Positions 1 through 64,000 of a stretch of DNA of 64,000 nt are shown one piece after another. This stretch comes from an uncultured Collinsella sp. GTDB lineage: Bacteria > Actinomycetota > Coriobacteriia > Coriobacteriales > Coriobacteriaceae. The stretch lies in contig CAKUGY010000003.1 of assembly GCA_934654835.1 (NCBI GenBank), forward strand, positions 115,416 to 179,415, read 5' to 3'. Under the pieces are notes generated by a model. It did not search any database and was not told the DNA's origin. It saw nothing but the letters and a program-made list of their open reading frames with translations. The first letter of the stretch is position 1. Each line of letters begins with the position of its first letter. The position numbers and the translations under genes are program-made.

Positions 1-80
1 CGGTGCGTTTGCCGGCGATTGAAGTGAGCTGGAGTGTTTTGTCTGATGATGCCGCGAAGGCTCCTGTGGGCCGCTTGGGC

Positions 81-116
81 AAAAAGAAGGACCCGCACCT
101 GTGGCGGTGCGGGTCC
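81..116 (-). terminator. Rho-independent terminator downstream of the LPXTG surface protein gene
   Basis: GC hairpin GGACCCGCAC (89-98) / GTGCGGGTCC (107-116). On the minus strand it is followed by a T-run (A-run 81-85 on plus), about 45 nt after the stop at 162. Confidence 0.6.
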
Positions 117-161
117 TGTTGCTCTGCGGCCTAGTTGCAGGAGCGCGCTAGAAGATCGCTA

Positions 162-2939
162 TTACTTGCGAACCTTGGAAATGACAGCGCCGGCGGCAAA
201 GCAGATGGATGCCATGGCGAGCATCGAGATGATGGCGGTAACCGTAGAGTCGCCCGTTCCGGGGAGCGTCTGCTTGTTGGACTTGTCGGACTTGCCCGGC
301 TTGTCGGTCTTGCTGGGCTTGTCGTCCTTGGGCTTTGCGGGCTCTTGCGGCTTGACGGGAAGCTTGTCGATCGACTCGGTCTTGGTCTGGGTCTCGAAGG
401 CCTCGTTTTCGAAGGTGGCGGTGTAGGTGCCCTCGCCTTCCTTCTCGGTCGTGGCGGGGGTGGTAACCTCGTAAGCGGCCTTTACGGTCTCCTTCTCGAC
501 GTGCGAGGCGTCACGCTTGCAGACGCGCTTAGCGGTGCAGTACCAGGCTCCATCCTTCTGGGACCAGCTGTACTCGGGCTCTGCCCAGTCGTGGTCGAGA
601 GCGGCGATCTTCTCGGTCTTAACCTGGGTCTCGAAGGCGTCGCCGTCGAAGGCAGCGGTGTAGACGGACTTTCCGGCCTCGGTGCAAGTCGCGGGCGTGG
701 TCTCGACCGTTGCCTTCACGGTCTGCTCGTCGACGTGGGAAGCGTCGCGCTTGCAGATACGCTTGGCGGTGCAGGACCAATCGCCGTCCTTCTCGGACCA
801 GGTGTACTCCGCCTTGCCCCAGTCGTGATCGAGCGGGTTGAGCTTCTCGGTCTTGGTCTGGGTCTTGAAGGTGTCGCTCTTGAAGGATGCGGTGTAGACG
901 GACTTGCCAGCCTCGAGGCAGGTCGCCGGCGTGGTCTCGACCGTTGCCTTCACGGTCTCGTCCTCGATGTGGCTCGCGTCGCGCTTGCAGACGCGCTTGG
1001 CAGTGCAGAACCAACTGCCGTCCTTCTGGGACCAGCTGTACTCGGGGTCTGCCCAGTCGTGGCCGAGGACGCCGAGGGCGACGGTGCGGGTCTGGGTCTT
1101 AAAGACGTCGCCGTCGAACTTGGCGGTGTAGACGGACCTGCCAGCCTTGAGGCAGGTCGCCGGCGTGGTCTCGACACTTGCCTTCGCGGTCTGCTCTTCG
1201 ACGTGCGAGGCGTCGCGCTTGCATACACGCTTGGCGGTGCAGTACCACTCGCCGTCCTGCTTGGCCCAGCTGTACTCGGGCTTGCCCCAGTCGTGGCCGA
1301 GAATGCCAAGGACTACGGTCTTGGTCTGGGTCTCAAATGCCTTGTTGCTGAAGGTTGCGGTATAGACGTCCTTGCCGGCGACATCGCAGGTCGACTTGAT
1401 AGCATGCTCGACCGTTACCTTTACGGTCTCCTCCTCGATGTGGCTTGCGTCGCGCTTGCAGACACGCTTGGCGGTGCAGTACCACTCGCCGTCCTGCTTG
1501 CTCCAGGTGTACTCGGGTGCGGCCCAGTCGTGGCCGAGCACGCCGAGGGCGACGGTGCGGGTCTGGGTCTCGAAGGCCTTGTTCTCGAAGGTTACGGTGT
1601 AGACGTCCTTGCCGGCGGCCTCGCAGGTTGCCTTGGTGACGTGCTCGACGGCTGCCTTTTCGGTCTCCTCCTCCACATGGCTGGCGTCGCGCCTGCAGAC
1701 GCGCTTGGCGGTGCAGTACCACTCGCCGTCCTGCTTGCTCCAGGTGTACTCGGGTGCGTCCCAGTCGTGGCCGATGGGGTCGAGGGGTTCGGTCTTGGTC
1801 TGAGGCTCAAAGCACTTGTGCTGGAAGGTCGCGGTGTAGACCCTCTCGCCCGTCTCGGTGCAGTTGGTCGTGTCCGTGTAGGTTGCCTTTACGGTCTCCT
1901 CAATCGGCCAACCGCAGTAGCCGCACTTGGCGTGGCCGGTACAATACCAGCCGTCGTCCTCCTGCTCCCAAACGTAGTCCTTCTGATCGACGAAATTATC
2001 TTCATGCTCGCCGTCGGTGTAGCCGTGGGTCTTCATCTCGCCGCCGGACCACACGAGCTCGCCGTTGATGTTGACGTCAGTTTTGCCCTTGTTGTTGGTG
2101 CTTGCCTTGCCACCAAAGCCAAAGAGCTGCGAGCAGGTAGTGTTATCGCGCGCAGCCGTGGCAGAGCTGTTGGTGATGTTGAGGATGTACTTTTTGTCTC
2201 CCATATTATAGTCGTTGATGGTCAGTGCCTGCTTACCCAAGAACGCATTCGAGTTGAACGTGCAGTCATTCACGTTGACGGTGATGTCGTGCTTGCCCGC
2301 GCCGAAATCGGTGTAGACATTAATCGCCTTGCCGCTGGCATTGAAGGTGCAGTTGTTGAACGTCATGGTCGGCGAGCTGTACGTCCAGATGGCGTAATCG
2401 AGGCTCGGAGCGTTAAACGTCGTGTCCGTGAACTCGGCGGACTCGTAGCCCCAGTAGAACGTCTTGCCATTGACGACGCAACCGTTGAGCACAGTCTTGT
2501 TGGCGCGAATGAAGCCGAGGTAGTCGGCACTGCCGGAACGCATCGTCATGTTCTCGAAGGTAACGGTGCCGGCTCCGTCGAAGGAGTAGTCGCCGTTGTA
2601 CTCAGTGCCGAAGTACGCCGGATCTGGCACGAGCGCGCCAATGTTCCACGCGGTCTTTTCGGTTCCCTGGCCCACAAAGGTGAGATTCTTGCCCTTGGTG
2701 GTGCCTGCGGAGTCCACCTTATAGAGCGTATAGTTGCCCTCACCAAGCACAAGGGTGTCTCCACTGGCCGCCTCTTTGGTGGCGATGGCGACGTCTGTGT
2801 AGACGGTACCGGTCCTTTGATTGGTGATGGTCCATGTCGCGCCATCTGCAAATGCTGGTGACGCGAGGCCTATCATGACGAACGCAGCGGCAACAAACGC
2901 AGCGATCGCACGATAAGCCGTTCTGGTTAACGACTTCAT
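162..2939 (-). CDS. LPXTG-anchored cell-wall surface protein (signal peptide, beta-helix-like N-terminal region, seven ~79-aa Cys-containing repeats)
   Basis: N-terminus MKSLTRTAYRAIAAFVAAAFVMIGLASPAFA is signal-peptide-like. The N/T/G-rich segment with repeated short beta-strand motifs (NVNDCTFNSN, TFNNCTFNAS) resembles a parallel beta-helix. Repeats follow the pattern HDW..PEY.WS..DG.W.CTAKRVCKRDASH.E..T.KA.VE...ATC..AG..VYTA.F....F.TQTKT. The C-terminus is LPGTG plus a hydrophobic helix plus KVRK. Confidence 0.85.
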   Translation of the reverse strand: MKSLTRTAYRAIAAFVAAAFVMIGLASPAFADGATWTITNQRTGTVYTDVAIATKEAASGDTLVLGEGNYTLYKVDSAGTTKGKNLTFVGQGTEKTAWNIGALVPDPAYFGTEYNGDYSFDGAGTVTFENMTMRSGSADYLGFIRANKTVLNGCVVNGKTFYWGYESAEFTDTTFNAPSLDYAIWTYSSPTMTFNNCTFNASGKAINVYTDFGAGKHDITVNVNDCTFNSNAFLGKQALTINDYNMGDKKYILNITNSSATAARDNTTCSQLFGFGGKASTNNKGKTDVNINGELVWSGGEMKTHGYTDGEHEDNFVDQKDYVWEQEDDGWYCTGHAKCGYCGWPIEETVKATYTDTTNCTETGERVYTATFQHKCFEPQTKTEPLDPIGHDWDAPEYTWSKQDGEWYCTAKRVCRRDASHVEEETEKAAVEHVTKATCEAAGKDVYTVTFENKAFETQTRTVALGVLGHDWAAPEYTWSKQDGEWYCTAKRVCKRDASHIEEETVKVTVEHAIKSTCDVAGKDVYTATFSNKAFETQTKTVVLGILGHDWGKPEYSWAKQDGEWYCTAKRVCKRDASHVEEQTAKASVETTPATCLKAGRSVYTAKFDGDVFKTQTRTVALGVLGHDWADPEYSWSQKDGSWFCTAKRVCKRDASHIEDETVKATVETTPATCLEAGKSVYTASFKSDTFKTQTKTEKLNPLDHDWGKAEYTWSEKDGDWSCTAKRICKRDASHVDEQTVKATVETTPATCTEAGKSVYTAAFDGDAFETQVKTEKIAALDHDWAEPEYSWSQKDGAWYCTAKRVCKRDASHVEKETVKAAYEVTTPATTEKEGEGTYTATFENEAFETQTKTESIDKLPVKPQEPAKPKDDKPSKTDKPGKSDKSNKQTLPGTGDSTVTAIISMLAMASICFAAGAVISKVRK
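360..1990 (-). repeat. Tandem coding repeats, period about 237 bp, six full plus one divergent unit, inside the LPXTG protein gene
   Basis: The block GCGTCGCGCTTGCAGACGCGCTTGGCGGTGCAGTACCA... recurs near 508, 745, 979, 1212, 1447 and 1685. Adjacent units are near-identical at the DNA level. Confidence 0.8.
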
Positions 2940-3246
2940 GCTGACACTCCTTTTATCCCGGTGGTATTAGCCAACATATATAGTTTAGATTCTGTAAAAT
3001 CTTTTCCGAGCGTGTTAAAAATTTGATTGCCAATAAGTAAAAACAGCACAGGAAAAACACAGTAATTTGTAAAATGTTGCAACTGTTTCTCCAACAAAAT
3101 TGCGTCAGCGACGGCGTTTTGGGCAGCTGCAACGTTCCCGCTTTAGGTGGAAATTTCTATTGCCTGCAATCGAAAATGCCGATAGCCGTGGCTCCTGACA
3201 GTCGCTTCCTTATGGGTTAGACTGGGCATCGAAAAATCCGATGAAT

Positions 3247-3287
3247 GGGACAACTGCCTCCTGGCATCGTTGCCCCATTTTTATTTT
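3247..3287 (+). terminator. Hairpin plus T-run inside the 5' leader of fchA-folD (candidate attenuator)
   Basis: GGGACAACTGCC (3247-3258), loop TCCT, GGCATCGTTGCCCC (3263-3276), then ATTTTTATTTT. It lies about 50 nt upstream of the fchA-like start, and the gene upstream is divergent. Confidence 0.4.
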
Positions 3288-3334
3288 GGCGTGCTACGGC
3301 CTCGTCTGCCGGCGCGCCTGATAGAGGTGTTCCG

Positions 3335-3967
3335 ATGAGCCAAGAGATGATGGACAAGACTTGCCGCGGATTTGCCGAGGCGCTCGCTGCTCGTGAGCCC
3401 GTGCCGGGCGGCGGTAGCGCGAGCGCCTTTGTGGGCGCGCTGGGCGCCTCGCTTTGCGGGATGGTCGCGCGCTACGGGGCAACTAATCCCGCGCTAGCCA
3501 ATCGCGCAGACGATCTGACGCGTGCATTTGCCCAGGCAGACGAGTTGGCGCAGGAACTTGTAGGTCTAGTTGCCGAGGATGTTCGTGCGTACGGCCAGGT
3601 GTCCGCTGCGTACGGTATTCCTCGTGATGATCCGGCTCGATCCGTGGCGATTCAGGACGCGTTGCGCGTGGCGGCCATGCCGCCGTACCGGATCATGGAC
3701 ACCTGTGGGCGCGCGCTGGCGCTGCTCGAGGACATGGCCGATAAGGGTTCGCGCCAGCTGCTGTCCGACGTGGCGTGCGGTGCCGTGTTCTGCCGTGCCG
3801 CCATGCAGGGCGCGAGCCTGACGCTCTTTGCCAATACCACGTCCATGAAGGATCGCGCCCGCGCCGAGGGGCTCGAGGCGGCGTGCGATGAGCTGCTGGA
3901 TACGTGGCTGCCGCGTGCCGATGCGCTGGCACGCCGCGCTGCCGACGCTGCAAGGAAGAGGGGATAG
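3335..3967 (+). CDS. Cyclodeaminase/cyclohydrolase family protein (FTCD C-terminal domain type; methenyl-THF cyclohydrolase-like)
   Basis: The motif FAEALAAREPVPGGGSASAFVGALGASLCGMV is typical of formiminotransferase-cyclodeaminase C-terminal domain proteins. The start at 3335 has the RBS AGAGGTG 5 nt upstream. Its stop abuts the folD start. Confidence 0.75.
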   Translation: MSQEMMDKTCRGFAEALAAREPVPGGGSASAFVGALGASLCGMVARYGATNPALANRADDLTRAFAQADELAQELVGLVAEDVRAYGQVSAAYGIPRDDPARSVAIQDALRVAAMPPYRIMDTCGRALALLEDMADKGSRQLLSDVACGAVFCRAAMQGASLTLFANTTSMKDRARAEGLEAACDELLDTWLPRADALARRAADAARKRG

Positions 3968-3969
3968 CC

Positions 3970-4848
3970 ATGGCCGAGCTATTGAAGGGCGCTCCGGTCG
4001 CCTGCGCGTTGACTGAGGAACTCGCTGCCCGCTGCACTACGCTGCGCGAGCGCGGCGTTGTTCCGACGCTTACTATCGTGCGTGTGGGCGAGCGCGAGGA
4101 CGACCTGTCCTACGAGCGTGGCGCCCTTAAGCGCTGCGAAAAGGTGGGCATCGAAGCTCGTCGTGTTTTGCTTCCCGCCGATGTTTCACAGGACGAGCTG
4201 TTGTCTGCCATCGAGGAGATCAATGCCGATTCGGCTGTCCATGGCTGCCTGCTGTTCCGTCCGCTGCCCGCCGGCCTTGACGAAGACGCTGTTGCCGCGG
4301 CGCTCGATCCCGCCAAGGACGTTGACTCCATGACGCCGGCTTCGCTGCTCACTACGCTTTCGGGGCGTGGCGAGGGTTTTGCCCCCTGCACGGCAGAAGC
4401 TGTGCTGGCGATTCTGGATCACTATGGTGTGGAGCTGGACGGTGCCAAGATTGCCGTTGTCGGTCGCTCGCTGGTGATCGGGCGTCCTGTTGCCGCCATG
4501 CTTACGGTGCGCAATGCTACCGTGACGACGTGTCATACGCACACGCGCGATCTCACTGCCGAGTGTCGAGCTGCCGACATTGTCGTTGCTGCGGTCGGAC
4601 GCGCGCGTACGATTGGCGCGGATGCGGTCCGCGAGGGCCAGACGGTTGTCGATGTGGGCATTAACTGGGATGAGGCGGCCGGCAAGTTGGTCGGCGACGT
4701 TGATTTCGATGCCGCGGAGCCGGTCGTTGGCGCCATCACGCCCGTGCCGGGCGGCGTGGGAGCTGTGACGACGGCAATTCTCGCCAAGCATGTGATCGAG
4801 GCGGCCGAGCGCGGTCGCGCGCGCAGACGTGGTGTAAGAGCGTCCTGA
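3970..4848 (+). CDS. folD: Bifunctional methylene-THF dehydrogenase / methenyl-THF cyclohydrolase FolD; the last 12 codons are encoded by the IS terminal repeat
   Basis: FolD-like sequence throughout (LTIVRVGEREDDLSYERGALKRCEKVGI, VVGRSLVIGRPVAAML, ITPVPGGVGAVTTAIL). From 4814 on, the 3' end lies within the IS256-family inverted repeat. Confidence 0.9.
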   Translation: MAELLKGAPVACALTEELAARCTTLRERGVVPTLTIVRVGEREDDLSYERGALKRCEKVGIEARRVLLPADVSQDELLSAIEEINADSAVHGCLLFRPLPAGLDEDAVAAALDPAKDVDSMTPASLLTTLSGRGEGFAPCTAEAVLAILDHYGVELDGAKIAVVGRSLVIGRPVAAMLTVRNATVTTCHTHTRDLTAECRAADIVVAAVGRARTIGADAVREGQTVVDVGINWDEAAGKLVGDVDFDAAEPVVGAITPVPGGVGAVTTAILAKHVIEAAERGRARRRGVRAS

Positions 4849-6318
4849 GGTCCGTCGCTGCAAGTCCCGATGTTACTCCTTCTTGAGGCCGCGCTTCTCG
4901 ACTATCTCGTCCACTATCTCCCTGGCGCGCCGCCCGAGCGCGCGGCGCCTCCCCTCCGTCGGGGCCGGCCTGCCCGCGGGCTCGGCGAAGCCCTCGGCGG
5001 CCGAGGCCTCGGAGAACACGCGCTGCTGGGACCACTGCCCCTCGGTCTCCATGAGGCTCGCGCACGTCAGGCGCAGCATCGACTCCCTCGAGGGGAAGGA
5101 CTGCACGACCCTGTAGCGGCGCTTGATCTCGCGGTTGGCGCGTTCCTGGACGTTGTTGGTGCGGAGCTTGGCCCAGTGCGCCCTGGGGAAGGCCGTGAAC
5201 GCCAGCGCGGAGTCCTCGGCCTGCTCGAAGACCTCGCCGGCCCTGGCGGACACCGACGCCACCCAGGGCGCCGCCTCGGCCCACACGCAGCGCGCGAGGT
5301 CGGGGTCGTCCTGGTAGACCGCGGCGTGCACGAGGTCCCTGACGGCCGCCTTGGAGTCCTCGGGCCTGCCCGAGCAGGCGCTCTGGAGGTTGCGCTGCAG
5401 GTGCGTCACGCAGCGCTGCCAGGCGCAGCCCTGGAACAGGCGCGAGACGGCGGCCACGAGCCCGGCGTGGCTGTCGGAGACCACGAGGCGGACGCCGGCC
5501 AGCCCGCGCTCGCGCAGCCCGCCGAGGAATGCCGCCCAGGAGTCCTCGCTCTCGGTGTCGACCACGTCGCAGCCCAGGAAGTGCTTGCGCCCGTCGGCGC
5601 CCAGCCCGATCGCGGTCACGACGCCCTGCGAGACGACCGACGAGCCGACCCTGCAGCTCATGTAGGTGGCGTCGAGCCACAGGTAGCAGCACGGCGTGCC
5701 CGACAGGTCGCGGCGGCGGAACTCCGCCACCTCGGCGTCGAGCTCGGAGCAGAGTCTCGAGACCTCCGAGCTCGACAGCGAGGATATGCCCAGCCTGGAC
5801 GCCACGCGCTCGACCTTGCGGGTGGACACGCCGCACGCGTACATCTCCTGCACGATGGCGGCCACCGAGGTGTCGACGCGCGACCATCGCGCGAGCATGC
5901 CCTCGGGGTAGTAGGTGCCGTGCCTGAGCTTGGGTATCTCGAGCTCCACGTCGCCAACGGCGGTCTTGAGCGACCTGGGGCGGTAGCCGTTGCGGCTGTT
6001 CTCCCTGCCGTCGCTGCGCTCGTTGCGGCTCGCGCCGCACATCTGCTGGGCCTCGGAGTCCATCAGCGCGTTCATCACGCCGCCCAGCACCCTGCACGCG
6101 AACTCGCGCGCGTCGCCGCACTCCTGCCAAAGCCTCGCCGCCTCGAGGGCCTCGTCGCGGCCGAGGCGCAGTACACTCTCTTCTTGGGGCATCGCCTTTC
6201 CTTCCATTCGTCACCTTCATTACTCCAACGACGAATTCTAGGCGGTGTCCCCTCCCTTTCAAGAAAGGGAAGAGGCGGGGCATGCCCCGCCTCTTACACC
6301 ACATCTCTGCGCGCTACC
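4814..6318 (-). mobile_element. IS256-family insertion sequence, 1505 bp, apparently intact
   Basis: Imperfect terminal inverted repeats: 4814-4840 GTCGCGCGCGCAGACGTGGTGTAAGAG, and the reverse complement of 6291-6318 GGTAGCGCGCAGAGATGTGGTGTAAGAG. They are flanked by the 9-bp direct repeat CCGAGCGCG (4805-4813 and 6319-6327). The element holds a single transposase ORF and a perfect palindrome GAGGCGGGGCATGCCCCGCCTC (6272-6293) just inside the right end. Confidence 0.85.
4873..6207 (-). CDS. IS256-family (mutator-type) transposase
   Basis: 444 aa with IS256/MULE transposase hallmarks: NGYRPRSLKTAVGDVELEIPKLR, VQEMYACGVSTRKVE, YLWLDATYMSCR, VVSDSHAGLVAAV, CAWQRCVTHLQRN, NNVQERANREIKRR. Confidence 0.9.
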   Translation of the reverse strand: MEGKAMPQEESVLRLGRDEALEAARLWQECGDAREFACRVLGGVMNALMDSEAQQMCGASRNERSDGRENSRNGYRPRSLKTAVGDVELEIPKLRHGTYYPEGMLARWSRVDTSVAAIVQEMYACGVSTRKVERVASRLGISSLSSSEVSRLCSELDAEVAEFRRRDLSGTPCCYLWLDATYMSCRVGSSVVSQGVVTAIGLGADGRKHFLGCDVVDTESEDSWAAFLGGLRERGLAGVRLVVSDSHAGLVAAVSRLFQGCAWQRCVTHLQRNLQSACSGRPEDSKAAVRDLVHAAVYQDDPDLARCVWAEAAPWVASVSARAGEVFEQAEDSALAFTAFPRAHWAKLRTNNVQERANREIKRRYRVVQSFPSRESMLRLTCASLMETEGQWSQQRVFSEASAAEGFAEPAGRPAPTEGRRRALGRRAREIVDEIVEKRGLKKE

Positions 6319-6371
6319 CCGAGCGCGCATCGAAATAGGCGTTTGGAGGCTGTTTGGGGGCTGGTTCTATG

Positions 6372-6609
6372 CCCCGTGGTCAAAAAATGCCAAATATGAG
6401 TACTGTTGCCTTGTTGGTTACATATCTTTGAGACTGATTTGACTCCCTAACGATATCGAATATCGTTATGGAGTCTCTTTTATTGGACTCATGTGGAATT
6501 ACTTCACTCATCTTTTGGACAAGTGGGGATTTTTAGCGCCCTGTCCGGTGGAATTTGCTGCTACTAAATTGGTGACAGTACTCATATTTGGCATTTTTTG
6601 CACACGGGG
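6372..6609. repeat. MITE-like element: AT-rich 168-bp core bounded by about 35-bp inverted repeats
   Basis: Left arm 6372-6406 is CCCCGTGGTCAAAAAATGCCAAATATGAGTACTGT. The right arm 6575-6609 is its reverse complement with 2 mismatches. There is an internal hairpin GACTCCCTAACGATA/TATCGTTATGGAGTC (6441-6475). No convincing ORF. Confidence 0.6.
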
Positions 6610-6704
6610 GTCTCGAGGGGGTCCCGAGGGGCCGCGGTTTCGCCCTTTTTGCGTCGAAGCGATACACTGTTACCGTTTGATTTCTTCGCTCAAGGAGGAT
6701 GCGC

Positions 6705-8228
6705 ATGCCGTGCACAACGATTTTGGTTGGTAAGAACGCGAGCTACGACGGGTCGACGCTGGTTGCCCGCAACGAGGACTCGTCCAACGGGGTGTTTGAG
6801 CCCAAGCGCATGCGCGTGGTGCATCCCGACGAGCAGCCGCGCGTCTATACGAGCGTTCTGAGCCATCTGACGATCGATCTGCCCGATAACCCCATGCGTT
6901 ACACGAGCGTCCCCGACGTTGTCCCGGGCCACGGCATCTGGGCCGAGGCCGGATTCAACGAGCTCAACGTGGGCATGTCCGCAACCGAGACGCTCACCAC
7001 CAACGAGCGCGTCCGCGGTGCCGACCCGCTCGTCGACTACGTGCCCGCCAAGGGCAACGAGGGCGAGGACGGCTATGTTCCGGCACAGCCCGGTGGTCTG
7101 GGCGAGGAGGACATGGTGACCCTGGTCTTGCCGTACGCCAAGTCCGCCCGCGACGGCGTGCGCATCTTGGGTGACCTGCTCGAGCGCTATGGCACCTACG
7201 AGAACAACGGCATCGCCTTTAGCGACGTGGATGAGATCTGGTGGCTCGAGACCATTGGCGGCCACCACTGGATTGCCAAGCGCGTGCCCGATGACGCCTA
7301 TGTGACCATGCCCAACCAGCTGGGTATCGATAGCTTTGACCTGGACGACGCCGAGGGCGCCCAAGCCGACCACATGTGCTCCGCCGACCTGCGCTCCTGG
7401 ATGGCCGAGTGGCATCTGGATCTGACGCTGGGCGTCGAGGGTGACGGCCCCGCTGCGGTCTTTAACCCGCGCGAGGCCTTTGGCTCGCACAGCGACAGCG
7501 ATCACGTCTACAACACGCCGCGCGCCTGGTACATGCAGCGCTGCCTCAACCCCAGCGACGTGTGGGACGGCCCCGACGCCGACTTTACGCCCGAGAGCGA
7601 TGACATCCCCTGGAGCCGCGTGCCCGAGCGCAAGGTGACCATCGAGGTCATTAAGTACGTGCTCTCCAGTCACTACCAGGGCACGGAGTACGACTGCTAC
7701 GGCAGCAAGGGCACGCCGGCCACGCGCGGCGCCTATCGTCCCATCGGCATCAACCGCAACAGCCAGCTCGCCGTGTTGCAGCTTCGCCCCTATGCGCAGC
7801 CGGCCTATCGCGCCGTGCAGTGGATGGCATTTGGCTCCAATTCGTTTAACGCGCTGGTCCCGCTGTATGCCAACGTCGAGACCATGCCCGAGTACTACGC
7901 TGACACGCAGGCTCGCGTGACCTCCGAGAACTTCTACTGGGCGAATCGCCTGATTGGCGCCCTGGCCGATGTCCGCTTCCATGAGTGCGGCCGCGCGGTG
8001 GAGGACTACCAGGAGAAGGTCGGTGGCATGGGCCACAAGCAGCTCCACGATGTTGACGCCGCCGTTGCCGCCCTGCCCGAGGCCGAGGTTTCCGCCGAGC
8101 TCGCGCGCGCCAACGAGGCCTTCGCCGAGCTCGTGCGCGTGGAGACCGATGCCCTGTTGGGCAAGGTGCTCTACACCACGAGCTGCGCCATGAAGAACTC
8201 CTTCGCGATGAACGATAACGTCAGGTAA
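6705..8228 (+). CDS. C69 family dipeptidase
   Basis: The N-terminus MPCTTILVGKNASYDGSTLVARNEDS (Cys right after Met) is characteristic of peptidase C69. RBS AGGAGG lies 6 nt upstream of the ATG at 6705. An alternative ATG is at 6699. Confidence 0.85.
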   Translation: MPCTTILVGKNASYDGSTLVARNEDSSNGVFEPKRMRVVHPDEQPRVYTSVLSHLTIDLPDNPMRYTSVPDVVPGHGIWAEAGFNELNVGMSATETLTTNERVRGADPLVDYVPAKGNEGEDGYVPAQPGGLGEEDMVTLVLPYAKSARDGVRILGDLLERYGTYENNGIAFSDVDEIWWLETIGGHHWIAKRVPDDAYVTMPNQLGIDSFDLDDAEGAQADHMCSADLRSWMAEWHLDLTLGVEGDGPAAVFNPREAFGSHSDSDHVYNTPRAWYMQRCLNPSDVWDGPDADFTPESDDIPWSRVPERKVTIEVIKYVLSSHYQGTEYDCYGSKGTPATRGAYRPIGINRNSQLAVLQLRPYAQPAYRAVQWMAFGSNSFNALVPLYANVETMPEYYADTQARVTSENFYWANRLIGALADVRFHECGRAVEDYQEKVGGMGHKQLHDVDAAVAALPEAEVSAELARANEAFAELVRVETDALLGKVLYTTSCAMKNSFAMNDNVR

Positions 8229-8376
8229 AGACCACCTTGCAGCGAGCGAGCGGGGCAAACGCCGTCAAAGGCTTTTTCCCGCTCGATTTCTATCCTCGCG
8301 ATAAAACGATTTTGTGTCGTTCGCTCAATCTTGGGTACAAGAAGGCCAATGCAGTTGTTCATGATTGGAGCCAACC

Positions 8377-8793
8377 ATGGTTATGAAACTCGACCAGCTT
8401 GTTAACGGTGCCATCAACGTGGGCTTCGGCGCCGCCGCCGTCGCCGTCGAGGGCAGCAAGAAGGTTCTCAACGATCTCAGTACCAAGGGCGAGCAGGTTC
8501 GCAAGGACGCCGGTGCCCCCGATATCGCCCGCAGCGTGTCCGACATGTTCGAGCAGGCCGGCGGCACCATCTCCGATCTGTCCGAGCGCCTGGGCATGCA
8601 GGGCGAGACCGCGGCGCAGCGTGTGCTCGACGAGCTCATCCTGGCCCGCGTCCGCGTTATGACCGCTCCCGAGCGCACGGCCTTCTTGGCCCACGTGCGC
8701 GACATCGTCGATTCGGTCGAGGACAACGTGACCTCGGTGCCCGTCGAGTCCGTTGAGCCCGACGATGCAGAGGACACCGAAGAGGCCGAGTAG
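8377..8793 (+). CDS. Hypothetical protein, phasin-like N-terminal region, acidic C-terminus
   Basis: GGAG lies 6 nt upstream of the ATG. AINVGFGAAAVAVEGSKKVLNDLSTKGEQVRKD resembles PHA-granule-associated (phasin) family N-termini. The gene sits directly upstream of the ABC1/UbiB kinase gene. Confidence 0.5.
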   Translation: MVMKLDQLVNGAINVGFGAAAVAVEGSKKVLNDLSTKGEQVRKDAGAPDIARSVSDMFEQAGGTISDLSERLGMQGETAAQRVLDELILARVRVMTAPERTAFLAHVRDIVDSVEDNVTSVPVESVEPDDAEDTEEAE

Positions 8794-8801
8794 CAGCGCA
8801 G

Positions 8802-10565
8802 ATGGCAGATCCCACCACCGATTACAACAATCAAGATCCCTTGGGTGACGAGACGGCGGTTGTCGATGAGGTTGAGGCCGCCGTCTCGGGCGCTCGCAAG
8901 AAGCCGCGCGCTGTCGATATGGTGCCCGAGGAGCCCGACGCGATGGCGCCGGACGAGGAATACCAGCTCACGCCGGCGGGTCGTCGTGAGCGCATTGGGC
9001 AGATCGTTCGCCTGATCAAAAAGTATCGCGTGTGGGATAACCTCACGCCGGTGCGCCTGCGTCGTCTGCTCGAAGAGCTCGGCCCCATGTTCGTCAAGAT
9101 GGGGCAGATTCTGGCCAACCGGTCCGAGATTCTGCCGCAGCGGTTTTGCGACGAGCTGCGTCGCCTGCGCTCCGACGTAGAGCCGGTGCCGTATGAGGTG
9201 GTGCTCCGCTGTCTGGAAGAGGAGTACGGCCAGCGCTTGGGGCAGATGTTCGACGCGATCGACCCCAACCCGCTCGGTAGCGCGTCGCTCGCGCAGGTAC
9301 ACCGTGCCCGCCTGGTGACCGGCGAGGACGTGGCCGTTAAGGTGCAGCGCCCCGGTGCGCAGCAGGTGATGGCTCAGGACATCGACATCATCCGTTCGGT
9401 GGTGCGCATCGTTTCCAAGTTCGTCAACACCGACCAGTTTGTGGACCTGCATGGCGTGGTCGAAGAGCTGTGGACCTCGTTTCGCGAGGAGACCAACTTT
9501 TTGGCCGAGGCCAAAAACCTCAACGATTTCTATGACTTCCATAAAAGCGTGCATGGCGTGTCGTGTCCCAAATCCTACCTGGACCTTTGCACCGAGCACG
9601 TGGTGGTCATGGACTACATCGAAGGCATCTCCATTGCCGATCCCGAGCGCCTGGTGGCTGAGGGCTATGACCTGGAAAAGATCGGCTCGGCGATTGTCGA
9701 GGACTACTCGACGCAGGTGCTCGACGACGGCTTTTTCCATGCCGACCCGCATGCGGGAAACATCATCCTCAAGGACGGCATTGTCTACTTTATCGACCTG
9801 GGCATGGTCGGGCGCATGTCGAGTCACGACCGCGGTATCGTCAAGGATATGATTTTCGCCGTGGCCGAGGGCGACGTGCCCAAGCTCAAGGATTCGCTCA
9901 TGCGCTTTGCCGTGACGCGCGGCGACTCGGCCGAGCTTGACCATTCGGCCTTTTTGTCCGACTTGGACTTTATCGTTGCCGACTTTGCGGGTCTTGATCT
10001 TAAGGACCTGGATATCGGCGAGTTTTTGACCTCGCTGCTAAACCTGGCGCGCAAAAACGACGTTGAGCTGCCGAGTGTGGTGACGATGTTCGCCCGTGGC
10101 ATGGTGACGCTCGAGGGCCTGCTGACCGAGTACATGCCCAACGTCAACATGATTCAGATCATCCAGACGCACATCAAAAACGAGAAGAGCACTTACGCGC
10201 GTATGCGCGACATGAGCCGTGATTTTGCGGCGAGTAGCTACCGAGCGGCAAAGGGTTCGCTCGAAGCGGCCGAGTACCTGGGGCTGGCGTCGCGCATGCT
10301 CACGCGCGGTCAGCTCAAACTGAACCTGCAGCTTATGAGTAGCGACAAGGCGCTGCGTCAGATAGGCGGCATCGTCGACCGCATGTCGATGGCCATCGTC
10401 ATCGCCGGCCTGTTTATCGGCTCGTCGGTGGTCTATTACGCGCGCATCGAGCCGGTTGTGTTTGGTATTCCGGTCATCGGCCTTTTTGGCTACGTGAGCG
10501 CGCTGGTGCTGGCGCTCATGCTGGGTCGCGAGATCTGGCGCAACAGCCACGGCGGCAAGCATTAA
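8802..10565 (+). CDS. ABC1/UbiB (AarF) family atypical kinase with C-terminal transmembrane helices
   Basis: Motifs FVKMGQILANRSEILPQRFCDELRRLRSDV, GSASLAQVHRARL, VAVKVQRPG, FFHADPHAGNI. Two hydrophobic helices near the C-terminus. Confidence 0.85.
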   Translation: MADPTTDYNNQDPLGDETAVVDEVEAAVSGARKKPRAVDMVPEEPDAMAPDEEYQLTPAGRRERIGQIVRLIKKYRVWDNLTPVRLRRLLEELGPMFVKMGQILANRSEILPQRFCDELRRLRSDVEPVPYEVVLRCLEEEYGQRLGQMFDAIDPNPLGSASLAQVHRARLVTGEDVAVKVQRPGAQQVMAQDIDIIRSVVRIVSKFVNTDQFVDLHGVVEELWTSFREETNFLAEAKNLNDFYDFHKSVHGVSCPKSYLDLCTEHVVVMDYIEGISIADPERLVAEGYDLEKIGSAIVEDYSTQVLDDGFFHADPHAGNIILKDGIVYFIDLGMVGRMSSHDRGIVKDMIFAVAEGDVPKLKDSLMRFAVTRGDSAELDHSAFLSDLDFIVADFAGLDLKDLDIGEFLTSLLNLARKNDVELPSVVTMFARGMVTLEGLLTEYMPNVNMIQIIQTHIKNEKSTYARMRDMSRDFAASSYRAAKGSLEAAEYLGLASRMLTRGQLKLNLQLMSSDKALRQIGGIVDRMSMAIVIAGLFIGSSVVYYARIEPVVFGIPVIGLFGYVSALVLALMLGREIWRNSHGGKH

Positions 10566-10715
10566 TGATTCTTTGGGGACGGAGGAAGACGGATCATTTT
10601 GCATAGGCCTCCTTCCTCATCCTTTCCTATCTCAAACCATAGCTTTTACCTTGGGCTTCGCCTGTGTGCGGGGCCCTTTTGCGTGCTACCATGATGACGG
10701 TAATAATCGATGGCC

Positions 10716-10890
10716 TAGATGGTGGTGCGGAGACGCACGAATGCGCGGTTTTCCTGCGCGTTTGGGAGAATCGGGGTGCAATTCCCCGGCTGTACCAGTA
10801 ACCGTAATTCCTCTTGGCCCGGGATGGTCGCGTCGCAGATCGGACGGCGCGCCCGGGTCGTTAAGGTTAAGTCGGATCGCCTCCCATCTT
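10716..10890 (+). promoter_or_regulatory. Cobalamin (B12) riboswitch aptamer, candidate
   Basis: The core TTGGGAGAATCGGGGTGCAATTCCCCGGCTGTACCAGTAACCGTAA (10761-10806) aligns with the conserved AGGGAA..GGTGcgAAtcCC..GCTG.C..CAgc.GTAA core of the E. coli btuB leader. There is a B12-box-like AAGTCGGATCGCCTCCC (10869-10885), a closing helix AGATGG (10717-10722) / CCATCT (10884-10889), and two small hairpins (10724-10738, 10742-10760) 5' of the core. Confidence 0.7.
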
Positions 10891-11032
10891 GCACGCGGCC
10901 GCGGCGCATGCCGCCGGTACGCGTTGGGCTCTGGAGGGAAGGGGGACCCCGATGGGGGTACTCGAGCGCAATGTGCGCGATGACGTGGGGCAGGCGCTGG
11001 GCGATGCTCCAAGTGCAGACAGTAGGAGACAA

Positions 11033-14000
11033 ATGGATATGTTTGAGGACGAGTGCCAGCGCGCCTCGTGGCGTCGCCATGGAGCGATTGCCCGCGGCGT
11101 AGCCAAGCGCGGCCTGGTGGCGTTCCTGGCTTTTGCCATGGCGTTTGGCACGACGCCTGCCCAGATGTGGGCCGACGGCGCCGAGGGCATTGCCGAGGCT
11201 GTGGCTGCTGCGACGGCTGGCGAGGGTTCGTCTGCTGCAGATGGTAGCACGGCCGATGCTGGTGCAGTTGGCGCTGCTGCTGATACCGCTGCTGGCCAGG
11301 ATGCATCAGCGAGCGCTGCGAACAGTGATGACGCCACTGCAAGCGACGCGATTTCCGCCGAGGGCCCTGCCGCAACGATTTCAGCTTCGGAGCAGGGAGA
11401 CGGGAATGCCGCCGTCGTCGCTTCTGCCACGACGCTCTCGGATGACGCCAAGGTCTATATCCAGGACACCAAGGATAAGGACAACTCGTATTCCACGAAG
11501 TCCGGCGCGCTCAAGGCAGGCGACACGCTTTGGGCCAATATGTACGATGAGGTCGAGACCGAGGACGCTTGGGGCGATTTCACTACCGAAACTCAGTCTG
11601 TCGCCAATCCGGGCACTTGGACCTACACTTGGCTCGCCGGCACGGTTAAGTCGAGCAACAACGTCGCTGACTATACCGAGGTCGTAGGTAACGAGCAGTC
11701 GCTTGCCGTTACCGATGCGATGGTGGGCAAATACTTCATCTGCAAGGTAACGGCGGACGGCAAGGATTACTATGGTCCGTCCGTCTCTTACGGCTCGGGC
11801 ATCAACGCCAATTACATCCCCGGTCCCGTGCTGGGCGCCGGCCAGGCGAGCCTCTACTCCGTCAAGCTGAGCAATTCTTCGCCGGCCGTTGGTGACGAGG
11901 TCACCGCGACGGCATACACTGCGTACAACACGCCTGCTTCGAGCGACGCCAAGGTGACCTACACCTGGTACGAGTCGACCAACAAATACTCCGGCTGGAC
12001 CGAGATTAAGGGCGCGACAATCGCCACCCTCACGGTAACCGACACCCTTGAGGGCAAGTATCTCAAGGTCAAGGCAAACGCCGGGGTAAACGACGTTGAG
12101 GCCACGACAAGCGACGCCGTGCTCAAGGCCGGCGCGGTCAAGCTCGCGGGTGTCGAGCTCTCCGCGCCTTCCACTGAAATCGGCGCGACCGTTACGGCCA
12201 AGGCATACACCGGCTCGAGCTCCAGCCCCTCCTACGTCGACAACTCCAAGGTCACCTACACCTGGAAGAAGTACAAGGGCACCTCGGCGCCCAGCAGCTC
12301 CACGAAGTGGGAGATCATCGAGGGCGAGTCCGGCCCGACGCTTACGGTGGCCGACGACCTCGAGGGCTACTACGTTAGCGTCTCCGCCAATGCGGGCGCG
12401 AACGATGTCTCGTTCGGCAGCTGGTCGACCGGCTATGGCGTGGGCCCCTTCAAGCAGGCCGGCGCCGTGGACATCTACTCCGCCATCCTGGCCCCTGCGG
12501 GTTCGACCTCGGGAACCTACGTCTATACCGTTGAAGACACAGTCCAGGCTTTTGCTAAAGAGAAGGGCGCCTCCGATTACATCGATGCGTCCAAGCTGAA
12601 CTATCAGTGGCAGGTTTCGGACAAGAAGAACGGTACCTACACCGACATCGAGGGTGCGACGTCGAGCACCCTCGAGCTCGCGGCTTACGAGGGCAAGTCG
12701 GTTCGTTGCCACATCACCTCAAAGATCGGCAATAGCGAGTACAACACCAAGGGCACGAGCCTTATCGGTGCTGCCGGCTCCATCAGCATCACGAAGGTCA
12801 CGCTTGACCGCACCGGCGAGGCGACGGTCGGCCAGAAGATTACCGCCTCCGCGAAGTCGGGCTCCGACGACGTGACCTCGAGCCCCAAGGTTACCTGGTC
12901 CTGGTACTACGGGGACTCCCCGAGTACCTGCGACACGAAGATCGAGGGCGCGGACACCAACTCCTTAACGCCCGACGCGGCGCTGGCGAACAGGTACGTC
13001 CAAGCGCACGCCAACGGCGGCTTCGGCGACGAGCAATCGAGCGCGCTGCCCGTTGTGGAGGCCGGTGCGGTTGATCTCTACGGTGTGACGGTTACGGGTG
13101 CTCTGGCATCCGGACAGGTCGCTGCGGGTAAGGTCCTGACCGCGAAGGCGACTAAGGGCAACTCCTACACCAACGTTTCCGCGACGGATACGGTCCACTA
13201 TCAGTGGCAGTACTCCAACGACAAGAGCTCCTACGACAGCCACTTCGTCAACATCCCCGACGCGGCCGACTCCGCTACGTATACGCCGACCAACGACATG
13301 GTGGGCAAGTACATCCGCGTAATTGCCACGAGCAAAAACTCGGTCAAGAGCACCGAAAAGAAGAGCACCTACGGCGGCACGCAGTCCGTCGACCCCGTTG
13401 GTCCCGTGGCGCTCGCCGGCCAGTACAAGCTCAAGTCCGTCGCTCCCAACGAGGCGTCTTCGACGACGCTTTCTGTGGGCACTACGCTCACTCCGCGCGT
13501 GAAGATCCCCGGCTCCTCGAGCTGGTCCGATTCCGATCTGCCCGAGGACGCTAAGCTCACGCTCGCTTGGTATGCCAAGGGCGAGGGCGATTCGGACTGG
13601 GTCGAAGTCACCGAAGGCATCGACACCGAGACCGGCGCGCTGACGCTCAACGATTCCCTTGTTGGCAAACGCATCAAGCTCACTGCTTCCGCCCTCGATA
13701 ACACGGTTGAGTGGGTTTCCTCCGATAGCGTTACCGCGGCGGGGGAGTACAGCCTGCTGCGTGTGATCACCACCCCGCAGATCAACAGCGAGTCGACCCA
13801 TCTGGTTTCGGGCGATAGCGTTAAGGCGACGGTGCAGGCCAAGCGTGCCGATGGTTCGACCACCAACGGCATCGACGTGACCGCTCAGACGACGGTTGCT
13901 TGGTATGCGGCTGACGATGCGAAGGCTGCGGCGGCCGACTGGACGCTGCTGTCCGACATGTCGGGCGTCGAGGCAACGGTCTCGGCCTCCGCTGATGGCA

Positions 14001-17000
14001 AGTATCTGAAGGCTGTCGCTACGAGTGGCAGCTCGACGGTCGAGCTCATCTCCGCTAACAAGGTTATCGCCGCAGGCTCGCTCGAGGCTGCAGTCCAAAA
14101 GCTCACCGATGCCAACAAGCAGATTGTTGTTGATTACAACGCCAAGGGCGGCAACGTCAACGATGTCCTGAAGGCGCAGCTTGCCGAGCTTGGCTTTGAT
14201 GGCGTTGACGTTAAGGTCGTCGGGGACGGTGTTGCCTTCAAGGCCGAGGATGCCAAGGCTACGGTCGCCATCTCCGATGCCCAGGACAAGACCAACGGCG
14301 ATGTGACATTCTTCTACATCGATCCCAACGACTACACCGGCTACAACATCGACGGCCTGCGCAGTGCGGATGTGGTGTTTGAGCTGTCGCGTGGCGATGA
14401 GCTCGAATACTACCAGCCCAACAAGACGGTGCAGGTTGCTTGGGACGAGGCTCGTGTGCAGCAGATGCTCGACGATGCTGCCGAGCAGGTTGCCATCGGC
14501 TATGCTTCGGGCGATTCGGCCGAGTCCGTCACGTCCAACCTCACGCTGCCGTATCGCGCGGGTTCCAAGAGCAAGTTCGAGGTCAGCTGGAAGAGCTCCG
14601 ACGGCGATGTTATTTGGCCGTCCGGTTATGGCTGGAGTGACTACACCGGCAAGGTTACGCGCGCCTCGAGCGATCGCGCCGTTACGCTGACCGCGACCGT
14701 TTCGTTTGTGAGCGGCGGCCCGTCTGACGTTAAGGGCACGCACGACTTCACGGTGACCGTCAAGGGCGATCCCGAGAAGGTCGCTGCCGACAAGAAGGCG
14801 CTGCAGGAAAAGGTCGATGCGACCTTCACCTACGACAACATCAAGTACTCCGGCACCGACACGGTTGCCGACAAGGACGGCCTGACCGCCGACCTGCAGA
14901 TGCCGCGCACGAGTACGCTCAATATCGACGGCAAGTACTACAAGGTTGAGTACTCTGCAAGCACCGACGACATCACGTTCAACGGTTATAAGGGCACGGT
15001 CTACCAGCCGCTGCCCGGCGCTAAGGCTGCGAACACCAAGATCACCCTCACGGTGACCGACAAGTCCAACGCCGAAGTCACGGCCAGCAAGACCCTCGAC
15101 TTTGCCATTGCTCCGCAGAACCAGAAAGAGCTCGATGCCGAGCTGTCTCTTATGGAGAAGGCAAAGGCCGGCTACGCTGCTGCCATCCTGAATGGCCAGG
15201 ATGCCAATGCCGTTTCGGCCGACATGCACGCGTTCCAGAAGGCCTATCTTGATGCCGATGGCAACCTGGCCTGGAGCTACGACAAGACGACGACCGATTC
15301 GACGTCCCTCGGCATTGTTCCGGTTGACCTGCCTGGCTATGACGCGATGTCTGGACAGGACTGGCGCCTGTTTAAGTCGAGCAACAGCTCTATTGTTTCT
15401 GCCGAGAACCTCAAGGTCACGCAGCCCGAGTACAACACGAAAGTTGTCGTTTCCTCGCGTCTGACGAGCGAGAAGTATGCTCGCTATGCCGAGCGTTATC
15501 CCGATAACGCCACGTATGCCAAGCTCGCTAATCAGGATGTTTCGGCAAAGATCACGGTTCTGGGCACGAGCGGTCAAAACAGCCCGGAGGTGACGGCGAC
15601 GTGCTCCGTCATCGGCATCGATGCCAAGGGCAAGCAGCAAACATGGGCTGCCGCGTCGCAGTACACGCTTAAGAATGGCGCGACTGCGGCAGATCTTTCC
15701 GAGGAGCTCTTTAAGCAGGCCGGCCTCAAGGCCGACTACGACCCCAACGGCTCTTGGGGCTGGGTGCTCAACTCCATTACATCGCCTTTCGATGCTGACC
15801 GCACCCTTGCGTATGACTACGCTACGGGTGCCTACTGGCAACTGTTCATCAACGGCGTCGCGGCGTCGGTTGGTGCCGGCGGCTACACCCTCGAGGCGGG
15901 CGACTCTATCGTCTGGTGTTACTCGAAGTACGGAGACCCTGCACCCACCGACCAGCTTTCAGTAAGTTGCACCGTTATCGGACAGGACGCCTCGGGCGCT
16001 CAGCAAACGTGGGCGCAGCCTACGACTGCGCTGGTGGAAGAGGGCGCGACCGCTGCCGATCTTTCCGAGCGAATCTTTAAGCAGGCTGGCATTGGCGTCG
16101 ACGCCCAGACCGGCTCGTATGGTTGGTTCCTCAATTCGCTGACTTCTCCGTTCGATAAGAACGTGAAGCTTTCGACCGTACAGGTCGACGAAAGCACTTG
16201 GAAATCTTGGCAGTTCTTCGTCAACGGCAAGATGGCCAACGTCGGCGCAGGCAATTACACACTCAAGGCCGGCGACGAGGTCACCTGGGTCTATGGCTCT
16301 GACGGCACCATGCCTGGTCAGGTCGCCGTTTCGATGGAGATCATCGGCAAAAAGGATGATAAGGCTCAGCGTTGGACCGATCCTTCGACGCAGGTGTTCG
16401 TTGAGGGCACGACGATTAAGGACGCCTCTGCCGCCTACTTCGATGCTGTTGGCATCAAGTCCGAGATGTACGACCAGCAGGGCTATTGGGGCGTTCACAG
16501 CCTTGTCTCTCCGCTTGACGATACCAAGCTGGCTGGCGCCTGGTCGTTCTTTGTAAATGGTGTCCCTGCAAATCAAATCGATAGTGACTATGTACTCAAG
16601 TCGGGTGACTCGATCGTCTGGGCTTTTGCTGCCGGCGACACGGTTCCCAATCCTGATGAAGTCGTCGTGGATCCGAGCGCTCCGCGTCCGACCGATTGGA
16701 AGTCCGACTGGGATGGCAAGTCCAACGCGGCAGTCGAGAACGTGTCCACGCCTACGGGTGCGCTGGCAAGCTCTTGGACGTTCGATTGGAAGGCCTACTC
16801 GGGTGCCACATACCCCAATGCGAGCGAGCCTATCGTCGTGAACTGCAACGTGTATCTCGCCGTCAACAAGCGTTTGCTTAAGATTGATGCCGAGTCGGGC
16901 AAGGTGCTTGCCGAGTCGAATCTTAAGACTGCGATTGGCTACACAACGCGTCCGATTTATACGAACGGCTTAATCATCGTCCCGCTCGACGGCGGTGCGG

Positions 17001-18577
17001 TCCAGGCTCTGACGGCCGACACGCTCACGACGGTTTGGGTTACCGACCCTGTGAGCAAAACTGCTCAGTCGAATTCTCAGCTGACGGTCGATGGTAACTA
17101 TCTCTACGTTGGCACCGTTGATGTCGACTTTGGAACGAGTACGTACAATAACGGTCATTTGACGCGTATTAACATCCTGACCGGCGCTGTTTCTTGGCAG
17201 CATGTTAATGCTGATGAGGGCTATTATTGGACGGGCGCCACGGTTGGCAGCGACTACATTCTGGTTCCCACCAGCTCCGGTACCGTCGAGATGCTCAGCA
17301 AGTCTTCGGGCGCTGTGCTTGGAAGCGTCTCAGTTGGGGCTATCGTCAACTCCTCCTGCGTGCTCTCCACTGACGGCAGCCACGCTTACCTGATTTCGCG
17401 CGACGGCAAGCTGCACGTGCTGGCGATTTCTGACGGCAGTTCGCGTGATGCGGATGCCGCCTCACGTCTTACCGAGGAGCGTGTGATTGACCTTGGCCTT
17501 ACCGGCTGCGCGTGCATACCTACGCTGTATGACGGCAAGCTTATCGTTGGCGGCGAGGTTTCTGGTGGATCTGCGCTGGCCATTGTCGACCTGGAGAACG
17601 ACTTTGCTTCGACACTAATCTCGTCTGCCGATGGTTCCGCGCTTCCCGCCGGCGGTATTAAGGGCGCTCCGTTGGTGAGTGCTCAGGCAGACGGCACGTA
17701 TGTGTACTTTACGGTTAACTACGGTGAGACCTCCGACTACGTGAATTGCACGACGGGCGGTGGCGTCTATCGCTACAAGCTGGGCGATGCCGAGGCGTCT
17801 GGCGTGTTTAGCGCGACGGGTCACAATAACTATTGCGACTCGCCGGTCGCCTGCGATGCCAAGGGCAACCTGTACTACATCAACGACTCCGGCACGCTGT
17901 TTAAGCTGAACGCTGGCGTCAAGGTTTCGTTTAACGCTGGCGAAGGCTCCAAGGTCGATTTCCAGACCACGGCTGCCAACGGCTCTGTTGCTAAGCCTGC
18001 CGATCCGACGCGTGAGGGTTATACCTTTGGCGGCTGGTACACCGATGAGGCTTGTACGGAGGCATATGACTTTAGCACGCCGGTGGCGGCTGATATGACG
18101 CTGTATGCCAAGTGGGTCAAGAAGGCTGCTGACAATAACGGCGGTTCTGGCAACAATGGTGGCTCCAACGGCAATGGCGGTTCTGGCAATGCCGGCACCG
18201 GCGCTGGTTCTGGTAGCGGCACGAATGGCCAGCAGACTGGCGGTGCCGTTTCGCCCGGTCAGAAGCCGGTGTCTACTACGACCACTACGACTGAGGCCAA
18301 GGACGACAAGAATTCCAAGAAGGATTCCGACAAGTCCGACAAGAAGGACGGCAAGAAGTCTGACAAGAAGGACGAGAAGTCCAGCAAGTCCGGCTCCAAG
18401 TCCGACAAGGGCTCCGCTTCCACGACCACTGCTAAGAAGTCCGCTGAGGCCTCTGAGCAGGAGTCTGGATTCAACCCGCTCGCCATCGTCGGCATTGCAG
18501 CTGGTTTGATCGGCCTTGCCCTCATCGCCGTTTTTGTGCTGACCAAGCGCGGCAAGGGTGACGGCGATGTCCGATAA
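11033..18577 (+). CDS. Giant secreted, membrane-anchored surface protein: about 8 Ig-like repeats, three tandem transcobalamin-like (DUF4430-type) modules, PQQ/BamB-like beta-propeller, Listeria-Bacteroides repeat, K/D/S-rich spacer, C-terminal TM anchor
   Basis: Signal-like KRGLVAFLAFAMAFGTTPAQMWA. Repeats have the motif (K)VTY.W...(G)...L.V.D...GKY.KV.A (about 11600-14040). The three modules each end W.(L/F)F(I/V)NG....Y.L..GD.(I/V).W (about 15590-16660). Propeller-like repeats span about 16700-17900. VKVSFNAGEGS...REGYTFGGWYTDEACTEAYDF...TLYAKW lies at 17910-18115. The C-terminal helix is LAIVGIAAGLIGLALIAVFVLTKRGK. The start at 11033 has AGGAG 4 nt upstream; alternative starts are 10952 and 10889. 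Confidence 0.85.
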   Translation: MDMFEDECQRASWRRHGAIARGVAKRGLVAFLAFAMAFGTTPAQMWADGAEGIAEAVAAATAGEGSSAADGSTADAGAVGAAADTAAGQDASASAANSDDATASDAISAEGPAATISASEQGDGNAAVVASATTLSDDAKVYIQDTKDKDNSYSTKSGALKAGDTLWANMYDEVETEDAWGDFTTETQSVANPGTWTYTWLAGTVKSSNNVADYTEVVGNEQSLAVTDAMVGKYFICKVTADGKDYYGPSVSYGSGINANYIPGPVLGAGQASLYSVKLSNSSPAVGDEVTATAYTAYNTPASSDAKVTYTWYESTNKYSGWTEIKGATIATLTVTDTLEGKYLKVKANAGVNDVEATTSDAVLKAGAVKLAGVELSAPSTEIGATVTAKAYTGSSSSPSYVDNSKVTYTWKKYKGTSAPSSSTKWEIIEGESGPTLTVADDLEGYYVSVSANAGANDVSFGSWSTGYGVGPFKQAGAVDIYSAILAPAGSTSGTYVYTVEDTVQAFAKEKGASDYIDASKLNYQWQVSDKKNGTYTDIEGATSSTLELAAYEGKSVRCHITSKIGNSEYNTKGTSLIGAAGSISITKVTLDRTGEATVGQKITASAKSGSDDVTSSPKVTWSWYYGDSPSTCDTKIEGADTNSLTPDAALANRYVQAHANGGFGDEQSSALPVVEAGAVDLYGVTVTGALASGQVAAGKVLTAKATKGNSYTNVSATDTVHYQWQYSNDKSSYDSHFVNIPDAADSATYTPTNDMVGKYIRVIATSKNSVKSTEKKSTYGGTQSVDPVGPVALAGQYKLKSVAPNEASSTTLSVGTTLTPRVKIPGSSSWSDSDLPEDAKLTLAWYAKGEGDSDWVEVTEGIDTETGALTLNDSLVGKRIKLTASALDNTVEWVSSDSVTAAGEYSLLRVITTPQINSESTHLVSGDSVKATVQAKRADGSTTNGIDVTAQTTVAWYAADDAKAAAADWTLLSDMSGVEATVSASADGKYLKAVATSGSSTVELISANKVIAAGSLEAAVQKLTDANKQIVVDYNAKGGNVNDVLKAQLAELGFDGVDVKVVGDGVAFKAEDAKATVAISDAQDKTNGDVTFFYIDPNDYTGYNIDGLRSADVVFELSRGDELEYYQPNKTVQVAWDEARVQQMLDDAAEQVAIGYASGDSAESVTSNLTLPYRAGSKSKFEVSWKSSDGDVIWPSGYGWSDYTGKVTRASSDRAVTLTATVSFVSGGPSDVKGTHDFTVTVKGDPEKVAADKKALQEKVDATFTYDNIKYSGTDTVADKDGLTADLQMPRTSTLNIDGKYYKVEYSASTDDITFNGYKGTVYQPLPGAKAANTKITLTVTDKSNAEVTASKTLDFAIAPQNQKELDAELSLMEKAKAGYAAAILNGQDANAVSADMHAFQKAYLDADGNLAWSYDKTTTDSTSLGIVPVDLPGYDAMSGQDWRLFKSSNSSIVSAENLKVTQPEYNTKVVVSSRLTSEKYARYAERYPDNATYAKLANQDVSAKITVLGTSGQNSPEVTATCSVIGIDAKGKQQTWAAASQYTLKNGATAADLSEELFKQAGLKADYDPNGSWGWVLNSITSPFDADRTLAYDYATGAYWQLFINGVAASVGAGGYTLEAGDSIVWCYSKYGDPAPTDQLSVSCTVIGQDASGAQQTWAQPTTALVEEGATAADLSERIFKQAGIGVDAQTGSYGWFLNSLTSPFDKNVKLSTVQVDESTWKSWQFFVNGKMANVGAGNYTLKAGDEVTWVYGSDGTMPGQVAVSMEIIGKKDDKAQRWTDPSTQVFVEGTTIKDASAAYFDAVGIKSEMYDQQGYWGVHSLVSPLDDTKLAGAWSFFVNGVPANQIDSDYVLKSGDSIVWAFAAGDTVPNPDEVVVDPSAPRPTDWKSDWDGKSNAAVENVSTPTGALASSWTFDWKAYSGATYPNASEPIVVNCNVYLAVNKRLLKIDAESGKVLAESNLKTAIGYTTRPIYTNGLIIVPLDGGAVQALTADTLTTVWVTDPVSKTAQSNSQLTVDGNYLYVGTVDVDFGTSTYNNGHLTRINILTGAVSWQHVNADEGYYWTGATVGSDYILVPTSSGTVEMLSKSSGAVLGSVSVGAIVNSSCVLSTDGSHAYLISRDGKLHVLAISDGSSRDADAASRLTEERVIDLGLTGCACIPTLYDGKLIVGGEVSGGSALAIVDLENDFASTLISSADGSALPAGGIKGAPLVSAQADGTYVYFTVNYGETSDYVNCTTGGGVYRYKLGDAEASGVFSATGHNNYCDSPVACDAKGNLYYINDSGTLFKLNAGVKVSFNAGEGSKVDFQTTAANGSVAKPADPTREGYTFGGWYTDEACTEAYDFSTPVAADMTLYAKWVKKAADNNGGSGNNGGSNGNGGSGNAGTGAGSGSGTNGQQTGGAVSPGQKPVSTTTTTTEAKDDKNSKKDSDKSDKKDGKKSDKKDEKSSKSGSKSDKGSASTTTAKKSAEASEQESGFNPLAIVGIAAGLIGLALIAVFVLTKRGKGDGDVR

Positions 18578-19472
18578 GCCTAAGGACGACGGCAAGCAGC
18601 CCGACTCCTCGTTCATCCAGCTTGATGATGCAAAGCAAAAGGGCGCCGCTTCGGCGGCGTCCGCCCCTCGGCGCAAGGTGCTGCTCGGCGTCCTGACTGC
18701 CGCATGCATCGCGCTGATCGTTGTTTCGCTGGGCTTTGTCCATCCTTCCGCCAGTGGGGCCTGGTCCATCGACTGGATTGTCCGGACCGTGACGGGGGAG
18801 AGCATCGTTACCAAGGACGCCGGGGGAACTGGCGCGACCGTCACTTCGGTCAAAGCCGGGTCCAAGGATTCCAAATCCTCGGATGATGCGAAGGACGAAT
18901 CCAAAGATTCGGATAAATCTGATTCCAAGGACGATTCCGAATCTTCGGACAAGGACTCGGACAAAGACTCGAAAGAGAAAAAGTCCGAAGGCAAGGGCGG
19001 TAAGAAGTCTGGCAACAAATCTAAGACCCAGAATGGCGGATCCGTCGATCAGTCCAGCTCTTCTGACGGCGCATCTTCGGGCGGCGGATCAACGACGGGT
19101 GGTGGGGCTACTTCTAACGGCGGCAGCGCCTCTGCGGGCAGCCAGAGCGGCTCGCAGCAGCCTGGCTACGTTACGGTGACGGTGTCGGTCACATCGAGTG
19201 CTGTGGGCAATCCTGTCTCGTCTGGCGGCACGTTCACCTTTAACGAGGGCGCCACGGTCTACGATGCCCTATGCGCGCTGGGCCTTTCCGTTAACGCTCA
19301 TGGCTCGTCGTACGGCACCTACGTTGCCGCCATCGGCGGTCTAGCCGAGAAGGAGCACGGCAGTACGAGCGGCTGGATGTACTCCGTCAACGGCGTAACG
19401 CCCAACACGGCTTGCAGCAACTACGTTCTTTCCAACGGAGACAACGTAGTCTGGTATTACGTAACGGGCTAG
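18567..19472 (+). CDS. Membrane-anchored protein with K/D/S- and G/S-rich spacer and C-terminal transcobalamin-like (DUF4430-type) domain
   Basis: N-terminal TM helix VLLGVLTAACIALIVVSLGFV. The C-terminal YVTVTVSV...GATVYDALCALGLSV...GSSYGTYVAAIGGLAEKEHGSTSGWMYSVNG....YVLSNGDNVVWYYV matches the DUF4430 signature. The gene overlaps the end of the upstream gene by 11 nt. Confidence 0.8.
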   Translation: MSDKPKDDGKQPDSSFIQLDDAKQKGAASAASAPRRKVLLGVLTAACIALIVVSLGFVHPSASGAWSIDWIVRTVTGESIVTKDAGGTGATVTSVKAGSKDSKSSDDAKDESKDSDKSDSKDDSESSDKDSDKDSKEKKSEGKGGKKSGNKSKTQNGGSVDQSSSSDGASSGGGSTTGGGATSNGGSASAGSQSGSQQPGYVTVTVSVTSSAVGNPVSSGGTFTFNEGATVYDALCALGLSVNAHGSSYGTYVAAIGGLAEKEHGSTSGWMYSVNGVTPNTACSNYVLSNGDNVVWYYVTG

Positions 19473-19496
19473 ATGCATCGACATAGCATGCCAATC

Positions 19497-19532
19497 GGGC
19501 GGTTCGGAGAGTATCCGAACCGCCCGCTTTTA
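19497..19532 (+). terminator. Rho-independent terminator after the DUF4430 gene pair
   Basis: GGGCGGTTCGGA/TCCGAACCGCCC hairpin followed by GCTTTTA. Confidence 0.75.
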
Positions 19533-19628
19533 CTGGGAATGGGGAGTTTCCCAATCGAGGCTCAACCGGAAAGCGCGTCCCATTTCGGCGCCGTGGCCCG
19601 TCTCGCGCGCTGCCATCGGCAGGCTCAG

Positions 19629-19668
19629 CAAAAAAAATTACCGGCTGGAATGTGAATTCCAACCGGTT
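19629..19668 (-). terminator. Rho-independent terminator after the GtrA-like gene
   Basis: On the minus strand: ACCGGTTGGAATTCACATTCCAGCCGGT hairpin followed by T-run (A8 on plus at 19629-19637). Confidence 0.7.
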
Positions 19669-19694
19669 ATACATTCAAGCAAATGTCGAATCGA

Positions 19695-20102
19695 CTACGA
19701 CTGCGCGCCCTCGAGGAAGAAGCGGCGGCTAAAGTAGTTGTACCAGGTGACCAAGAACGTGGCGATGGCCTTCATGGCCTGGTAGCCGATGCTCAAAAAC
19801 GTGACGCCCACAAACATGTACAGGTCGTTGAGGCCCAGGCCAATCACCGACAGGATGGTGAAGATCGTGAACTCGCGCTTGCGGCTCATGCCCTCGCGGT
19901 GGTCGAACACGTACTTCATACTGAGCCAGTAATTGACCACAACGGACGTGATAAACGAGATCGTGGTGCTCATCAAAAAGTCAAAGTGGAACAGCTCGAC
20001 GAGCGCAATAAGCATGCCCCAGTCGATGCCAAAGGAGATAAGTCCCACGACAGCGAACTTGAGGAACTGCTTAGTATGAGGTTGTGCCAGTGCCTTGCGC
20101 AC
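19695..20102 (-). CDS. GtrA-like family membrane protein
   Basis: 135 aa with four predicted TM segments. FLKFAVVGLISFGIDWGMLIALVELF and NYWLSMKYVFDHREGMSRKREF are typical of the GtrA family. Confidence 0.8.
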   Translation of the reverse strand: MRKALAQPHTKQFLKFAVVGLISFGIDWGMLIALVELFHFDFLMSTTISFITSVVVNYWLSMKYVFDHREGMSRKREFTIFTILSVIGLGLNDLYMFVGVTFLSIGYQAMKAIATFLVTWYNYFSRRFFLEGAQS

Positions 20103-20252
20103 GCAATCACATCCAATGCGTTGATGAATCGAGCAGAGGATACTTTAGAGCTTTTGCATGGGAAACGTAAGGGCTTTGCCAAGAACTATACGAACTCGTC
20201 AAATTTTCAAGAGGCAATCCGCAAACGTTGGAAATTTGCCCGTAAACGAATA

Positions 20253-20298
20253 GGGCCCGCGAACGACGCCGCACCCAGTGCACGTCGTTCGCGGGCCC
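20253..20298 (-). terminator. Strong hairpin between the two GtrA-like genes (probable terminator)
   Basis: Perfect 16-bp stem GGGCCCGCGAACGACG / CGTCGTTCGCGGGCCC just downstream of the stop at 20322. On the minus strand the following tract is only moderately T-rich. Confidence 0.5.
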
Positions 20299-20321
20299 TG
20301 CAATACAGCGAGAAAGCCGAG

Positions 20322-20717
20322 CTACTTGGTCTCGTCGCCCTCCAGGAAAATCTTGCGGGTCACAAAGTTGTAGACCATGACGAGCGCGGTGGCGCAAATC
20401 TTGGCGATATTGGCCTCGAGTCCCAGGCCGGCGTTGAGCGCCAACACGATGCCGTCGTTAAGCACCAGGCCGATCACAGACAGCACGACAAAGATGACAA
20501 ACTCGCGACGGCGGCTCATGCCCTCCTTGTGCGCGAACACGTACTTCATGCTCGCGACGTAGTTAAAGATGAGCGAGACGATAAAGCCGCTGGTGTTGGC
20601 GATCAAGATGTTGAGGCCCAGACCGTAGTGGAGCAGATTCATGATGCCGAAGTCGATGACCGTGGCAATGACGCCGACGACGCCAAACTTCATGATCTGC
20701 GCAAGGAGCTTTTGCAT
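20322..20717 (-). CDS. GtrA-like family membrane protein (paralog)
   Basis: MQKLLAQIMKFGVVGVIATVIDFGIMNLL... and NYVASMKYVFAHKEGMSRRREF are parallel to the neighbouring GtrA-like gene. The ORF track allows a longer start at 20780. Confidence 0.8.
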   Translation of the reverse strand: MQKLLAQIMKFGVVGVIATVIDFGIMNLLHYGLGLNILIANTSGFIVSLIFNYVASMKYVFAHKEGMSRRREFVIFVVLSVIGLVLNDGIVLALNAGLGLEANIAKICATALVMVYNFVTRKIFLEGDETK

Positions 20718-20795
20718 GGTACCTGCCTTTAGGTGGCGCCGGGGCGCCGTGGGGATGACAAACTCAGCAAGTTTAGCCAATCCCCGTGGGCGGGG

Positions 20796-22712
20796 CTAGG
20801 CGCGCTCCTCGATAGCACCGTTTCTATATGCATCGAGCAGCTGACGTAGGTCCTGGATCTGGCTGCGGATCTTGGCACCCGAATCGGTATCGCTTACCAT
20901 GCGGCGACGGTCGGCCTGGTCAAAACGGTTGGTCTCGCTCTCGATGTCCACGTTGCGCGTGAGTGCCTCGGCAACCGTCGTAAAGGCCCGGTGCGATTTA
21001 AGACGGCATCCGCGCGAGCTGGAGATGAGCGTATAACCGGCGATGCCCGTCTTGGGATGGTAGGCGCGGCAGAAGCCGCCATCGATGACCAGCAGTTTGC
21101 CGTCGGCACGGATGGGCTGCTCACCCTTGGTGGTCTTGACGGGGGTGTGGCCGTTGATGATGTGACCGGTCGGTGAACATGCCATGGGGACGACGCCGAA
21201 CTCGTGCATGATGTCATCGCAAACCGAGGGCGACGTAGTGAGCGTGTAATACGGATCCATCGGCTCGACCCAGGTACTCTTGTCAGCGATGTAGGCGCGC
21301 TCGAAGGTGCGCACCAGACGTCCGCTGGCGGGCGAGTTAAAGCCGATCCACAGGTACCACATCCAGTCGAGGGCGTCACGGTCGCCGGTGCGCCAGGCAC
21401 GGCGGGCGATGTGGTCGCAAAAATCGAAATAATCGCGACCGGCGTGCCAAGTGCCCAAGCAGTTCATGCTGCTAAAGGTGCCGTCCTCGTTGAGCGGCAC
21501 GCAACCGTGGAACAGCAGGTTGCCGTTGGTGACCTTGTACATCGAGCCGTGCGTGTAGAGGAAATCGATATGGCGATGCAGGTGATCGGCGGTGACAAAC
21601 TCAGACACGAGCTTGTCGATGATGTGCTGTTCCTCGGGCGTGAGTGTATAGGGGTCTGTCGGGTCGACGGTGGGGAAGTCGTTGGTCGTGAGCGGCCACA
21701 CGCTGCCGTCGGCGAGCGTGACCGTGCCGGAGTCGTGATCGATCTTGTCGAGCAGCAGGCGGTCGGTCATATCGAACTCGGGGTGGCGCTGGATAATCTG
21801 ACCCTCGAGCTTAAAGAGCAGCACGTTGATGGCTTTGATGAGCGGGGTGATGGACTCGCTCGCGGTGTAGGTGGCATCGGCGAAGGCGACAAGCTCGCGC
21901 AGCGAGATGCCGTAGTCGTTCTCCAGGATCTCGTAGTTGTCGTATCGCAGGTTGTTGCGCAGGGCCGTGGCGATGCAGGCGGGCTCGCCGGCCGCAGCGC
22001 CCATCCACAGCAGGTCGTGGTTGCCCCACTGGATATCGAGCGAATGGTAGGTGAGCAGGCGATCCATAATCTTGGCCGCACCGCCGCCGCGGTCGAAGAT
22101 GTCGCCCACCAGGTGCAGGTGGTCGACGGCCAAGCGCTTGATGAGCGAGGCGAGCGACTCGATAAAGTCGTCGGCGCTGGCGGTCTCCAGGATGGACTCC
22201 ACAATGCGCTCGTGATAGCGCACACGATAGTTGTTCTCGTCCGGGTGCGTGTGCAGCAGCTCGTCGATGATATAGGCGTAGTCGCGCGGGATGGCCTTGC
22301 GCACCTTGGAGCGGGTGTAGCGGCTCGAAAGCGAGCGGGCGACCATGATGAGCTGGTCGAGCATTGTCTTGTACCAGGTGGGCGAGTCCTCGCGCTGGCT
22401 GCGGACCAGGTCGATCTTCTCGCGCGGGTAATAGATGAGCGTGCATAGCTCGCCCTTTTCGTCAAAGGAGAGCGTGTCGCCAAAGATTTCGTCGACATGC
22501 TCGCGCACCACGCCCGAGCAGTTGTTGAGGATATGCATAAAGGCTTCGTACTCGCCGTGCACGTCGCTCATAAAATGCTCGGTGCCCTTGGGCAGGTTGA
22601 GGATGGCCGAGAGGTTGATGATCTCGGTAAATGCGGATTGCTCGGTGGGAAATTGTCTCGACAGCAGACGCAGATACTTAAAGTCTTGCGGATTGCGATC
22701 GAATGCGACCAT
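20796..22712 (-). CDS. fbp: Fructose-1,6-bisphosphatase, class 3
   Basis: 638 aa. The N-terminus YLRLLSRQFPTEQSAFTEIINLSAILNLPKGTEHFMSDVHGEYEAF and the metallophosphoesterase motifs (GDIFDRG, GNHD) match the FBPase class III family. Confidence 0.9.
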   Translation of the reverse strand: MVAFDRNPQDFKYLRLLSRQFPTEQSAFTEIINLSAILNLPKGTEHFMSDVHGEYEAFMHILNNCSGVVREHVDEIFGDTLSFDEKGELCTLIYYPREKIDLVRSQREDSPTWYKTMLDQLIMVARSLSSRYTRSKVRKAIPRDYAYIIDELLHTHPDENNYRVRYHERIVESILETASADDFIESLASLIKRLAVDHLHLVGDIFDRGGGAAKIMDRLLTYHSLDIQWGNHDLLWMGAAAGEPACIATALRNNLRYDNYEILENDYGISLRELVAFADATYTASESITPLIKAINVLLFKLEGQIIQRHPEFDMTDRLLLDKIDHDSGTVTLADGSVWPLTTNDFPTVDPTDPYTLTPEEQHIIDKLVSEFVTADHLHRHIDFLYTHGSMYKVTNGNLLFHGCVPLNEDGTFSSMNCLGTWHAGRDYFDFCDHIARRAWRTGDRDALDWMWYLWIGFNSPASGRLVRTFERAYIADKSTWVEPMDPYYTLTTSPSVCDDIMHEFGVVPMACSPTGHIINGHTPVKTTKGEQPIRADGKLLVIDGGFCRAYHPKTGIAGYTLISSSRGCRLKSHRAFTTVAEALTRNVDIESETNRFDQADRRRMVSDTDSGAKIRSQIQDLRQLLDAYRNGAIEERA

Positions 22713-23032
22713 GAAACACCTTCCGATATGGTTGGTAAAACTGATAAAGCGGCGTCAAGCGTTTACCAGTATGCGCCGCCTTTGTTTCGATTTTGCGCCG
22801 GCGGCTGAATTGTCGGCTGAACGGTTTGCTAAATCGATTTAGTGGAGGTAGATGTGTCGGTTGAGTGGAGACGAAGGGGGCGGTATTGCCTAGATTGGTC
22901 CATGGCGGCGATGGAGATGTTCGTGATAAAGATGTTCAATGCTAATAGTTCGAATTGGTAAATAGTGGACATTTGTACCGTATTTAGGCTCGCTGTGCGA
23001 TAATTTGCGCAACAATGATTAAGGAGCCTCAT

Positions 23033-23923
23033 ATGAGTGATTTTGTCCTGACCTGTGAGTCTGGCGCCGATCGAACCCGCGAGTTCTTTGCGTCGCGCAA
23101 TATTCCTGTCGTGTATTTCCATTACGAGATTGATGGCGTTGTCTATGACGATGACCTGTATCAGTCGATTTCGCCGGACGAGTTTTTTGCCAAGATCGCC
23201 GCGGGCGCCATGCCTAAGACGTCGCAGCTGGGCGTGGGCGAGTACGAGGAGTTTTGGGAGCCGTTTGCCGCCGAGGGCAAGGACGTGCTGCATCTGACGC
23301 TGTCGTCGGGTATTTCGGGCACGTATGGCTCGGCCTGCGTTGCGGCGCAGATGCTCGCGGATCGCTATCCCCAGGGCGGCAAGGTGCGCGTCATCGATTC
23401 GCTGGCGGCGTCTTCGGGCTTTGGCCTGCTGGCGGAATGTGCCGCCGACGTCCGCGATAGCGGCGCTTCGCTCGACGAGACGGCCGCTTGGATTGAGGAG
23501 CATAAACTCAACCTTCACCACTGGTTCTTCTCGACCGATCTGTCGAGCTACCTGCGCGGCGGTCGCATTTCGGCTGCGAGCGCGATCATCGGCACGGCGC
23601 TTAAGATTTGCCCGCTTATGACGGTCGATTGCGAAGGTGGACTGTCGCCACGTGAGAAGATTCGCACTAAGAAGCGCGCGATTTCCGAGATGGCTAAGAC
23701 CATGATGGCACACGTGCAGGACGGTGCGGATTATTCGGGTAAGTGCATCATGTCGCACTCGGCGTGCCGCGAGGATGCCGAGGCCGTTGCGGCGCTGATT
23801 GAGGAACAGGTTCCGCAACTTAAAGGCAAGATTGAGATCAATAACATCGGTACTCTGATTGGCTCGCATACCGGACCTGGCACGGTGGCGCTCTTCTTTA
23901 TGGGCGACAAACGCGTGGATTAA
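23033..23923 (+). CDS. DegV family fatty-acid-binding protein
   Basis: AAGGAG RBS lies 6 nt upstream. DegV-like motifs: LTCESGADRT, TSQLGVGEYEEFW, HLTLSSGISGTYGSA, VIDSLAASSGFGLL, NIGTLIGSHTGPGTVALFF. Confidence 0.85.
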   Translation: MSDFVLTCESGADRTREFFASRNIPVVYFHYEIDGVVYDDDLYQSISPDEFFAKIAAGAMPKTSQLGVGEYEEFWEPFAAEGKDVLHLTLSSGISGTYGSACVAAQMLADRYPQGGKVRVIDSLAASSGFGLLAECAADVRDSGASLDETAAWIEEHKLNLHHWFFSTDLSSYLRGGRISAASAIIGTALKICPLMTVDCEGGLSPREKIRTKKRAISEMAKTMMAHVQDGADYSGKCIMSHSACREDAEAVAALIEEQVPQLKGKIEINNIGTLIGSHTGPGTVALFFMGDKRVD

Positions 23924-23964
23924 TCTGCCCCATCACATCGCTGCATGATTGCTCAAACGAAAAC

Positions 23965-23992
23965 GGCCCGCCTCACGTTTGTGGGGCGGGCC
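23965..23992. terminator. Bidirectional terminator between convergent genes
   Basis: GGCCCGCCTCAC/GTGGGGCGGGCC hairpin. T-rich tracts follow on both strands (AAGATGTTTTGTT on plus; GTTTTCGTTT on minus). Confidence 0.7.
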
Positions 23993-24003
23993 AAGATGTT
24001 TTG

Positions 24004-25095
24004 TTAGCGTTTCTTTCCGCGGAAGAAGAAGCCGTGCAGTGACGGCTTGAGTCCGCGGTTGGCGCGATGCTCCTCAACGCGCTCGTGGATCGAGGCGACA
24101 CGCTCGATGACCTCGTCGGGAATCGGTACGTCGGGATTCATGTTCTCGACCTGGCTGACCTCGGCGGCGGCGACCTGGTCGATGATGGGCACATCTTCGC
24201 GCGAAATAACGGGCGTGGCGTCTTCTTTCATCTTGCGGTAGCGCTGCATCATGTCGGTCTGCAGCTGCTGCGCCGAAGGCGGCGTCCAGATGATGGCGTT
24301 GGCGCCGGCGGCGATGGTCTCGCGGATGCTCTCGGGTGTCTTGCCGCCCGGTGCGATGAGCGGCAGGTTGGGATAGTGCTCGCGCAACTCGCGCAGGACC
24401 TGCGGCGTGTTTTTACCGGCTGCGATGTTGAGGATCTTGGCTCCGGCGCGAACCTTGGCATGTGCATCGTCATCGCAGCGCACGACCGTGGCGATGACGG
24501 GGATGTCCGCCATGTTGGTGATGTGCTCGACCATCTCGGCGGTGGCGGGGGAGTTGACCACGCAGCCTGCCGCGCCCTGCATCTCGGAGACGGCCGCCAT
24601 CTGAACGGAGCGCTTGCCGGTGGTGGTGCCACCGCCCACGCCCACAAAGACCGGGCACTCGGCGACAGTCAGCAACGCCTGCGTAATGGCCGGCTGCGGC
24701 GTGAAGGGGTAAACGGCAAAGACGGCATCGGCGTTGGAGTTGCGGATGACCGCGACGTCGGTGGTATAGATGAGCGACTTGATGCGACGGCCGAAGAGCG
24801 TAAAGCCGCTGGCCTCCTCGATCTCGTCGGGCATGCGAAGGGCTGCTTTGCGCAGACGCCCATCGATGGGAAGCGGCTCCATGGGGAGCAGCCCGTTGGG
24901 GGTGACGGCTACCTGTGGCTCGGTGAATTCGTCGGCGAGTTCGACCTCGGAGAAGTCGACCGAGGCGACGATGTCTTCGTGAACTTCGGCGGGCACATCG
25001 ATGGGGGCTTGGTCGTTTGCCGCGGCGGGCATGTCGAAGGAGCTGGTGCCGACGAAGGCGTCGACGCGCTCGTTGAGGTCGTTGAGGGTATCCAT
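24004..25095 (-). CDS. Conserved hypothetical protein, probable (beta/alpha)8-barrel fold with acidic N-terminal extension
   Basis: The long ORF has sensible composition. Alternating strand/helix motifs VFVGVGGGTTTGKRS, IPVIATVV and LIAPGGKTPESIRETIAAGANAII resemble phosphate-binding TIM-barrel enzymes. No specific family was recognised. Confidence 0.5.
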   Translation of the reverse strand: MDTLNDLNERVDAFVGTSSFDMPAAANDQAPIDVPAEVHEDIVASVDFSEVELADEFTEPQVAVTPNGLLPMEPLPIDGRLRKAALRMPDEIEEASGFTLFGRRIKSLIYTTDVAVIRNSNADAVFAVYPFTPQPAITQALLTVAECPVFVGVGGGTTTGKRSVQMAAVSEMQGAAGCVVNSPATAEMVEHITNMADIPVIATVVRCDDDAHAKVRAGAKILNIAAGKNTPQVLRELREHYPNLPLIAPGGKTPESIRETIAAGANAIIWTPPSAQQLQTDMMQRYRKMKEDATPVISREDVPIIDQVAAAEVSQVENMNPDVPIPDEVIERVASIHERVEEHRANRGLKPSLHGFFFRGKKR

Positions 25096-25285
25096 GGAGG
25101 CTCGATTCTATGCGATAGTTGCCGGCACATGCAGCCGGAGTTGCGAGTGCTAAATCGTTTGACGAGTTGATTTTTCCCCGCCGCGCCCACCGTTAGACTG
25201 AAGGACTGGCGAACGTGAAGGAGCTGTGGTGGCGGGCGTCGAGGTGCTATCTTGAATGTCCCGTTTAAAAGAGAGGTGACGCGGT

Positions 25286-25456
25286 ATGGAATTGACAGCA
25301 ATGTTGGGCTCGATTGGCCTGTGCGTGGGCGCAATCGTGGCCGCCGCGGTCATCTACTTTGTGGTCACGGCCATTAAGGGCAAAAGGGCCGAGCGCAGGG
25401 AGCGCGAGGCGCTTAAGCGACATCGTGACCAGCAGGACAAACGCGCACGGAGATAG
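25286..25456 (+). CDS. Small single-pass membrane protein (56 aa), absent from the ORF track
   Basis: RBS GAGAGGTG lies 7 nt upstream of the ATG. MELTAMLGSIGLCVGAIVAAAVIYFVVTAIKGKRAERREREALKRHRDQQDKRARR has one hydrophobic helix followed by a strongly basic tail. Confidence 0.45.
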   Translation: MELTAMLGSIGLCVGAIVAAAVIYFVVTAIKGKRAERREREALKRHRDQQDKRARR

Positions 25457-25480
25457 CTTGTTGAGTATTTGGTCCGTGCG

Positions 25481-26584
25481 CTAGCTGCGTTTTCGGATCA
25501 GGGCGATGTAGAAGCCCTCAAAGTCGCGGCTGGGCGGAATGGTGAGCGTACCGGGCAGGCCGTTGGCGACGGCCGAGACGCGGCCGGCAGCGATGGCCTC
25601 GGTGAGGGCGTTGCACTCGACGTGTGGCTCCTCGCCGGCTTCCTGGGCGCGGCGTGCTTCACTTTTGCTCGGTGTGCCGTTAAGGGGGATAAGCTCGCAG
25701 TCCATGCGCTTGTCGAGGGCCTCTTGCAGGGCGTCCTCGTTTTCCTGCGGCAAGATCGAACAAGTGGAATAGACCAGCGTGCCACCCGGCTTGAGGGCAC
25801 CCATGGCGCGGTCCAGAAGCGCTCGCTGCGAGCGGGCGCACTTGCCAAGTAGCTGCTCGGTCAGGCCGCGCAGGCTCTTCTCGTTGCCGCTGATGACTGT
25901 GCCCGTGCCGGTGCAGGGGGCGTCGAGCAGGATGCGGTCAAAGCGGAAGAACTCGTCGAGCTCGCGCGCGTCGATGCGCATGACGGGCACGTTTTTGACG
26001 CCTTGACGGTGGAGATTGGACTCGAGCTTCTCGGCGCGGGGGATGCTCATCTCGCAGGCGGTGAGGTGCACCTGTCCCTGCGTGAGAGCGGCGATCTGCG
26101 TCGTCTTGCCGCCAGGGGCTGCGCACATGTCCAGGATGTCCTCGCCGGCCTGGGCGCCCAGGACCAACGGAGGCATCATGGACGACAGACTCTGCAGGTA
26201 GATTTTTCCGTCGCGGTAGATGTCGAGGTCCCACAGGTCGGAAACCTGGGCCTCGGGCAGGATGAAGGCGTCCCGGTACCAGGTAACGGTTTGGTGGGCG
26301 ATACCGGCCTCGTCGAGTGCCGCGGCGATGTCCTCGGCGGTCGCTTTGAGCGTGTTGGCGCGCAGTGTGACCGGGCGTTCGCTCGCGGCGCCGAAGCCCC
26401 CGATCATAAGCTCGGCATCAGCCGCGGCATAGGCGCCGGCGACCGTGTCGACCATAAAGCGCGGCAGGTCGGCGGCACAGGGAAGGGCGGCAAGCTGGTC
26501 GGAAAGCTCGGTAGCAGCAAACTGCCTGAGCTTGAGCTCGGCCTTGACCTGCTTTTTCTGCTTACGACGACGCGGCTTGGACAT
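25481..26584 (-). CDS. RsmB/RsmF (NOL1/NOP2/Sun) family RNA cytosine-C5 methyltransferase
   Basis: Motifs DMCAAPGGKTTQIA, FDRILLDAPCTGTGTV, PGGTLVYSTCSILPQENE. Confidence 0.85.
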   Translation of the reverse strand: MSKPRRRKQKKQVKAELKLRQFAATELSDQLAALPCAADLPRFMVDTVAGAYAAADAELMIGGFGAASERPVTLRANTLKATAEDIAAALDEAGIAHQTVTWYRDAFILPEAQVSDLWDLDIYRDGKIYLQSLSSMMPPLVLGAQAGEDILDMCAAPGGKTTQIAALTQGQVHLTACEMSIPRAEKLESNLHRQGVKNVPVMRIDARELDEFFRFDRILLDAPCTGTGTVISGNEKSLRGLTEQLLGKCARSQRALLDRAMGALKPGGTLVYSTCSILPQENEDALQEALDKRMDCELIPLNGTPSKSEARRAQEAGEEPHVECNALTEAIAAGRVSAVANGLPGTLTIPPSRDFEGFYIALIRKRS

Positions 26585-26621
26585 CCGTCTTTCCTTCCCA
26601 TTCCATTACATGTCGAGTGTT

Positions 26622-28772
26622 TTAGTACTGGCTCTCGTGCTTGCTGAAGAAGTCGAAGCGCGGGGGCAGCGGCTTTACGCGGTGCTCGCCGGGCTTCTCG
26701 CCCAGGCTCTCCACGAACTCGTCTGTCGAAGTAAAGATGTTGTCCCAGCTAAAGAACGCGACCGGATCGACGTCGAAGTACTCGCAGATGAGCTCGCAGC
26801 CGGCCGGCACGATGCCGTGCATCAGGACAGTCGCCACGCGCAGCTCGGTAAAGGCGTCGACGAGGGCCTGCGTCATCGCGGCATTGGCCGGCTCGCCCTC
26901 GAGCTTGTTGGCGGCCTTGGAGGCGTCGCTCCAGCGCTTGTTAGCGGCGCGCAGGTAGTCGTCGCACACGGCGAGCGCGCGGTGCGTCTCGAACTTGTAC
27001 ATGGCCTGCTCAAAGGCGAGGGCAGCCTGCTCGGCGGCCTCGACCACGGCGGCAGAGGCGGCACCGGCGGGGACGCAGCCGTTGCGGTAGGGGCTCTCGT
27101 CGCCCTCCTTGACGGCGACGCCGTAGAAGCAGCTGCGGGCCAGACGGTTGAACACGCCAGTCAAAAGGGCGCTCTCTTTGAGGGCCGGGTCGATGACGCG
27201 CTTGTCGTCGCAGGCACGCACCTCGTTGCCGTCCTTGTCCTTGCCGGTCACGCGCGTGTCGTATGCTTTGGGGCTAAAGCTCACCGGCTTCTCGGACAGG
27301 CCGAGCGACAGCCAATGCGCGCGCATCTGCTCGCAGGTGTAGTGGTTGAGCAGGTCGTCGGCCGGCGGGGGAGGCGTCTGCGAGGACGAGCTGGCCTTTT
27401 TGCCCATGTAGAGCAGGTGATAGCAGGCGCTGACGGTGCTCTGCGTAAGGTCCCAACCCAGGGCCTCCCACATGGCGGTCTGCGCGATGCAGTAGAAGTA
27501 GATGTTGTCCTGGCCGATGAACTGGTAGATCTGAGCGTCGTCCGAGCACCACCAGTCGCGCCAGTCGAGCGAGCTGTGCTGATAGGCGGGCGCGGGCACC
27601 TGCGTCGAATCGGCGGCGGGCTCGCCCATGAGGGCGGCGTCCTGGGCGGCGACACCCTCGGTCACGCCGGCGGCCTTGGCGTCGCGCGCGAGCACGGTGC
27701 GGGTATAGCTGATGGGCGCCCACAGGCTCTCGGGCCAGCACCAGCAGGTGACGTCGGAGACACCGTCGACCTGAGGCACCGGGACGCCCCAGTCGATGTT
27801 GCCGGTGATGCGGAAGGGCACGAGCGCCTTGCCGCTGCGGAAGCGCACGCCGCCGTTGGCGAGTACCGCGTGGGCGTCGTCGCGCTCCTTCCAGCTGGGG
27901 AAGGTGACGGTGAAGCTACTCTTGTTGCCCTCGGGCTCCAGCACGGTGTGCTCGGGCAGCTGATCCTCGACGGCGTCGAAGGCCTCGCGGAACTTGTTCT
28001 GAATGTAGAGCTGAGCCGGCAGCAGCCACTCCTCCATGGTCTTGGAGACCACGGAGCGAACCTGCGGGTTCTGGGCGAGCTTGGCGGTGTAGGTTTTCAT
28101 AAAGTCGAGGTAGGCCGGCAGGTCGAAGTAGAGGTTGTCGACCGGGCGCAGCTCGGGCACCTCGCCGGTGAGCTGGCTCTTGGGCGCGATGAGCTCCTCG
28201 GGCTCAAACTGGTGGCCCAGATCGCACTCGTCGGCATAGGCCTTCTCGGACTTGCAGCCCTGGATGGGACAGCGGCCGATGACCTGGCGGCCGTTAAGGA
28301 ACGTGCCGGCCTTGGCGTCGTAGAACTGCAGGGTGGAACGCTTGGAGATGGTGCCCTGCTCGTGCAGGCGCTCGATAATCTCGGCGGTCACCTCGTTGTG
28401 GATCTGGACGGCCGGCTCAAGGCCCGAGCCGCCGTAGATGTCGCAGCTGATGTTGTAGTTGTTGAGGGTCGCGGCCTGGCGGGAGTGATTGGACTCGACG
28501 TACTCGCTAATGGACTTGTCGTAGCCCTCGTTCTCCTTGAGCTTGCGGTAGCTCTCCATGATGGGCGAGCCGTAGCAGTCGGTGCCCGAGGTGAAGATTA
28601 CGTTCTCGCGGCCCAGGCGGTCGCGCAGGAAGCGGGCGAAGAAGTCGGCGGGGACAAAGACGCCACCAACGTGGCCGAAGTGCAGGCCTTTGTTGCCGTA
28701 GGGCTCGCCGGCGGTAACGATGGCGCGGCGCGGCCAGCTGGGACGGTCGTTCATGGAGTATTTGGATGCCAT
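26622..28772 (-). CDS. Class I aminoacyl-tRNA synthetase, methionine--tRNA ligase-like
   Basis: AAGGAG RBS upstream of the ATG at 28772. HIGH-type motif GLHFGHVGG, GTDCYGSPI, and a knuckle-like CPIQGCKSEKAYADECDLGHQFEPEELIAPKS as in MetRS. The KMSKS position reads GKKASSS, which is degenerate. Confidence 0.6.
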   Translation of the reverse strand: MASKYSMNDRPSWPRRAIVTAGEPYGNKGLHFGHVGGVFVPADFFARFLRDRLGRENVIFTSGTDCYGSPIMESYRKLKENEGYDKSISEYVESNHSRQAATLNNYNISCDIYGGSGLEPAVQIHNEVTAEIIERLHEQGTISKRSTLQFYDAKAGTFLNGRQVIGRCPIQGCKSEKAYADECDLGHQFEPEELIAPKSQLTGEVPELRPVDNLYFDLPAYLDFMKTYTAKLAQNPQVRSVVSKTMEEWLLPAQLYIQNKFREAFDAVEDQLPEHTVLEPEGNKSSFTVTFPSWKERDDAHAVLANGGVRFRSGKALVPFRITGNIDWGVPVPQVDGVSDVTCWCWPESLWAPISYTRTVLARDAKAAGVTEGVAAQDAALMGEPAADSTQVPAPAYQHSSLDWRDWWCSDDAQIYQFIGQDNIYFYCIAQTAMWEALGWDLTQSTVSACYHLLYMGKKASSSSQTPPPPADDLLNHYTCEQMRAHWLSLGLSEKPVSFSPKAYDTRVTGKDKDGNEVRACDDKRVIDPALKESALLTGVFNRLARSCFYGVAVKEGDESPYRNGCVPAGAASAAVVEAAEQAALAFEQAMYKFETHRALAVCDDYLRAANKRWSDASKAANKLEGEPANAAMTQALVDAFTELRVATVLMHGIVPAGCELICEYFDVDPVAFFSWDNIFTSTDEFVESLGEKPGEHRVKPLPPRFDFFSKHESQY

Positions 28773-28904
28773 GGGACTCCTTCGCATATGGTGAGGGCGC
28801 GGCCGGGCGCGGGGCTCGGCGGCGCGGTGGTCAATTCGTGCATATCGTTCGACATTATCGCACATGCGGGCGGGTGCGTGGCAGGGGCGCTATCCTAAGA
28901 TGCT

Positions 28905-29474
28905 ATGAATGAGATTTCCAACATACATGCGTTTGAGGACGAGGATTTTCTGCACGCTTGCTTCGTGTGGGGGATGGTCGTAGTCGGCGTGTTTGCCGTG
29001 TGCCTGGTGCCGGTGTTTATGCTGCTGGACGGGCCTGCGGACCTGGATGCGGCTGAGATGTGCGGCTGGACGGCGGTCGTGGGCTGGATGGTTGGCCTGG
29101 TTGCGGTTTCGGCGGCGTCGTTTGCCGTGCACGAGCTGGTGCATGCGGTGTTCTTTAAACTGCTGGCGCCTGCGGGTGCGCATGTGACCTTTGGGGCGAA
29201 CCGCGAGACGTGCATGATCTATGCCTGTGCCGAGGGCGTCGTGTATTCGCGTGTGCGGTATGTGGCGATTTGTCTGGCGCCGACGGTTGTTTTAACGGTG
29301 GCGTTTGCCCTGGGTTTTGCGTTCTCGGGGTATCCGCTGCTGTGTTACCTGGCGGCCGGTCTGCACTTGTCGGGCTGTGTGGGCGACTGGTATTACGTGC
29401 GAACCATTCTGCGCGACCGCCGCATCGTCGCCTGCGAGGACACATCCTTTGGCGTTCGCTTTTTTGGGAAGTAG
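28905..29474 (+). CDS. Membrane protein with HExxH motif (DUF3267-like putative zincin)
   Basis: Four hydrophobic segments. HELVHAVFFK motif follows the second helix. Confidence 0.6.
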   Translation: MNEISNIHAFEDEDFLHACFVWGMVVVGVFAVCLVPVFMLLDGPADLDAAEMCGWTAVVGWMVGLVAVSAASFAVHELVHAVFFKLLAPAGAHVTFGANRETCMIYACAEGVVYSRVRYVAICLAPTVVLTVAFALGFAFSGYPLLCYLAAGLHLSGCVGDWYYVRTILRDRRIVACEDTSFGVRFFGK

Positions 29475-29535
29475 TCTTTTGGGATGATTTTTCTGGGACG
29501 GGGATTAAAAAATCATTGTGGGAGAGGAGATGTCG

Positions 29536-30111
29536 ATGAAGCCGTTGCTGCTGCATGCTTGCTGTGCGCCGTGCTCGCTTGAGCCGGTTCGCCTGCTGCG
29601 CGAGGAGGGGTTTGAGCCCACGATTTGCTGGACCAACCCCAATATTCAGCCGCGCGATGAATGGCAGCGCCGCTTGGACGAGCTGCGCCGGTGGTGTGCC
29701 GACGGTGGCATCGAGCTCATCGAGGCGGGGGAGGACCGCGAGCGCTGGGAGGCCGGCGTGGCCCCGCTGGGCGCCGATCGCCCCCGTCGCTGTCGCGCGT
29801 GCTATGCCCTGCGCCTGGCCGAGGCGTGCCGCGTTGCCGAGGAGCGCGGATTTGAGTACGTGGGCACGACGCTCGCCGTCTCGCCGTATCAGCTGTTCGA
29901 CACCTGCAATGACGTGCTCGAGCGCTTGGCGGCCGCCCGTGGCCTTACGCCAGTGATCCGCGATTGTCGTCCGTATTATCCCGAGGCCACGCGTCGCTCG
30001 CGCGAGCTGGGTATGTATCGGCAGAACTACTGCGGCTGCCGTTTCTCTGCTGTGGAAGCGGCCATGGACCGCGCCCGCATCCGCGACGAGCGCAAAGCGT
30101 CCAAAAAGTAG
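29536..30111 (+). CDS. queH: Epoxyqueuosine reductase QueH (DUF208)
   Basis: LLLHACCAPCS, CRACYALRL and NYCGC motifs. GGAGAGGAG RBS lies 6 nt upstream of the ATG at 29536. Confidence 0.8.
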   Translation: MKPLLLHACCAPCSLEPVRLLREEGFEPTICWTNPNIQPRDEWQRRLDELRRWCADGGIELIEAGEDRERWEAGVAPLGADRPRRCRACYALRLAEACRVAEERGFEYVGTTLAVSPYQLFDTCNDVLERLAAARGLTPVIRDCRPYYPEATRRSRELGMYRQNYCGCRFSAVEAAMDRARIRDERKASKK

Positions 30112-30175
30112 TTCTTTTGAGCTGACAGCCTGCTAGGATGTAGAGCGGACTTTATCTATATAAGGAGAATCTGAC

Positions 30176-31392
<1,217 letters not shown>

Positions 31393-31393
<1 letters not shown>

Positions 31394-31565
31394 GTTACGG
31401 CGTTTTACCAAACGCCGTAACCGGCCGACGCTGCGCGGGCCGCATTTGGACAATCTGACGTTCAACTTCAAGGGCGCGACCGGAAGGTCAGCGCCCTTTC
31501 GTTTCACGTCACCTTGCCTCAAATGCGACCCGCTCGCTGACTTATGCTCAACCTATGGCGCCATC
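31393..31565 (+). repeat. About 172-bp intergenic repeat, copy A (starts at the queA stop codon)
   Basis: About 97% identical to 34598-34770. It begins with a perfect 12-bp hairpin GGTTACGGCGTT/AACGCCGTAACC and contains a second hairpin GGGCGCGACC..GGTCAGCGCCC followed by TTTCGTTTC. Confidence 0.85.
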
Positions 31566-31580
31566 TCGCTCCAAAGGTGG

Positions 31581-31638
31581 GTAGTCGTTGGGGACGTTCT
31601 TGTTTGACTAGTCGTTTAAGAACGTCCCCAATGACTAC
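31581..31638. repeat. Palindromic repeat of the TTGGGGAC family
   Basis: Arms GTAGTCGTTGGGGACGTTCTT / AAGAACGTCCCCAATGACTAC (20 of 21 paired). Confidence 0.7.
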
Positions 31639-31642
31639 CAAA

Positions 31643-31710
31643 AAGTTGCGGTGAGATGGTTCTTGGATTGGCCTTTTTGAGGGCTAGATAGGAACTATCT
31701 CACCGCAACT
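31643..31710. repeat. AAGTTGCGGTG-type palindromic intergenic element, copy 1 (between convergent genes)
   Basis: AAGTTGCGGTGAGATGGTTCT ... GGAACTATCTCACCGCAACT. The same family occurs at 37960 and 41363. Confidence 0.75.
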
Positions 31711-31736
31711 GCGTTGGGGCGTATTTGATGTCTGGC

Positions 31737-33506
31737 TTACTTGCTCGTGAAGAGCCAGATTGCGATGATCACCAGGATCACGGCAACGATGCAGACGATG
31801 GCGCCGGTGAATTTGATGCGTGAGTCGCGGGTTCGCTCGCGTACGTCGTCCTCGGCGGCCTCGAGCTGGGCGACTTCGCGCTCGGTTTCGGCATGCTCGG
31901 CTTTATCGCGGGCCAGGGAGCCCGCAAGTGATTCGCTGATTTCGGGGTGGTCGTGTACCTCGGTCGCTTGCTCGATAATCGACTGCGCGTGTGCGGCATC
32001 TGCCTGGGCGTTGGCGATAGTCTGCTCTTGCTCGCGGCGAGCCTTGTCCTCGGCAGCGACCTTCTCGCGCAGTTCGCGCTGGCGTGTCGCGGCGGCAGTT
32101 TTTGCGGACTGCAGTTCGTCGCGCGCGGCATCGGCCTCGGTCGTTACGGCCTGATGGGCGCGCTTGGCGTCGGCGATGGGGGCCTGCGCCTGCTCGACGG
32201 CTTGCTCAGCGGCGGCGAGCGAATGCTCAAGGTCGGCGCTGATGCGCGGGACGTCTTCTTCGGCTTTGCGCAGGGCGTCAGCCGTGTCGGAGATCTGCAT
32301 CGAAAGCTCGCTGGTGCGCACCGTATAGTTGGCGGGATTTGCCGAAGGATTGCGCTGCAGCTCGGCGTACTCGCGGCGCAGCGTCTCGAGCTGGGCGCGC
32401 GTGGCGTCGACGGTTTGCTGTGCGGCGGCAATGCCGGCGTCTCGCTCGGCTTGGACCTTGTCGCGGATTCGCTTGGAGTCCTCAAGGCGGCGAACGAGAC
32501 GATTGCCGGTCTCGCGCGAGCTCGCTTCGCGGGCCTCCACGGCGTCGAGCGCGGCCTTCAGACGGAGCTCAGCCGCATCGTCTTCTGCCTTCATTTGTTC
32601 GAGCTGGCCCTTGAGCTCCGTCGCTTTGGCGGCGTGGGCGTCGCGGTCGATTTCGGCGGCCGCTGCGGTCTTTTGTGCCGTGGCGATGGCTTGGCGCTGG
32701 TCGGAGACGATCTGGTCGTAGCGGCCTGCGATGTCCTGACGCGTTTCGAGCTCCTCGGCCTGGTCTGCAATGCGCTGCTCAAGCTCGGCTAGATGGGCAC
32801 GGGCGTCGGCGAGTGCTTTCTTGGCGGCGTTCATCTCGCGCATGGCCGACGCGCCCTGGGCGATGAAAGTGCCCACGGCGTTGGCAGTGTTCGAGACGGC
32901 AGTGCCCAAATCTCGGCTCACGGCGGGGGAGTGCGGGGCGTTCTGGCGAGTGGCGTCAGCGGCGTTCGTATCGGCAGCCTGCGGCGCGGCAATATTGCCG
33001 GTGCCGCCCTCGATCACGGAAAAGCCTGCTGCGTGCGGGTCGACCGCGTCGGCGCCAATCGTAGGGTGCTCGAGCAGCAAAAAAGAGGGCATGGTGCTGC
33101 CTTGGTCGGCAACCGGGGTCTCGCCGGGCACGAAGGTCGAGGCGGCCTCGGCGGCTTCCTCTTCCTCGGCGTCGACATCGGCATCGGCGACGGCGTCCTT
33201 CATCGCTTTGACGGCATCCATCATGGAGTCCATGACGGCGTCGAGCTCTTCTTCCGAAGACACCTCGATGGGGCCGGCTGCCTGCGGCGCGGCATCCTGT
33301 ACGGGGTCGTCGTCCTGAGCGGGCGCATTGTCGTTTTGCTCGTCGACATCTTCGGCGGCAGGGGTTTCGGCTGCAGTGCTTTCGTTTAGAGCGGTGTCAT
33401 CGACGCTAGTGTCATCGCAGGTAACAGCGTCAGTATCTGCGGTGACGTCTGCGGAATCATCAATATGCTGTTGAGTCTGGGGGTCCAGCTCGTCTGTCAT
33501 AGGCAT
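31737..33506 (-). CDS. Tail-anchored coiled-coil protein (acidic N-terminus, long A/E/Q/R-rich helix, C-terminal TM helix)
   Basis: GAGGAG RBS upstream of ATG 33506 (alternatives at 33500 and 33611). About 350 aa has heptad-like A/E/R/Q composition. The C-terminus is FTGAIVCIVAVILVIIAIWLFTSK. No family recognised. Confidence 0.6.
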   Translation of the reverse strand: MPMTDELDPQTQQHIDDSADVTADTDAVTCDDTSVDDTALNESTAAETPAAEDVDEQNDNAPAQDDDPVQDAAPQAAGPIEVSSEEELDAVMDSMMDAVKAMKDAVADADVDAEEEEAAEAASTFVPGETPVADQGSTMPSFLLLEHPTIGADAVDPHAAGFSVIEGGTGNIAAPQAADTNAADATRQNAPHSPAVSRDLGTAVSNTANAVGTFIAQGASAMREMNAAKKALADARAHLAELEQRIADQAEELETRQDIAGRYDQIVSDQRQAIATAQKTAAAAEIDRDAHAAKATELKGQLEQMKAEDDAAELRLKAALDAVEAREASSRETGNRLVRRLEDSKRIRDKVQAERDAGIAAAQQTVDATRAQLETLRREYAELQRNPSANPANYTVRTSELSMQISDTADALRKAEEDVPRISADLEHSLAAAEQAVEQAQAPIADAKRAHQAVTTEADAARDELQSAKTAAATRQRELREKVAAEDKARREQEQTIANAQADAAHAQSIIEQATEVHDHPEISESLAGSLARDKAEHAETEREVAQLEAAEDDVRERTRDSRIKFTGAIVCIVAVILVIIAIWLFTSK

Positions 33507-33795
33507 GTGCTCCTCATCGTTGTTCGTCACCCTATAATAAAGTTTCGCGCCGACATCCCGCGCCCCGCAGCAAAGTTTCAAAACGTGTTCGATGGCTCGT
33601 TTCGACAACAAAAACTTGGCCGCTTTATCCAGTTTGTACTTGACATTCCCTTCGCCGAACGACGTGTTGCCGTTCGCCTGCCGAGGTCTTTTATTTTCAC
33701 TTGAACACGCTAAAGTTGCATCTCAGCTTTTGGCGCGTTTATTTGGATGCGCGCAGCCGGCGGGTTCGCCCGTCGCGATTTTGAAAGGACTTTGT

Positions 33796-34596
33796 ATGGG
33801 ACTTTTCACTGGTAAGACCGTGATCATCACCGGCGGCGGCAAGGCCACGCTCAAGGACGGCTCCGCTGGCTCCATCGGCTACGGCATCGATATCGCTTTT
33901 GCCAAGGAGGGCGCAAACCTCGTTATCACCGGCCGTAACGTTGCCAAGCTCGAGGCTGCCAAGGAGTCTCTCGAGGCTGAGTACGGCGTCAAGGTTCTGC
34001 CTGTTCAGGCCGATGTCTCGGTTGGTCAGGACAACGAGGCCGTCGTCCAGAACGTTATCGACCAGGCTATCGCCGAGTTCGGCCGTATCGACGCTGTCGT
34101 CAACAACGCCCAGGCCAGCGCCTCGGGTGTGACCATCGCCGATCACACCATGGACCAGTTCAACCTGGCCATTTACTCCGGTCTGTACGCCACCTATCTG
34201 TATATGCAGAAGGCCTATCCGCACCTGAAGGAGACCAAGGGTTCCGTGGTCAACTTTGCTTCGGGCGCCGGCCTGTTTGGCAACTATGGCCAGTGCAGCT
34301 ACGCCGCTGCCAAGGAGGGCATCCGCGGCCTGACCCGCGTCGCCGCCAACGAGTGGGGCCCCGACGGCATCAACGTCAACATCGTGTGCCCGCTTGCCTG
34401 GACCGCCGCGCTCGAGAACTTCCAGGATGCCTACCCCGAGGCGTTCAAGGCTAACGTCCACATGCCGCCGGCGGGCCACTACGGCGACGTCGAGAAGGAG
34501 ATCGGCCGTGTGGTCGTTCAGCTTTGCGGCCCCGACTTTAAGTACATGAACGGCGAGACCGTCACCCTCGAGGGTGGCATGGGCCAGCGTCCTTAA
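33796..34596 (+). CDS. SDR family oxidoreductase
   Basis: GKTVIITGGGKA...GSIGYGI (TGxxxGxG-like), NNAQ, and catalytic YAAAKEG (YxxxK). Confidence 0.85.
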   Translation: MGLFTGKTVIITGGGKATLKDGSAGSIGYGIDIAFAKEGANLVITGRNVAKLEAAKESLEAEYGVKVLPVQADVSVGQDNEAVVQNVIDQAIAEFGRIDAVVNNAQASASGVTIADHTMDQFNLAIYSGLYATYLYMQKAYPHLKETKGSVVNFASGAGLFGNYGQCSYAAAKEGIRGLTRVAANEWGPDGINVNIVCPLAWTAALENFQDAYPEAFKANVHMPPAGHYGDVEKEIGRVVVQLCGPDFKYMNGETVTLEGGMGQRP

Positions 34597-34597
34597 T

Positions 34598-34770
34598 GGT
34601 TACGGCGTTTTACCAAACGCCGTAACGGGCCGACGCTGCGCGGGCCGCATTTGGACAATCTGACGTTCAACTTCAAGGGCGCGACCAGAAGGTCAGCGCC
34701 CTTTCGTTTCACGTCACCTTGTCTCAAATGCGGCCCGCTCGCTGACTTATGCTCAACCTGCGGCGCCATT
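34598..34770 (+). repeat. About 172-bp intergenic repeat, copy B (starts 2 nt after the SDR stop codon)
   Basis: Direct repeat of 31393-31565 with about 5-6 substitutions. Confidence 0.85.
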
Positions 34771-34941
34771 TTGCTCGAAGACACCTTGCTCGCTCTGGCG
34801 GGTTTTCGCTGTCGGTACCAAAACATCGGCGTTGCCTTGGCTGTTGCAAGTTGATGCAAGACGTCCCTAGTAGTCATTGGGGACGTACTTAAATGACTAG
34901 TCAAAAGGGACACTCTTGCGGCACTTGGGGTCAGGTTGATC

Positions 34942-35024
34942 GGGTAGCTAATTTGGGACGGGGCTATTTTGACTACTTTTTCATGCAAAGTAGTCAAAAT
35001 AGCCCCGTCCCAAATTAGCTACCC
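34942..35024. repeat. Perfect 35-bp-arm palindrome (TTGGGAC family)
   Basis: GGGTAGCTAATTTGGGACGGGGCTATTTTGACTAC, a 13-nt loop, then the exact reverse complement. It lies about 90 nt upstream of tgt. Confidence 0.85.
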
Positions 35025-35111
35025 TTGCACCAGTTTCTGTCGAGTCGGTGCGGGCTGTTGGTTGCCCGTATAATGGGTTGCGTATGAACCGCTACCAAGG
35101 AGTTCCAGTTT

Positions 35112-36251
<1,140 letters not shown>

Positions 36252-36462
36252 GAGCTACGGGAGCGCTCGCGGGGCGTGAGCGGCGGCAAGGGGCGAGCTC
36301 CGGTCGGTCGGCACATTCGCTGGCACCGTCTGCGCGACCGCTGACCGATAGCTTGCAAACGCTTGATGCATCGTGGGTACCATACCGAATAGTTGATGTT
36401 CGGGCGGGTGTTTGGCGCATGGCGTCGACCCCGCCCGTTTTCTTTTTTCGATAGGAGTACCC

Positions 36463-37221
36463 ATGATTAAGAATGAGAACGTCGAGGGCGAGCCCGCCTA
36501 CGACGAGACGTACCGCCGCGGCCCCGTGGTCATGCGCGGCCCCATGATTCCTAAGGACAACACCTACGCCAACCTGCTGGCGCCCGAGGAGTCGACCGAC
36601 TGGTTGCATGCCGATCCGTGGCGCGTGCTGCGCATCCAGGCCGAGTTTGTCGATGGCTTCGGCGCGCTTGCCGAGCTCGGGCCCGCGGTGACCATCTTTG
36701 GCAGCGCCCGCACGCTCAAGACCGATCCGCTCTACAAAGCCGCGCGCACCGTCGGGCGCAAGATCGCCCAGCGCGGTGTGGCGGTTATCACCGGTGGCGG
36801 CCCCGGCATCATGGAGGCGGCCAACAGGGGAGCAGCGAGCGCTAACGGCAAGTCGGTTGGCCTGGGTATCGAGCTGCCGCACGAGCAGGGGCTCAACAAA
36901 TACGTGAACCTCGGCATGGACTTCCGTTACTTCTTTGTGCGCAAGACCATGTTCGTAAAATACAGCTCGGGCGCCATCGTGTTTCCTGGCGGCTTCGGCA
37001 CGCTCGACGAGATGTTCGAGGTCCTTACGCTGGTGCAGACGCACAAGGTCAAGCGCATGCCGCTCGTGCTGGTAGGCAGCGAATACTGGCAGGGCCTGTT
37101 CGATTGGCTCAACGGCCCGGTGATGGACGCCGGCATGATTAGCCCGCTCGATCCGGATCTAGTGCACATCACCGACGACCTCAACGAAGCCGTCGACGTC
37201 GCCTTGAGCGGGTTGATGTAG
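36463..37221 (+). CDS. LOG family (TIGR00730-type) nucleotide phosphoribohydrolase-like protein
   Basis: AGGAG RBS. Motifs VTIFGSAR, VITGGGPGIMEAANRGA, and PGGFGTLDEMFE (PGGxGTxxE). Confidence 0.8.
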   Translation: MIKNENVEGEPAYDETYRRGPVVMRGPMIPKDNTYANLLAPEESTDWLHADPWRVLRIQAEFVDGFGALAELGPAVTIFGSARTLKTDPLYKAARTVGRKIAQRGVAVITGGGPGIMEAANRGAASANGKSVGLGIELPHEQGLNKYVNLGMDFRYFFVRKTMFVKYSSGAIVFPGGFGTLDEMFEVLTLVQTHKVKRMPLVLVGSEYWQGLFDWLNGPVMDAGMISPLDPDLVHITDDLNEAVDVALSGLM

Positions 37222-37335
37222 AGTGATCGTGCCCGTCGTGACACGAATATGCATGGCAATCTGATGCTATCTAACATCAAATTGCCATTTTTATTGGGTA
37301 TACTGATGCAAAAGACGAGGTCGAGGAGGTCGCGT

Positions 37336-37635
37336 ATGTCTACTGCAACGGTTAAACCCACGACGGTTCGCATCGAAGAGGGACTCAAGGAGCAGGCGAC
37401 TGAGTTTTTAGATTCGGTTGGCCTGAGCCTTAACTCCTATCTCAATCTTGCTGTTCGGCAGCTTGTGAACCAGCGGAAGATTCCGTTTGAGATTGTAGGG
37501 CGACCTGAAGTGCCCAACGAAGCAACAAGGCGCGCCATGGTGATCGCCGAGGCCCATGAGCTGGGGATTCTACCAGACGACAGCCCGTCATTCGATAACG
37601 TTGATGAGCTGATGTCGTTCCTCGATGAGGACTAG
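37336..37635 (+). CDS. dinJ: Type II antitoxin, RelB/DinJ family
   Basis: GAGGAGG RBS lies 6 nt upstream. TTVRIEEGLKEQATEFLDSVGLSLNSYLNLAVRQLVNQRKIPFEI is a DinJ-like ribbon-helix-helix N-terminus. The gene ends 1 nt before the toxin gene start (stop 37633-37635, toxin ATG 37639). Confidence 0.8.
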   Translation: MSTATVKPTTVRIEEGLKEQATEFLDSVGLSLNSYLNLAVRQLVNQRKIPFEIVGRPEVPNEATRRAMVIAEAHELGILPDDSPSFDNVDELMSFLDED

Positions 37636-37638
37636 GCG

Positions 37639-37947
37639 ATGTTTGAGATTAAGGTCGAGGCTCAGTTTAAGGCCGACTATAGGCGAACGATGCGCAACTA
37701 TCCGCAGCTAAAAACCGAGTTTAAAGCAGCTATCGCCGAGCTTGCGGCACATGGCTCGCTTCCGGCAGAGTATGGCGCCCACGAGCTCTCCAACCCGGGC
37801 GGCAACTACAACGGTCACATCGATTCCCATCTATCCGACGGCCTGGTCGACGTGGTCGTTCTCTACCTGCCGCACAAAACTAATCCAGTGATCCGACTGG
37901 TCAGAATGGGTTCACATCAAGAACTGTTCCAGGGCCCACTGAGCTAG
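37639..37947 (+). CDS. yafQ: Type II toxin, YafQ/RelE family mRNA interferase
   Basis: About 100 aa. KADYRR...L, LPAEYGAHELS..GNYNGHIDSHL..DLV..., and a C-terminal VRMGSHQELF as in YafQ-type toxins. Confidence 0.75.
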   Translation: MFEIKVEAQFKADYRRTMRNYPQLKTEFKAAIAELAAHGSLPAEYGAHELSNPGGNYNGHIDSHLSDGLVDVVVLYLPHKTNPVIRLVRMGSHQELFQGPLS

Positions 37948-37959
37948 CCACTCGATTTT

Positions 37960-38027
37960 AAGTTGCGGTGGAATAGGGATTGATTTGCGGCTGATAAGCC
38001 AAAAACAGTCCCTATTTCACCGCAAGT
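37960..38027. repeat. AAGTTGCGGTG-type palindromic intergenic element, copy 2 (between convergent genes)
   Basis: AAGTTGCGGTGGAATAGGGA ... TCCCTATTTCACCGCAAGT. Confidence 0.75.
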
Positions 38028-38040
38028 GGTAAAGGTGGCC

Positions 38041-38901
38041 CTAGTGGGTGGGCTGGTAGCGGGGGCAGTAGCTGATGGCGATGGCGTCAACGCCTACGTG
38101 GGTCGCGATGGTGCAGCCGATGGGGCCGGTGCCGGCGTCTACGTAGTCTTGGCTCGCGAGCGCCTGGTTGACGAGCTCCTGCTCCTCGGCGGCGCCGGTT
38201 GTGAGCACGCGCACGCTCGAGCCCGGGTGCTTAGCCAAAAACGCGAGGCAGTCGGCCATGGTGTTGGCGACGATACGCTTGGCGCCGCGGCCCTTCTTGA
38301 TGGCCTTGATCTCGCCCGACTGCCATTCCGGCGAAACGGCCAGGCGAATGTTGAGCATCTGCGTGAGCTGGCCGGCGAGCTTGGGGGCGCGGCCGTTCTT
38401 AACGAGGTTCTCGAGCGTGCGGGGAATCAGCAGCAGGTGGGCGTCGGGCAGGGTTGCGCGAATCTGTGCCTCGGTCTCGTCCAGGCTGCGGCCGTCCTCG
38501 CGCATGGCGAGCGCATACTCCACCAACAGGCCCTCGGCGCCCGAGCCGGTGCGCGAATCGATGCAGCGCACGTCGAGCTCGTGGGTATCGGCCACCTGGC
38601 ACGCGTTGGCGTAGCATGCCGACCACTCGCTGCACAGCGAGATAAAGATGGCGCTGTCGTGGCCGTCGGCGCGCACGCGATCGAAGAGCTCCTTAAACTC
38701 GCCGGCGCTCGGCTGCGAGGTATGTGGCAGCTGCTCGGAGCCGGCCATGCGGGCGACGTACTCCTCGGCGGTGATTTGCACCTGGTCGAGCAGGTCCTCG
38801 CCTTCGATAATCACGTGCAGCGGAATCACGTAGATGCCGAGCTCTTGGGCGCGGGCGGGGGAGATGTCCGACGTGGAGTCGGTTATGATGGCAAAAGACA
38901 T
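38041..38901 (-). CDS. DegV family fatty-acid-binding protein (second copy)
   Basis: MSFAIITDSTSDISP, PHTSQPSAGEFKELF, FISLCSEWSACYANA, CIDSRTGSGAEGLL, IGCTIATHVGVDAIAI. Confidence 0.85.
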   Translation of the reverse strand: MSFAIITDSTSDISPARAQELGIYVIPLHVIIEGEDLLDQVQITAEEYVARMAGSEQLPHTSQPSAGEFKELFDRVRADGHDSAIFISLCSEWSACYANACQVADTHELDVRCIDSRTGSGAEGLLVEYALAMREDGRSLDETEAQIRATLPDAHLLLIPRTLENLVKNGRAPKLAGQLTQMLNIRLAVSPEWQSGEIKAIKKGRGAKRIVANTMADCLAFLAKHPGSSVRVLTTGAAEEQELVNQALASQDYVDAGTGPIGCTIATHVGVDAIAISYCPRYQPTH

Positions 38902-39051
38902 AATTGCACCTTTCGATGGGGCGCCGCGGCGCCGCCGATTGAGAGCAAAGTGCGTCAAGTATAGTGGAGTTGTTCCACATTGCCAGCTTTATTTGTTGAA
39001 TAGTCAACGGTTTGAAGCGTCGGTGTGGAAATCGCCAATTGGGGAAGAGGG

Positions 39052-39720
39052 ATGTCGATGGCGGCATTACGGCTATGTGAGCGGCCGGTTGTGCTGTTCG
39101 ATTTTGACGGCACGGTGGCTGATACGGGCCGGGCGGTGATGACCTCGACGCGCAAAACGCTGGCTGCGCGTGGGTTTTCGGAAGCGCAGATGGGCGACTT
39201 GCGTCGCATGATTGGGCCTCCGCTGTGGAAGAGCTTCCACGACTTTTACGGCTTTACGCGCGAGGAGTCGCTCGTGGTGGCCGACGAATACCGCGCCTTT
39301 TTTGACGAGCTGGGGCCGGAGGAGTATCCCGTGTTCGACGGGATCCCCCGGCTGCTCGATGGTCTTGTCGCGCAGGGGCATCGTATGGCGGTCGCGACGT
39401 CGCGCATGGAGGCGAAGTGCATCGACATGGTGCACGAGCTGGGACTTTGCCAGTTTGAGGCGGTCGTTGGCATGAATCCGCCGCAAGACCGCGAGACCAA
39501 GGCCGATTCGGTGCGCGATGCCCTGGCCGCCCTTGGGGCAAGCGCCGGCGACGCCGTGATGATCGGCGACCGTTTTAACGACGTCGAGGGCGCGCACGCG
39601 ATGGGCGTGCCGTGCATTGGCATTTATTCGGGTGCGGCGGCGCCGGGTGAGCACGAGGCCGCGGGCGCCGATGCAGTGGTGCACTCGGTGGCAGAGCTTG
39701 CTAAACTTTTTTATATATAA
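39052..39720 (+). CDS. HAD-IA family hydrolase (phosphoglycolate phosphatase-like)
   Basis: VVLFDFDGTVADT (DxDGT), VATSR, and GDRFNDVEGAHAMG motifs. Start uncertain (39025, 39052 or 39058). Confidence 0.8.
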   Translation: MSMAALRLCERPVVLFDFDGTVADTGRAVMTSTRKTLAARGFSEAQMGDLRRMIGPPLWKSFHDFYGFTREESLVVADEYRAFFDELGPEEYPVFDGIPRLLDGLVAQGHRMAVATSRMEAKCIDMVHELGLCQFEAVVGMNPPQDRETKADSVRDALAALGASAGDAVMIGDRFNDVEGAHAMGVPCIGIYSGAAAPGEHEAAGADAVVHSVAELAKLFYI

Positions 39721-39774
39721 GGACTTGATGTGAGGGGCGCGAACGCTTGCCCCTTATTGGTAAGGAGGTCGTCT

Positions 39775-41211
39775 ATGAATCAGGTGGAGCAGAGCGTTGC
39801 TGAGTATGTCGACGAGGTCTGGGAGGACGTTGTCGCCGATATTGCGCAACTGGTGAGCTATCCGTCCGTGGCGGTTTCTGCTGATGCGGAGCCCGGCGCC
39901 CCGTTTGGCCGACCGGTCCGTGACGCGCTCGACTGCGCGCTCGGCATCGCGCAGAAGCTCGGCTACCAGACGAGCGATGACGAGGGGTATGTGGGCATTG
40001 CCGATATCCCGGGCCGCGGCGACAAGCAACTCGCGACCATCTGCCACGTGGACGTGGTTCCCGCCGGCCCCGGCTGGAACACCGATCCGTTTGCGATGGA
40101 GCGCCGCGAGGGCTGGCTGCTCGGTCGCGGCGTGATTGACGACAAGGGCCCGGCGGTGCTGTCGCTCTACGCCGGCGCCTACCTGCTCAAGCACGGCATT
40201 ACCCCGCGCTACACCTTCCGCGCGCTGCTGGGCTGCGATGAGGAAGTGGGCATGTCCGACGTTCACCATTATCTGGAGAACTACGCAGACCCCGACTTTC
40301 TGTTTACACCCGATGCCGAGTTCCCGGTTTGCAATGCCGAGAAAGGCCAGTTTGAGGCGACGTTCGTGAGCCCCAAGATCGATGGCGGGCGCATCGTGTC
40401 GTGGAGCGGCGCCGAGGCGACCAATGCCATTCCGTCGCAGTCCATCTGCGAGCTTGCTATTGCCGCCGACGAGCTGCCGGCACCGGCCGAGAACGCCGAC
40501 CGCCTGGAAATCACCGCACTTGACAACGGGCATGCCCAGATTTTCGCCCACGGCATCGGCGGTCATGCTTCGATGCCCGAGGGCACCATCAATGCCGTCG
40601 GCCTGATCGTGGCGTACCTGCGCGAGGCCGAGGACGCGTTTGGTGCTCGCGGCGAGCGCCTGCTGACGCCTGCCGAGCACGAGTTCGTCAAGTTCCTGGC
40701 CTTTGTGCATTCGGATGCCTATGGCCGCGGCCTGGGGATTGACGCGACGAGCCCGGCGTTTGGCCCGCTTACCTGCAACCCCGGTGTCATCCGCGTGGTG
40801 GATGGCCACATTGAGCAGGTCATCGACGTGCGCTTCCCCGACAGCACCAGCGCCGACACCATGTGCGAGCAGCTCGAGCCGCTCGTCGGCCGCTTTGGCG
40901 TGACGTATCGCGTGGGCCGTGCGAAGGTGCCGTTCTCGGTTTCGGCCGACGACCCGGCCGTGAAGGCGCTCATCGATACCTATAACGAGTTTACGGGCAA
41001 GCATGCCGAGCCTTTCGCCATGGGCGGCGGCACGTACGCACGCAACTTTGCCCGCGCCGTGTCGTTTGGCCCCGAGGAGACCGGCCTTGAGCTGCCCGCG
41101 TGGGGCGGCCAGATGCACGGCCCCAACGAGTGCGCCAACGAAGAGCAACTCAAGCAAGCGCTCAAGATCTATATCGTGGCGATCCTCCGTCTCAACGAAC
41201 TTGAACTGTAG
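39775..41211 (+). CDS. M20 family dipeptidase (PepV/Sapep-like)
   Basis: AAGGAGG RBS. Motifs ICHVDVVPAG, GRGVIDDKGP, LGCDEEVG and GGGTYAR. Confidence 0.85.
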   Translation: MNQVEQSVAEYVDEVWEDVVADIAQLVSYPSVAVSADAEPGAPFGRPVRDALDCALGIAQKLGYQTSDDEGYVGIADIPGRGDKQLATICHVDVVPAGPGWNTDPFAMERREGWLLGRGVIDDKGPAVLSLYAGAYLLKHGITPRYTFRALLGCDEEVGMSDVHHYLENYADPDFLFTPDAEFPVCNAEKGQFEATFVSPKIDGGRIVSWSGAEATNAIPSQSICELAIAADELPAPAENADRLEITALDNGHAQIFAHGIGGHASMPEGTINAVGLIVAYLREAEDAFGARGERLLTPAEHEFVKFLAFVHSDAYGRGLGIDATSPAFGPLTCNPGVIRVVDGHIEQVIDVRFPDSTSADTMCEQLEPLVGRFGVTYRVGRAKVPFSVSADDPAVKALIDTYNEFTGKHAEPFAMGGGTYARNFARAVSFGPEETGLELPAWGGQMHGPNECANEEQLKQALKIYIVAILRLNELEL

Positions 41212-41362
41212 GGCTTCCCCAGGCACCCGACCTTGCCCCTCAAACCGTCGCTTGCGTACCAAAGTACGCGGCGCTCCTCTTTCGGGGCAATCTCGGGCAC
41301 CTGGGAAACCCCAACATTTTGCTTGGATACACAAGCCCGGTGCTTCGGCTCCGGGCTTCTAT

Positions 41363-41431
41363 AAGTTGCGGTGGAATAGTTCCTAGAATCGGCTGCCTGA
41401 CAGCCAAACAGGAACTATTTCACCGCAACTT
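41363..41431. repeat. AAGTTGCGGTG-type palindromic intergenic element, copy 3
   Basis: AAGTTGCGGTGGAATAGTTCCT ... AGGAACTATTTCACCGCAACTT with an inner GGCTG..CAGCC mini-hairpin. Confidence 0.75.
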
Positions 41432-41633
41432 CTTTAGTCGGTGTAAAAGGCGTGCCATGGTTGGGGCGGGGATTGTTATTCGTTTGTAAAGGCTGAGCCG
41501 CGCTTGCGGTAAGGGTCTATCAGATGCCCGTAAGAAACCGCAGCTGGCGCGGCTGCCATCCGATCGAGGTCGTATCTTTCCAAACAGCAAAGCGGGCGGG
41601 GTGCCCGCGAGTCGCATGTACGAAAGGAAGATC

Positions 41634-42572
41634 ATGCTCGATCAGGCTTATTCTCGTCGTCAGTTCCTCGGCCTCGCTGGTGGTCTTGCCAGCATCGTCG
41701 GTCTCGGCCTCGTTGGCTGCGGTGGCTCTAACGCTTCCGACGCAGCCGACAAGGGTAGCGCCGCCGCTGCCGAGTCCGTCTCCGGCGAGGTGACCTACGA
41801 CGGCGCCTCTTCGTTCCAGGCTCTCGTCGAGGCTGCTGCCGAGAAGTTCATGGACGCCAACCCCGACGTCTCCATCTCCGGCTCGGGTAACGGTTCGGGC
41901 AAGGGCCTGACCGCTGTCGCCGCCGGCACCGTCACCATCGGCAACTCCGACGTCTTCGCCGAAACCAAGCTCGAGGCCGACCAGGTCAAGAACCTCGTTG
42001 ACCACGAGGTCGCCGTCGTGGGCATGGGCCCCGTCGTCTCCAAGAACGTCAAGGTCGACGACCTGTCCCTCGAGCAGCTCAAGGGCATCTTCTCCGGCCA
42101 GATCACCAACTGGAAGGAGGTCGGCGGCGACGACGCCACCATCGTCGTCCTCAACCGTAAGGCCGGCTCCGGCACCCGCGCCACCTTCGAGGCCGCCGTC
42201 TTTGGCGACGAGGCCGTCGACTTTAAGGGCGATGCCGAGCTCGACAAGTCCGGCGACGTCCAGACTCAGATGGCCAGCACCGACAACGCCATCTCCTACC
42301 TCGATTTCTCGCACTTCGACGACTCCAAGTTCAACGCCGTCAAGGTCGAGGGCATCGAGCCCAAGAGCAAGAACGTCACCGACGACTCCTTCAAGATCTG
42401 GGCGACCGAGCACATGTACTGCTCCAAGGACGCCGACGAGGCCACCAAGGCCTTCCTGGGCTTCATGCTCTCCGACGATGTCCAGGGCAAGCTCGTCGAG
42501 GAGCAGGGCTTTATCCCCGTCTCGGCCATGAAGGTCGTCAAGGACGCCAGCGGCAAGGTTTCCGCTCAATAA
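41634..42572 (+). CDS. pstS: Phosphate ABC transporter substrate-binding lipoprotein PstS
   Basis: RRQFLGLAGGLASIVGLGLVGCGG (Tat-like RR plus lipobox). SGSGNGSGKG and NRKAGSGTRATFE motifs. First gene of the pstSCAB order. Confidence 0.9.
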   Translation: MLDQAYSRRQFLGLAGGLASIVGLGLVGCGGSNASDAADKGSAAAAESVSGEVTYDGASSFQALVEAAAEKFMDANPDVSISGSGNGSGKGLTAVAAGTVTIGNSDVFAETKLEADQVKNLVDHEVAVVGMGPVVSKNVKVDDLSLEQLKGIFSGQITNWKEVGGDDATIVVLNRKAGSGTRATFEAAVFGDEAVDFKGDAELDKSGDVQTQMASTDNAISYLDFSHFDDSKFNAVKVEGIEPKSKNVTDDSFKIWATEHMYCSKDADEATKAFLGFMLSDDVQGKLVEEQGFIPVSAMKVVKDASGKVSAQ

Positions 42573-42597
42573 GTAATCGCCCCCGGAAAGGTTTGCA

Positions 42598-43506
42598 ATG
42601 GCAAAACAGCTGCCAAAGCGCGACCTTGAGAACGTGGGCCTGGGCGTCACGGGCGCGTGCGTAGCGCTCGTGACGCTTGTCGTTGCCGCGCTCATCTTCA
42701 TGGTCGCCCAAAAGGGCCTCTCGGCTTTCGTAAGGGACGGCGTCTCGGTCGTCGAGTTTTTCACCGGTACCAAGTGGGACCTGGCCAACACGGCCGAAAA
42801 CGGCCTGCCCTATACCGGTGCCCTGCCCCTGATCGTTACCTCGTTTGCGGTCATGGTGCTCTCCACGCTCATCGCGCTGCCGATCGCCATCGGCTCTGCC
42901 ATCTTCGCGGTCGAGATCCAGCCTAAGTTTGGCTCCAAGATCTTTCAGCCGCTCATTGAGCTTTTGACCGGCATCCCCTCGGTCGTCTTTGGCCTGATCG
43001 GCTTTCACGTGGTCGTCGGCCTTATGAAGAGCGTCTTCCACGTGAGCACGGGCCTGGGCATCCTGCCCGGCGCCATCGTGCTGGCCGTTATGATCCTGCC
43101 GACCATGACCACGCTTTCGGTCGATGGCCTGCGCGCCGTGCCCGACAGCTACCGCCAAGGCTCGCTCGCACTGGGCTACACCCGCTGGCAGACCATCTGG
43201 CACGTGGTGCTCAAGTCCGCCATGCCGTCGCTCATGACCGCAGTCATCCTTGGCATGACCCGCGCCTTTGGCGAGACGCTCGCCGTGCGCATGGTCATCG
43301 GCGGTATTGAGGCCATGCCGACGTCGCTGTTGTCGCCGGCTTCGACCATCACCACCACACTCACCACGTCCATGGCGGTCTATGCCGAGGGTTCGGCCCA
43401 GGACGACGTTCTGTGGGCGCTCGGCCTGCTGCTGATGGGCATGAGCCTCATCTTCATCCTGATCATCCATCTCATTGGCCGCAAGGGGGCGAAGGCTCGT
43501 GGCTAG
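42598..43506 (+). CDS. pstC: Phosphate ABC transporter permease PstC
   Basis: Six hydrophobic segments. EAA-like loop SLALGYTRWQTIWHVVLKSAMPSL. Confidence 0.9.
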   Translation: MAKQLPKRDLENVGLGVTGACVALVTLVVAALIFMVAQKGLSAFVRDGVSVVEFFTGTKWDLANTAENGLPYTGALPLIVTSFAVMVLSTLIALPIAIGSAIFAVEIQPKFGSKIFQPLIELLTGIPSVVFGLIGFHVVVGLMKSVFHVSTGLGILPGAIVLAVMILPTMTTLSVDGLRAVPDSYRQGSLALGYTRWQTIWHVVLKSAMPSLMTAVILGMTRAFGETLAVRMVIGGIEAMPTSLLSPASTITTTLTTSMAVYAEGSAQDDVLWALGLLLMGMSLIFILIIHLIGRKGAKARG

Positions 43507-44425
43507 CACGCGTATCCACATCGACGAGGCGAGACTCGGGCGTGTCCAAAAACAGGACCGCATCGCCACGGGCGTGTTGACGGCAATCGTCGCCATCGTC
43601 ATGCTCGTCGTCGTTTCCATGGTGGCCTACATTCTGTTCGAGGGTATCTCGACGCTGTTCCAGCCGGGCTTCCTCACGGAGCCGTCGCGCGCCAACGGCA
43701 CCCAGGGCGGCGTGCTCTACCAGCTGTTCGACTCGTTCTACCTGCTGCTGATCACCCTGATCATCTCGGTGCCCATCAGCCTGGGCGGCGCGGTTTTCCT
43801 GGTCGAGTACGCGCCGAACGGCCCCATCCGCGACATCGCCTCCACCGCCATCGAGACGCTGTCCTCGCTGCCTTCCATCGTCGTCGGCATGTTCGGATTC
43901 CTGGTGTTCTCGGTGCAGCTGGGCTGGAAGTACTCCATCATCTCCGGCGCCGTCGCGCTCACCATGTTCAACATCCCCATCCTGGTGCGCGTGATTCAGC
44001 AGGCGCTCGAGGACGTACCGCAGGCCCAGCGCGATGCGTGCCTGGCTATGGGCCTCACCCGCTGGGAGGCCACGCTGCACATCCTGATTCCCGAGGCCAT
44101 GCCCGCCATCGTGACCGGCATCGTGCTTTCGGCCGGCCGCGTTTTTGGCGAGGCCGCAGCGCTGCTCTTTACCTCGGGCATGAGCTCGCCGGTTCGTCTC
44201 AACTTCTTGAGCTTTAACCTGTCAAGCCCCACTTGCGCCTGGAACGTCTTCCGACCTGGTGAGTCGCTCGCCGTGCACATCTACAAGATTTACGGCGAGG
44301 GCAGCCCCGAGGCCCAGCAGATTGTCTGGGGCACCGCGGCGCTGCTGATGATCTGCGTGCTGCTGTTTAACGTAATCGCCCGCATCGTGGGCAAGCAACT
44401 GGCAAGGAAGATGACGGCCGAATGA
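43499..44425 (+). CDS. pstA: Phosphate ABC transporter permease PstA
   Basis: ACLAMGLTRWEATLHILIPEAMPAIVTG loop. GTG at 43499 overlaps the pstC stop (GTGGCTAG) and has a G-rich RBS. The ORF track allows TTG at 43475. Confidence 0.85.
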   Translation: MASTRIHIDEARLGRVQKQDRIATGVLTAIVAIVMLVVVSMVAYILFEGISTLFQPGFLTEPSRANGTQGGVLYQLFDSFYLLLITLIISVPISLGGAVFLVEYAPNGPIRDIASTAIETLSSLPSIVVGMFGFLVFSVQLGWKYSIISGAVALTMFNIPILVRVIQQALEDVPQAQRDACLAMGLTRWEATLHILIPEAMPAIVTGIVLSAGRVFGEAAALLFTSGMSSPVRLNFLSFNLSSPTCAWNVFRPGESLAVHIYKIYGEGSPEAQQIVWGTAALLMICVLLFNVIARIVGKQLARKMTAE

Positions 44426-45294
44426 GCGAGATGAATGCAACGCCCGCAACCGAGGCGGCCATGTCCGAGACCCAGGACTTTCTGTCGAGCGTGGGGGAGA
44501 GCGAAAAGCGCGTGCGCGTGAGCGGCAAAGCCGTGGTCGACGAGGTCGTGCTCTCCACCAAGGACGTCAACGTATACTACGGCAACCACCATGCGCTACA
44601 TAACACGTCGCTCGACTTCCACAAGGGCGAGATCACGGCGCTCATCGGGCCTTCGGGCTGCGGTAAGTCGACCTTTTTGCGCAGCCTCAACCTGATGAAT
44701 CGCGAGATTCGCGGCTGCCGCGTGGAGGGCGAGATCAACTACCGCGGGCGCAACGTGAACACCAAGACCGAGAACACGTACGAGCTGCGTCGTTCCATTG
44801 GCATGGTGTTCCAGCAGCCCAACCCGTTTCGCAAGTCCATCCGCGACAACATTACGTTTGCGCCCAAGCGTCACGGTATTACCGATCGCGACGAGCTCGA
44901 CCGCATGGTCGAGGAGAGCCTGCGCGGCGCGGCACTGTGGGACGAGGTCAAGGACAAGCTCGACAAGAGCGCCTATGCGCTTTCGGGCGGCCAGCAGCAG
45001 CGCCTGTGCATCGCGCGCACGCTGGCGCTCAACCCCGACGTGATCTTGTTCGATGAGCCCTGCTCGGCGCTCGACCCCATCTCGACGCTGGCGATCGAGG
45101 ACCTGATGTCGTCGATCGTGGCAGAGCGCGCCATCGTCATCGTGACGCACAACATGGAGCAGGCGTCGCGCGTGTCCAACCGCACGGCGTTCTTCTACAT
45201 GGGCGATATGGTTGAGTACGACGAGACCGACGAGATTTTCCAACGGCCCAAGGATCAGCGGCTGAATGATTACCTCACCGGCATGTTCTCCTAG
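44422..45294 (+). CDS. pstB: Phosphate ABC transporter ATPase PstB
   Basis: Walker A GPSGCGKST, signature LSGGQQQRLCIAR, Walker B ILFDEP. ATGA overlap with the pstA stop. Confidence 0.92.
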   Translation: MSEMNATPATEAAMSETQDFLSSVGESEKRVRVSGKAVVDEVVLSTKDVNVYYGNHHALHNTSLDFHKGEITALIGPSGCGKSTFLRSLNLMNREIRGCRVEGEINYRGRNVNTKTENTYELRRSIGMVFQQPNPFRKSIRDNITFAPKRHGITDRDELDRMVEESLRGAALWDEVKDKLDKSAYALSGGQQQRLCIARTLALNPDVILFDEPCSALDPISTLAIEDLMSSIVAERAIVIVTHNMEQASRVSNRTAFFYMGDMVEYDETDEIFQRPKDQRLNDYLTGMFS

Positions 45295-45424
45295 TCCGGG
45301 ACATGCTTGAGGCCCGCGGCGGCCACGGTCGCCACGGGACTGATTGGAGAGGCGGGTCATCTCTTGCGGGAGATGGCCCGCCTTTTTGTGCTTGCGGGAT
45401 TGCGCTCGTCGACTGCGCCCGCCC

Positions 45425-45465
45425 AAAACCACCACAAAGGGGACAGGCACCTTTGTGGTGGTTTT
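45425..45465 (+). terminator. Hairpin terminator of the ACCACCACAAAGG family after pstB
   Basis: AAAACCACCACAAAGG, loop GGACAGGCAC, CCTTTGTGGTGGTTTT, followed by a T-run. Confidence 0.7.
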
Positions 45466-45509
45466 CGCTATCATGGACAACGTTGAATTTCTACGAAGGA
45501 GCAGGGCAT

Positions 45510-47369
45510 ATGGCGATTCTTTTGGGATGCGATTCCGTCAGCCTAGAGTTTCCCACCAAGCATATTTTCGATAGCGTGACGCTCGGCGTGGGCGAGGGCG
45601 ACCGTATTGGTATCGTCGGCAAAAACGGCGACGGCAAGTCGACGCTGCTGAGCGTGCTCGCTGGCACGTTGGAGCCCGACGATGGCCGCGTGACGCATCG
45701 CCGCGGTACCACGATCGGCCTGCTCGGCCAAAAGGACCAGCTTGTCGATACCGACACCGTGCATCATGCCGTCGTGGGCGACACGCCCGAGTACGAATGG
45801 GCATCGAGCCCCCGCACGCGCCAGATCCTCGCCGGCCTCATTAGCGATGTGCCCTGGGAGGGAACGGTGGGCGAGCTTTCGGGTGGCCAGCGCCGCCGCG
45901 TGGATCTCGCGCGCCTGCTGATCGGCGACTACGATGTGCTCATGCTCGACGAGCCCACCAACCACCTGGACATGCGCACCATCAACTGGCTCGCGCGCCA
46001 TCTTAAGGCACGCTGGCAGCGCGGCCAGGGCGCCATGCTCGTAGTCACGCACGATCGCTGGTTCTTGGATGAGGTCTGCACCAGCATGTGGGAGGTCCAC
46101 GACGGTCAGGTCGATCCCTTCGAGGGCGGCTACTCGGCATACATCTTGCAGCGCGTGGAGCGCGACCGCATGGCCGCCGTCACCGAGGAGCGCCGCCGCA
46201 ACATGGCGCGCAAGGAGCTTGCATGGCTGAGCCGTGGCGCCCAGGCGCGCTCCACCAAGCCCAAGTTTCGCGTCGAGGCCGCCCGCGAGCTCATCGCCGA
46301 CGTGCCGCCCGTGCGCGACGAGCTGGAGCTCAAGCGACTTGCCGTGAGCCGTCTGGGCAAGCAGGTCATCGACGTGGTCGACGTGGACGCCGGCTATGCG
46401 GATACCGACGGCGTGTCCAAGCAGGTACTCTCCGACGTGACTTGGCTCATCGGCGCGGGCGACCGCTATGGTCTGCTGGGCGAAAACGGCGCCGGCAAGT
46501 CGACGCTGCTCGACGTGATCCAGGGCAAGATCGCACCCCTGCGCGGCCGCGTGAAGATTGGCCAGACGGTGCGCTTTGGTGTGCTGTCGCAGCAGCTCGA
46601 GGAGCTCGAGCCCTACATGGGCGACACGATCCGCGAGGTGCTGGGCAACTACAAGAAGTATTACGTCATCGACGGCAAGGAGACCTCGCCCGAGAAGCTT
46701 TGCGAGCGCCTGGGCTTTACGACGCAGCAGCTCTGGAGCCGCATCGGCGACCTTTCGGGCGGTCAGCGCCGTCGCCTGTCGCTGCTGCTGACGATTCTGG
46801 ACGAGCCCAACGTGCTCATCCTGGACGAGCCCGGCAATGACCTGGATACCGATATGCTGGCGATTGTCGAGGACCTGCTCGACGGATGGCCCGGTACGTT
46901 GATTCTGGTGACGCATGACCGCTTTTTGATGGAGCGCGTGACCGACCAGCAGTGGGCGCTGCTCGACGGCCACCTGACGCACATGCCCGGCGGTGTCGAC
47001 CAGTACCTGCGCCTGTGCAACGCCGCCGCCGAGGGCGAGCCCGTGGGCGCGCCGAGTGCCAAGACCGGCACGTTCGATACCGGCGCTGCGGCGGTCGCGG
47101 CCGAGAAACCCAAATCGAGCGGTCAGCCCAACGGCCTTTCCAACGCCGAGCGCCAAAAGCTCCGCCGCGAGGTGAGCTCGCTGGAGCGCAAGATGGAGAC
47201 GCAGCGCGCCCGCGTGGAGGAGGCCGAGGCCGCGATGGCCCAGGTCGACCCTACCAACTACACGGCGCTCGGCGAGCAGCAGGCAAAGATCGACGAGGCC
47301 CACGCTGCCATGGACGAGCTGGAGATGGCGTGGCTCGAGGCGAGCGAAAAGCTCGAGGGCGAGGAGTAG
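45510..47369 (+). CDS. ABC-F family ATPase (Uup-like, two ABC domains plus C-terminal coiled coil)
   Basis: AAGGAG RBS lies 8 nt upstream. Two Walker A sites (GKNGDGKST, GENGAGKST), two signatures (LSGGQRRR x2), no TM domain, and a coiled-coil tail. Confidence 0.85.
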   Translation: MAILLGCDSVSLEFPTKHIFDSVTLGVGEGDRIGIVGKNGDGKSTLLSVLAGTLEPDDGRVTHRRGTTIGLLGQKDQLVDTDTVHHAVVGDTPEYEWASSPRTRQILAGLISDVPWEGTVGELSGGQRRRVDLARLLIGDYDVLMLDEPTNHLDMRTINWLARHLKARWQRGQGAMLVVTHDRWFLDEVCTSMWEVHDGQVDPFEGGYSAYILQRVERDRMAAVTEERRRNMARKELAWLSRGAQARSTKPKFRVEAARELIADVPPVRDELELKRLAVSRLGKQVIDVVDVDAGYADTDGVSKQVLSDVTWLIGAGDRYGLLGENGAGKSTLLDVIQGKIAPLRGRVKIGQTVRFGVLSQQLEELEPYMGDTIREVLGNYKKYYVIDGKETSPEKLCERLGFTTQQLWSRIGDLSGGQRRRLSLLLTILDEPNVLILDEPGNDLDTDMLAIVEDLLDGWPGTLILVTHDRFLMERVTDQQWALLDGHLTHMPGGVDQYLRLCNAAAEGEPVGAPSAKTGTFDTGAAAVAAEKPKSSGQPNGLSNAERQKLRREVSSLERKMETQRARVEEAEAAMAQVDPTNYTALGEQQAKIDEAHAAMDELEMAWLEASEKLEGEE

Positions 47370-47375
47370 ACGAGG

Positions 47376-48146
47376 ATGATCAAGGCCGCGTTTTTCGATA
47401 TCGACGGCACGCTGCTGAGCTTTAATACCCACCGGATTCCGGCGTCGGCGCGGCGGGTGCTCGATAGCTTTCACGAGCAGGGGGTCGCGTGTGTGATCGC
47501 CACAGGCCGCCCGACCTACCAGATGCCGGATTGGCTGTTCGACCTGGGCTGGGATGCATACATTACACTCTCGGGCCAGCACTGCTTTGATGCCGAGGAC
47601 GTCTACCGCAGCTGCCCGATCGATCCGGCCGACGTCGCGGTGATTGTGGAACAGGTGGCGCAGGGGCGCTACGACTCGCTGTGCATGCAGGGCGAGAATT
47701 CGTTTGTGAATCGCCTGTCCGAGCGCGTGGTGACGGCCGGTAGCAACGCAGGAATCGTCTACCACGAGGAGCCGTTTGAGCACGCCTTCGACGCGCCTGT
47801 CTACCAGTTCTGCGCCTTCGTCGACCCCGCCGACGAGCATATCGTAACCGATGCCGTGTCGCATTCGCTCACCACGCGCTGGTGCGACCTGTTCTGCGAC
47901 ATTATCCCGGCCAACGGCGGCAAGGACCTTGGCGTGGCGGCGACGCTCGAGCGCCTGGGTATCGACGCGAGCGAGGCGATTGCCTTTGGCGACGGCGAGA
48001 ACGACCTGTCGATGTTTTCGGCCGTGGGCACGAGCGTGGCCATGGGCAACGCGCAGGAGACCGTGAAAGCCGCCGCGACCTACGTAACGACCGCTGTTGA
48101 CGACGATGGCATCTACAACGCCGCCAAGCACTTTGGCCTGATCTAG
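47376..48146 (+). CDS. Cof-type HAD-IIB family hydrolase
   Basis: IKAAFFDIDGTLL, ATGRP, and FGDGENDLSMF motifs. Confidence 0.85.
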   Translation: MIKAAFFDIDGTLLSFNTHRIPASARRVLDSFHEQGVACVIATGRPTYQMPDWLFDLGWDAYITLSGQHCFDAEDVYRSCPIDPADVAVIVEQVAQGRYDSLCMQGENSFVNRLSERVVTAGSNAGIVYHEEPFEHAFDAPVYQFCAFVDPADEHIVTDAVSHSLTTRWCDLFCDIIPANGGKDLGVAATLERLGIDASEAIAFGDGENDLSMFSAVGTSVAMGNAQETVKAAATYVTTAVDDDGIYNAAKHFGLI

Positions 48147-48368
48147 CACCCGGCACTTGGGGACGTTCCTTTTCGGTTGGCAGAGGGGGACACTCCTTGC
48201 GTGTCACGTGTCGCGTGCCGCGCACAGGGGCGCTCTGCTTCGCTCGCGCGTCTTGTGAAACAAGGCTAACTTTTTGGGCAATGCAGTAAGACATAGGCAA
48301 CTTTTGCGGTAAAGTAAGCCAAGGAAAGTATCCAAAGGCTAACTAGCAATCATCGCGAAAGGCGGCCC

Positions 48369-48749
48369 ATGGCCCTACGTGAATCCGGAGAAGACTACCT
48401 CGAATCGATCTACGTGCTGTCGGAGCGCCAAGGTATCGTGCGCTCGATTGACGTTGCGGAGTATCTTGGCGTGACCAAGGCGAGCGTGTCCAAAGCCATG
48501 GCGACGCTGGAGAACAACGGCTACGTCGAAATGGGTAAACGCGATGTGCATCTGACGGAGCGTGGGCTGGAGGTCGCGCGCCAAATGTGGGAGCGCCACT
48601 GCTTTTTCGTGCAGCTGCTCGAGGATGCGGGCGTGTCGGCCGAGGTGGCGTCGCAAGAGGGCTGCCACATGGAGCATTGCCTGAGCGAGGAAAGCTTCGA
48701 GAAACTGAGGGCGATGTTGAACCGGGAAGATGTAACGGACCCCCAATAG
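48369..48749 (+). CDS. DtxR/MntR family metal-dependent transcriptional regulator (short, no SH3-like domain)
   Basis: SGEDYLESIYVLSERQGIVRSIDVAEYLGVTKASVSKAMATLENNGYV and HCFFVQLLEDAGVS...EGCHMEH are typical of MntR-like repressors. Confidence 0.8.
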   Translation: MALRESGEDYLESIYVLSERQGIVRSIDVAEYLGVTKASVSKAMATLENNGYVEMGKRDVHLTERGLEVARQMWERHCFFVQLLEDAGVSAEVASQEGCHMEHCLSEESFEKLRAMLNREDVTDPQ

Positions 48750-49010
48750 CGCGGAGTTCGCGCAAAGCGCGAACCAGCGAAAGGGGATAGAGACCCCAAA
48801 CAACAACAGCTACCATTGAGTCCAAAGTAACCCAATCAATGGGTAGCGTCCTTTCAACAGCGCCGCCCTTACATCCCAAAGTGGCGCGCCTCCCGCGCCG
48901 AAACGGCGCGGGACAGCGACCGGGACCAAAGGCCCTCTCAGCCAAGTCCAACTCAGACAAGGAACTCCGCCAGACAGCGATGCCCAAGAACCGCCAGCGA
49001 CGTTAACGCA

Positions 49011-49137
49011 GGCCGGGGCCGGGCTTGGTTTTGAAAACACTCCGCAGCGCGAGGCCCGCCTTTCCGCAGCTCCGCAGGAGCAGGAAAGACGGGCCTCATG
49101 CGCGAGGACGTTTTCAAAACCAAGCCCGGCCCCGGCC
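49011..49137. repeat. 127-nt near-perfect long hairpin immediately 3' of the P-type ATPase gene
   Basis: Outer arms GGCCGGGGCCGGGCTTGGTTTTGAAAAC (49011-49038) / GTTTTCAAAACCAAGCCCGGCCCCGGCC (49110-49137). Inner arms GAGGCCCGCCTTTCC / GGAAAGACGGGCCTC. Confidence 0.75.
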
Positions 49138-49145
49138 GGACAACG

Positions 49146-51098
49146 CTACAGGTTCTTGACACCCATCGCGCGCATGGCGTTCAGAATGGCGATGATCGCC
49201 ACGCCTACATCGCCGAACACGGCGAGCCACATGTTGGCAATGCCGAGCGCCGCAAGCACCAGAATCAGCAGCTTGATACCCAGCGCAAAGATGATGTTCT
49301 GCCAGACAATTGTCATGGTCTTGCGCGCTACGCGAATCGCACGGGCGATGTTGGACGGCTTGTCGTCCATGAGTACGACGTCGGCGGCCTCAATCGCGGC
49401 GTCCGAACCCATGGCGCCCATGGCGATTCCGACGTCGGCTCGGGTGAGCACGGGTGCGTCGTTGATACCGTCGCCGACAAAGGCGAGCTTGCCCTTGCCG
49501 CTCTCGGCCGAAAGCAGCGCCTCGACGCGCTCGACCTTGTCGCCTGGCAGCAGCTGCGCATGGAACTCGTCGAGCCCAAGCCGCTTGGCCACCTCAACCG
49601 CTACTTCCTCGCGGTCGCCCGTGAGCATAACGGTGCGCTTGACGCCGGCGGCGTGCAGGTCGCGAATCGTTTGCTCGGCATCGGCCTTTACGGTATCGGC
49701 GATCACGATGTGGCCGGCGTACGTGCCATCGATCAGCACATGCAGGATTGTACCAACGACCTCGCAATTGGGAGCGTCGATACCTGCCGCAGCGAGCATC
49801 TTGGCGTTACCGACGACGACGTGCTTGCCGTCGATGGTTGCCGTCACACCGTGGCCCGCGTCGTTGGCGGAGTCGCTCACGCGTTTGGGGTCGACCTCGC
49901 CCTGGTAGGCGGCGCGCACCGACTGCGCGATGGGGTGGTCGGAGAACGACTCGGCTAGGGCTGCGACCTCGAGGAGCGACTGCTCGGTATAGCCGGACTC
50001 GGGGTGTACCGCGACGACCGAGAACGTACCGTTGGTGAGGGTGCCGGTCTTGTCGAAGACGACGGTGTCAACGTCGGCAAGCGTCTCGAGGTAGTTGGAG
50101 CCTTTGATGAGAACGCCCAGCTTGGACGCGCCGCCGATGCCGCCAAAGAAGCTCAGCGGCACGCTGATAACGAGGGCACAGGGGCAGCTGACGACCAGGA
50201 AGGTCAGGCCGCGCAGGATCCAGTCGGACCAGGCGCCGGTGATCAGACCGCCGCCGAGCGCGAGCACCGCAGCGGCGCCGGTGACGGCGGGCGTGTAGAC
50301 GCGTGCGAAGCGCGTGATGAAGTTCTCGGTGCGCGCCTTCTTTTCGCTGGCGTTTTCCACGAGCTCCAGGATGCGGCTGACGGTGGACTCGCCAAACGGC
50401 TTGGTGGTACGCACGCGGATGAGGCCCGTCATGTTGATGCAGCCGCTGATGATATCGTCGCCGAACTTGGCGGGGCGGGGGACCGATTCGCCGGTGAGGG
50501 CGGCGGTGTCGAGCTGCGTCTCGCCGTCGACGATGACGCCATCGATGGGCACGCGCTCGCCGGGCTTGACGACGATCACGGTGCCGACGGCAATGTCATC
50601 GGGGAAGACCTGCTCGAGCGTGCCGTCAGGCTGCTCGACGTTGGCGTAGTCGGGCGCGATGTCCATCATGGCGCTGATCGACTTGCGGCTTTTGCCTACG
50701 GCGTAGGCCTGGAACAGCTCGCCGACCTGGTAGAACAGCATGACGGCGGCGCCTTCGGCCATGTGCGGGTCGGCATCGGGGAAGAGAACCATGGCAAACG
50801 CGCCGATGGTCGCAACGACCATGAGGAAGCTTTCGTCGAAGGCCTTGCCGCGGCGGATGTTGTTAAACGCCTTTTGAAGGACGTCATAGCCGCCGATTAA
50901 AAACGGCACGAGGAACAGCACGAAGCTGGCGTATATGTCGCCCGGCTCGCCGAACATTGCGGTCAGGGCGCCAAGCTCCTCGAGGGCATATACCACAGCA
51001 AAGATGCCCAGCGCCACCAGGATGCGATTGCGCTTATGCTCGAGGGACTCTTTCTTCTTGCGCTTCTTCTTTTTCTTTTTGGGGTCGGCGGTCGCCAT
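49146..51098 (-). CDS. Heavy-metal-translocating P1B-type ATPase (Cd/Zn/Co-type) lacking an N-terminal HMA domain
   Basis: CPC motif (VVSCPCALVIS), DKTGTLT, GDGINDAP, and TGES. The N-terminus is a lysine-rich tail, not a CxxC domain. Confidence 0.9.
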   Translation of the reverse strand: MATADPKKKKKKRKKKESLEHKRNRILVALGIFAVVYALEELGALTAMFGEPGDIYASFVLFLVPFLIGGYDVLQKAFNNIRRGKAFDESFLMVVATIGAFAMVLFPDADPHMAEGAAVMLFYQVGELFQAYAVGKSRKSISAMMDIAPDYANVEQPDGTLEQVFPDDIAVGTVIVVKPGERVPIDGVIVDGETQLDTAALTGESVPRPAKFGDDIISGCINMTGLIRVRTTKPFGESTVSRILELVENASEKKARTENFITRFARVYTPAVTGAAAVLALGGGLITGAWSDWILRGLTFLVVSCPCALVISVPLSFFGGIGGASKLGVLIKGSNYLETLADVDTVVFDKTGTLTNGTFSVVAVHPESGYTEQSLLEVAALAESFSDHPIAQSVRAAYQGEVDPKRVSDSANDAGHGVTATIDGKHVVVGNAKMLAAAGIDAPNCEVVGTILHVLIDGTYAGHIVIADTVKADAEQTIRDLHAAGVKRTVMLTGDREEVAVEVAKRLGLDEFHAQLLPGDKVERVEALLSAESGKGKLAFVGDGINDAPVLTRADVGIAMGAMGSDAAIEAADVVLMDDKPSNIARAIRVARKTMTIVWQNIIFALGIKLLILVLAALGIANMWLAVFGDVGVAIIAILNAMRAMGVKNL

Positions 51099-51113
51099 GA
51101 TTCAAACCTCCCA

Positions 51114-51133
51114 TTTGAATGTGTGAACACTCG
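51114..51133. promoter_or_regulatory. Third copy of the ArsR-operator-like motif, between the HMA gene and the ATPase gene
   Basis: TGAACACTCGCTCATATAAT compared with TGAACATGCGCTCATATAAT at 51863-51882 (18 of 20 identical). Confidence 0.45.
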
Positions 51134-51197
51134 CTCATATAATATCGCGAGCAAAGGCCGCGGCAAGCGCGGCCTTGCAGGTTGGCGCGTGTGCGGA

Positions 51198-51416
51198 CTA
51201 GAGGATGATCTCGCAGTCGGGCTCGGCGTCGGCGGTGAACTCAACGACGCGGTCCAGGACCTCGTCGAACTCGGCGTCGTCGGCCTCGAGCGTCAGCTTC
51301 TGGGTCATAAAGTTGACCGACACGGACTTGACGCCCTCGAGCTTGGCCAGCTCCTCCTGAAGCTCACGTGCGCAGTTGGCGCAGTCGATCTCGTCGAGCT
51401 TGAACTGCTTTTTCAT
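51198..51416 (-). CDS. Stand-alone heavy-metal-associated (HMA) domain protein
   Basis: 72 aa, MKKQFKLDEIDCANCARELQEELAKLEGVKSVSVNFMTQKLTLE, with a CxxC metal site in a ferredoxin-like HMA pattern. Confidence 0.8.
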   Translation of the reverse strand: MKKQFKLDEIDCANCARELQEELAKLEGVKSVSVNFMTQKLTLEADDAEFDEVLDRVVEFTADAEPDCEIIL

Positions 51417-51479
51417 GATAGGTTCCTTTCCCTGTGTTAGCGGCCTGGGTGCCGGCTGCGCTGGTACCATGGTTGGCTG

Positions 51480-51845
51480 TTATTCGCAGATGTGGCTCAT
51501 GCCCTGGTTGAGCATGGTGTAGACGTGGTCGTCAGCGAGCGAGTAGAGGATGTTGCGGCCGTCGCGGCGGAACTTGACCAGGTGCGACTGCTTGAGCGTG
51601 CGTAGCTGGTGCGAGACCGCGGACTGCGAGGTTTCGGTTGCTTCGGCGATGTCTGCCACGCACAGCTCGCGGCCCATGAGGGCATAGAGGATCTTGATGC
51701 GCGTGGTGTCGCTGAAGACCTTGAACAGATCGGCAAGGTCGTAGAGCAACTCCTCGTCGGGCAGGTCCTCGGGCGAGCAGGTGGTGGGGACGACGGGCTC
51801 GGCGGTTTCGCCGTCGATCGTTGTTTCATCAGCGTGGTCGCTCAT
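51480..51845 (-). CDS. ArsR/SmtB family metalloregulator (CadC-like)
   Basis: LADLFKVFSDTTRIKILYAL..ELCVADIAEATETSQSAVSHQLRTLK..LV..RRDGRNILYSL is a winged-HTH of the ArsR family. It has an N-terminal Cys and a C-terminal HICE. Confidence 0.88.
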   Translation of the reverse strand: MSDHADETTIDGETAEPVVPTTCSPEDLPDEELLYDLADLFKVFSDTTRIKILYALMGRELCVADIAEATETSQSAVSHQLRTLKQSHLVKFRRDGRNILYSLADDHVYTMLNQGMSHICE

Positions 51846-51857
51846 TGCAACATCCTT

Positions 51858-51916
51858 TCATATGAACATGCGCTCATATAATGTACTTCCGATTATATGA
51901 GCGCATGTTCATATGT
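51858..51916. promoter_or_regulatory. Duplicated palindromic operator upstream of the ArsR-family gene
   Basis: Left arm TCATATGAACATGCGCTCATATAAT (51858-51882), a 9-nt spacer, then its reverse complement ATTATATGAGCGCATGTTCATATG (51892-51915). Each arm also holds an imperfect 8-4-8 palindrome ATATGAAC-ATGC-GCTCATAT. The element starts 13 nt upstream of the ATG. Confidence 0.7.
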
Positions 51917-52236
51917 CAATGCTATTTGTGGCGTTATTTGATAATTGCTTGCCGCCGAAGCGGGATTTTTCTAGTCGAGCATGGCTCGATTCATCGTCCA
52001 TCTGCAAAAATCGAGTTGCGCGGTCGATGGGCTATTCGCGGATTCTCTGAAAGTGCGTATTTGGTTATTTTTGATGCAAATATCTGGTCAATAATGCAAT
52101 AAATTGTTCAATCTTATTTTTTTAAGCGCGCTGTTTCAGTATTTGGAGAGCCGGATTGAGCCATTTGAGGATGACTCGCGTGCTGCCGTGACCACGCAAC
52201 TCGAAAATTGCAGTCGGGCAAATGCGGAAACAGGTT

Positions 52237-53445
52237 TTAGAACGGCAGACCCTCGATCAAATCGACAATCATGTCGTCTTCAGTGCGCGGGCCGACAGTT
52301 TTCGCGTGCGGGCTAGCATCGTCAACCAGGTTCATCTCCTCAGCTAGTTCGCCAACATGCTGCATGTCATCGGGTTCGGGGGTCTCGTTGATGCTCGGGT
52401 CGTCAACCTGCGGATACTGGCTCGCAATTTCTTGCTCTGTTGCCTGCGCTTCTCTGCGCTCTTCGAGGATTCGGCGACCATATTCGAAGTACCGCCGCAA
52501 GACAAATTGGCGAAGATCCTCCTGGAGGGCTGTGAAGTCATCCGGGAGACGCCCGGGGCAGATCTTCTCGCGAATGCGAATCGCTTCCATAACCCGTCTA
52601 AAGGCGGACTGTTTGAAAAATGAATGGCGACTGATAGCGATAACGGCATACCCCATGTTTCGAAGCGTGTTTCGACGCTCCTCATCAATCGCCTGTTGCT
52701 CGGGCTCATCATGGAAAAATCCGTTGTACTCGATGTCGGTCATTGATTTTTCGAGCAGCGCGTCGAAGTAGAATACGGTGCGCCTCGTAAGGGCAGAGTA
52801 CCTTTTGGGAACTGGGACCGGAAAGTCAGTTTTGATGGCGCGAATACCAAAGCCGCCCACGGATTTGGGCATTGTGAGCATCATGACGAAAGCCGTTTCG
52901 AGCGGAGAGCGGCAGCCGTCGCGCACATATCCAAGCGCCTTGATTGCATTGTTTGAGCCGCGATAGCCCGATGCCTGGGAAAAGAAGTTCCTGAGCGCTT
53001 CGGTATTGGTTAGGGCGGGGCGCTCACGATATCCTGTTTCGTCGGATGCGTCGAGTGCGTAGGAGCCACAGATTTCAAAGTAGTATTCAACAAGTTCCCG
53101 TAGGCTGAGATCGTTTGCGGCTTGCAAGGCACACAGTTTGATGTCAACGATATAGATGCCAGCCTCGAGCTCAAGGTAGCTTTCTGAGTCGAAGGTATAG
53201 CGCGTGCGATGGCAAACGCATCCATCGCAATGCCTTCGGGCGTTATTGGAGTACGTCAGTACGTGGACAGTTTTGGATTCGATGCCTTTCCCGTTCAGCC
53301 ACGATTTGGCCGTCTGCAGGTCGGGCTCGGTTGGTACGGATGCCCTGATCCTTTCCATGGGTATGGGGTCGGTCGTGAATAGCGCGACCGACTCGGCTGC
53401 TTGGTATACGGCCCGTGCCGTGGCATGTGATAGAACGATTCCCAT
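52237..53445 (-). CDS. Hypothetical protein with C-terminal DUF559/Vsr-like endonuclease-fold region (paralog of 61635-62684)
   Basis: The pattern FDALLEKSMTDIEYNGFFHDEPEQQAIDEERRNTLRNMGYAVIAIS resembles DUF559 (D..L......E.DG..H......D..R...L...G..V.R). It sits in a visibly AT-richer patch. Confidence 0.55.
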   Translation of the reverse strand: MGIVLSHATARAVYQAAESVALFTTDPIPMERIRASVPTEPDLQTAKSWLNGKGIESKTVHVLTYSNNARRHCDGCVCHRTRYTFDSESYLELEAGIYIVDIKLCALQAANDLSLRELVEYYFEICGSYALDASDETGYRERPALTNTEALRNFFSQASGYRGSNNAIKALGYVRDGCRSPLETAFVMMLTMPKSVGGFGIRAIKTDFPVPVPKRYSALTRRTVFYFDALLEKSMTDIEYNGFFHDEPEQQAIDEERRNTLRNMGYAVIAISRHSFFKQSAFRRVMEAIRIREKICPGRLPDDFTALQEDLRQFVLRRYFEYGRRILEERREAQATEQEIASQYPQVDDPSINETPEPDDMQHVGELAEEMNLVDDASPHAKTVGPRTEDDMIVDLIEGLPF

Positions 53446-53967
53446 ATGCGCATCATGACATAGCTTGTGCTCTGCACACTGAAGGCATCGGGCAACGGCG
53501 TCGAAACGGAGCGCATCTTCTGCGAACGGTAGTATTCACCCGATGCGCGGTTGAACGGTTGGCGCCAATGGAGAGTTTTCTGTCGCTTGGCCTCATTTGG
53601 GCGAATCCCCGTAGATGTCATCTGCATTTTTCGAGTTAGGCGGTTTTGACTCATGTAAAAAAGTCGATGGAACTGCATCTGTCGTGCAATTTTTGACCGG
53701 AACCAGGTGTTAGGGCGCCAGACCAGCCCGTTTCAGAATGGTTTTTCGCTCTGCAACGGCGAAAAAGGCTTCGGCGGGGAGCTGAGTAAACCGCGCAACT
53801 CAAAAAATGTAGATGGGCGTATTTCAAAATGAGTGGAAGGCGGCGTTCTTTGCCGCGAGAAGGCAAGACGGGGCGCGGTCGAAAGACCGTGCTCCGTCTT
53901 CTGCGCGTTCGTCTGGTTTGCTGCTATTTGCGCTGTGCTGTTATGGGTGTTATCGCGAGCGGCTTCA

Positions 53968-54936
53968 CTACTTCGCGAACAGGTTCTTGAGGTTGAACTC
54001 GGCTTGGACGGTTCGGAGCATGAGGTCGGTGTCGTCGAGGCCCAGGTGTTGCTCGTTGGCGTCGGCAGCGAGGGTGCCGCGGCGGCGTGCCCAGTTTTCG
54101 AGCGCGGCGGGCGCGGACTCGCGGGGGAGTGAACGCACGTCGGCGTCCAGGCTGCGGCAGATCTGGCGGGAGTCGATGACGATGATCTTGCCTGCGCGGC
54201 GTGCCTCGGCGTAGCCATCAAGGTGAATCTTGAACCAGCTGTCCTCGAAGGCGGCGTTGTGCGCCATGTACGGATACTTCTTCATGAGCTTGAGCAGCTG
54301 CTTTTGCAGCTCCTTGTTCTCGCGGAAGGGCTTTTTGCCGTCGATGTCGTCCCACGTAATGTGGTGGATATTCGACAGCGGCACGTCCTCGCCGCGGTAG
54401 ATATCGGGCAGGCCGCAGTAGTGCGCCTCGGCGTCGTGCGGTACGGCGTCGCTGGTGAGTTCCATGATCTCCCAGCCCACGTTGATGATGTAGCCGCGCT
54501 CGGGCGCGCGACCGGTGGTCTCGATGTCGATGCCCAGCACCGTGCCCTGGATGGGCTTGCGGGCGTAGGCCACGCCGAGCGCGTCACGGTCGCCGCGGAT
54601 CTCGCGCATGACCGACGCGGCGGTGCGCTTTTGCATCTTGCCGATGGCGGCGCAGGTGTCGGCGTCGGACAGGCCGCGCGAAAGCGTCGCGGGCGTCACG
54701 TTGCGCAGACGCGCTTCGCCAATCTGGTCGCACAGGTCGCGGTTGCGGTCGGCCAGGTCACGCACGGTGGCAAAGTCAAAGCCGGGGTCATCCTCGGCGG
54801 TAAAGTACTCGGTCTCGAGCACCTTGAGGGCCTCCTCGCCCTTTTGGCGCTCGGACTCCATGGCGCCGTGATCGCCATAGATAAACATGGGGATAAACGG
54901 CTGGCGCTCGTATTCAAGTGCTTGCGAAACGTTCAT
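53968..54936 (-). CDS. DEDDh 3'-5' exonuclease domain protein with about 130-aa N-terminal extension
   Basis: ExoI LGIDIETTG, ExoII AHNAAFEDSW, ExoIII HLGLDDTD. The N-terminal 130 aa match no motif I recognise. Confidence 0.8.
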   Translation of the reverse strand: MNVSQALEYERQPFIPMFIYGDHGAMESERQKGEEALKVLETEYFTAEDDPGFDFATVRDLADRNRDLCDQIGEARLRNVTPATLSRGLSDADTCAAIGKMQKRTAASVMREIRGDRDALGVAYARKPIQGTVLGIDIETTGRAPERGYIINVGWEIMELTSDAVPHDAEAHYCGLPDIYRGEDVPLSNIHHITWDDIDGKKPFRENKELQKQLLKLMKKYPYMAHNAAFEDSWFKIHLDGYAEARRAGKIIVIDSRQICRSLDADVRSLPRESAPAALENWARRRGTLAADANEQHLGLDDTDLMLRTVQAEFNLKNLFAK

Positions 54937-55107
54937 ATGCTGCTCCTTGGACGGGCCGCCTTGCGCGGCTCGGGTTTATTGAGATGTGGCGAGATGATAG
55001 TTTACCATGGGCAACTATTGGCATCACGCCTAGGACAACTACAATACCCTAGTTGACCGCTAGGACTTTTACAATGCTGCCGAAAGACACGAAAGGTTCC
55101 ATCCGTC

Positions 55108-56184
55108 ATGGATTTACTGATAGATATTCTGCTCGACGCCGGTAAAGACACGCTCTCGCTGGTGCCGTTTTTGTTGGTGACGTATCTTGCCCTCGAGACA
55201 CTTGAGCACGTTGCGGGCGACCGCGTCAATGGCGCCATCAAGCGCGCCGGTGCCGCGGGTCCGGTTGTCGGTTCGCTGCTGGGCATCGTGCCGCAGTGCG
55301 GATTTTCGGCCATGGCGGCCACGCTGTACGCCGGTCGCGTTGTGACGTTGGGCACGCTGGTTGCGGTGTTCCTTTCGACTTCCGATGAGATGCTGCCGCT
55401 GTTGCTTGCCGAGCAGGTTCCCGTGCAGACCATGGCGATGCTGCTGGTATCGAAGGCGCTGATTGCGCTGACCACGGGCTTTATCGTGGACGCCGCCATT
55501 CGCGGCCTGCGTCGCAACGCTCGCGCGCATGCGGCGATTCGCCGCACCGTGCTTGGGACCGCTGCCAATCCTGCCCATGTGAACTGCGCGCACGACGACC
55601 ACACCGGCGGTGACATCATCGACGAGGTTGCCGAGGCCGGTGTGAGCGCCGACCATATCCACGAGCTGTGCGAGCGCGACCATTGCGGCTGTGATGATGA
55701 TGAGGGTGAGCATGGGCATGGGCACCACCATGACTACGGTCACGCGGACGAGCATCACCACGACCACGGCCACTCCCACGAGGGCGCGCCTGTCCTATCG
55801 ATCATCCGCAGCGCGATCTCGCACACCGTGCAGGTGTCGGTATTCATTTTTCTAGTGACGCTGATCCTGGTCGCCGTCCTCGAGACCTTTGGCGAGTCGG
55901 CGATCGAGCAGTTCCTGCGCGGCAACGAGATGCTCGCCGTCCTGGGCTCGGCACTTGTTGGCCTGATTCCCAACTGCTCCGCCAGCGTCGTCATTACGCA
56001 GCTGTACCTGGAGGGCGCACTGCAGCTTGCCCCGATGCTCGCCGGCACGCTTATTTCCGCCGGCGTGGGCTACCTGGTGCTGTTCCGCACCAACCGTAGC
56101 GCCCGCGAAAACGCCCTGTTCCTGGTCATGATGTATGTCATCGGTGCCGGCTGGGGACTCATCTTGTCCGCCTGTGGCCTCTAA
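55108..56184 (+). CDS. ArsP_2-type (putative 10-TM heavy-metal) permease with His-rich cytoplasmic loop
   Basis: The N-terminus MDLLIDILLDAGKDTLSLVPFLLVTYLALETLEH and IVPQCGFS are typical of the family. The central loop is CGCDDDEGEHGHGHHHDYGHADEHHHDHGHSHE. Confidence 0.7.
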   Translation: MDLLIDILLDAGKDTLSLVPFLLVTYLALETLEHVAGDRVNGAIKRAGAAGPVVGSLLGIVPQCGFSAMAATLYAGRVVTLGTLVAVFLSTSDEMLPLLLAEQVPVQTMAMLLVSKALIALTTGFIVDAAIRGLRRNARAHAAIRRTVLGTAANPAHVNCAHDDHTGGDIIDEVAEAGVSADHIHELCERDHCGCDDDEGEHGHGHHHDYGHADEHHHDHGHSHEGAPVLSIIRSAISHTVQVSVFIFLVTLILVAVLETFGESAIEQFLRGNEMLAVLGSALVGLIPNCSASVVITQLYLEGALQLAPMLAGTLISAGVGYLVLFRTNRSARENALFLVMMYVIGAGWGLILSACGL

Positions 56185-56286
56185 GTAGATTTTTGGGACA
56201 TGCCTTAAAATCTACCCTTATGACCAGGGCATTTCACACAGTCAAAAACAAAAAGGTAGGTTTTTAGGCATGTCCCAAAAATCTAC
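56185..56286. repeat. Palindromic intergenic element (TTGGGAC family) between convergent genes
   Basis: GTAGATTTTTGGGACATGCCTTAAAATCTACC (56185-56216) / GGTAGGTTTTTAGGCATGTCCCAAAAATCTAC (56255-56286), with an approximately 38-nt loop. Confidence 0.8.
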
Positions 56287-56291
56287 CTTGG

Positions 56292-56774
56292 TTAGTGTAG
56301 TAGCTCGGCAAGGTTGCGCTTAAAGCGGGCTCGGTCCTCGCTGGTGAAGGCTGCCGGTCCGCGGGTGCGTCCTCCGGCGCGGCGCACTTTCTTTTCCTCG
56401 TGGCGGATAAACAGCTGCATGTCGATGGTCGCCTTGTCGTAGACGCGCCCGCGTACGCCGATGGCAGCGGCATCGCGTCCGAGCACCATACTCGCCAGGC
56501 CAATATCCTGCGTCACGACCACGTCGCCCGCCTGCAGGCGCTCGACAATGGCAAAGTCGGCGCTATCGGCGCCCACGCTCACGTCAAGCGTCGAGACCCA
56601 AAAGCCCCGACGCGCGTGCTCGGCGTCGCGCGGATCGTCGCGACGAATGTGACGTTCCAGGTTCTGCGTGCTGTTGCCGGCGATAACAACGGCGACGCCC
56701 GCCCGTCGCGCGCAGTCGATCGACTCGCGCGTGACCGGGCAGGCGTCAGCATCAATAAAAAGCGTTCGCGGCAT
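56292..56774 (-). CDS. YaiI/YqxD family protein (DUF188/UPF0178)
   Basis: LFIDADACPV at the N-terminus, VVTQDIGLA, and about 160 aa in length. Confidence 0.8.
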   Translation of the reverse strand: MPRTLFIDADACPVTRESIDCARRAGVAVVIAGNSTQNLERHIRRDDPRDAEHARRGFWVSTLDVSVGADSADFAIVERLQAGDVVVTQDIGLASMVLGRDAAAIGVRGRVYDKATIDMQLFIRHEEKKVRRAGGRTRGPAAFTSEDRARFKRNLAELLH

Positions 56775-57377
56775 CTAGCGCACCAGTTTGCCAAATTGAA
56801 TGGCGCGAACAATCAGCGTCACGCCAAACACCAACAGCGCAGCGCCGCTAAAGATGACGAGCATTTTGGCCGACCACAGCGGATAGATAAACACGAACAT
56901 GCCCGCGATGATGGAGAGCGCACCGCTCAGGATGGCGAGGGCTCGGTTGGACGAAAGCTCGGACTCCAGAATCGACATGACACCCTCGACGATCCAGCCA
57001 AAGCCGGCAACGACCACCACGAGCGTGGTGAGGGTCGCGGTCGAGAAGGCCTGGTTGCGCAGGATTATCACACCGCCCAGGATGATAAGCAGGTTGGAGA
57101 TGATGCTCGTCACGCGCCAGCCGGTAGGTAGCAGCGGCTCGAAAATAGCGGTAAACAGCCTGATCGCAGCCGTGATCACAAAGTAGAAGCCCAAGACGGT
57201 CGTTAGGAAGACGAGGGACTTGGCGGGTGCAAAAAGCAGTGCGATGCCGGCGAGGAGCGCGATGACACCGGTGATGGCGTAGATCCAGCGCACGGCCTTG
57301 ACGGCCTTGCCCGCCATGCTTTTCTCGTCAAATCCAAACGCGCTCGATTGCTTGTCATCGTTCTTAAAGATGCCCAT
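56775..57377 (-). CDS. HdeD/DUF308 family membrane protein
   Basis: Six hydrophobic segments with repeated GW...G....I..G....F pattern. Its stop codon abuts the start of the downstream gene. Confidence 0.7.
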   Translation of the reverse strand: MGIFKNDDKQSSAFGFDEKSMAGKAVKAVRWIYAITGVIALLAGIALLFAPAKSLVFLTTVLGFYFVITAAIRLFTAIFEPLLPTGWRVTSIISNLLIILGGVIILRNQAFSTATLTTLVVVVAGFGWIVEGVMSILESELSSNRALAILSGALSIIAGMFVFIYPLWSAKMLVIFSGAALLVFGVTLIVRAIQFGKLVR

Positions 57378-57612
57378 GAGGTCTCCTTTCCGTGCGGCGT
57401 AAGCCGTAACTCGTGCAACCAGTATCGCCCAAGGACGCCGTCGTGTGAGGCGGGAAGGGTGAATTGGCGCCTCACCTTCCCGAATTGTTACCTTTGTTCC
57501 CGCTTTGGTGGGGATTATTCAACAGGTGTAGAACATTGCAGCTCTGTTCGTTATTGCCTACGTTTTAGGTTAGATTTTCCTAAGAACAATTGCCTTATTT
57601 TGGGGGGTCCCT

Positions 57613-58284
57613 ATGAACGAATCTGTTCCTGCGGCACCGTCGAGCGTGGAGTCGATGGCAAGGCAGGGTTGCGAAAAGCTTGGTCTGGACACGTTTGACG
57701 CGCTGGTCCGTCGCGCCCGCACGTGCCGTCGCTTTGACGAGTCCATGCGCGTGCCGCGCGAGTTTTTGCTCGAGCTGGCGGAGCTGGCACACCTGGCTCC
57801 GTGTGGTGCCAATGCTCAGCGCCTGCGCTTTCATGCGGTGAGCGGTGCCGAGGACTGCGCGCGCGTGTTTGACGAGCTCGCGTGGGCCGGCGCGCTCAAG
57901 GATTGGCCAGGCCCCGATGAGGGCGAGCGCCCGACCGGCTACATCGCAATTCTTGCCGAGCGCGCCGTTCCGGGCAAGCCGGCCGCGCCCATCACCGAGG
58001 TCGACACCGGCATTGCCGCGCAGACGATGATGCTCGCCGCCCGCAGCGCCACGCCCGAGGTGGCGGCCTGCATGTTCAAGGCCTTTACACCCCGCGCAAT
58101 CGACGCCATGGGGCTCGATAACGACAAATACGAGCTCAAGCTGATTATGGCCTTTGGCGTGCCGGCCGAGACGCAGATTATCGACGCGATCGATTCCAAC
58201 CCCGACGGCTCCATCAATTATTGGCGCGACGAGGCGCAGGTACATCACGTGCCCAAGCGCCCGCTTGCCGACGTGCTGGTGTAG
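57613..58284 (+). CDS. Nitroreductase family protein
   Basis: RRARTCRRFDES, LAPCGANAQRLRF, and a size of about 220 aa. Confidence 0.75.
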   Translation: MNESVPAAPSSVESMARQGCEKLGLDTFDALVRRARTCRRFDESMRVPREFLLELAELAHLAPCGANAQRLRFHAVSGAEDCARVFDELAWAGALKDWPGPDEGERPTGYIAILAERAVPGKPAAPITEVDTGIAAQTMMLAARSATPEVAACMFKAFTPRAIDAMGLDNDKYELKLIMAFGVPAETQIIDAIDSNPDGSINYWRDEAQVHHVPKRPLADVLV

Positions 58285-58293
58285 TTGCGCGGC

Positions 58294-58330
58294 AAAACCA
58301 CCACAAAGGTGCCTGTCCCCTTTGTGGTGG
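58294..58330. repeat. ACCACCACAAAGG-family hairpin, inverted relative to the copy at 45425
   Basis: AAAACCACCACAAAGG, loop TGCCTGTCCC, CTTTGTGGTGG. The loop is the reverse complement of the loop at 45441-45450, and the A/T-run is on the 5' side here. Confidence 0.7.
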
Positions 58331-58346
58331 CGCGAGGGGAGGGCGT

Positions 58347-58889
58347 GTGGCCGATCTATATTTGGTGCGGCATGGGCAGACCGAGCTCAATGTGCAGAAC
58401 ATTTTGCAGGGCTGGCATGATTCGCCGCTCACAGCACGTGGGCGCGAGCAAGCGCTGGCGACGGGTGCGGCGTTCGAGGACCGCGGTGTTGCCTTTGACC
58501 ATGTGTATTCGTCTCCGTTGGGGCGGGCGCGGTGCACGGCCGAGCTTATCGTTGGCGAGGGTCAGCCTGTTGAGTTGGTCGACGACTTGCGCGAGTGGCA
58601 TTTGGGCTCGCTGGAGGGTACATCAAACCGCGAGATGCCCGCTCAGCCTTGGGGTGATTATCCGGTTGCCTTTGGCGGTGAATCGGAAGGTGAGCTTCGC
58701 GAGCGCATGGTTGCGGCACTGTCCCGCATTATGGCGAGGCCGCAACATAACTGCGTATTGGCGGTCTCCCACGGCTCTTCCTGCCAGGAGTTTCTTGGGC
58801 ATGTGACAGGCGGGGGAGAGCAACCCGACAACGGCGCCGTGCTTCATTTTGACTATTGCGACGGGGCGTTTTCGCTCTTGAGTTGGTAA
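58347..58889 (+). CDS. Histidine phosphatase family protein (phosphoglycerate mutase-like)
   Basis: LYLVRHGQTELN (RHG motif) and SHG. GTG start with GAGGGGAGGG upstream. The ORF track start at 58221 would overlap the nitroreductase gene and the hairpin. Confidence 0.8.
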   Translation: MADLYLVRHGQTELNVQNILQGWHDSPLTARGREQALATGAAFEDRGVAFDHVYSSPLGRARCTAELIVGEGQPVELVDDLREWHLGSLEGTSNREMPAQPWGDYPVAFGGESEGELRERMVAALSRIMARPQHNCVLAVSHGSSCQEFLGHVTGGGEQPDNGAVLHFDYCDGAFSLLSW

Positions 58890-58907
58890 CAAACGAAAGG
58901 ACCCCCT

Positions 58908-59543
58908 ATGAATAAAGACCTGTATCTGGTCCGTCATGGGCAGACGATATTTAATCTCAAGCGCATCATTCAGGGCTGGAGTGACTCGCCACTCACACAG
59001 CTGGGATACGACCAGGCGGCGCGTGCCGGCATGTTTTTGCGTGCGCGCGGTATCGAGCCCGATCATGCCTACGCCTCCACGCTGCATCGCACCGAACAGA
59101 CCATCGCCAACTTGTGGCCGGGCCTGGCGTATGAGCGTCTGGACGGCCTGCGTGAGTGGTTCTTTGGCGACTTTGAGGCCGAGCGCGTAATGCTCATGCC
59201 CGAGCGTCCGTGGCACGACTTCTATTGTCAGTTTGGCGGCGAGGGCCAGATGCAGGTTCGCGAGCGCATGGTCGCCACGTTGACCGAGCTTATGCAGCGT
59301 CCGGACCATACGTGCGTGCTCGCGGTAAGCCATGGCTCGGCTATCAAGGAGTTTATGGATCACGTGAAGGGCGCGGCGGCAGACGAGCGCGACCGCGTGC
59401 CGGGCAACTGCTCCGTGTTGCACTTTACGTTTGACGATGCGACCAGCACGTTTGAACTGATTGAGATCTTTACACAAGAGGATTACGCGCGCGAGCTGGG
59501 GCTGGAGCCGCTCGTGGCGGCAGCCGGTCCGCAGCGCGGGTAG
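58908..59543 (+). CDS. Histidine phosphatase family protein (second, tandem paralog)
   Basis: LYLVRHGQTIFN and VSHGSAI. Confidence 0.85.
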   Translation: MNKDLYLVRHGQTIFNLKRIIQGWSDSPLTQLGYDQAARAGMFLRARGIEPDHAYASTLHRTEQTIANLWPGLAYERLDGLREWFFGDFEAERVMLMPERPWHDFYCQFGGEGQMQVRERMVATLTELMQRPDHTCVLAVSHGSAIKEFMDHVKGAAADERDRVPGNCSVLHFTFDDATSTFELIEIFTQEDYARELGLEPLVAAAGPQRG

Positions 59544-59545
59544 CG

Positions 59546-60220
59546 TTAGAACCGCGCGATCTGGTGGGTGAGCAGGCCCGTCGGGACCTGCGGTGCAGCG
59601 CCGCTGACCTGAGCGGCGGGGAAGAGCGCGGCCACGGTAAAGTTGAACGGCTCTTTGCCTGTATAGGTGCCGGCGGCACGAGCCTCATCGGTTAGAAGCT
59701 GCGACGCCCCGGTCAGAGCGGCGGCGTAGGCCGGGTCGTCGGTCAGCGTCGGCTTCGGTGCCTGATCGAGCATGGCGCGGATGGCCCCGACGGCGTCCTC
59801 GCGCTTGACCTCCCACACGCGGTGCGTGATGCCCGCGGGATCGGTGACGGCGTAGAGCGACGCGCCCTCTTTGGCGGCTCCCAGGATGATATCCATGACG
59901 GGCGAGGCCTCGTAGGCGAGCGACACGGGACGAGGCTGAACTTTGAGCTCGGCGATCGCACGCGCAGCGTCGTAGCTGGCTTCGCCCTCGCCGCCCGCAA
60001 GCACGCCAATCGGGCAAATCGCCACGACGCCCGTCACGCGCCCCGGCTCTCCCGAGCATTCGTACACGTAATACGCCGCACCCGGATCTTTGAGCATCAG
60101 GCCATCGGCAATGGCGCCGCGCAAGGCATCGTTGCCGCTCAGGATGCCACCCATCTGCGGCAGCGCCTCGAGCACGCGGTCCTGAGCCGGGCGGATGCAG
60201 GGAAACGGAAGAGCTTTCAT
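59546..60220 (-). CDS. Hypothetical protein, weak resemblance to short DUF1015-type proteins
   Basis: Coding-like ORF. The N-terminus MKALPFPCIRP and motifs YYVYE and HRVWEV are reminiscent of DUF1015, but the protein is only 224 aa. Confidence 0.35.
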   Translation of the reverse strand: MKALPFPCIRPAQDRVLEALPQMGGILSGNDALRGAIADGLMLKDPGAAYYVYECSGEPGRVTGVVAICPIGVLAGGEGEASYDAARAIAELKVQPRPVSLAYEASPVMDIILGAAKEGASLYAVTDPAGITHRVWEVKREDAVGAIRAMLDQAPKPTLTDDPAYAAALTGASQLLTDEARAAGTYTGKEPFNFTVAALFPAAQVSGAAPQVPTGLLTHQIARF

Positions 60221-60259
60221 GGACGGTCCTAACGTGTGAGTCTGTTTGTTCGCGGCATA

Positions 60260-61480
60260 TTATGCCCCAACTTGGCCGTTCGCGTCCCAGAGCACGTTAT
60301 CGGCGAGCGTGATCAGCACCTGCTGGCAACGGACTATATCAGCGTGGGGCACGTACTCGTTGGGCTTGTGCGCGAGCGCGAGCGACCCAGGGCCGTAGCT
60401 CATGCAGTTGCGGTTGCCCGTCTTGCCTGCGATGACGGCGGTGTCGGTGTAGCCGGTAAAGAAGCCGACGGCCGTGTCCGCGCCCGTCACGTTGTCTGCC
60501 GCATGCTTGAGCGTTGCCAGAAGGGGAGAGCCCGGGTCGCGCTCGATGGCGGGGCGGTCGCCCGTCACGGTATAACTGCCATGGCAACCTGGAACCGCCG
60601 CCTCCGCTGCGGCAATGGCCTGCTCCACCATGCGAGTCGCGGCAGCCGTGTCGGTCGGCGGCGTTAGACGCATGTCGACCCAGACCTTGGCGTGGTCGGG
60701 CACCACGTAGGGGCGATAGCCACCCTCGATCTGGCCAAACGTGATAGTCGAAGGCCCCAGCTCATCATGCACCGGCAGCTCCGCAAACGCGTGACGAAGC
60801 GAGCACACGACCTCGGCCATGGCGGCAACGGCATCCGCGCCCTTCCATGGCTGGCTTGCGTGCGCCGTCACGCCGGTCATCTCGATCTCGAACCACGTGC
60901 GCCCCTTGTGCGCCACCTGAATCTGCCCGTCGGTGGGCTCGGTATCCAGCACCCATTCGCGCGAGCCGACCCAGCCGGCATCGATGGCGGCCTCGGAGCC
61001 GCGCATAAAGTCCTCCTCGTCGACCGAGCAAATGAGCGAAAAACCGCGTCGAGGCCGCACGCCGCACGCCGCCACGCGCTCGAGCGTATGGATTAGCGCT
61101 GCAATGGCGCAGGCCAGGCCGCCCTTCATGTCGCAGGCGCCGCGGCCATAGAGTTTGTCGTCGCGCACGGTCGCCCCGAGCGGCGGGATGTCCGCATCCC
61201 ACCCGTCACCCAAGGTGACGGTATCCATGTGACAGATGAAGACGAGTCGCGGCTCGTCGCTCAAGCCAGGCACGGTGACCATAAGATTGCGGCGACCGGG
61301 GAGCACCTCGAGCTCCTCGATTCTCACCGCATCCAGCGCCGGCCGATCGAGTCCCGCGACCTGCGACTCGATCAGCCCCTTGATATGCCGCTCAATCTCG
61401 TCCTCATACGCACCGGGATCCGAGCTATCGATCCGTACAAGCTCCTGCGCAAGCCGCCAGGCAAAGTCCTCATCAACCAT
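60260..61480 (-). CDS. M20 family metallopeptidase (ArgE/DapE/acylase-like)
   Basis: ICHMDTV, GRGACDMKGG, SVDEE, and PGSLALAHKPNEYV. Confidence 0.85.
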   Translation of the reverse strand: MVDEDFAWRLAQELVRIDSSDPGAYEDEIERHIKGLIESQVAGLDRPALDAVRIEELEVLPGRRNLMVTVPGLSDEPRLVFICHMDTVTLGDGWDADIPPLGATVRDDKLYGRGACDMKGGLACAIAALIHTLERVAACGVRPRRGFSLICSVDEEDFMRGSEAAIDAGWVGSREWVLDTEPTDGQIQVAHKGRTWFEIEMTGVTAHASQPWKGADAVAAMAEVVCSLRHAFAELPVHDELGPSTITFGQIEGGYRPYVVPDHAKVWVDMRLTPPTDTAAATRMVEQAIAAAEAAVPGCHGSYTVTGDRPAIERDPGSPLLATLKHAADNVTGADTAVGFFTGYTDTAVIAGKTGNRNCMSYGPGSLALAHKPNEYVPHADIVRCQQVLITLADNVLWDANGQVGA

Positions 61481-61634
61481 ATGCAACCTCACAATCAGTT
61501 TGCTTTTCAAACCGATTGTAAGCCTCCTGAGAGATCCGCGACGTGCGCGTAGCGGTATTTACCGTTCACAGGGCGAGCCAGCGCGTTTGCCGTCCGAGCG
61601 GGTTCACAAATGACGCAGTGGGTAGGTACCCTTC

Positions 61635-62684
61635 ATGGACGACATGCTGTGCGACATATCTGCCTTTCGGTATCACCGGATACCTCCACAGGTCTTGGCG
61701 ATAATGCCGGACCTGCCCGATTCTGTGGACGATCCGCGCAGGGAACGCCTTTGCGAGCATCCACTCGTCACGCATTTCCTGGGCACCCCGCTACACGTGT
61801 TGGCACAGGGTGGCTGCGGTCGCAAGGGCAGTCGCATTGTCAGGCATGTTTGGAACGGGGAGAGGCTGTTTGGCTCCGTGCAGCAGACAGAGTTTGGCCT
61901 CGATGTTGCGTCTCCGCTCTTTACCCTGCTGACCCTGGCCCCCTCGGTCTCAAACGAGCGTTTGGTCATGTGCATGTATGAGATGTGCGGCTCCTTTGCC
62001 GTGTGCAAGATTGCGCCCCAGGTAAAGTCGGCACTTGTGCAGGCGTATGGGGATCAGTGGGGCGACGCGCGGTTGGGCTGGGAAAACGTAAAGGACGTCG
62101 CTGGGAATCCAACGGACTTATGGAAACGACCTCCCTTGATCGAGCTTTCTGAGCTTGCAGAGTACGTCGAAAAGATCCGAGGGCTTCGCGGCGCTAAATC
62201 GTTCACACGTGCCGCGAAATGCATTACGGGGGTGGCGGCATCGCCGCTCGAGATCCAGGCTTCGATGCTGTTTGGTCTTTCGAGGTTGCGCGGCGGCGAA
62301 GGGCTGCACCTTACCAATAACGTTGAGATTCGTATGACGCGCAGTGCCCGCCTGATTTCGGGGCTTGATAGGCGCTATGCCGATATCCTGCTGTCAAATA
62401 AGGACGGCAGCCGAGAGTGCCTGGTTGAATGTCAAGGTAAGGCCATTCACGGATCCATAGAATCCAAGATCTCGGACTCCGATCGAACGACGGCTCTGCA
62501 AGCGATGGGATATCCCGTCGTTCTGTTGACCTATGGTCAGCTGGCCGACTCCGATGCCTTCCGCGTGGTGATGGAACTCATCATGTCCTATCTCGATGCG
62601 CCGTTGAAGGACAAGACGCCGCGGCAGCAGGAGCTCGAACGGCGGCTTCGTGAGGAGATTTTCATCGATTGGGCGAGAATGTAG
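61635..62684 (+). CDS. Hypothetical protein with C-terminal DUF559/Vsr-like region (paralog of 52237-53445)
   Basis: Shares its layout with the 52237 gene: N-terminal L(S/C).(A/I)SA..Y, central YE(I/M)CGS(Y/F)A, C-terminal YADILLSN...VECQGKAIHGS...SDSDRTTALQAMGYPVVLL. The surrounding sequence is AT-richer. Confidence 0.55.
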   Translation: MDDMLCDISAFRYHRIPPQVLAIMPDLPDSVDDPRRERLCEHPLVTHFLGTPLHVLAQGGCGRKGSRIVRHVWNGERLFGSVQQTEFGLDVASPLFTLLTLAPSVSNERLVMCMYEMCGSFAVCKIAPQVKSALVQAYGDQWGDARLGWENVKDVAGNPTDLWKRPPLIELSELAEYVEKIRGLRGAKSFTRAAKCITGVAASPLEIQASMLFGLSRLRGGEGLHLTNNVEIRMTRSARLISGLDRRYADILLSNKDGSRECLVECQGKAIHGSIESKISDSDRTTALQAMGYPVVLLTYGQLADSDAFRVVMELIMSYLDAPLKDKTPRQQELERRLREEIFIDWARM

Positions 62685-62771
62685 CCCCGCGGGCGCAAAA
62701 CGGTCGTGCAAGCTAGAGTTTTGGTCGCGAAAAGGCTTCCGTTTTGCCTTGGAGGGACTTAAAAAATGTTG

Positions 62772-62930
62772 CCCAGAACAAGTTGTTTCGGAAAATCGAC
62801 AGTCAATTCGAATGTGGCATATAGAGATTGATTTTTACCTACTAAAATCCCTGATGAAGCTGTTTATCAATGCGGGTGTGCTTAGTGACTTGGATTCCAC
62901 TGTCGATTATCCGAAAAAACTTGTGTTGGG
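62772..62930. repeat. MITE-like element: 32-bp imperfect inverted repeats around an AT-rich 95-bp core
   Basis: CCCAGAACAAGTTGTTTCGGAAAATCGACAGT (62772-62803) compared with the reverse complement of 62899-62930, 28 of 32 identical. Confidence 0.55.
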
Positions 62931-62954
62931 TAGCATTTTAAAGCCGCCTGGAAG

Positions 62955-62992
62955 CAACAAAATCGGCCCCCATTTCGTGAAAACGGGGGCCG
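62955..62992 (-). terminator. Rho-independent terminator after serA
   Basis: On the minus strand: CGGCCCCCGTTTTCACGAAATGGGGGCCG hairpin followed by ATTTTGTTG. Confidence 0.7.
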
Positions 62993-63032
62993 AATGGACT
63001 TTATGGCCCGACTGGCGGGCTTGGTGCCGGCG

Positions 63033-64000
63033 CTATTTGATCACGCGCACGCGATACATCGACGGAATCCGCTTGAGCGCCTCGATGGTGCTGCTGTCCA
63101 GGTGCTCGTCGGTGTCGAACATAGTGTAGGCGTTCTCGCCGGCGGACTCGTTGGTCATGCGCTGCACGTTGGCGTTGTCCTTGGCCAGGATGGCCGTGAT
63201 CTGACCGATCATGTTGGGCACGTTGGCGTGCAGGCAGGCGATGCGGCTTGCGGCGCGCGCCTTGCCCATGCTGCAGGCGGGGTAGTTGACGCTGTGCGCT
63301 ATGTTGCCGTTCTCCAGGTAATCCTTGAGCTCGCTAATGGCCATATCGGCGCAGTTGGCCTCGGCCTCGCCGGTGCCGGCGCCCGAGTGCGTGGTGATAA
63401 ACGTGTTGGGCATCTTGACGGTTTTGGGCGTGGCAAAGTCGCAGCTAAACCAGCTCAGCTTGCCCTCGCGCAGGGCGGCGTCGACGGCGTCTTCGTCGAT
63501 GATGGTCTCGCGCGCGTAGTTGATCAGCACGGCGTTGGGCGCCAGCAGGTCAATCTGCTCGGTACTGATCATGCCGATGGTGTCGGCCTTGCTGGGCACG
63601 TGCACGGTGAGGTAGTCGCAGCCGCGGCACAGGTCCTCGAGCGTGCCCACGCGCTGCACCTCGCGGCTCAGCACCCACGCATGCTCGACGGAAATGAACG
63701 GATCGTAGCCGTAGACGTCCATACCCAGATCGACGCAGGCGTTGGCGACCTTGGAACCCACGTTGCCCAGGCCGATGACGCCGATGCGCTTGCCCTTGAG
63801 CTCGCGGCCCACAAAGGCCTTCTTGGCCTTCTCGGCATCGACCTGAATCTCGGGGTCGTCGGCGTTGTCGCGCACCCAGTTCATCGACTGCACCACGCCG
63901 CGGCTCGAGAGCACCAGCATGCCCAGGACGAGCTCCTTGACGGCGTTGCTGTTGGCGCCGGGGGAGTTAAAGACGACGACGCCCTTCTTGGCGTACTCCT
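63033..64000 (-). CDS. serA: D-3-phosphoglycerate dehydrogenase (2-hydroxyacid dehydrogenase with C-terminal ACT domain), 5' end outside the window
   Basis: GKRIGVIGLGNVGSKVA (NAD site), HVPS, and a C-terminal ACT-like segment. The reading frame stays open upstream of the listed Met (…FNSPGANSNAVKELVLGMLVLSSRG) to the window edge. Confidence 0.85.
   Translation of the reverse strand, partial: EYAKKGVVVFNSPGANSNAVKELVLGMLVLSSRGVVQSMNWVRDNADDPEIQVDAEKAKKAFVGRELKGKRIGVIGLGNVGSKVANACVDLGMDVYGYDPFISVEHAWVLSREVQRVGTLEDLCRGCDYLTVHVPSKADTIGMISTEQIDLLAPNAVLINYARETIIDEDAVDAALREGKLSWFSCDFATPKTVKMPNTFITTHSGAGTGEAEANCADMAISELKDYLENGNIAHSVNYPACSMGKARAASRIACLHANVPNMIGQITAILAKDNANVQRMTNESAGENAYTMFDTDEHLDSSTIEALKRIPSMYRVRVIK

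What the first reader, a model, noticed from the sequence alone, without database searches (positions are those of the whole stretch)
10716..19532. Cobalamin-riboswitch-led two-gene surface module built from transcobalamin-like domains: candidate Gram-positive B12 capture system
Seen in sequence:
- A leader carries the cobalamin riboswitch core (GGGAGAATCGGGGTGCAATTCCCCGGCTGTACCAGTAACCGTAA), a B12-box-like AAGTCGGATCGCCTCCC and a closing helix AGATGG/CCATCT. It lies directly 5' of a roughly 2,500-aa secreted, C-terminally membrane-anchored protein.
- That protein holds three consecutive modules ending W.(L/F)F(I/V)NG....Y.L..GD.(I/V).W.
- The overlapping downstream gene ends in GWMYSVNG...YVLSNGDNVVWYY.

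Established knowledge:
- This signature is that of Pfam DUF4430, the bacterial homolog of the C-terminal (beta) domain of eukaryotic transcobalamin and intrinsic factor.
- B12 riboswitches almost exclusively control corrinoid synthesis or uptake genes.
- Bacteroides captures B12 with surface-exposed high-affinity binders such as BtuG.

Inference: the two genes form a B12-repressed cell-surface corrinoid-scavenging device in a monoderm bacterium. To my knowledge no such system has been characterised with this architecture. No ABC/ECF importer lies next to it, so the hand-off partner is unknown.
Basis: partly seen in the sequence, partly recalled or inferred. Interest (0 to 1): 0.88.

Follow-up and report, generated by a model that had tools for sequence, protein, structure and literature searches.

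The report
B12-riboswitch-controlled surface vitamin B12 catcher
A gut Collinsella bacterium carries, behind a vitamin-B12-sensing RNA switch, a giant surface protein and a small membrane-tethered protein built from the same B12-gripping fold as human transcobalamin. This is most likely an uncharacterised Gram-positive B12 capture device that feeds an ECF-type importer.

Summary
The window is from the Collinsella aerofaciens group. A conserved leader (10717-10889) carries a cobalamin-riboswitch core. It precedes a 2,514-aa secreted, C-terminally anchored protein with three DUF4430 modules. An overlapping 301-aa gene encodes a membrane-tethered single DUF4430.

The leader misses Rfam gathering scores (AdoCbl-II 32.9 vs 36.5 bits; no RF00174 hit). 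A compact homologous leader in a related contig passes (40.5 bits). Five helices are 98.8% paired across lineages, with six doubly changed pairs (0/500 shuffles).

An AlphaFold model of module 1 (pLDDT 95.8) matches only the beta domains of haptocorrin, intrinsic factor and transcobalamin, plus one uncharacterised bacterial DUF4430 structure.

The missing importer appears by comparison. In Slackia and relatives the same gene pair is followed by EcfT, a fused ECF ATPase and an S component whose only PDB match is CbrT, the B12-specific S component. In gut Firmicutes, DUF4430-EcfT-ATPase operons are the rule (29 of 36 loci), and some sit behind RF00174 riboswitches.

Verdict: a real, B12-repressed corrinoid capture accessory of a CbrT-type ECF system, in an elaborated giant form. 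Binding and regulation remain untested. It is a new variant of a known kind.

The parts
10653..10676 (+). Intrinsic terminator of the upstream ABC1/UbiB kinase gene (8802-10565); marks the 5' limit of the transcription unit
10717..10889 (+). Cobalamin-clan riboswitch aptamer, from the P1 5' strand to the P1 3' strand
   Evidence: AdoCbl-II 32.9 bits, E = 1.1e-5. Homologue L100 scores 40.5 bits, above gathering. Covariation.
10725..10762 (+). Two peripheral hairpins between P1 and the core: GUGCG-GAGA-CGCAC at 10725-10738 and 10740-10762
   Evidence: Sequence. RNAalifold pairs with one-sided and compensatory changes. Each related lineage has two hairpins of different sequence at this place.
10764..10807 (+). 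Aptamer core: P3 5' strand, GGGAGAA junction, P4 hairpin, P5 hairpin with L5 loop ACCA(G), and P6 5' strand
10808..10868 (+). P6 extension hairpin (about 60 nt). It is absent from the compact homologue L100, and it causes the Rfam model to mis-close the structure.
   Evidence: Compensatory C-G/U-A changes (columns 108/145: UA 32, CG 30). Compared with L100.
10869..10885 (+). B12-box-like segment AAGUCGGAUCGCCUCCC: P6 3' strand, J6/3 and P3 3' strand
10892..10925 (+). Extra hairpin between the aptamer and the ribosome-binding region; seen only in the Collinsella leaders
   Evidence: Covarying pair at columns 183/212 (CG 33, UA 29)
10931..10954 (+). CUGG (complementary to L5 CCAG), then the purine-rich RBS GGAGGGAAGGGGG and ATG 10952. 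This is the presumed regulated translation start, positionally homologous to the starts in Slackia, L099 and L100.
   Evidence: The kissing-loop role is inferred.
11033..18577 (+). Giant surface protein gene, 2,514 aa from ATG 11033, or 2,541 aa if translation starts at 10952
11453..14065 (+). About eight N-terminal repeats of roughly 105 aa (Y.W ... GKY..V). The number of copies differs between strains. This is the part farthest from the membrane.
   Evidence: size range
15590..16639 (+). Three tandem DUF4430 (transcobalamin-beta-like) modules: 15590-15934, 15956-16306 and 16322-16639
   Evidence: Pfam. AF2 pLDDT 95.8. Foldseek matches to haptocorrin, intrinsic factor and transcobalamin beta domains.
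16769..17917 (+). Beta-propeller region (PQQ/BamB-like)
   Evidence: Pfam Beta-prop_ACSF4, sub-threshold. PQQ_2 in orthologue L005. Weak BamB hit.
17918..18124 (+). Flg_new / Listeria-Bacteroides repeat (InlB B-repeat-like)
18125..18544 (+). G/S/T/K/D-rich low-complexity stalk and C-terminal transmembrane anchor (TM at 18479-18544); no LPXTG motif
18567..19472 (+). Small protein gene, 301 aa: short cytoplasmic N-terminus, TM anchor (18675-18740), S/D/K/G-rich stalk (18825-19166) and a single DUF4430 domain (19167-19469). It overlaps the giant gene by 11 nt.
19496..19526 (+). Intrinsic terminator (13-bp stem and T-run) that ends the two-gene operon

Best explanation
The locus is a two-gene operon under a cobalamin riboswitch. 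It encodes the extracytoplasmic corrinoid-capture part of a CbrT-type (ECF) vitamin B12 uptake system.

**Regulation (inferred).** When the cell has enough B12, the ligand-bound aptamer docks its L5 loop (CCAG) onto the CUGG beside the ribosome-binding site, and translation is shut off. When B12 is scarce, both proteins are made; their genes overlap by 11 nt, so translation is probably coupled.

**The giant protein (anatomy shown, role inferred).**
- It is exported and held in the membrane by its C-terminal helix.
- A low-complexity stalk carries the rest through the cell wall.
- Next come three transcobalamin-beta-like DUF4430 modules beside a beta-propeller.
- A strain-variable array of repeats lies beyond them.
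- The modules are proposed to bind corrinoids.

**The small protein (role inferred).** It has one DUF4430 on a long flexible stalk anchored by an N-terminal helix. It is proposed to act as a tethered shuttle that passes the corrinoid to the membrane S component (CbrT-like) of an ECF transporter.

**Where the importer is.** In Slackia and relatives the transporter is encoded in the same operon. In Collinsella it must be encoded elsewhere.

**Shown versus inferred.**
- Shown: the sequences, domains, fold, RNA covariation and gene linkage.
- Inferred: ligand binding by the RNA and by the proteins, the off-switch logic, and the hand-off.
For: **RNA**
- Cobalamin-clan hit, E = 1.1e-5.
- The homologous leaders of Slackia (30.7 bits), L099 (32.1 bits) and L100 (40.5 bits, above gathering 36.5) stand before orthologous genes.
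- Structure test on alignment A5: 98.8% of cells paired, 6 pairs changed on both sides, 0/500 shuffles reaching this, and slid controls at 36-59% paired.
- CUGG plus an RBS is conserved downstream in all lineages.

**Proteins**
- PF14478 three times in the giant protein and once in the small one.
- AF2 pLDDT 95.8.
- Foldseek's 19 best PDB matches are beta domains of haptocorrin, intrinsic factor and transcobalamin, plus 3U7Z. They include 5NP4, the isolated beta domain with cyanocobalamin.
- A profile of the four modules hits the beta domain of transcobalamin-1, E = 0.02.

**Gene linkage**
- Slackia isoflavoniconvertens and related contigs carry giant - small DUF4430 - EcfT-like - fused ECF ATPase - S component as one tightly packed, co-directional block.
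- The only PDB hit of that S component is 6FNP chain A, E = 4e-8. 6FNP is ECF-CbrT, the B12 transporter (PMC5997447).
- In gut Firmicutes, 29 of 36 full-flank DUF4430 loci have EcfT directly downstream and 28 have the fused ATPase.
- RF00174 at gathering lies upstream on the same strand in L095/L097 and in 5 of 20 diverse loci.

**Topology**
- Signal peptide, TM anchors and stalks.
Against: - No Rfam family reaches its gathering score in the window itself or in four other Collinsella loci.
- No ECF or BtuFCD genes lie within the 64-kb window. I could not check whether Collinsella has a CbrT elsewhere.
- No bacterial DUF4430 protein has been shown to bind a corrinoid in the literature or structures I could search. 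The one solved bacterial member (3U7Z) is labelled only 'putative metal binding protein'.
- The modules lack the alpha domain that completes the B12 pocket in transcobalamin.
- The covariation test used a structure I derived from these sequences and the Rfam consensus. It rests on only five lineages, and A5 joins hand-cut segments, so it leans towards the structure.
- The DUF4430 modules sit near the membrane end of the giant protein, not at its tip. This does not fit a simple 'reach out and grab' picture.
Confidence: 0.7

Rival explanations
1. The proteins withhold or store corrinoids rather than take them up. They would soak up B12 at the cell surface to deprive competitors or the host, or hold a reserve, without a dedicated hand-off to an importer in Collinsella.
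For: - No importer genes are linked in any of the Collinsella loci examined or within the 64-kb window.
- Four binding modules per gene pair suggest capacity rather than transfer.
Against: - Off-switch control by intracellular B12 is the logic of an uptake gene.
- Orthologous pairs are encoded together with a full ECF transporter in Eggerthellaceae.
- The small-protein type is linked to EcfT in 29 of 36 Firmicutes loci.
Confidence: 0.12
2. The giant protein is mainly an adhesin or other cell-surface protein, and its DUF4430 modules bind something other than corrinoids (a metal, another tetrapyrrole or a glycan). On this view the link to B12 is only regulatory or historical.
For: - Most of the protein is made of Ig-like repeats, aBig_2, a propeller and an internalin-type repeat, which are typical adhesin parts.
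- The N-terminal repeats vary between strains.
- 3U7Z was deposited as a 'putative metal binding protein'.
- The modules have no alpha domain.
Against: - Apart from 3U7Z, the modules' only significant structural relatives (Foldseek E up to 0.001) are B12 carriers.
- The gene sits behind a cobalamin-clan aptamer in four lineages.
- In relatives it is co-operonic with a CbrT-like transporter.
- The two roles do not exclude each other: the distal repeats could adhere while the proximal modules bind B12.
Confidence: 0.1
3. The system imports cobalt or nickel, or an early corrin precursor, rather than complete cobamides. It would resemble the B12-riboswitch-controlled CbiMNQO ECF cobalt transporters.
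For: - The fused ATPase also matches the cbiO subfamily model above its cut-off (233 vs 211.8 bits).
- The T component of the Firmicutes operon is Pfam CbiQ.
- Cobalt transporters are common members of B12 regulons (established knowledge).
Against: - CbiQ and CbiO are simply the family names of ECF T and A components.
- The S component hits PF12822 and CbrT (6FNP).
- The DUF4430 fold is the part of transcobalamin that holds the nucleotide side of the whole cofactor (established knowledge).
Confidence: 0.05
4. The leader is not a working B12 sensor. It would be a decayed or re-purposed aptamer, and the operon would be constitutive or respond to another signal.
For: - The scores are below gathering in Collinsella and Slackia.
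- Large insertions sit in P6.
- Several consensus positions differ, for example J6/3 AUCG against the consensus AGCG.
Against: - The core is almost invariant across 65 distinct Collinsella leaders, while the P6 extension and platform hairpins change in a compensatory way.
- Helices covary between families.
- The compact form passes gathering.
Confidence: 0.05

Closest known systems
ECF-CbrT, the ECF-type vitamin B12 transporter of Lactobacillus delbrueckii (PDB 6FNP; PMC5997447), and the predicted CbrT/U/V cobalamin ECF systems of comparative genomics
   Same: - In Slackia-type orthologous operons the DUF4430 pair is followed by EcfT, a fused ECF ATPase and an S component whose only PDB relative is CbrT.
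- Firmicutes DUF4430 genes show the same linkage and sit behind RF00174 riboswitches.
- The published cbrT cluster is nrdJ-cbrS-cbrT-pduO.
   Different: - The characterised transporter was studied without any extracellular accessory protein.
- No ECF genes lie next to the pair in Collinsella.
- The giant multi-module protein has no counterpart in the described system.
- That CbrS is a DUF4430 protein is my recollection or guess; it was not tested here.
BtuG and BtuH surface B12-binding lipoproteins of Bacteroides (accessories of the BtuB TonB-dependent transporter)
   Same: - Functional analogy: surface-exposed corrinoid binders encoded in B12-riboswitch-controlled uptake loci, which hand the vitamin to a membrane transporter (established knowledge).
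- The giant protein also contains a beta-propeller, the fold of BtuG.
   Different: - No sequence similarity to BtuG was detected; the propeller's only weak PDB hit is BamB.
- The binding modules proposed here are transcobalamin-beta-like.
- The cell is a monoderm, so there is no outer membrane or TonB step.
- The partner is an ECF transporter.
Beta (C-terminal) domain of vertebrate transcobalamin, intrinsic factor and haptocorrin
   Same: - Same Pfam family (PF14478; PMC4350170).
- Same fold: Foldseek E about 1e-5, query-normalised TM-score up to 0.75.
- The isolated human beta domain binds cyanocobalamin (5NP4, listed).
   Different: - Sequence identity is only 10-20%.
- There is no alpha6/alpha6-barrel alpha domain.
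- The modules are repeated in tandem and embedded in a membrane-anchored bacterial surface protein.
- Binding is untested.
Cobalamin riboswitches (Rfam clan CL00101: RF00174 Cobalamin, RF01689 AdoCbl-II)
   Same: - Core sequence, B12-box-like segment and the P1 and P3-P6 helices.
- Position in the 5' leader of a putative corrinoid-uptake operon.
- An L5-complementary CUGG beside the RBS.
   Different: - Below gathering score in the window (32.9 vs 36.5 bits).
- A P6 insertion of about 60 nt, two peripheral hairpins between P1 and the core, and an extra hairpin before the RBS.
- Ligand preference is unknown.
Isd haem-acquisition relay of Staphylococcus aureus (NEAT-domain surface receptors passing haem to a membrane transporter)
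   Same: Analogy only: a monoderm uses repeated small ligand-binding modules in large surface proteins, plus a membrane-proximal single-module protein, to move a tetrapyrrole across the wall to an ABC-type importer (established knowledge).
   Different: - The fold is unrelated (NEAT vs transcobalamin-beta-like).
- Isd proteins are sortase-anchored through LPXTG, whereas here TM helices and no LPXTG are seen.
- No transfer has been shown here.

Membership tests
Cobalamin riboswitch clan (Rfam CL00101: RF00174 / RF01689) | Covariance-model score at or above the family's gathering score for the window's own sequence | tested here: not met
   No hit at gathering in the whole window. The best hit is RF01689 at 32.9 bits vs 36.5, E = 1.1e-5; the RF00174 match scores lower and is hidden by the clan rule.
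Cobalamin riboswitch clan (Rfam CL00101: RF00174 / RF01689) | A clearly homologous aptamer in the same genomic position reaches the gathering score | tested here: met
   The L100 leader scores 40.5 bits against RF01689 (gathering 36.5), with the same P3/P6/J6-3 pairing that I assign in the window. It stands before a DUF4430 protein of the giant-protein module type.
Cobalamin riboswitch clan (Rfam CL00101: RF00174 / RF01689) | Conserved core (GGGAA junction, GGUG..A.UCC hairpin, CC-containing L5, ACnGUAA) and B12 box | tested here: met
   Sequence at 10764-10807 and 10869-10885, and its alignment to the model consensus.
Cobalamin riboswitch clan (Rfam CL00101: RF00174 / RF01689) | Helices P1, P3, P4, P5 and P6 supported by compensatory change | tested here: met
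   - 21 pairs, 98.8% of cells paired.
- 6 pairs changed on both sides: 2 in P1, 1 in P3, 2 in P4 and 1 in P5. P6 is invariant.
- 0/500 shuffles reach this; slid controls give 0-1 such pairs.
- Caveats: the structure was hand-derived and only five lineages are represented.
Cobalamin riboswitch clan (Rfam CL00101: RF00174 / RF01689) | Binds a cobalamin and represses expression | not testable with these tools
   Needs in-line probing or ITC, and reporter assays.
Pfam PF14478 DUF4430 (transcobalamin-like C-terminal domain) | Profile score above the curated cut-off | tested here: met
   Giant protein 104.2 bits over 3 stretches; small protein 72 bits; cut-off 23.8.
Pfam PF14478 DUF4430 (transcobalamin-like C-terminal domain) | Fold of the transcobalamin/intrinsic-factor beta domain | tested here: met
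   AF2 pLDDT 95.8. Foldseek ranks 1-19 are 4KKI, 2PMV, 3KQ4, 5NP4, 2BB5 and similar entries, plus 3U7Z.
Pfam PF14478 DUF4430 (transcobalamin-like C-terminal domain) | Corrinoid binding | not testable with these tools
   No bacterial member with bound B12 is in the PDB up to April 2026 or in the searched literature.
CbrT-type cobalamin ECF transporter system (S component CbrT, EcfT, EcfA/A', accessory protein) | ECF S, T and A genes encoded with, or next to, the accessory gene | tested here: not met
   tblastn with the Slackia T, A and S proteins finds no T or S homologue in the window; the ATPase query finds only other ABC ATPase genes (44.6-47.0 kb). The Pfam survey of the window agrees.
CbrT-type cobalamin ECF transporter system (S component CbrT, EcfT, EcfA/A', accessory protein) | Orthologues of the gene pair are co-operonic with a CbrT-like ECF transporter | tested here: met
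   - Loci L086, L087, L088, L090, L093 and L094.
- The S component hits PF12822 and 6FNP_A at E = 4e-8.
- The ATPase hits ECF ATPase models.
- Firmicutes: 29 of 36 loci.
BtuG family (Bacteroides surface B12-binding beta-propeller) | Sequence or profile similarity of the propeller to BtuG | tested here: not met
   phmmer of the propeller region against all PDB chains finds only weak BamB and InlB-repeat hits.
Sortase-anchored (LPXTG) Gram-positive surface proteins | LPXTG-type motif before the C-terminal hydrophobic segment and charged tail | tested here: not met
   The C-terminus reads ...ESGFNPLAIVGIAAGLIGLALIAVFVLTKRGKGDGDVR, with no LPXTG. It is read as a plain TM anchor.

The most novel reading that the evidence does not exclude
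Monoderm gut bacteria run a vitamin B12 relay built from transcobalamin-beta-like modules, comparable to the Isd haem relay. A giant receptor with several modules and a propeller captures corrinoids at or in the cell wall, possibly stripping them from host intrinsic factor or haptocorrin or from other microbes. It passes them to a single-module shuttle on a flexible tether, which loads the CbrT S component of an ECF transporter. The whole system is switched off by a divergent cobalamin riboswitch. This would give DUF4430, a family of more than 8,000 sequence clusters, its first function. It would also tie the B12-binding half of the vertebrate B12 carriers to a bacterial uptake module.
Probability: 0.4. 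Interest if true: 0.8.

Novelty: new variant of a known kind. Interest (0 to 1): 0.64.

Why it matters
How Gram-positive gut bacteria capture vitamin B12 outside the membrane is largely unknown. The characterised surface binders (BtuG, BtuH) belong to Bacteroides, and ECF-CbrT was studied without any extracellular partner.

This locus and its relatives make a concrete, testable proposal.
- DUF4430 domains are homologues of the B12-gripping beta domain of human transcobalamin and intrinsic factor.
- They are proposed to be the missing extracellular binders of CbrT-type ECF transporters.
- In abundant gut Coriobacteriia (Collinsella, Slackia) they have been multiplied into giant surface proteins.

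If true, this would:
- give a function to a large 'domain of unknown function' family;
- add a player to the competition for B12 between gut microbes and the host;
- define a divergent subgroup of cobalamin riboswitches that current Rfam thresholds miss.

Tried and rejected
- **Rfam at gathering threshold.** The window, four Collinsella loci and three Eggerthellaceae loci gave no hits, so I had to use E-value mode and comparative analysis.
- **Minimum-free-energy folding of the leader.** Z-scores of -1.25 and -0.42 were uninformative. RNAalifold on Collinsella alone chose an alternative P1, because the core is invariant there.
- **Single-sequence phmmer of the modules against the PDB.** It gave nothing, or a spurious DsbA-like hit. 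A four-module profile gave transcobalamin-1 only at E = 0.02, beside DsbA hits that I regard as chance. A broader 52-sequence profile was weaker still (E = 0.61).
- **AlphaFold on the three modules without an alignment.** It failed (pLDDT 58.5).
- **The single genome-contig scan.** It was saturated by 80 Collinsella species. Both window-based protein searches were saturated by close Collinsella relatives. Diversity came from the representative search, from a search seeded with a distant orthologue, and from contig look-ups.
- **ECF or BtuFCD genes in the window.** None found.
- **BtuG-like propeller.** No support.
- **LPXTG sorting signal.** Absent.
- **ORF 19683-20732 (+) as a third operon gene.** Rejected: it is the antisense of two GtrA-like genes, and a terminator ends the operon at 19526.
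- **Literature.** 'DUF4430' gives 8 papers, none functional. 'transcobalamin-like', 'CbrS', 'predicted cobalamin ECF transporter', 'ECF-CbrT' and Collinsella combined with cobalamin riboswitch or cobamide gave no description of this system. Rodionov et al. 2009 is not held, so I could not check what CbrS is.

Full report
**1. What is in the window.**

The window comes from a bacterium of the Collinsella aerofaciens group (Coriobacteriia).
- The small protein's nearest named relative is a Collinsella DUF4430 protein.
- All 80 genome loci recovered with the domain are Collinsella.

The gene order is the same in other Collinsella contigs:
- ABC1/UbiB kinase (8802-10565, with a terminator at 10653-10676);
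- leader, giant gene, small gene, and a terminator at 19496-19526;
- two GtrA-like genes and a class III fructose-bisphosphatase on the opposite strand.

So the unit is a two-gene operon. The 349-aa ORF at 19683-20732 on the + strand is only the antisense of the GtrA genes.

**2. The proteins.**

*The giant ORF* is 2,514 aa from ATG 11033. From the N-terminus it contains:
- a signal peptide;
- about eight repeats of roughly 105 aa (aa 141-1011);
- aBig_2 and related segments;
- three tandem DUF4430 modules (aa 1520-1869);
- a PQQ/BamB-like beta-propeller (aa 1913-2295, sub-threshold in Pfam);
- an internalin-type Flg_new repeat;
- a low-complexity stalk of 118 aa;
- one C-terminal TM helix with a basic tail and no LPXTG.

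Because the anchor is C-terminal, the DUF4430 modules and the propeller lie near the wall and membrane, and the repeats point outwards. In other Collinsella strains the protein ranges from about 1,060 to 2,560 aa through loss or gain of the N-terminal part. The block from the DUF4430 modules to the anchor is constant.

*The small gene* most likely starts at ATG 18567, 11 nt before the giant gene's stop. It encodes a short cytoplasmic N-terminus, a TM helix, a stalk of about 115 aa rich in Ser, Asp, Lys and Gly, and one DUF4430 domain.

**3. The DUF4430 modules have the B12-carrier fold.**

- Pfam PF14478 is hit far above its cut-off.
- The literature states that DUF4430 is the C-terminal domain of transcobalamin-family proteins (PMC4350170).
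- A single-sequence AlphaFold run failed.
- With an alignment of 52 modules (A4), module 1 folds at pLDDT 95.8.
- Foldseek against the PDB then returns, as its 19 best matches, only haptocorrin, intrinsic factor and transcobalamin, matched over their beta domain, plus 3U7Z. E-values are about 1e-5 and the query-normalised TM-score reaches 0.75.
- 3U7Z is an uncharacterised Ruminococcus gnavus protein deposited as 'putative metal binding protein'.
- One match is 5NP4, the isolated human beta domain bound to cyanocobalamin. So this fold can hold B12 without the alpha domain.
- No bacterial DUF4430 with a corrinoid is in the PDB copy, which runs to April 2026.
- The family is large: 8,316 clusters at 50% identity, many of them proteins over 1,000 aa with 2-10 modules.

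**4. The leader.**

Rfam finds nothing at gathering thresholds in the window or in other Collinsella loci. In E-value mode, AdoCbl-II (RF01689, cobalamin clan) matches 10764-10854 at 32.9 bits (gathering 36.5, E = 1.1e-5). However, the model closes the structure on the wrong segment, inside a long insertion.

Read by hand, the RNA has these parts:
- P1 (10717-10722 with 10884-10889);
- two peripheral hairpins;
- the core (10764-10807);
- a P6 extension of about 60 nt;
- a B12-box-like 3' segment (10869-10885).

Among 65 distinct Collinsella leaders the core is almost invariant. The P6 extension and a downstream hairpin change in a compensatory way.

Homologous leaders stand before orthologous genes in four other lineages:
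- Slackia isoflavoniconvertens (L086, L090; 30.7 bits);
- L093, where only part of the leader is on the contig;
- L099 (32.1 bits);
- L100, whose P6 is short. It scores 40.5 bits, above gathering, with exactly the pairing assigned by hand.

I spliced out the variable parts (alignment A5) and tested the hand-drawn structure.
- 98.8% of cells are paired.
- Six pairs changed on both sides, spread over P1, P3, P4 and P5.
- None of 500 shuffles matches this.
- Slid controls collapse to 36-59% paired, with 0-1 such pairs.

The test has limits: five lineages, hand-cut segments, and a structure derived partly from these sequences.

I conclude that this is a real, divergent member of the cobalamin riboswitch clan. 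It is missed by the thresholds mainly because of its insertions.

**5. Expression platform (inferred).**

In L099, L100, L093 and Slackia, the P1 3' strand is followed within about 30 nt by CCCUGGAAG.(A/G)AGG and the start codon. Collinsella has the same element (CUCUGGAGGGAAGG ... AUG 10952) after an extra hairpin at 10892-10925.

CUGG is complementary to the CCAG of loop L5 in every lineage. This is the arrangement of the L5-L13 kissing loop by which known cobalamin riboswitches hide the ribosome-binding site (established knowledge). The pairing is conserved rather than covarying, so its role is inferred.

ATG 10952 is in frame with the giant ORF, and the 27 codons up to ATG 11033 are open in all 45 distinct Collinsella versions. 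The regulated start may therefore be 10952 rather than the annotated 11033.

**6. The missing importer.**

The window holds no ECF or BtuFCD genes. Orthologues of the small protein in Eggerthellaceae show the missing part. There the giant and small genes are followed, co-directionally and with overlapping or abutting ends, by three genes:
- a 288-aa membrane protein with the EcfT-type motif AMRARGY, which has no Pfam hit (the motif identification is mine, from the translation);
- a fused double ECF ATPase;
- an ECF S component (PF12822).

The S component's only match in the PDB is chain A of 6FNP (E = 4e-8). 6FNP is ECF-CbrT, the experimentally shown vitamin B12 and cobinamide ECF transporter of Lactobacillus delbrueckii (PMC5997447). 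I take the 182-aa chain A to be CbrT itself, because its length and family fit; the PDB table labels it only 'Membrane protein'.

In Slackia the riboswitch sits upstream of the giant gene, so it stands at the head of the whole block.

**7. Generality.**

- A Firmicutes protein with two DUF4430 modules (P0380) lies behind an RF00174 riboswitch at gathering (33.2 vs 31.5 bits) and directly before CbiQ/EcfT and an ATPase.
- Of 36 gut-metagenome Firmicutes DUF4430 loci with full 3-kb flanks, 29 have EcfT immediately downstream on the same strand and 28 have the fused ATPase. Seven reach a CbrT-like S component before the flank ends.
- Of 20 diverse loci scanned, 5 have RF00174 at gathering upstream on the same strand, at 34.7-85.1 bits.

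Thus DUF4430 is a regular extracytoplasmic companion of a cobalamin-type ECF transporter and a member of B12 regulons.

The published cbrT cluster contains a gene called cbrS. From memory, annotation systems list an 'additional lipoprotein component of predicted cobalamin ECF transporter'. I suspect both are DUF4430 proteins but could not test it.

**8. Interpretation.**

The best-supported reading is a B12-repressed corrinoid capture device serving a CbrT-type ECF importer. The small protein would act as a tethered shuttle. The giant protein would be an elaborated, multivalent receptor specific to Coriobacteriia.

The rivals are less likely, because of the uptake-type regulation, the fold and the gene linkage. 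None is excluded without biochemistry. They are:
- sequestration without uptake;
- an adhesin whose modules bind something else;
- cobalt or precursor transport;
- a dead riboswitch.

Open points:
- whether Collinsella encodes the ECF partner elsewhere;
- why the binding modules sit near the membrane end of the giant protein;
- what the propeller and the strain-variable distal repeats do.

**9. Novelty and score.**

The components are known kinds: a cobalamin riboswitch, the transcobalamin-beta fold and the ECF-CbrT transporter. The pairing of DUF4430 with ECF is widespread and was probably noticed before in comparative genomics.

I found no functional study of any bacterial DUF4430 protein, and no description of giant multi-module forms, in the searchable literature or the PDB. 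I therefore rate this a new variant of a known kind: a well-supported, directly testable lead rather than a categorical surprise. Interest is 0.64.

Noticed in passing
window 29518-30111, 30176-31393, 35112-36251: A group of queuosine genes: QueH (the B12-independent epoxyqueuosine reductase), QueA and Tgt. Using QueH instead of the B12-dependent QueG would suit an organism that economises on B12.
   Followed up: no
window 10952-11032: The 27 codons between ATG 10952 and the annotated ATG 11033 are in frame and free of stops and frameshifts in all 45 distinct Collinsella versions. ATG 10952 and its RBS are positionally homologous to the starts in Slackia, L099 and L100. The giant gene may therefore start 81 nt earlier than gene callers place it.
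   Followed up: partly
window 11453-14065; loci L001, L005; proteins P0121-P0240: The giant protein varies from about 1,060 to 2,560 aa among Collinsella strains through the number of N-terminal repeats of roughly 105 aa. The block from the DUF4430 modules through the propeller to the anchor is constant. Such variation is typical of exposed, possibly adhesive or antigenically variable, surface parts.
   Followed up: partly
window 19683-20732 (+) versus 19695-20102 and 20322-20780 (-): A 349-aa ORF with odd, highly charged composition is the antisense shadow of two tandem GtrA-like small membrane protein genes. These have their own terminator at 19667-19640 on the - strand.
   Followed up: yes
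loci L101-L180 (gut metagenomes): Firmicutes DUF4430 genes are followed by EcfT in 29 of 36 full-flank loci and by a fused ECF ATPase in 28. In 5 of 20 diverse loci an RF00174 riboswitch at gathering precedes them. This is a conserved DUF4430-EcfT-EcfAA'-S operon.
   Followed up: partly
L086 10971-11837; L094 2390-3256: The 288-aa membrane protein between the small DUF4430 gene and the ECF ATPase has no Pfam or NCBIfam hit, although it carries an EcfT-like AMRARGY motif and sits in the T-component position. It appears to be a divergent EcfT missed by current models.
   Followed up: partly
protein P0367: A 611-aa protein made of five DUF4430 modules and a C-terminal hydrophobic tail. Its composition looks eukaryotic rather than bacterial, so it may be an invertebrate multi-module B12 binder.
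   Followed up: no
L138 4268-4348: A pemK RNA motif (RF02913, 64.9 bits) lies downstream of a Firmicutes DUF4430 gene that lacks the ECF genes. It is probably unrelated.
   Followed up: no
window 4001-6400: This is the stretch of highest G+C in the window (0.686). Long ORFs overlap on both strands (4870-6399 +, 4736-6304 -). The + strand ORF has no Pfam hit, although a Peptidase_C69 gene of the same length lies next to it at 6699-8228.
   Followed up: no
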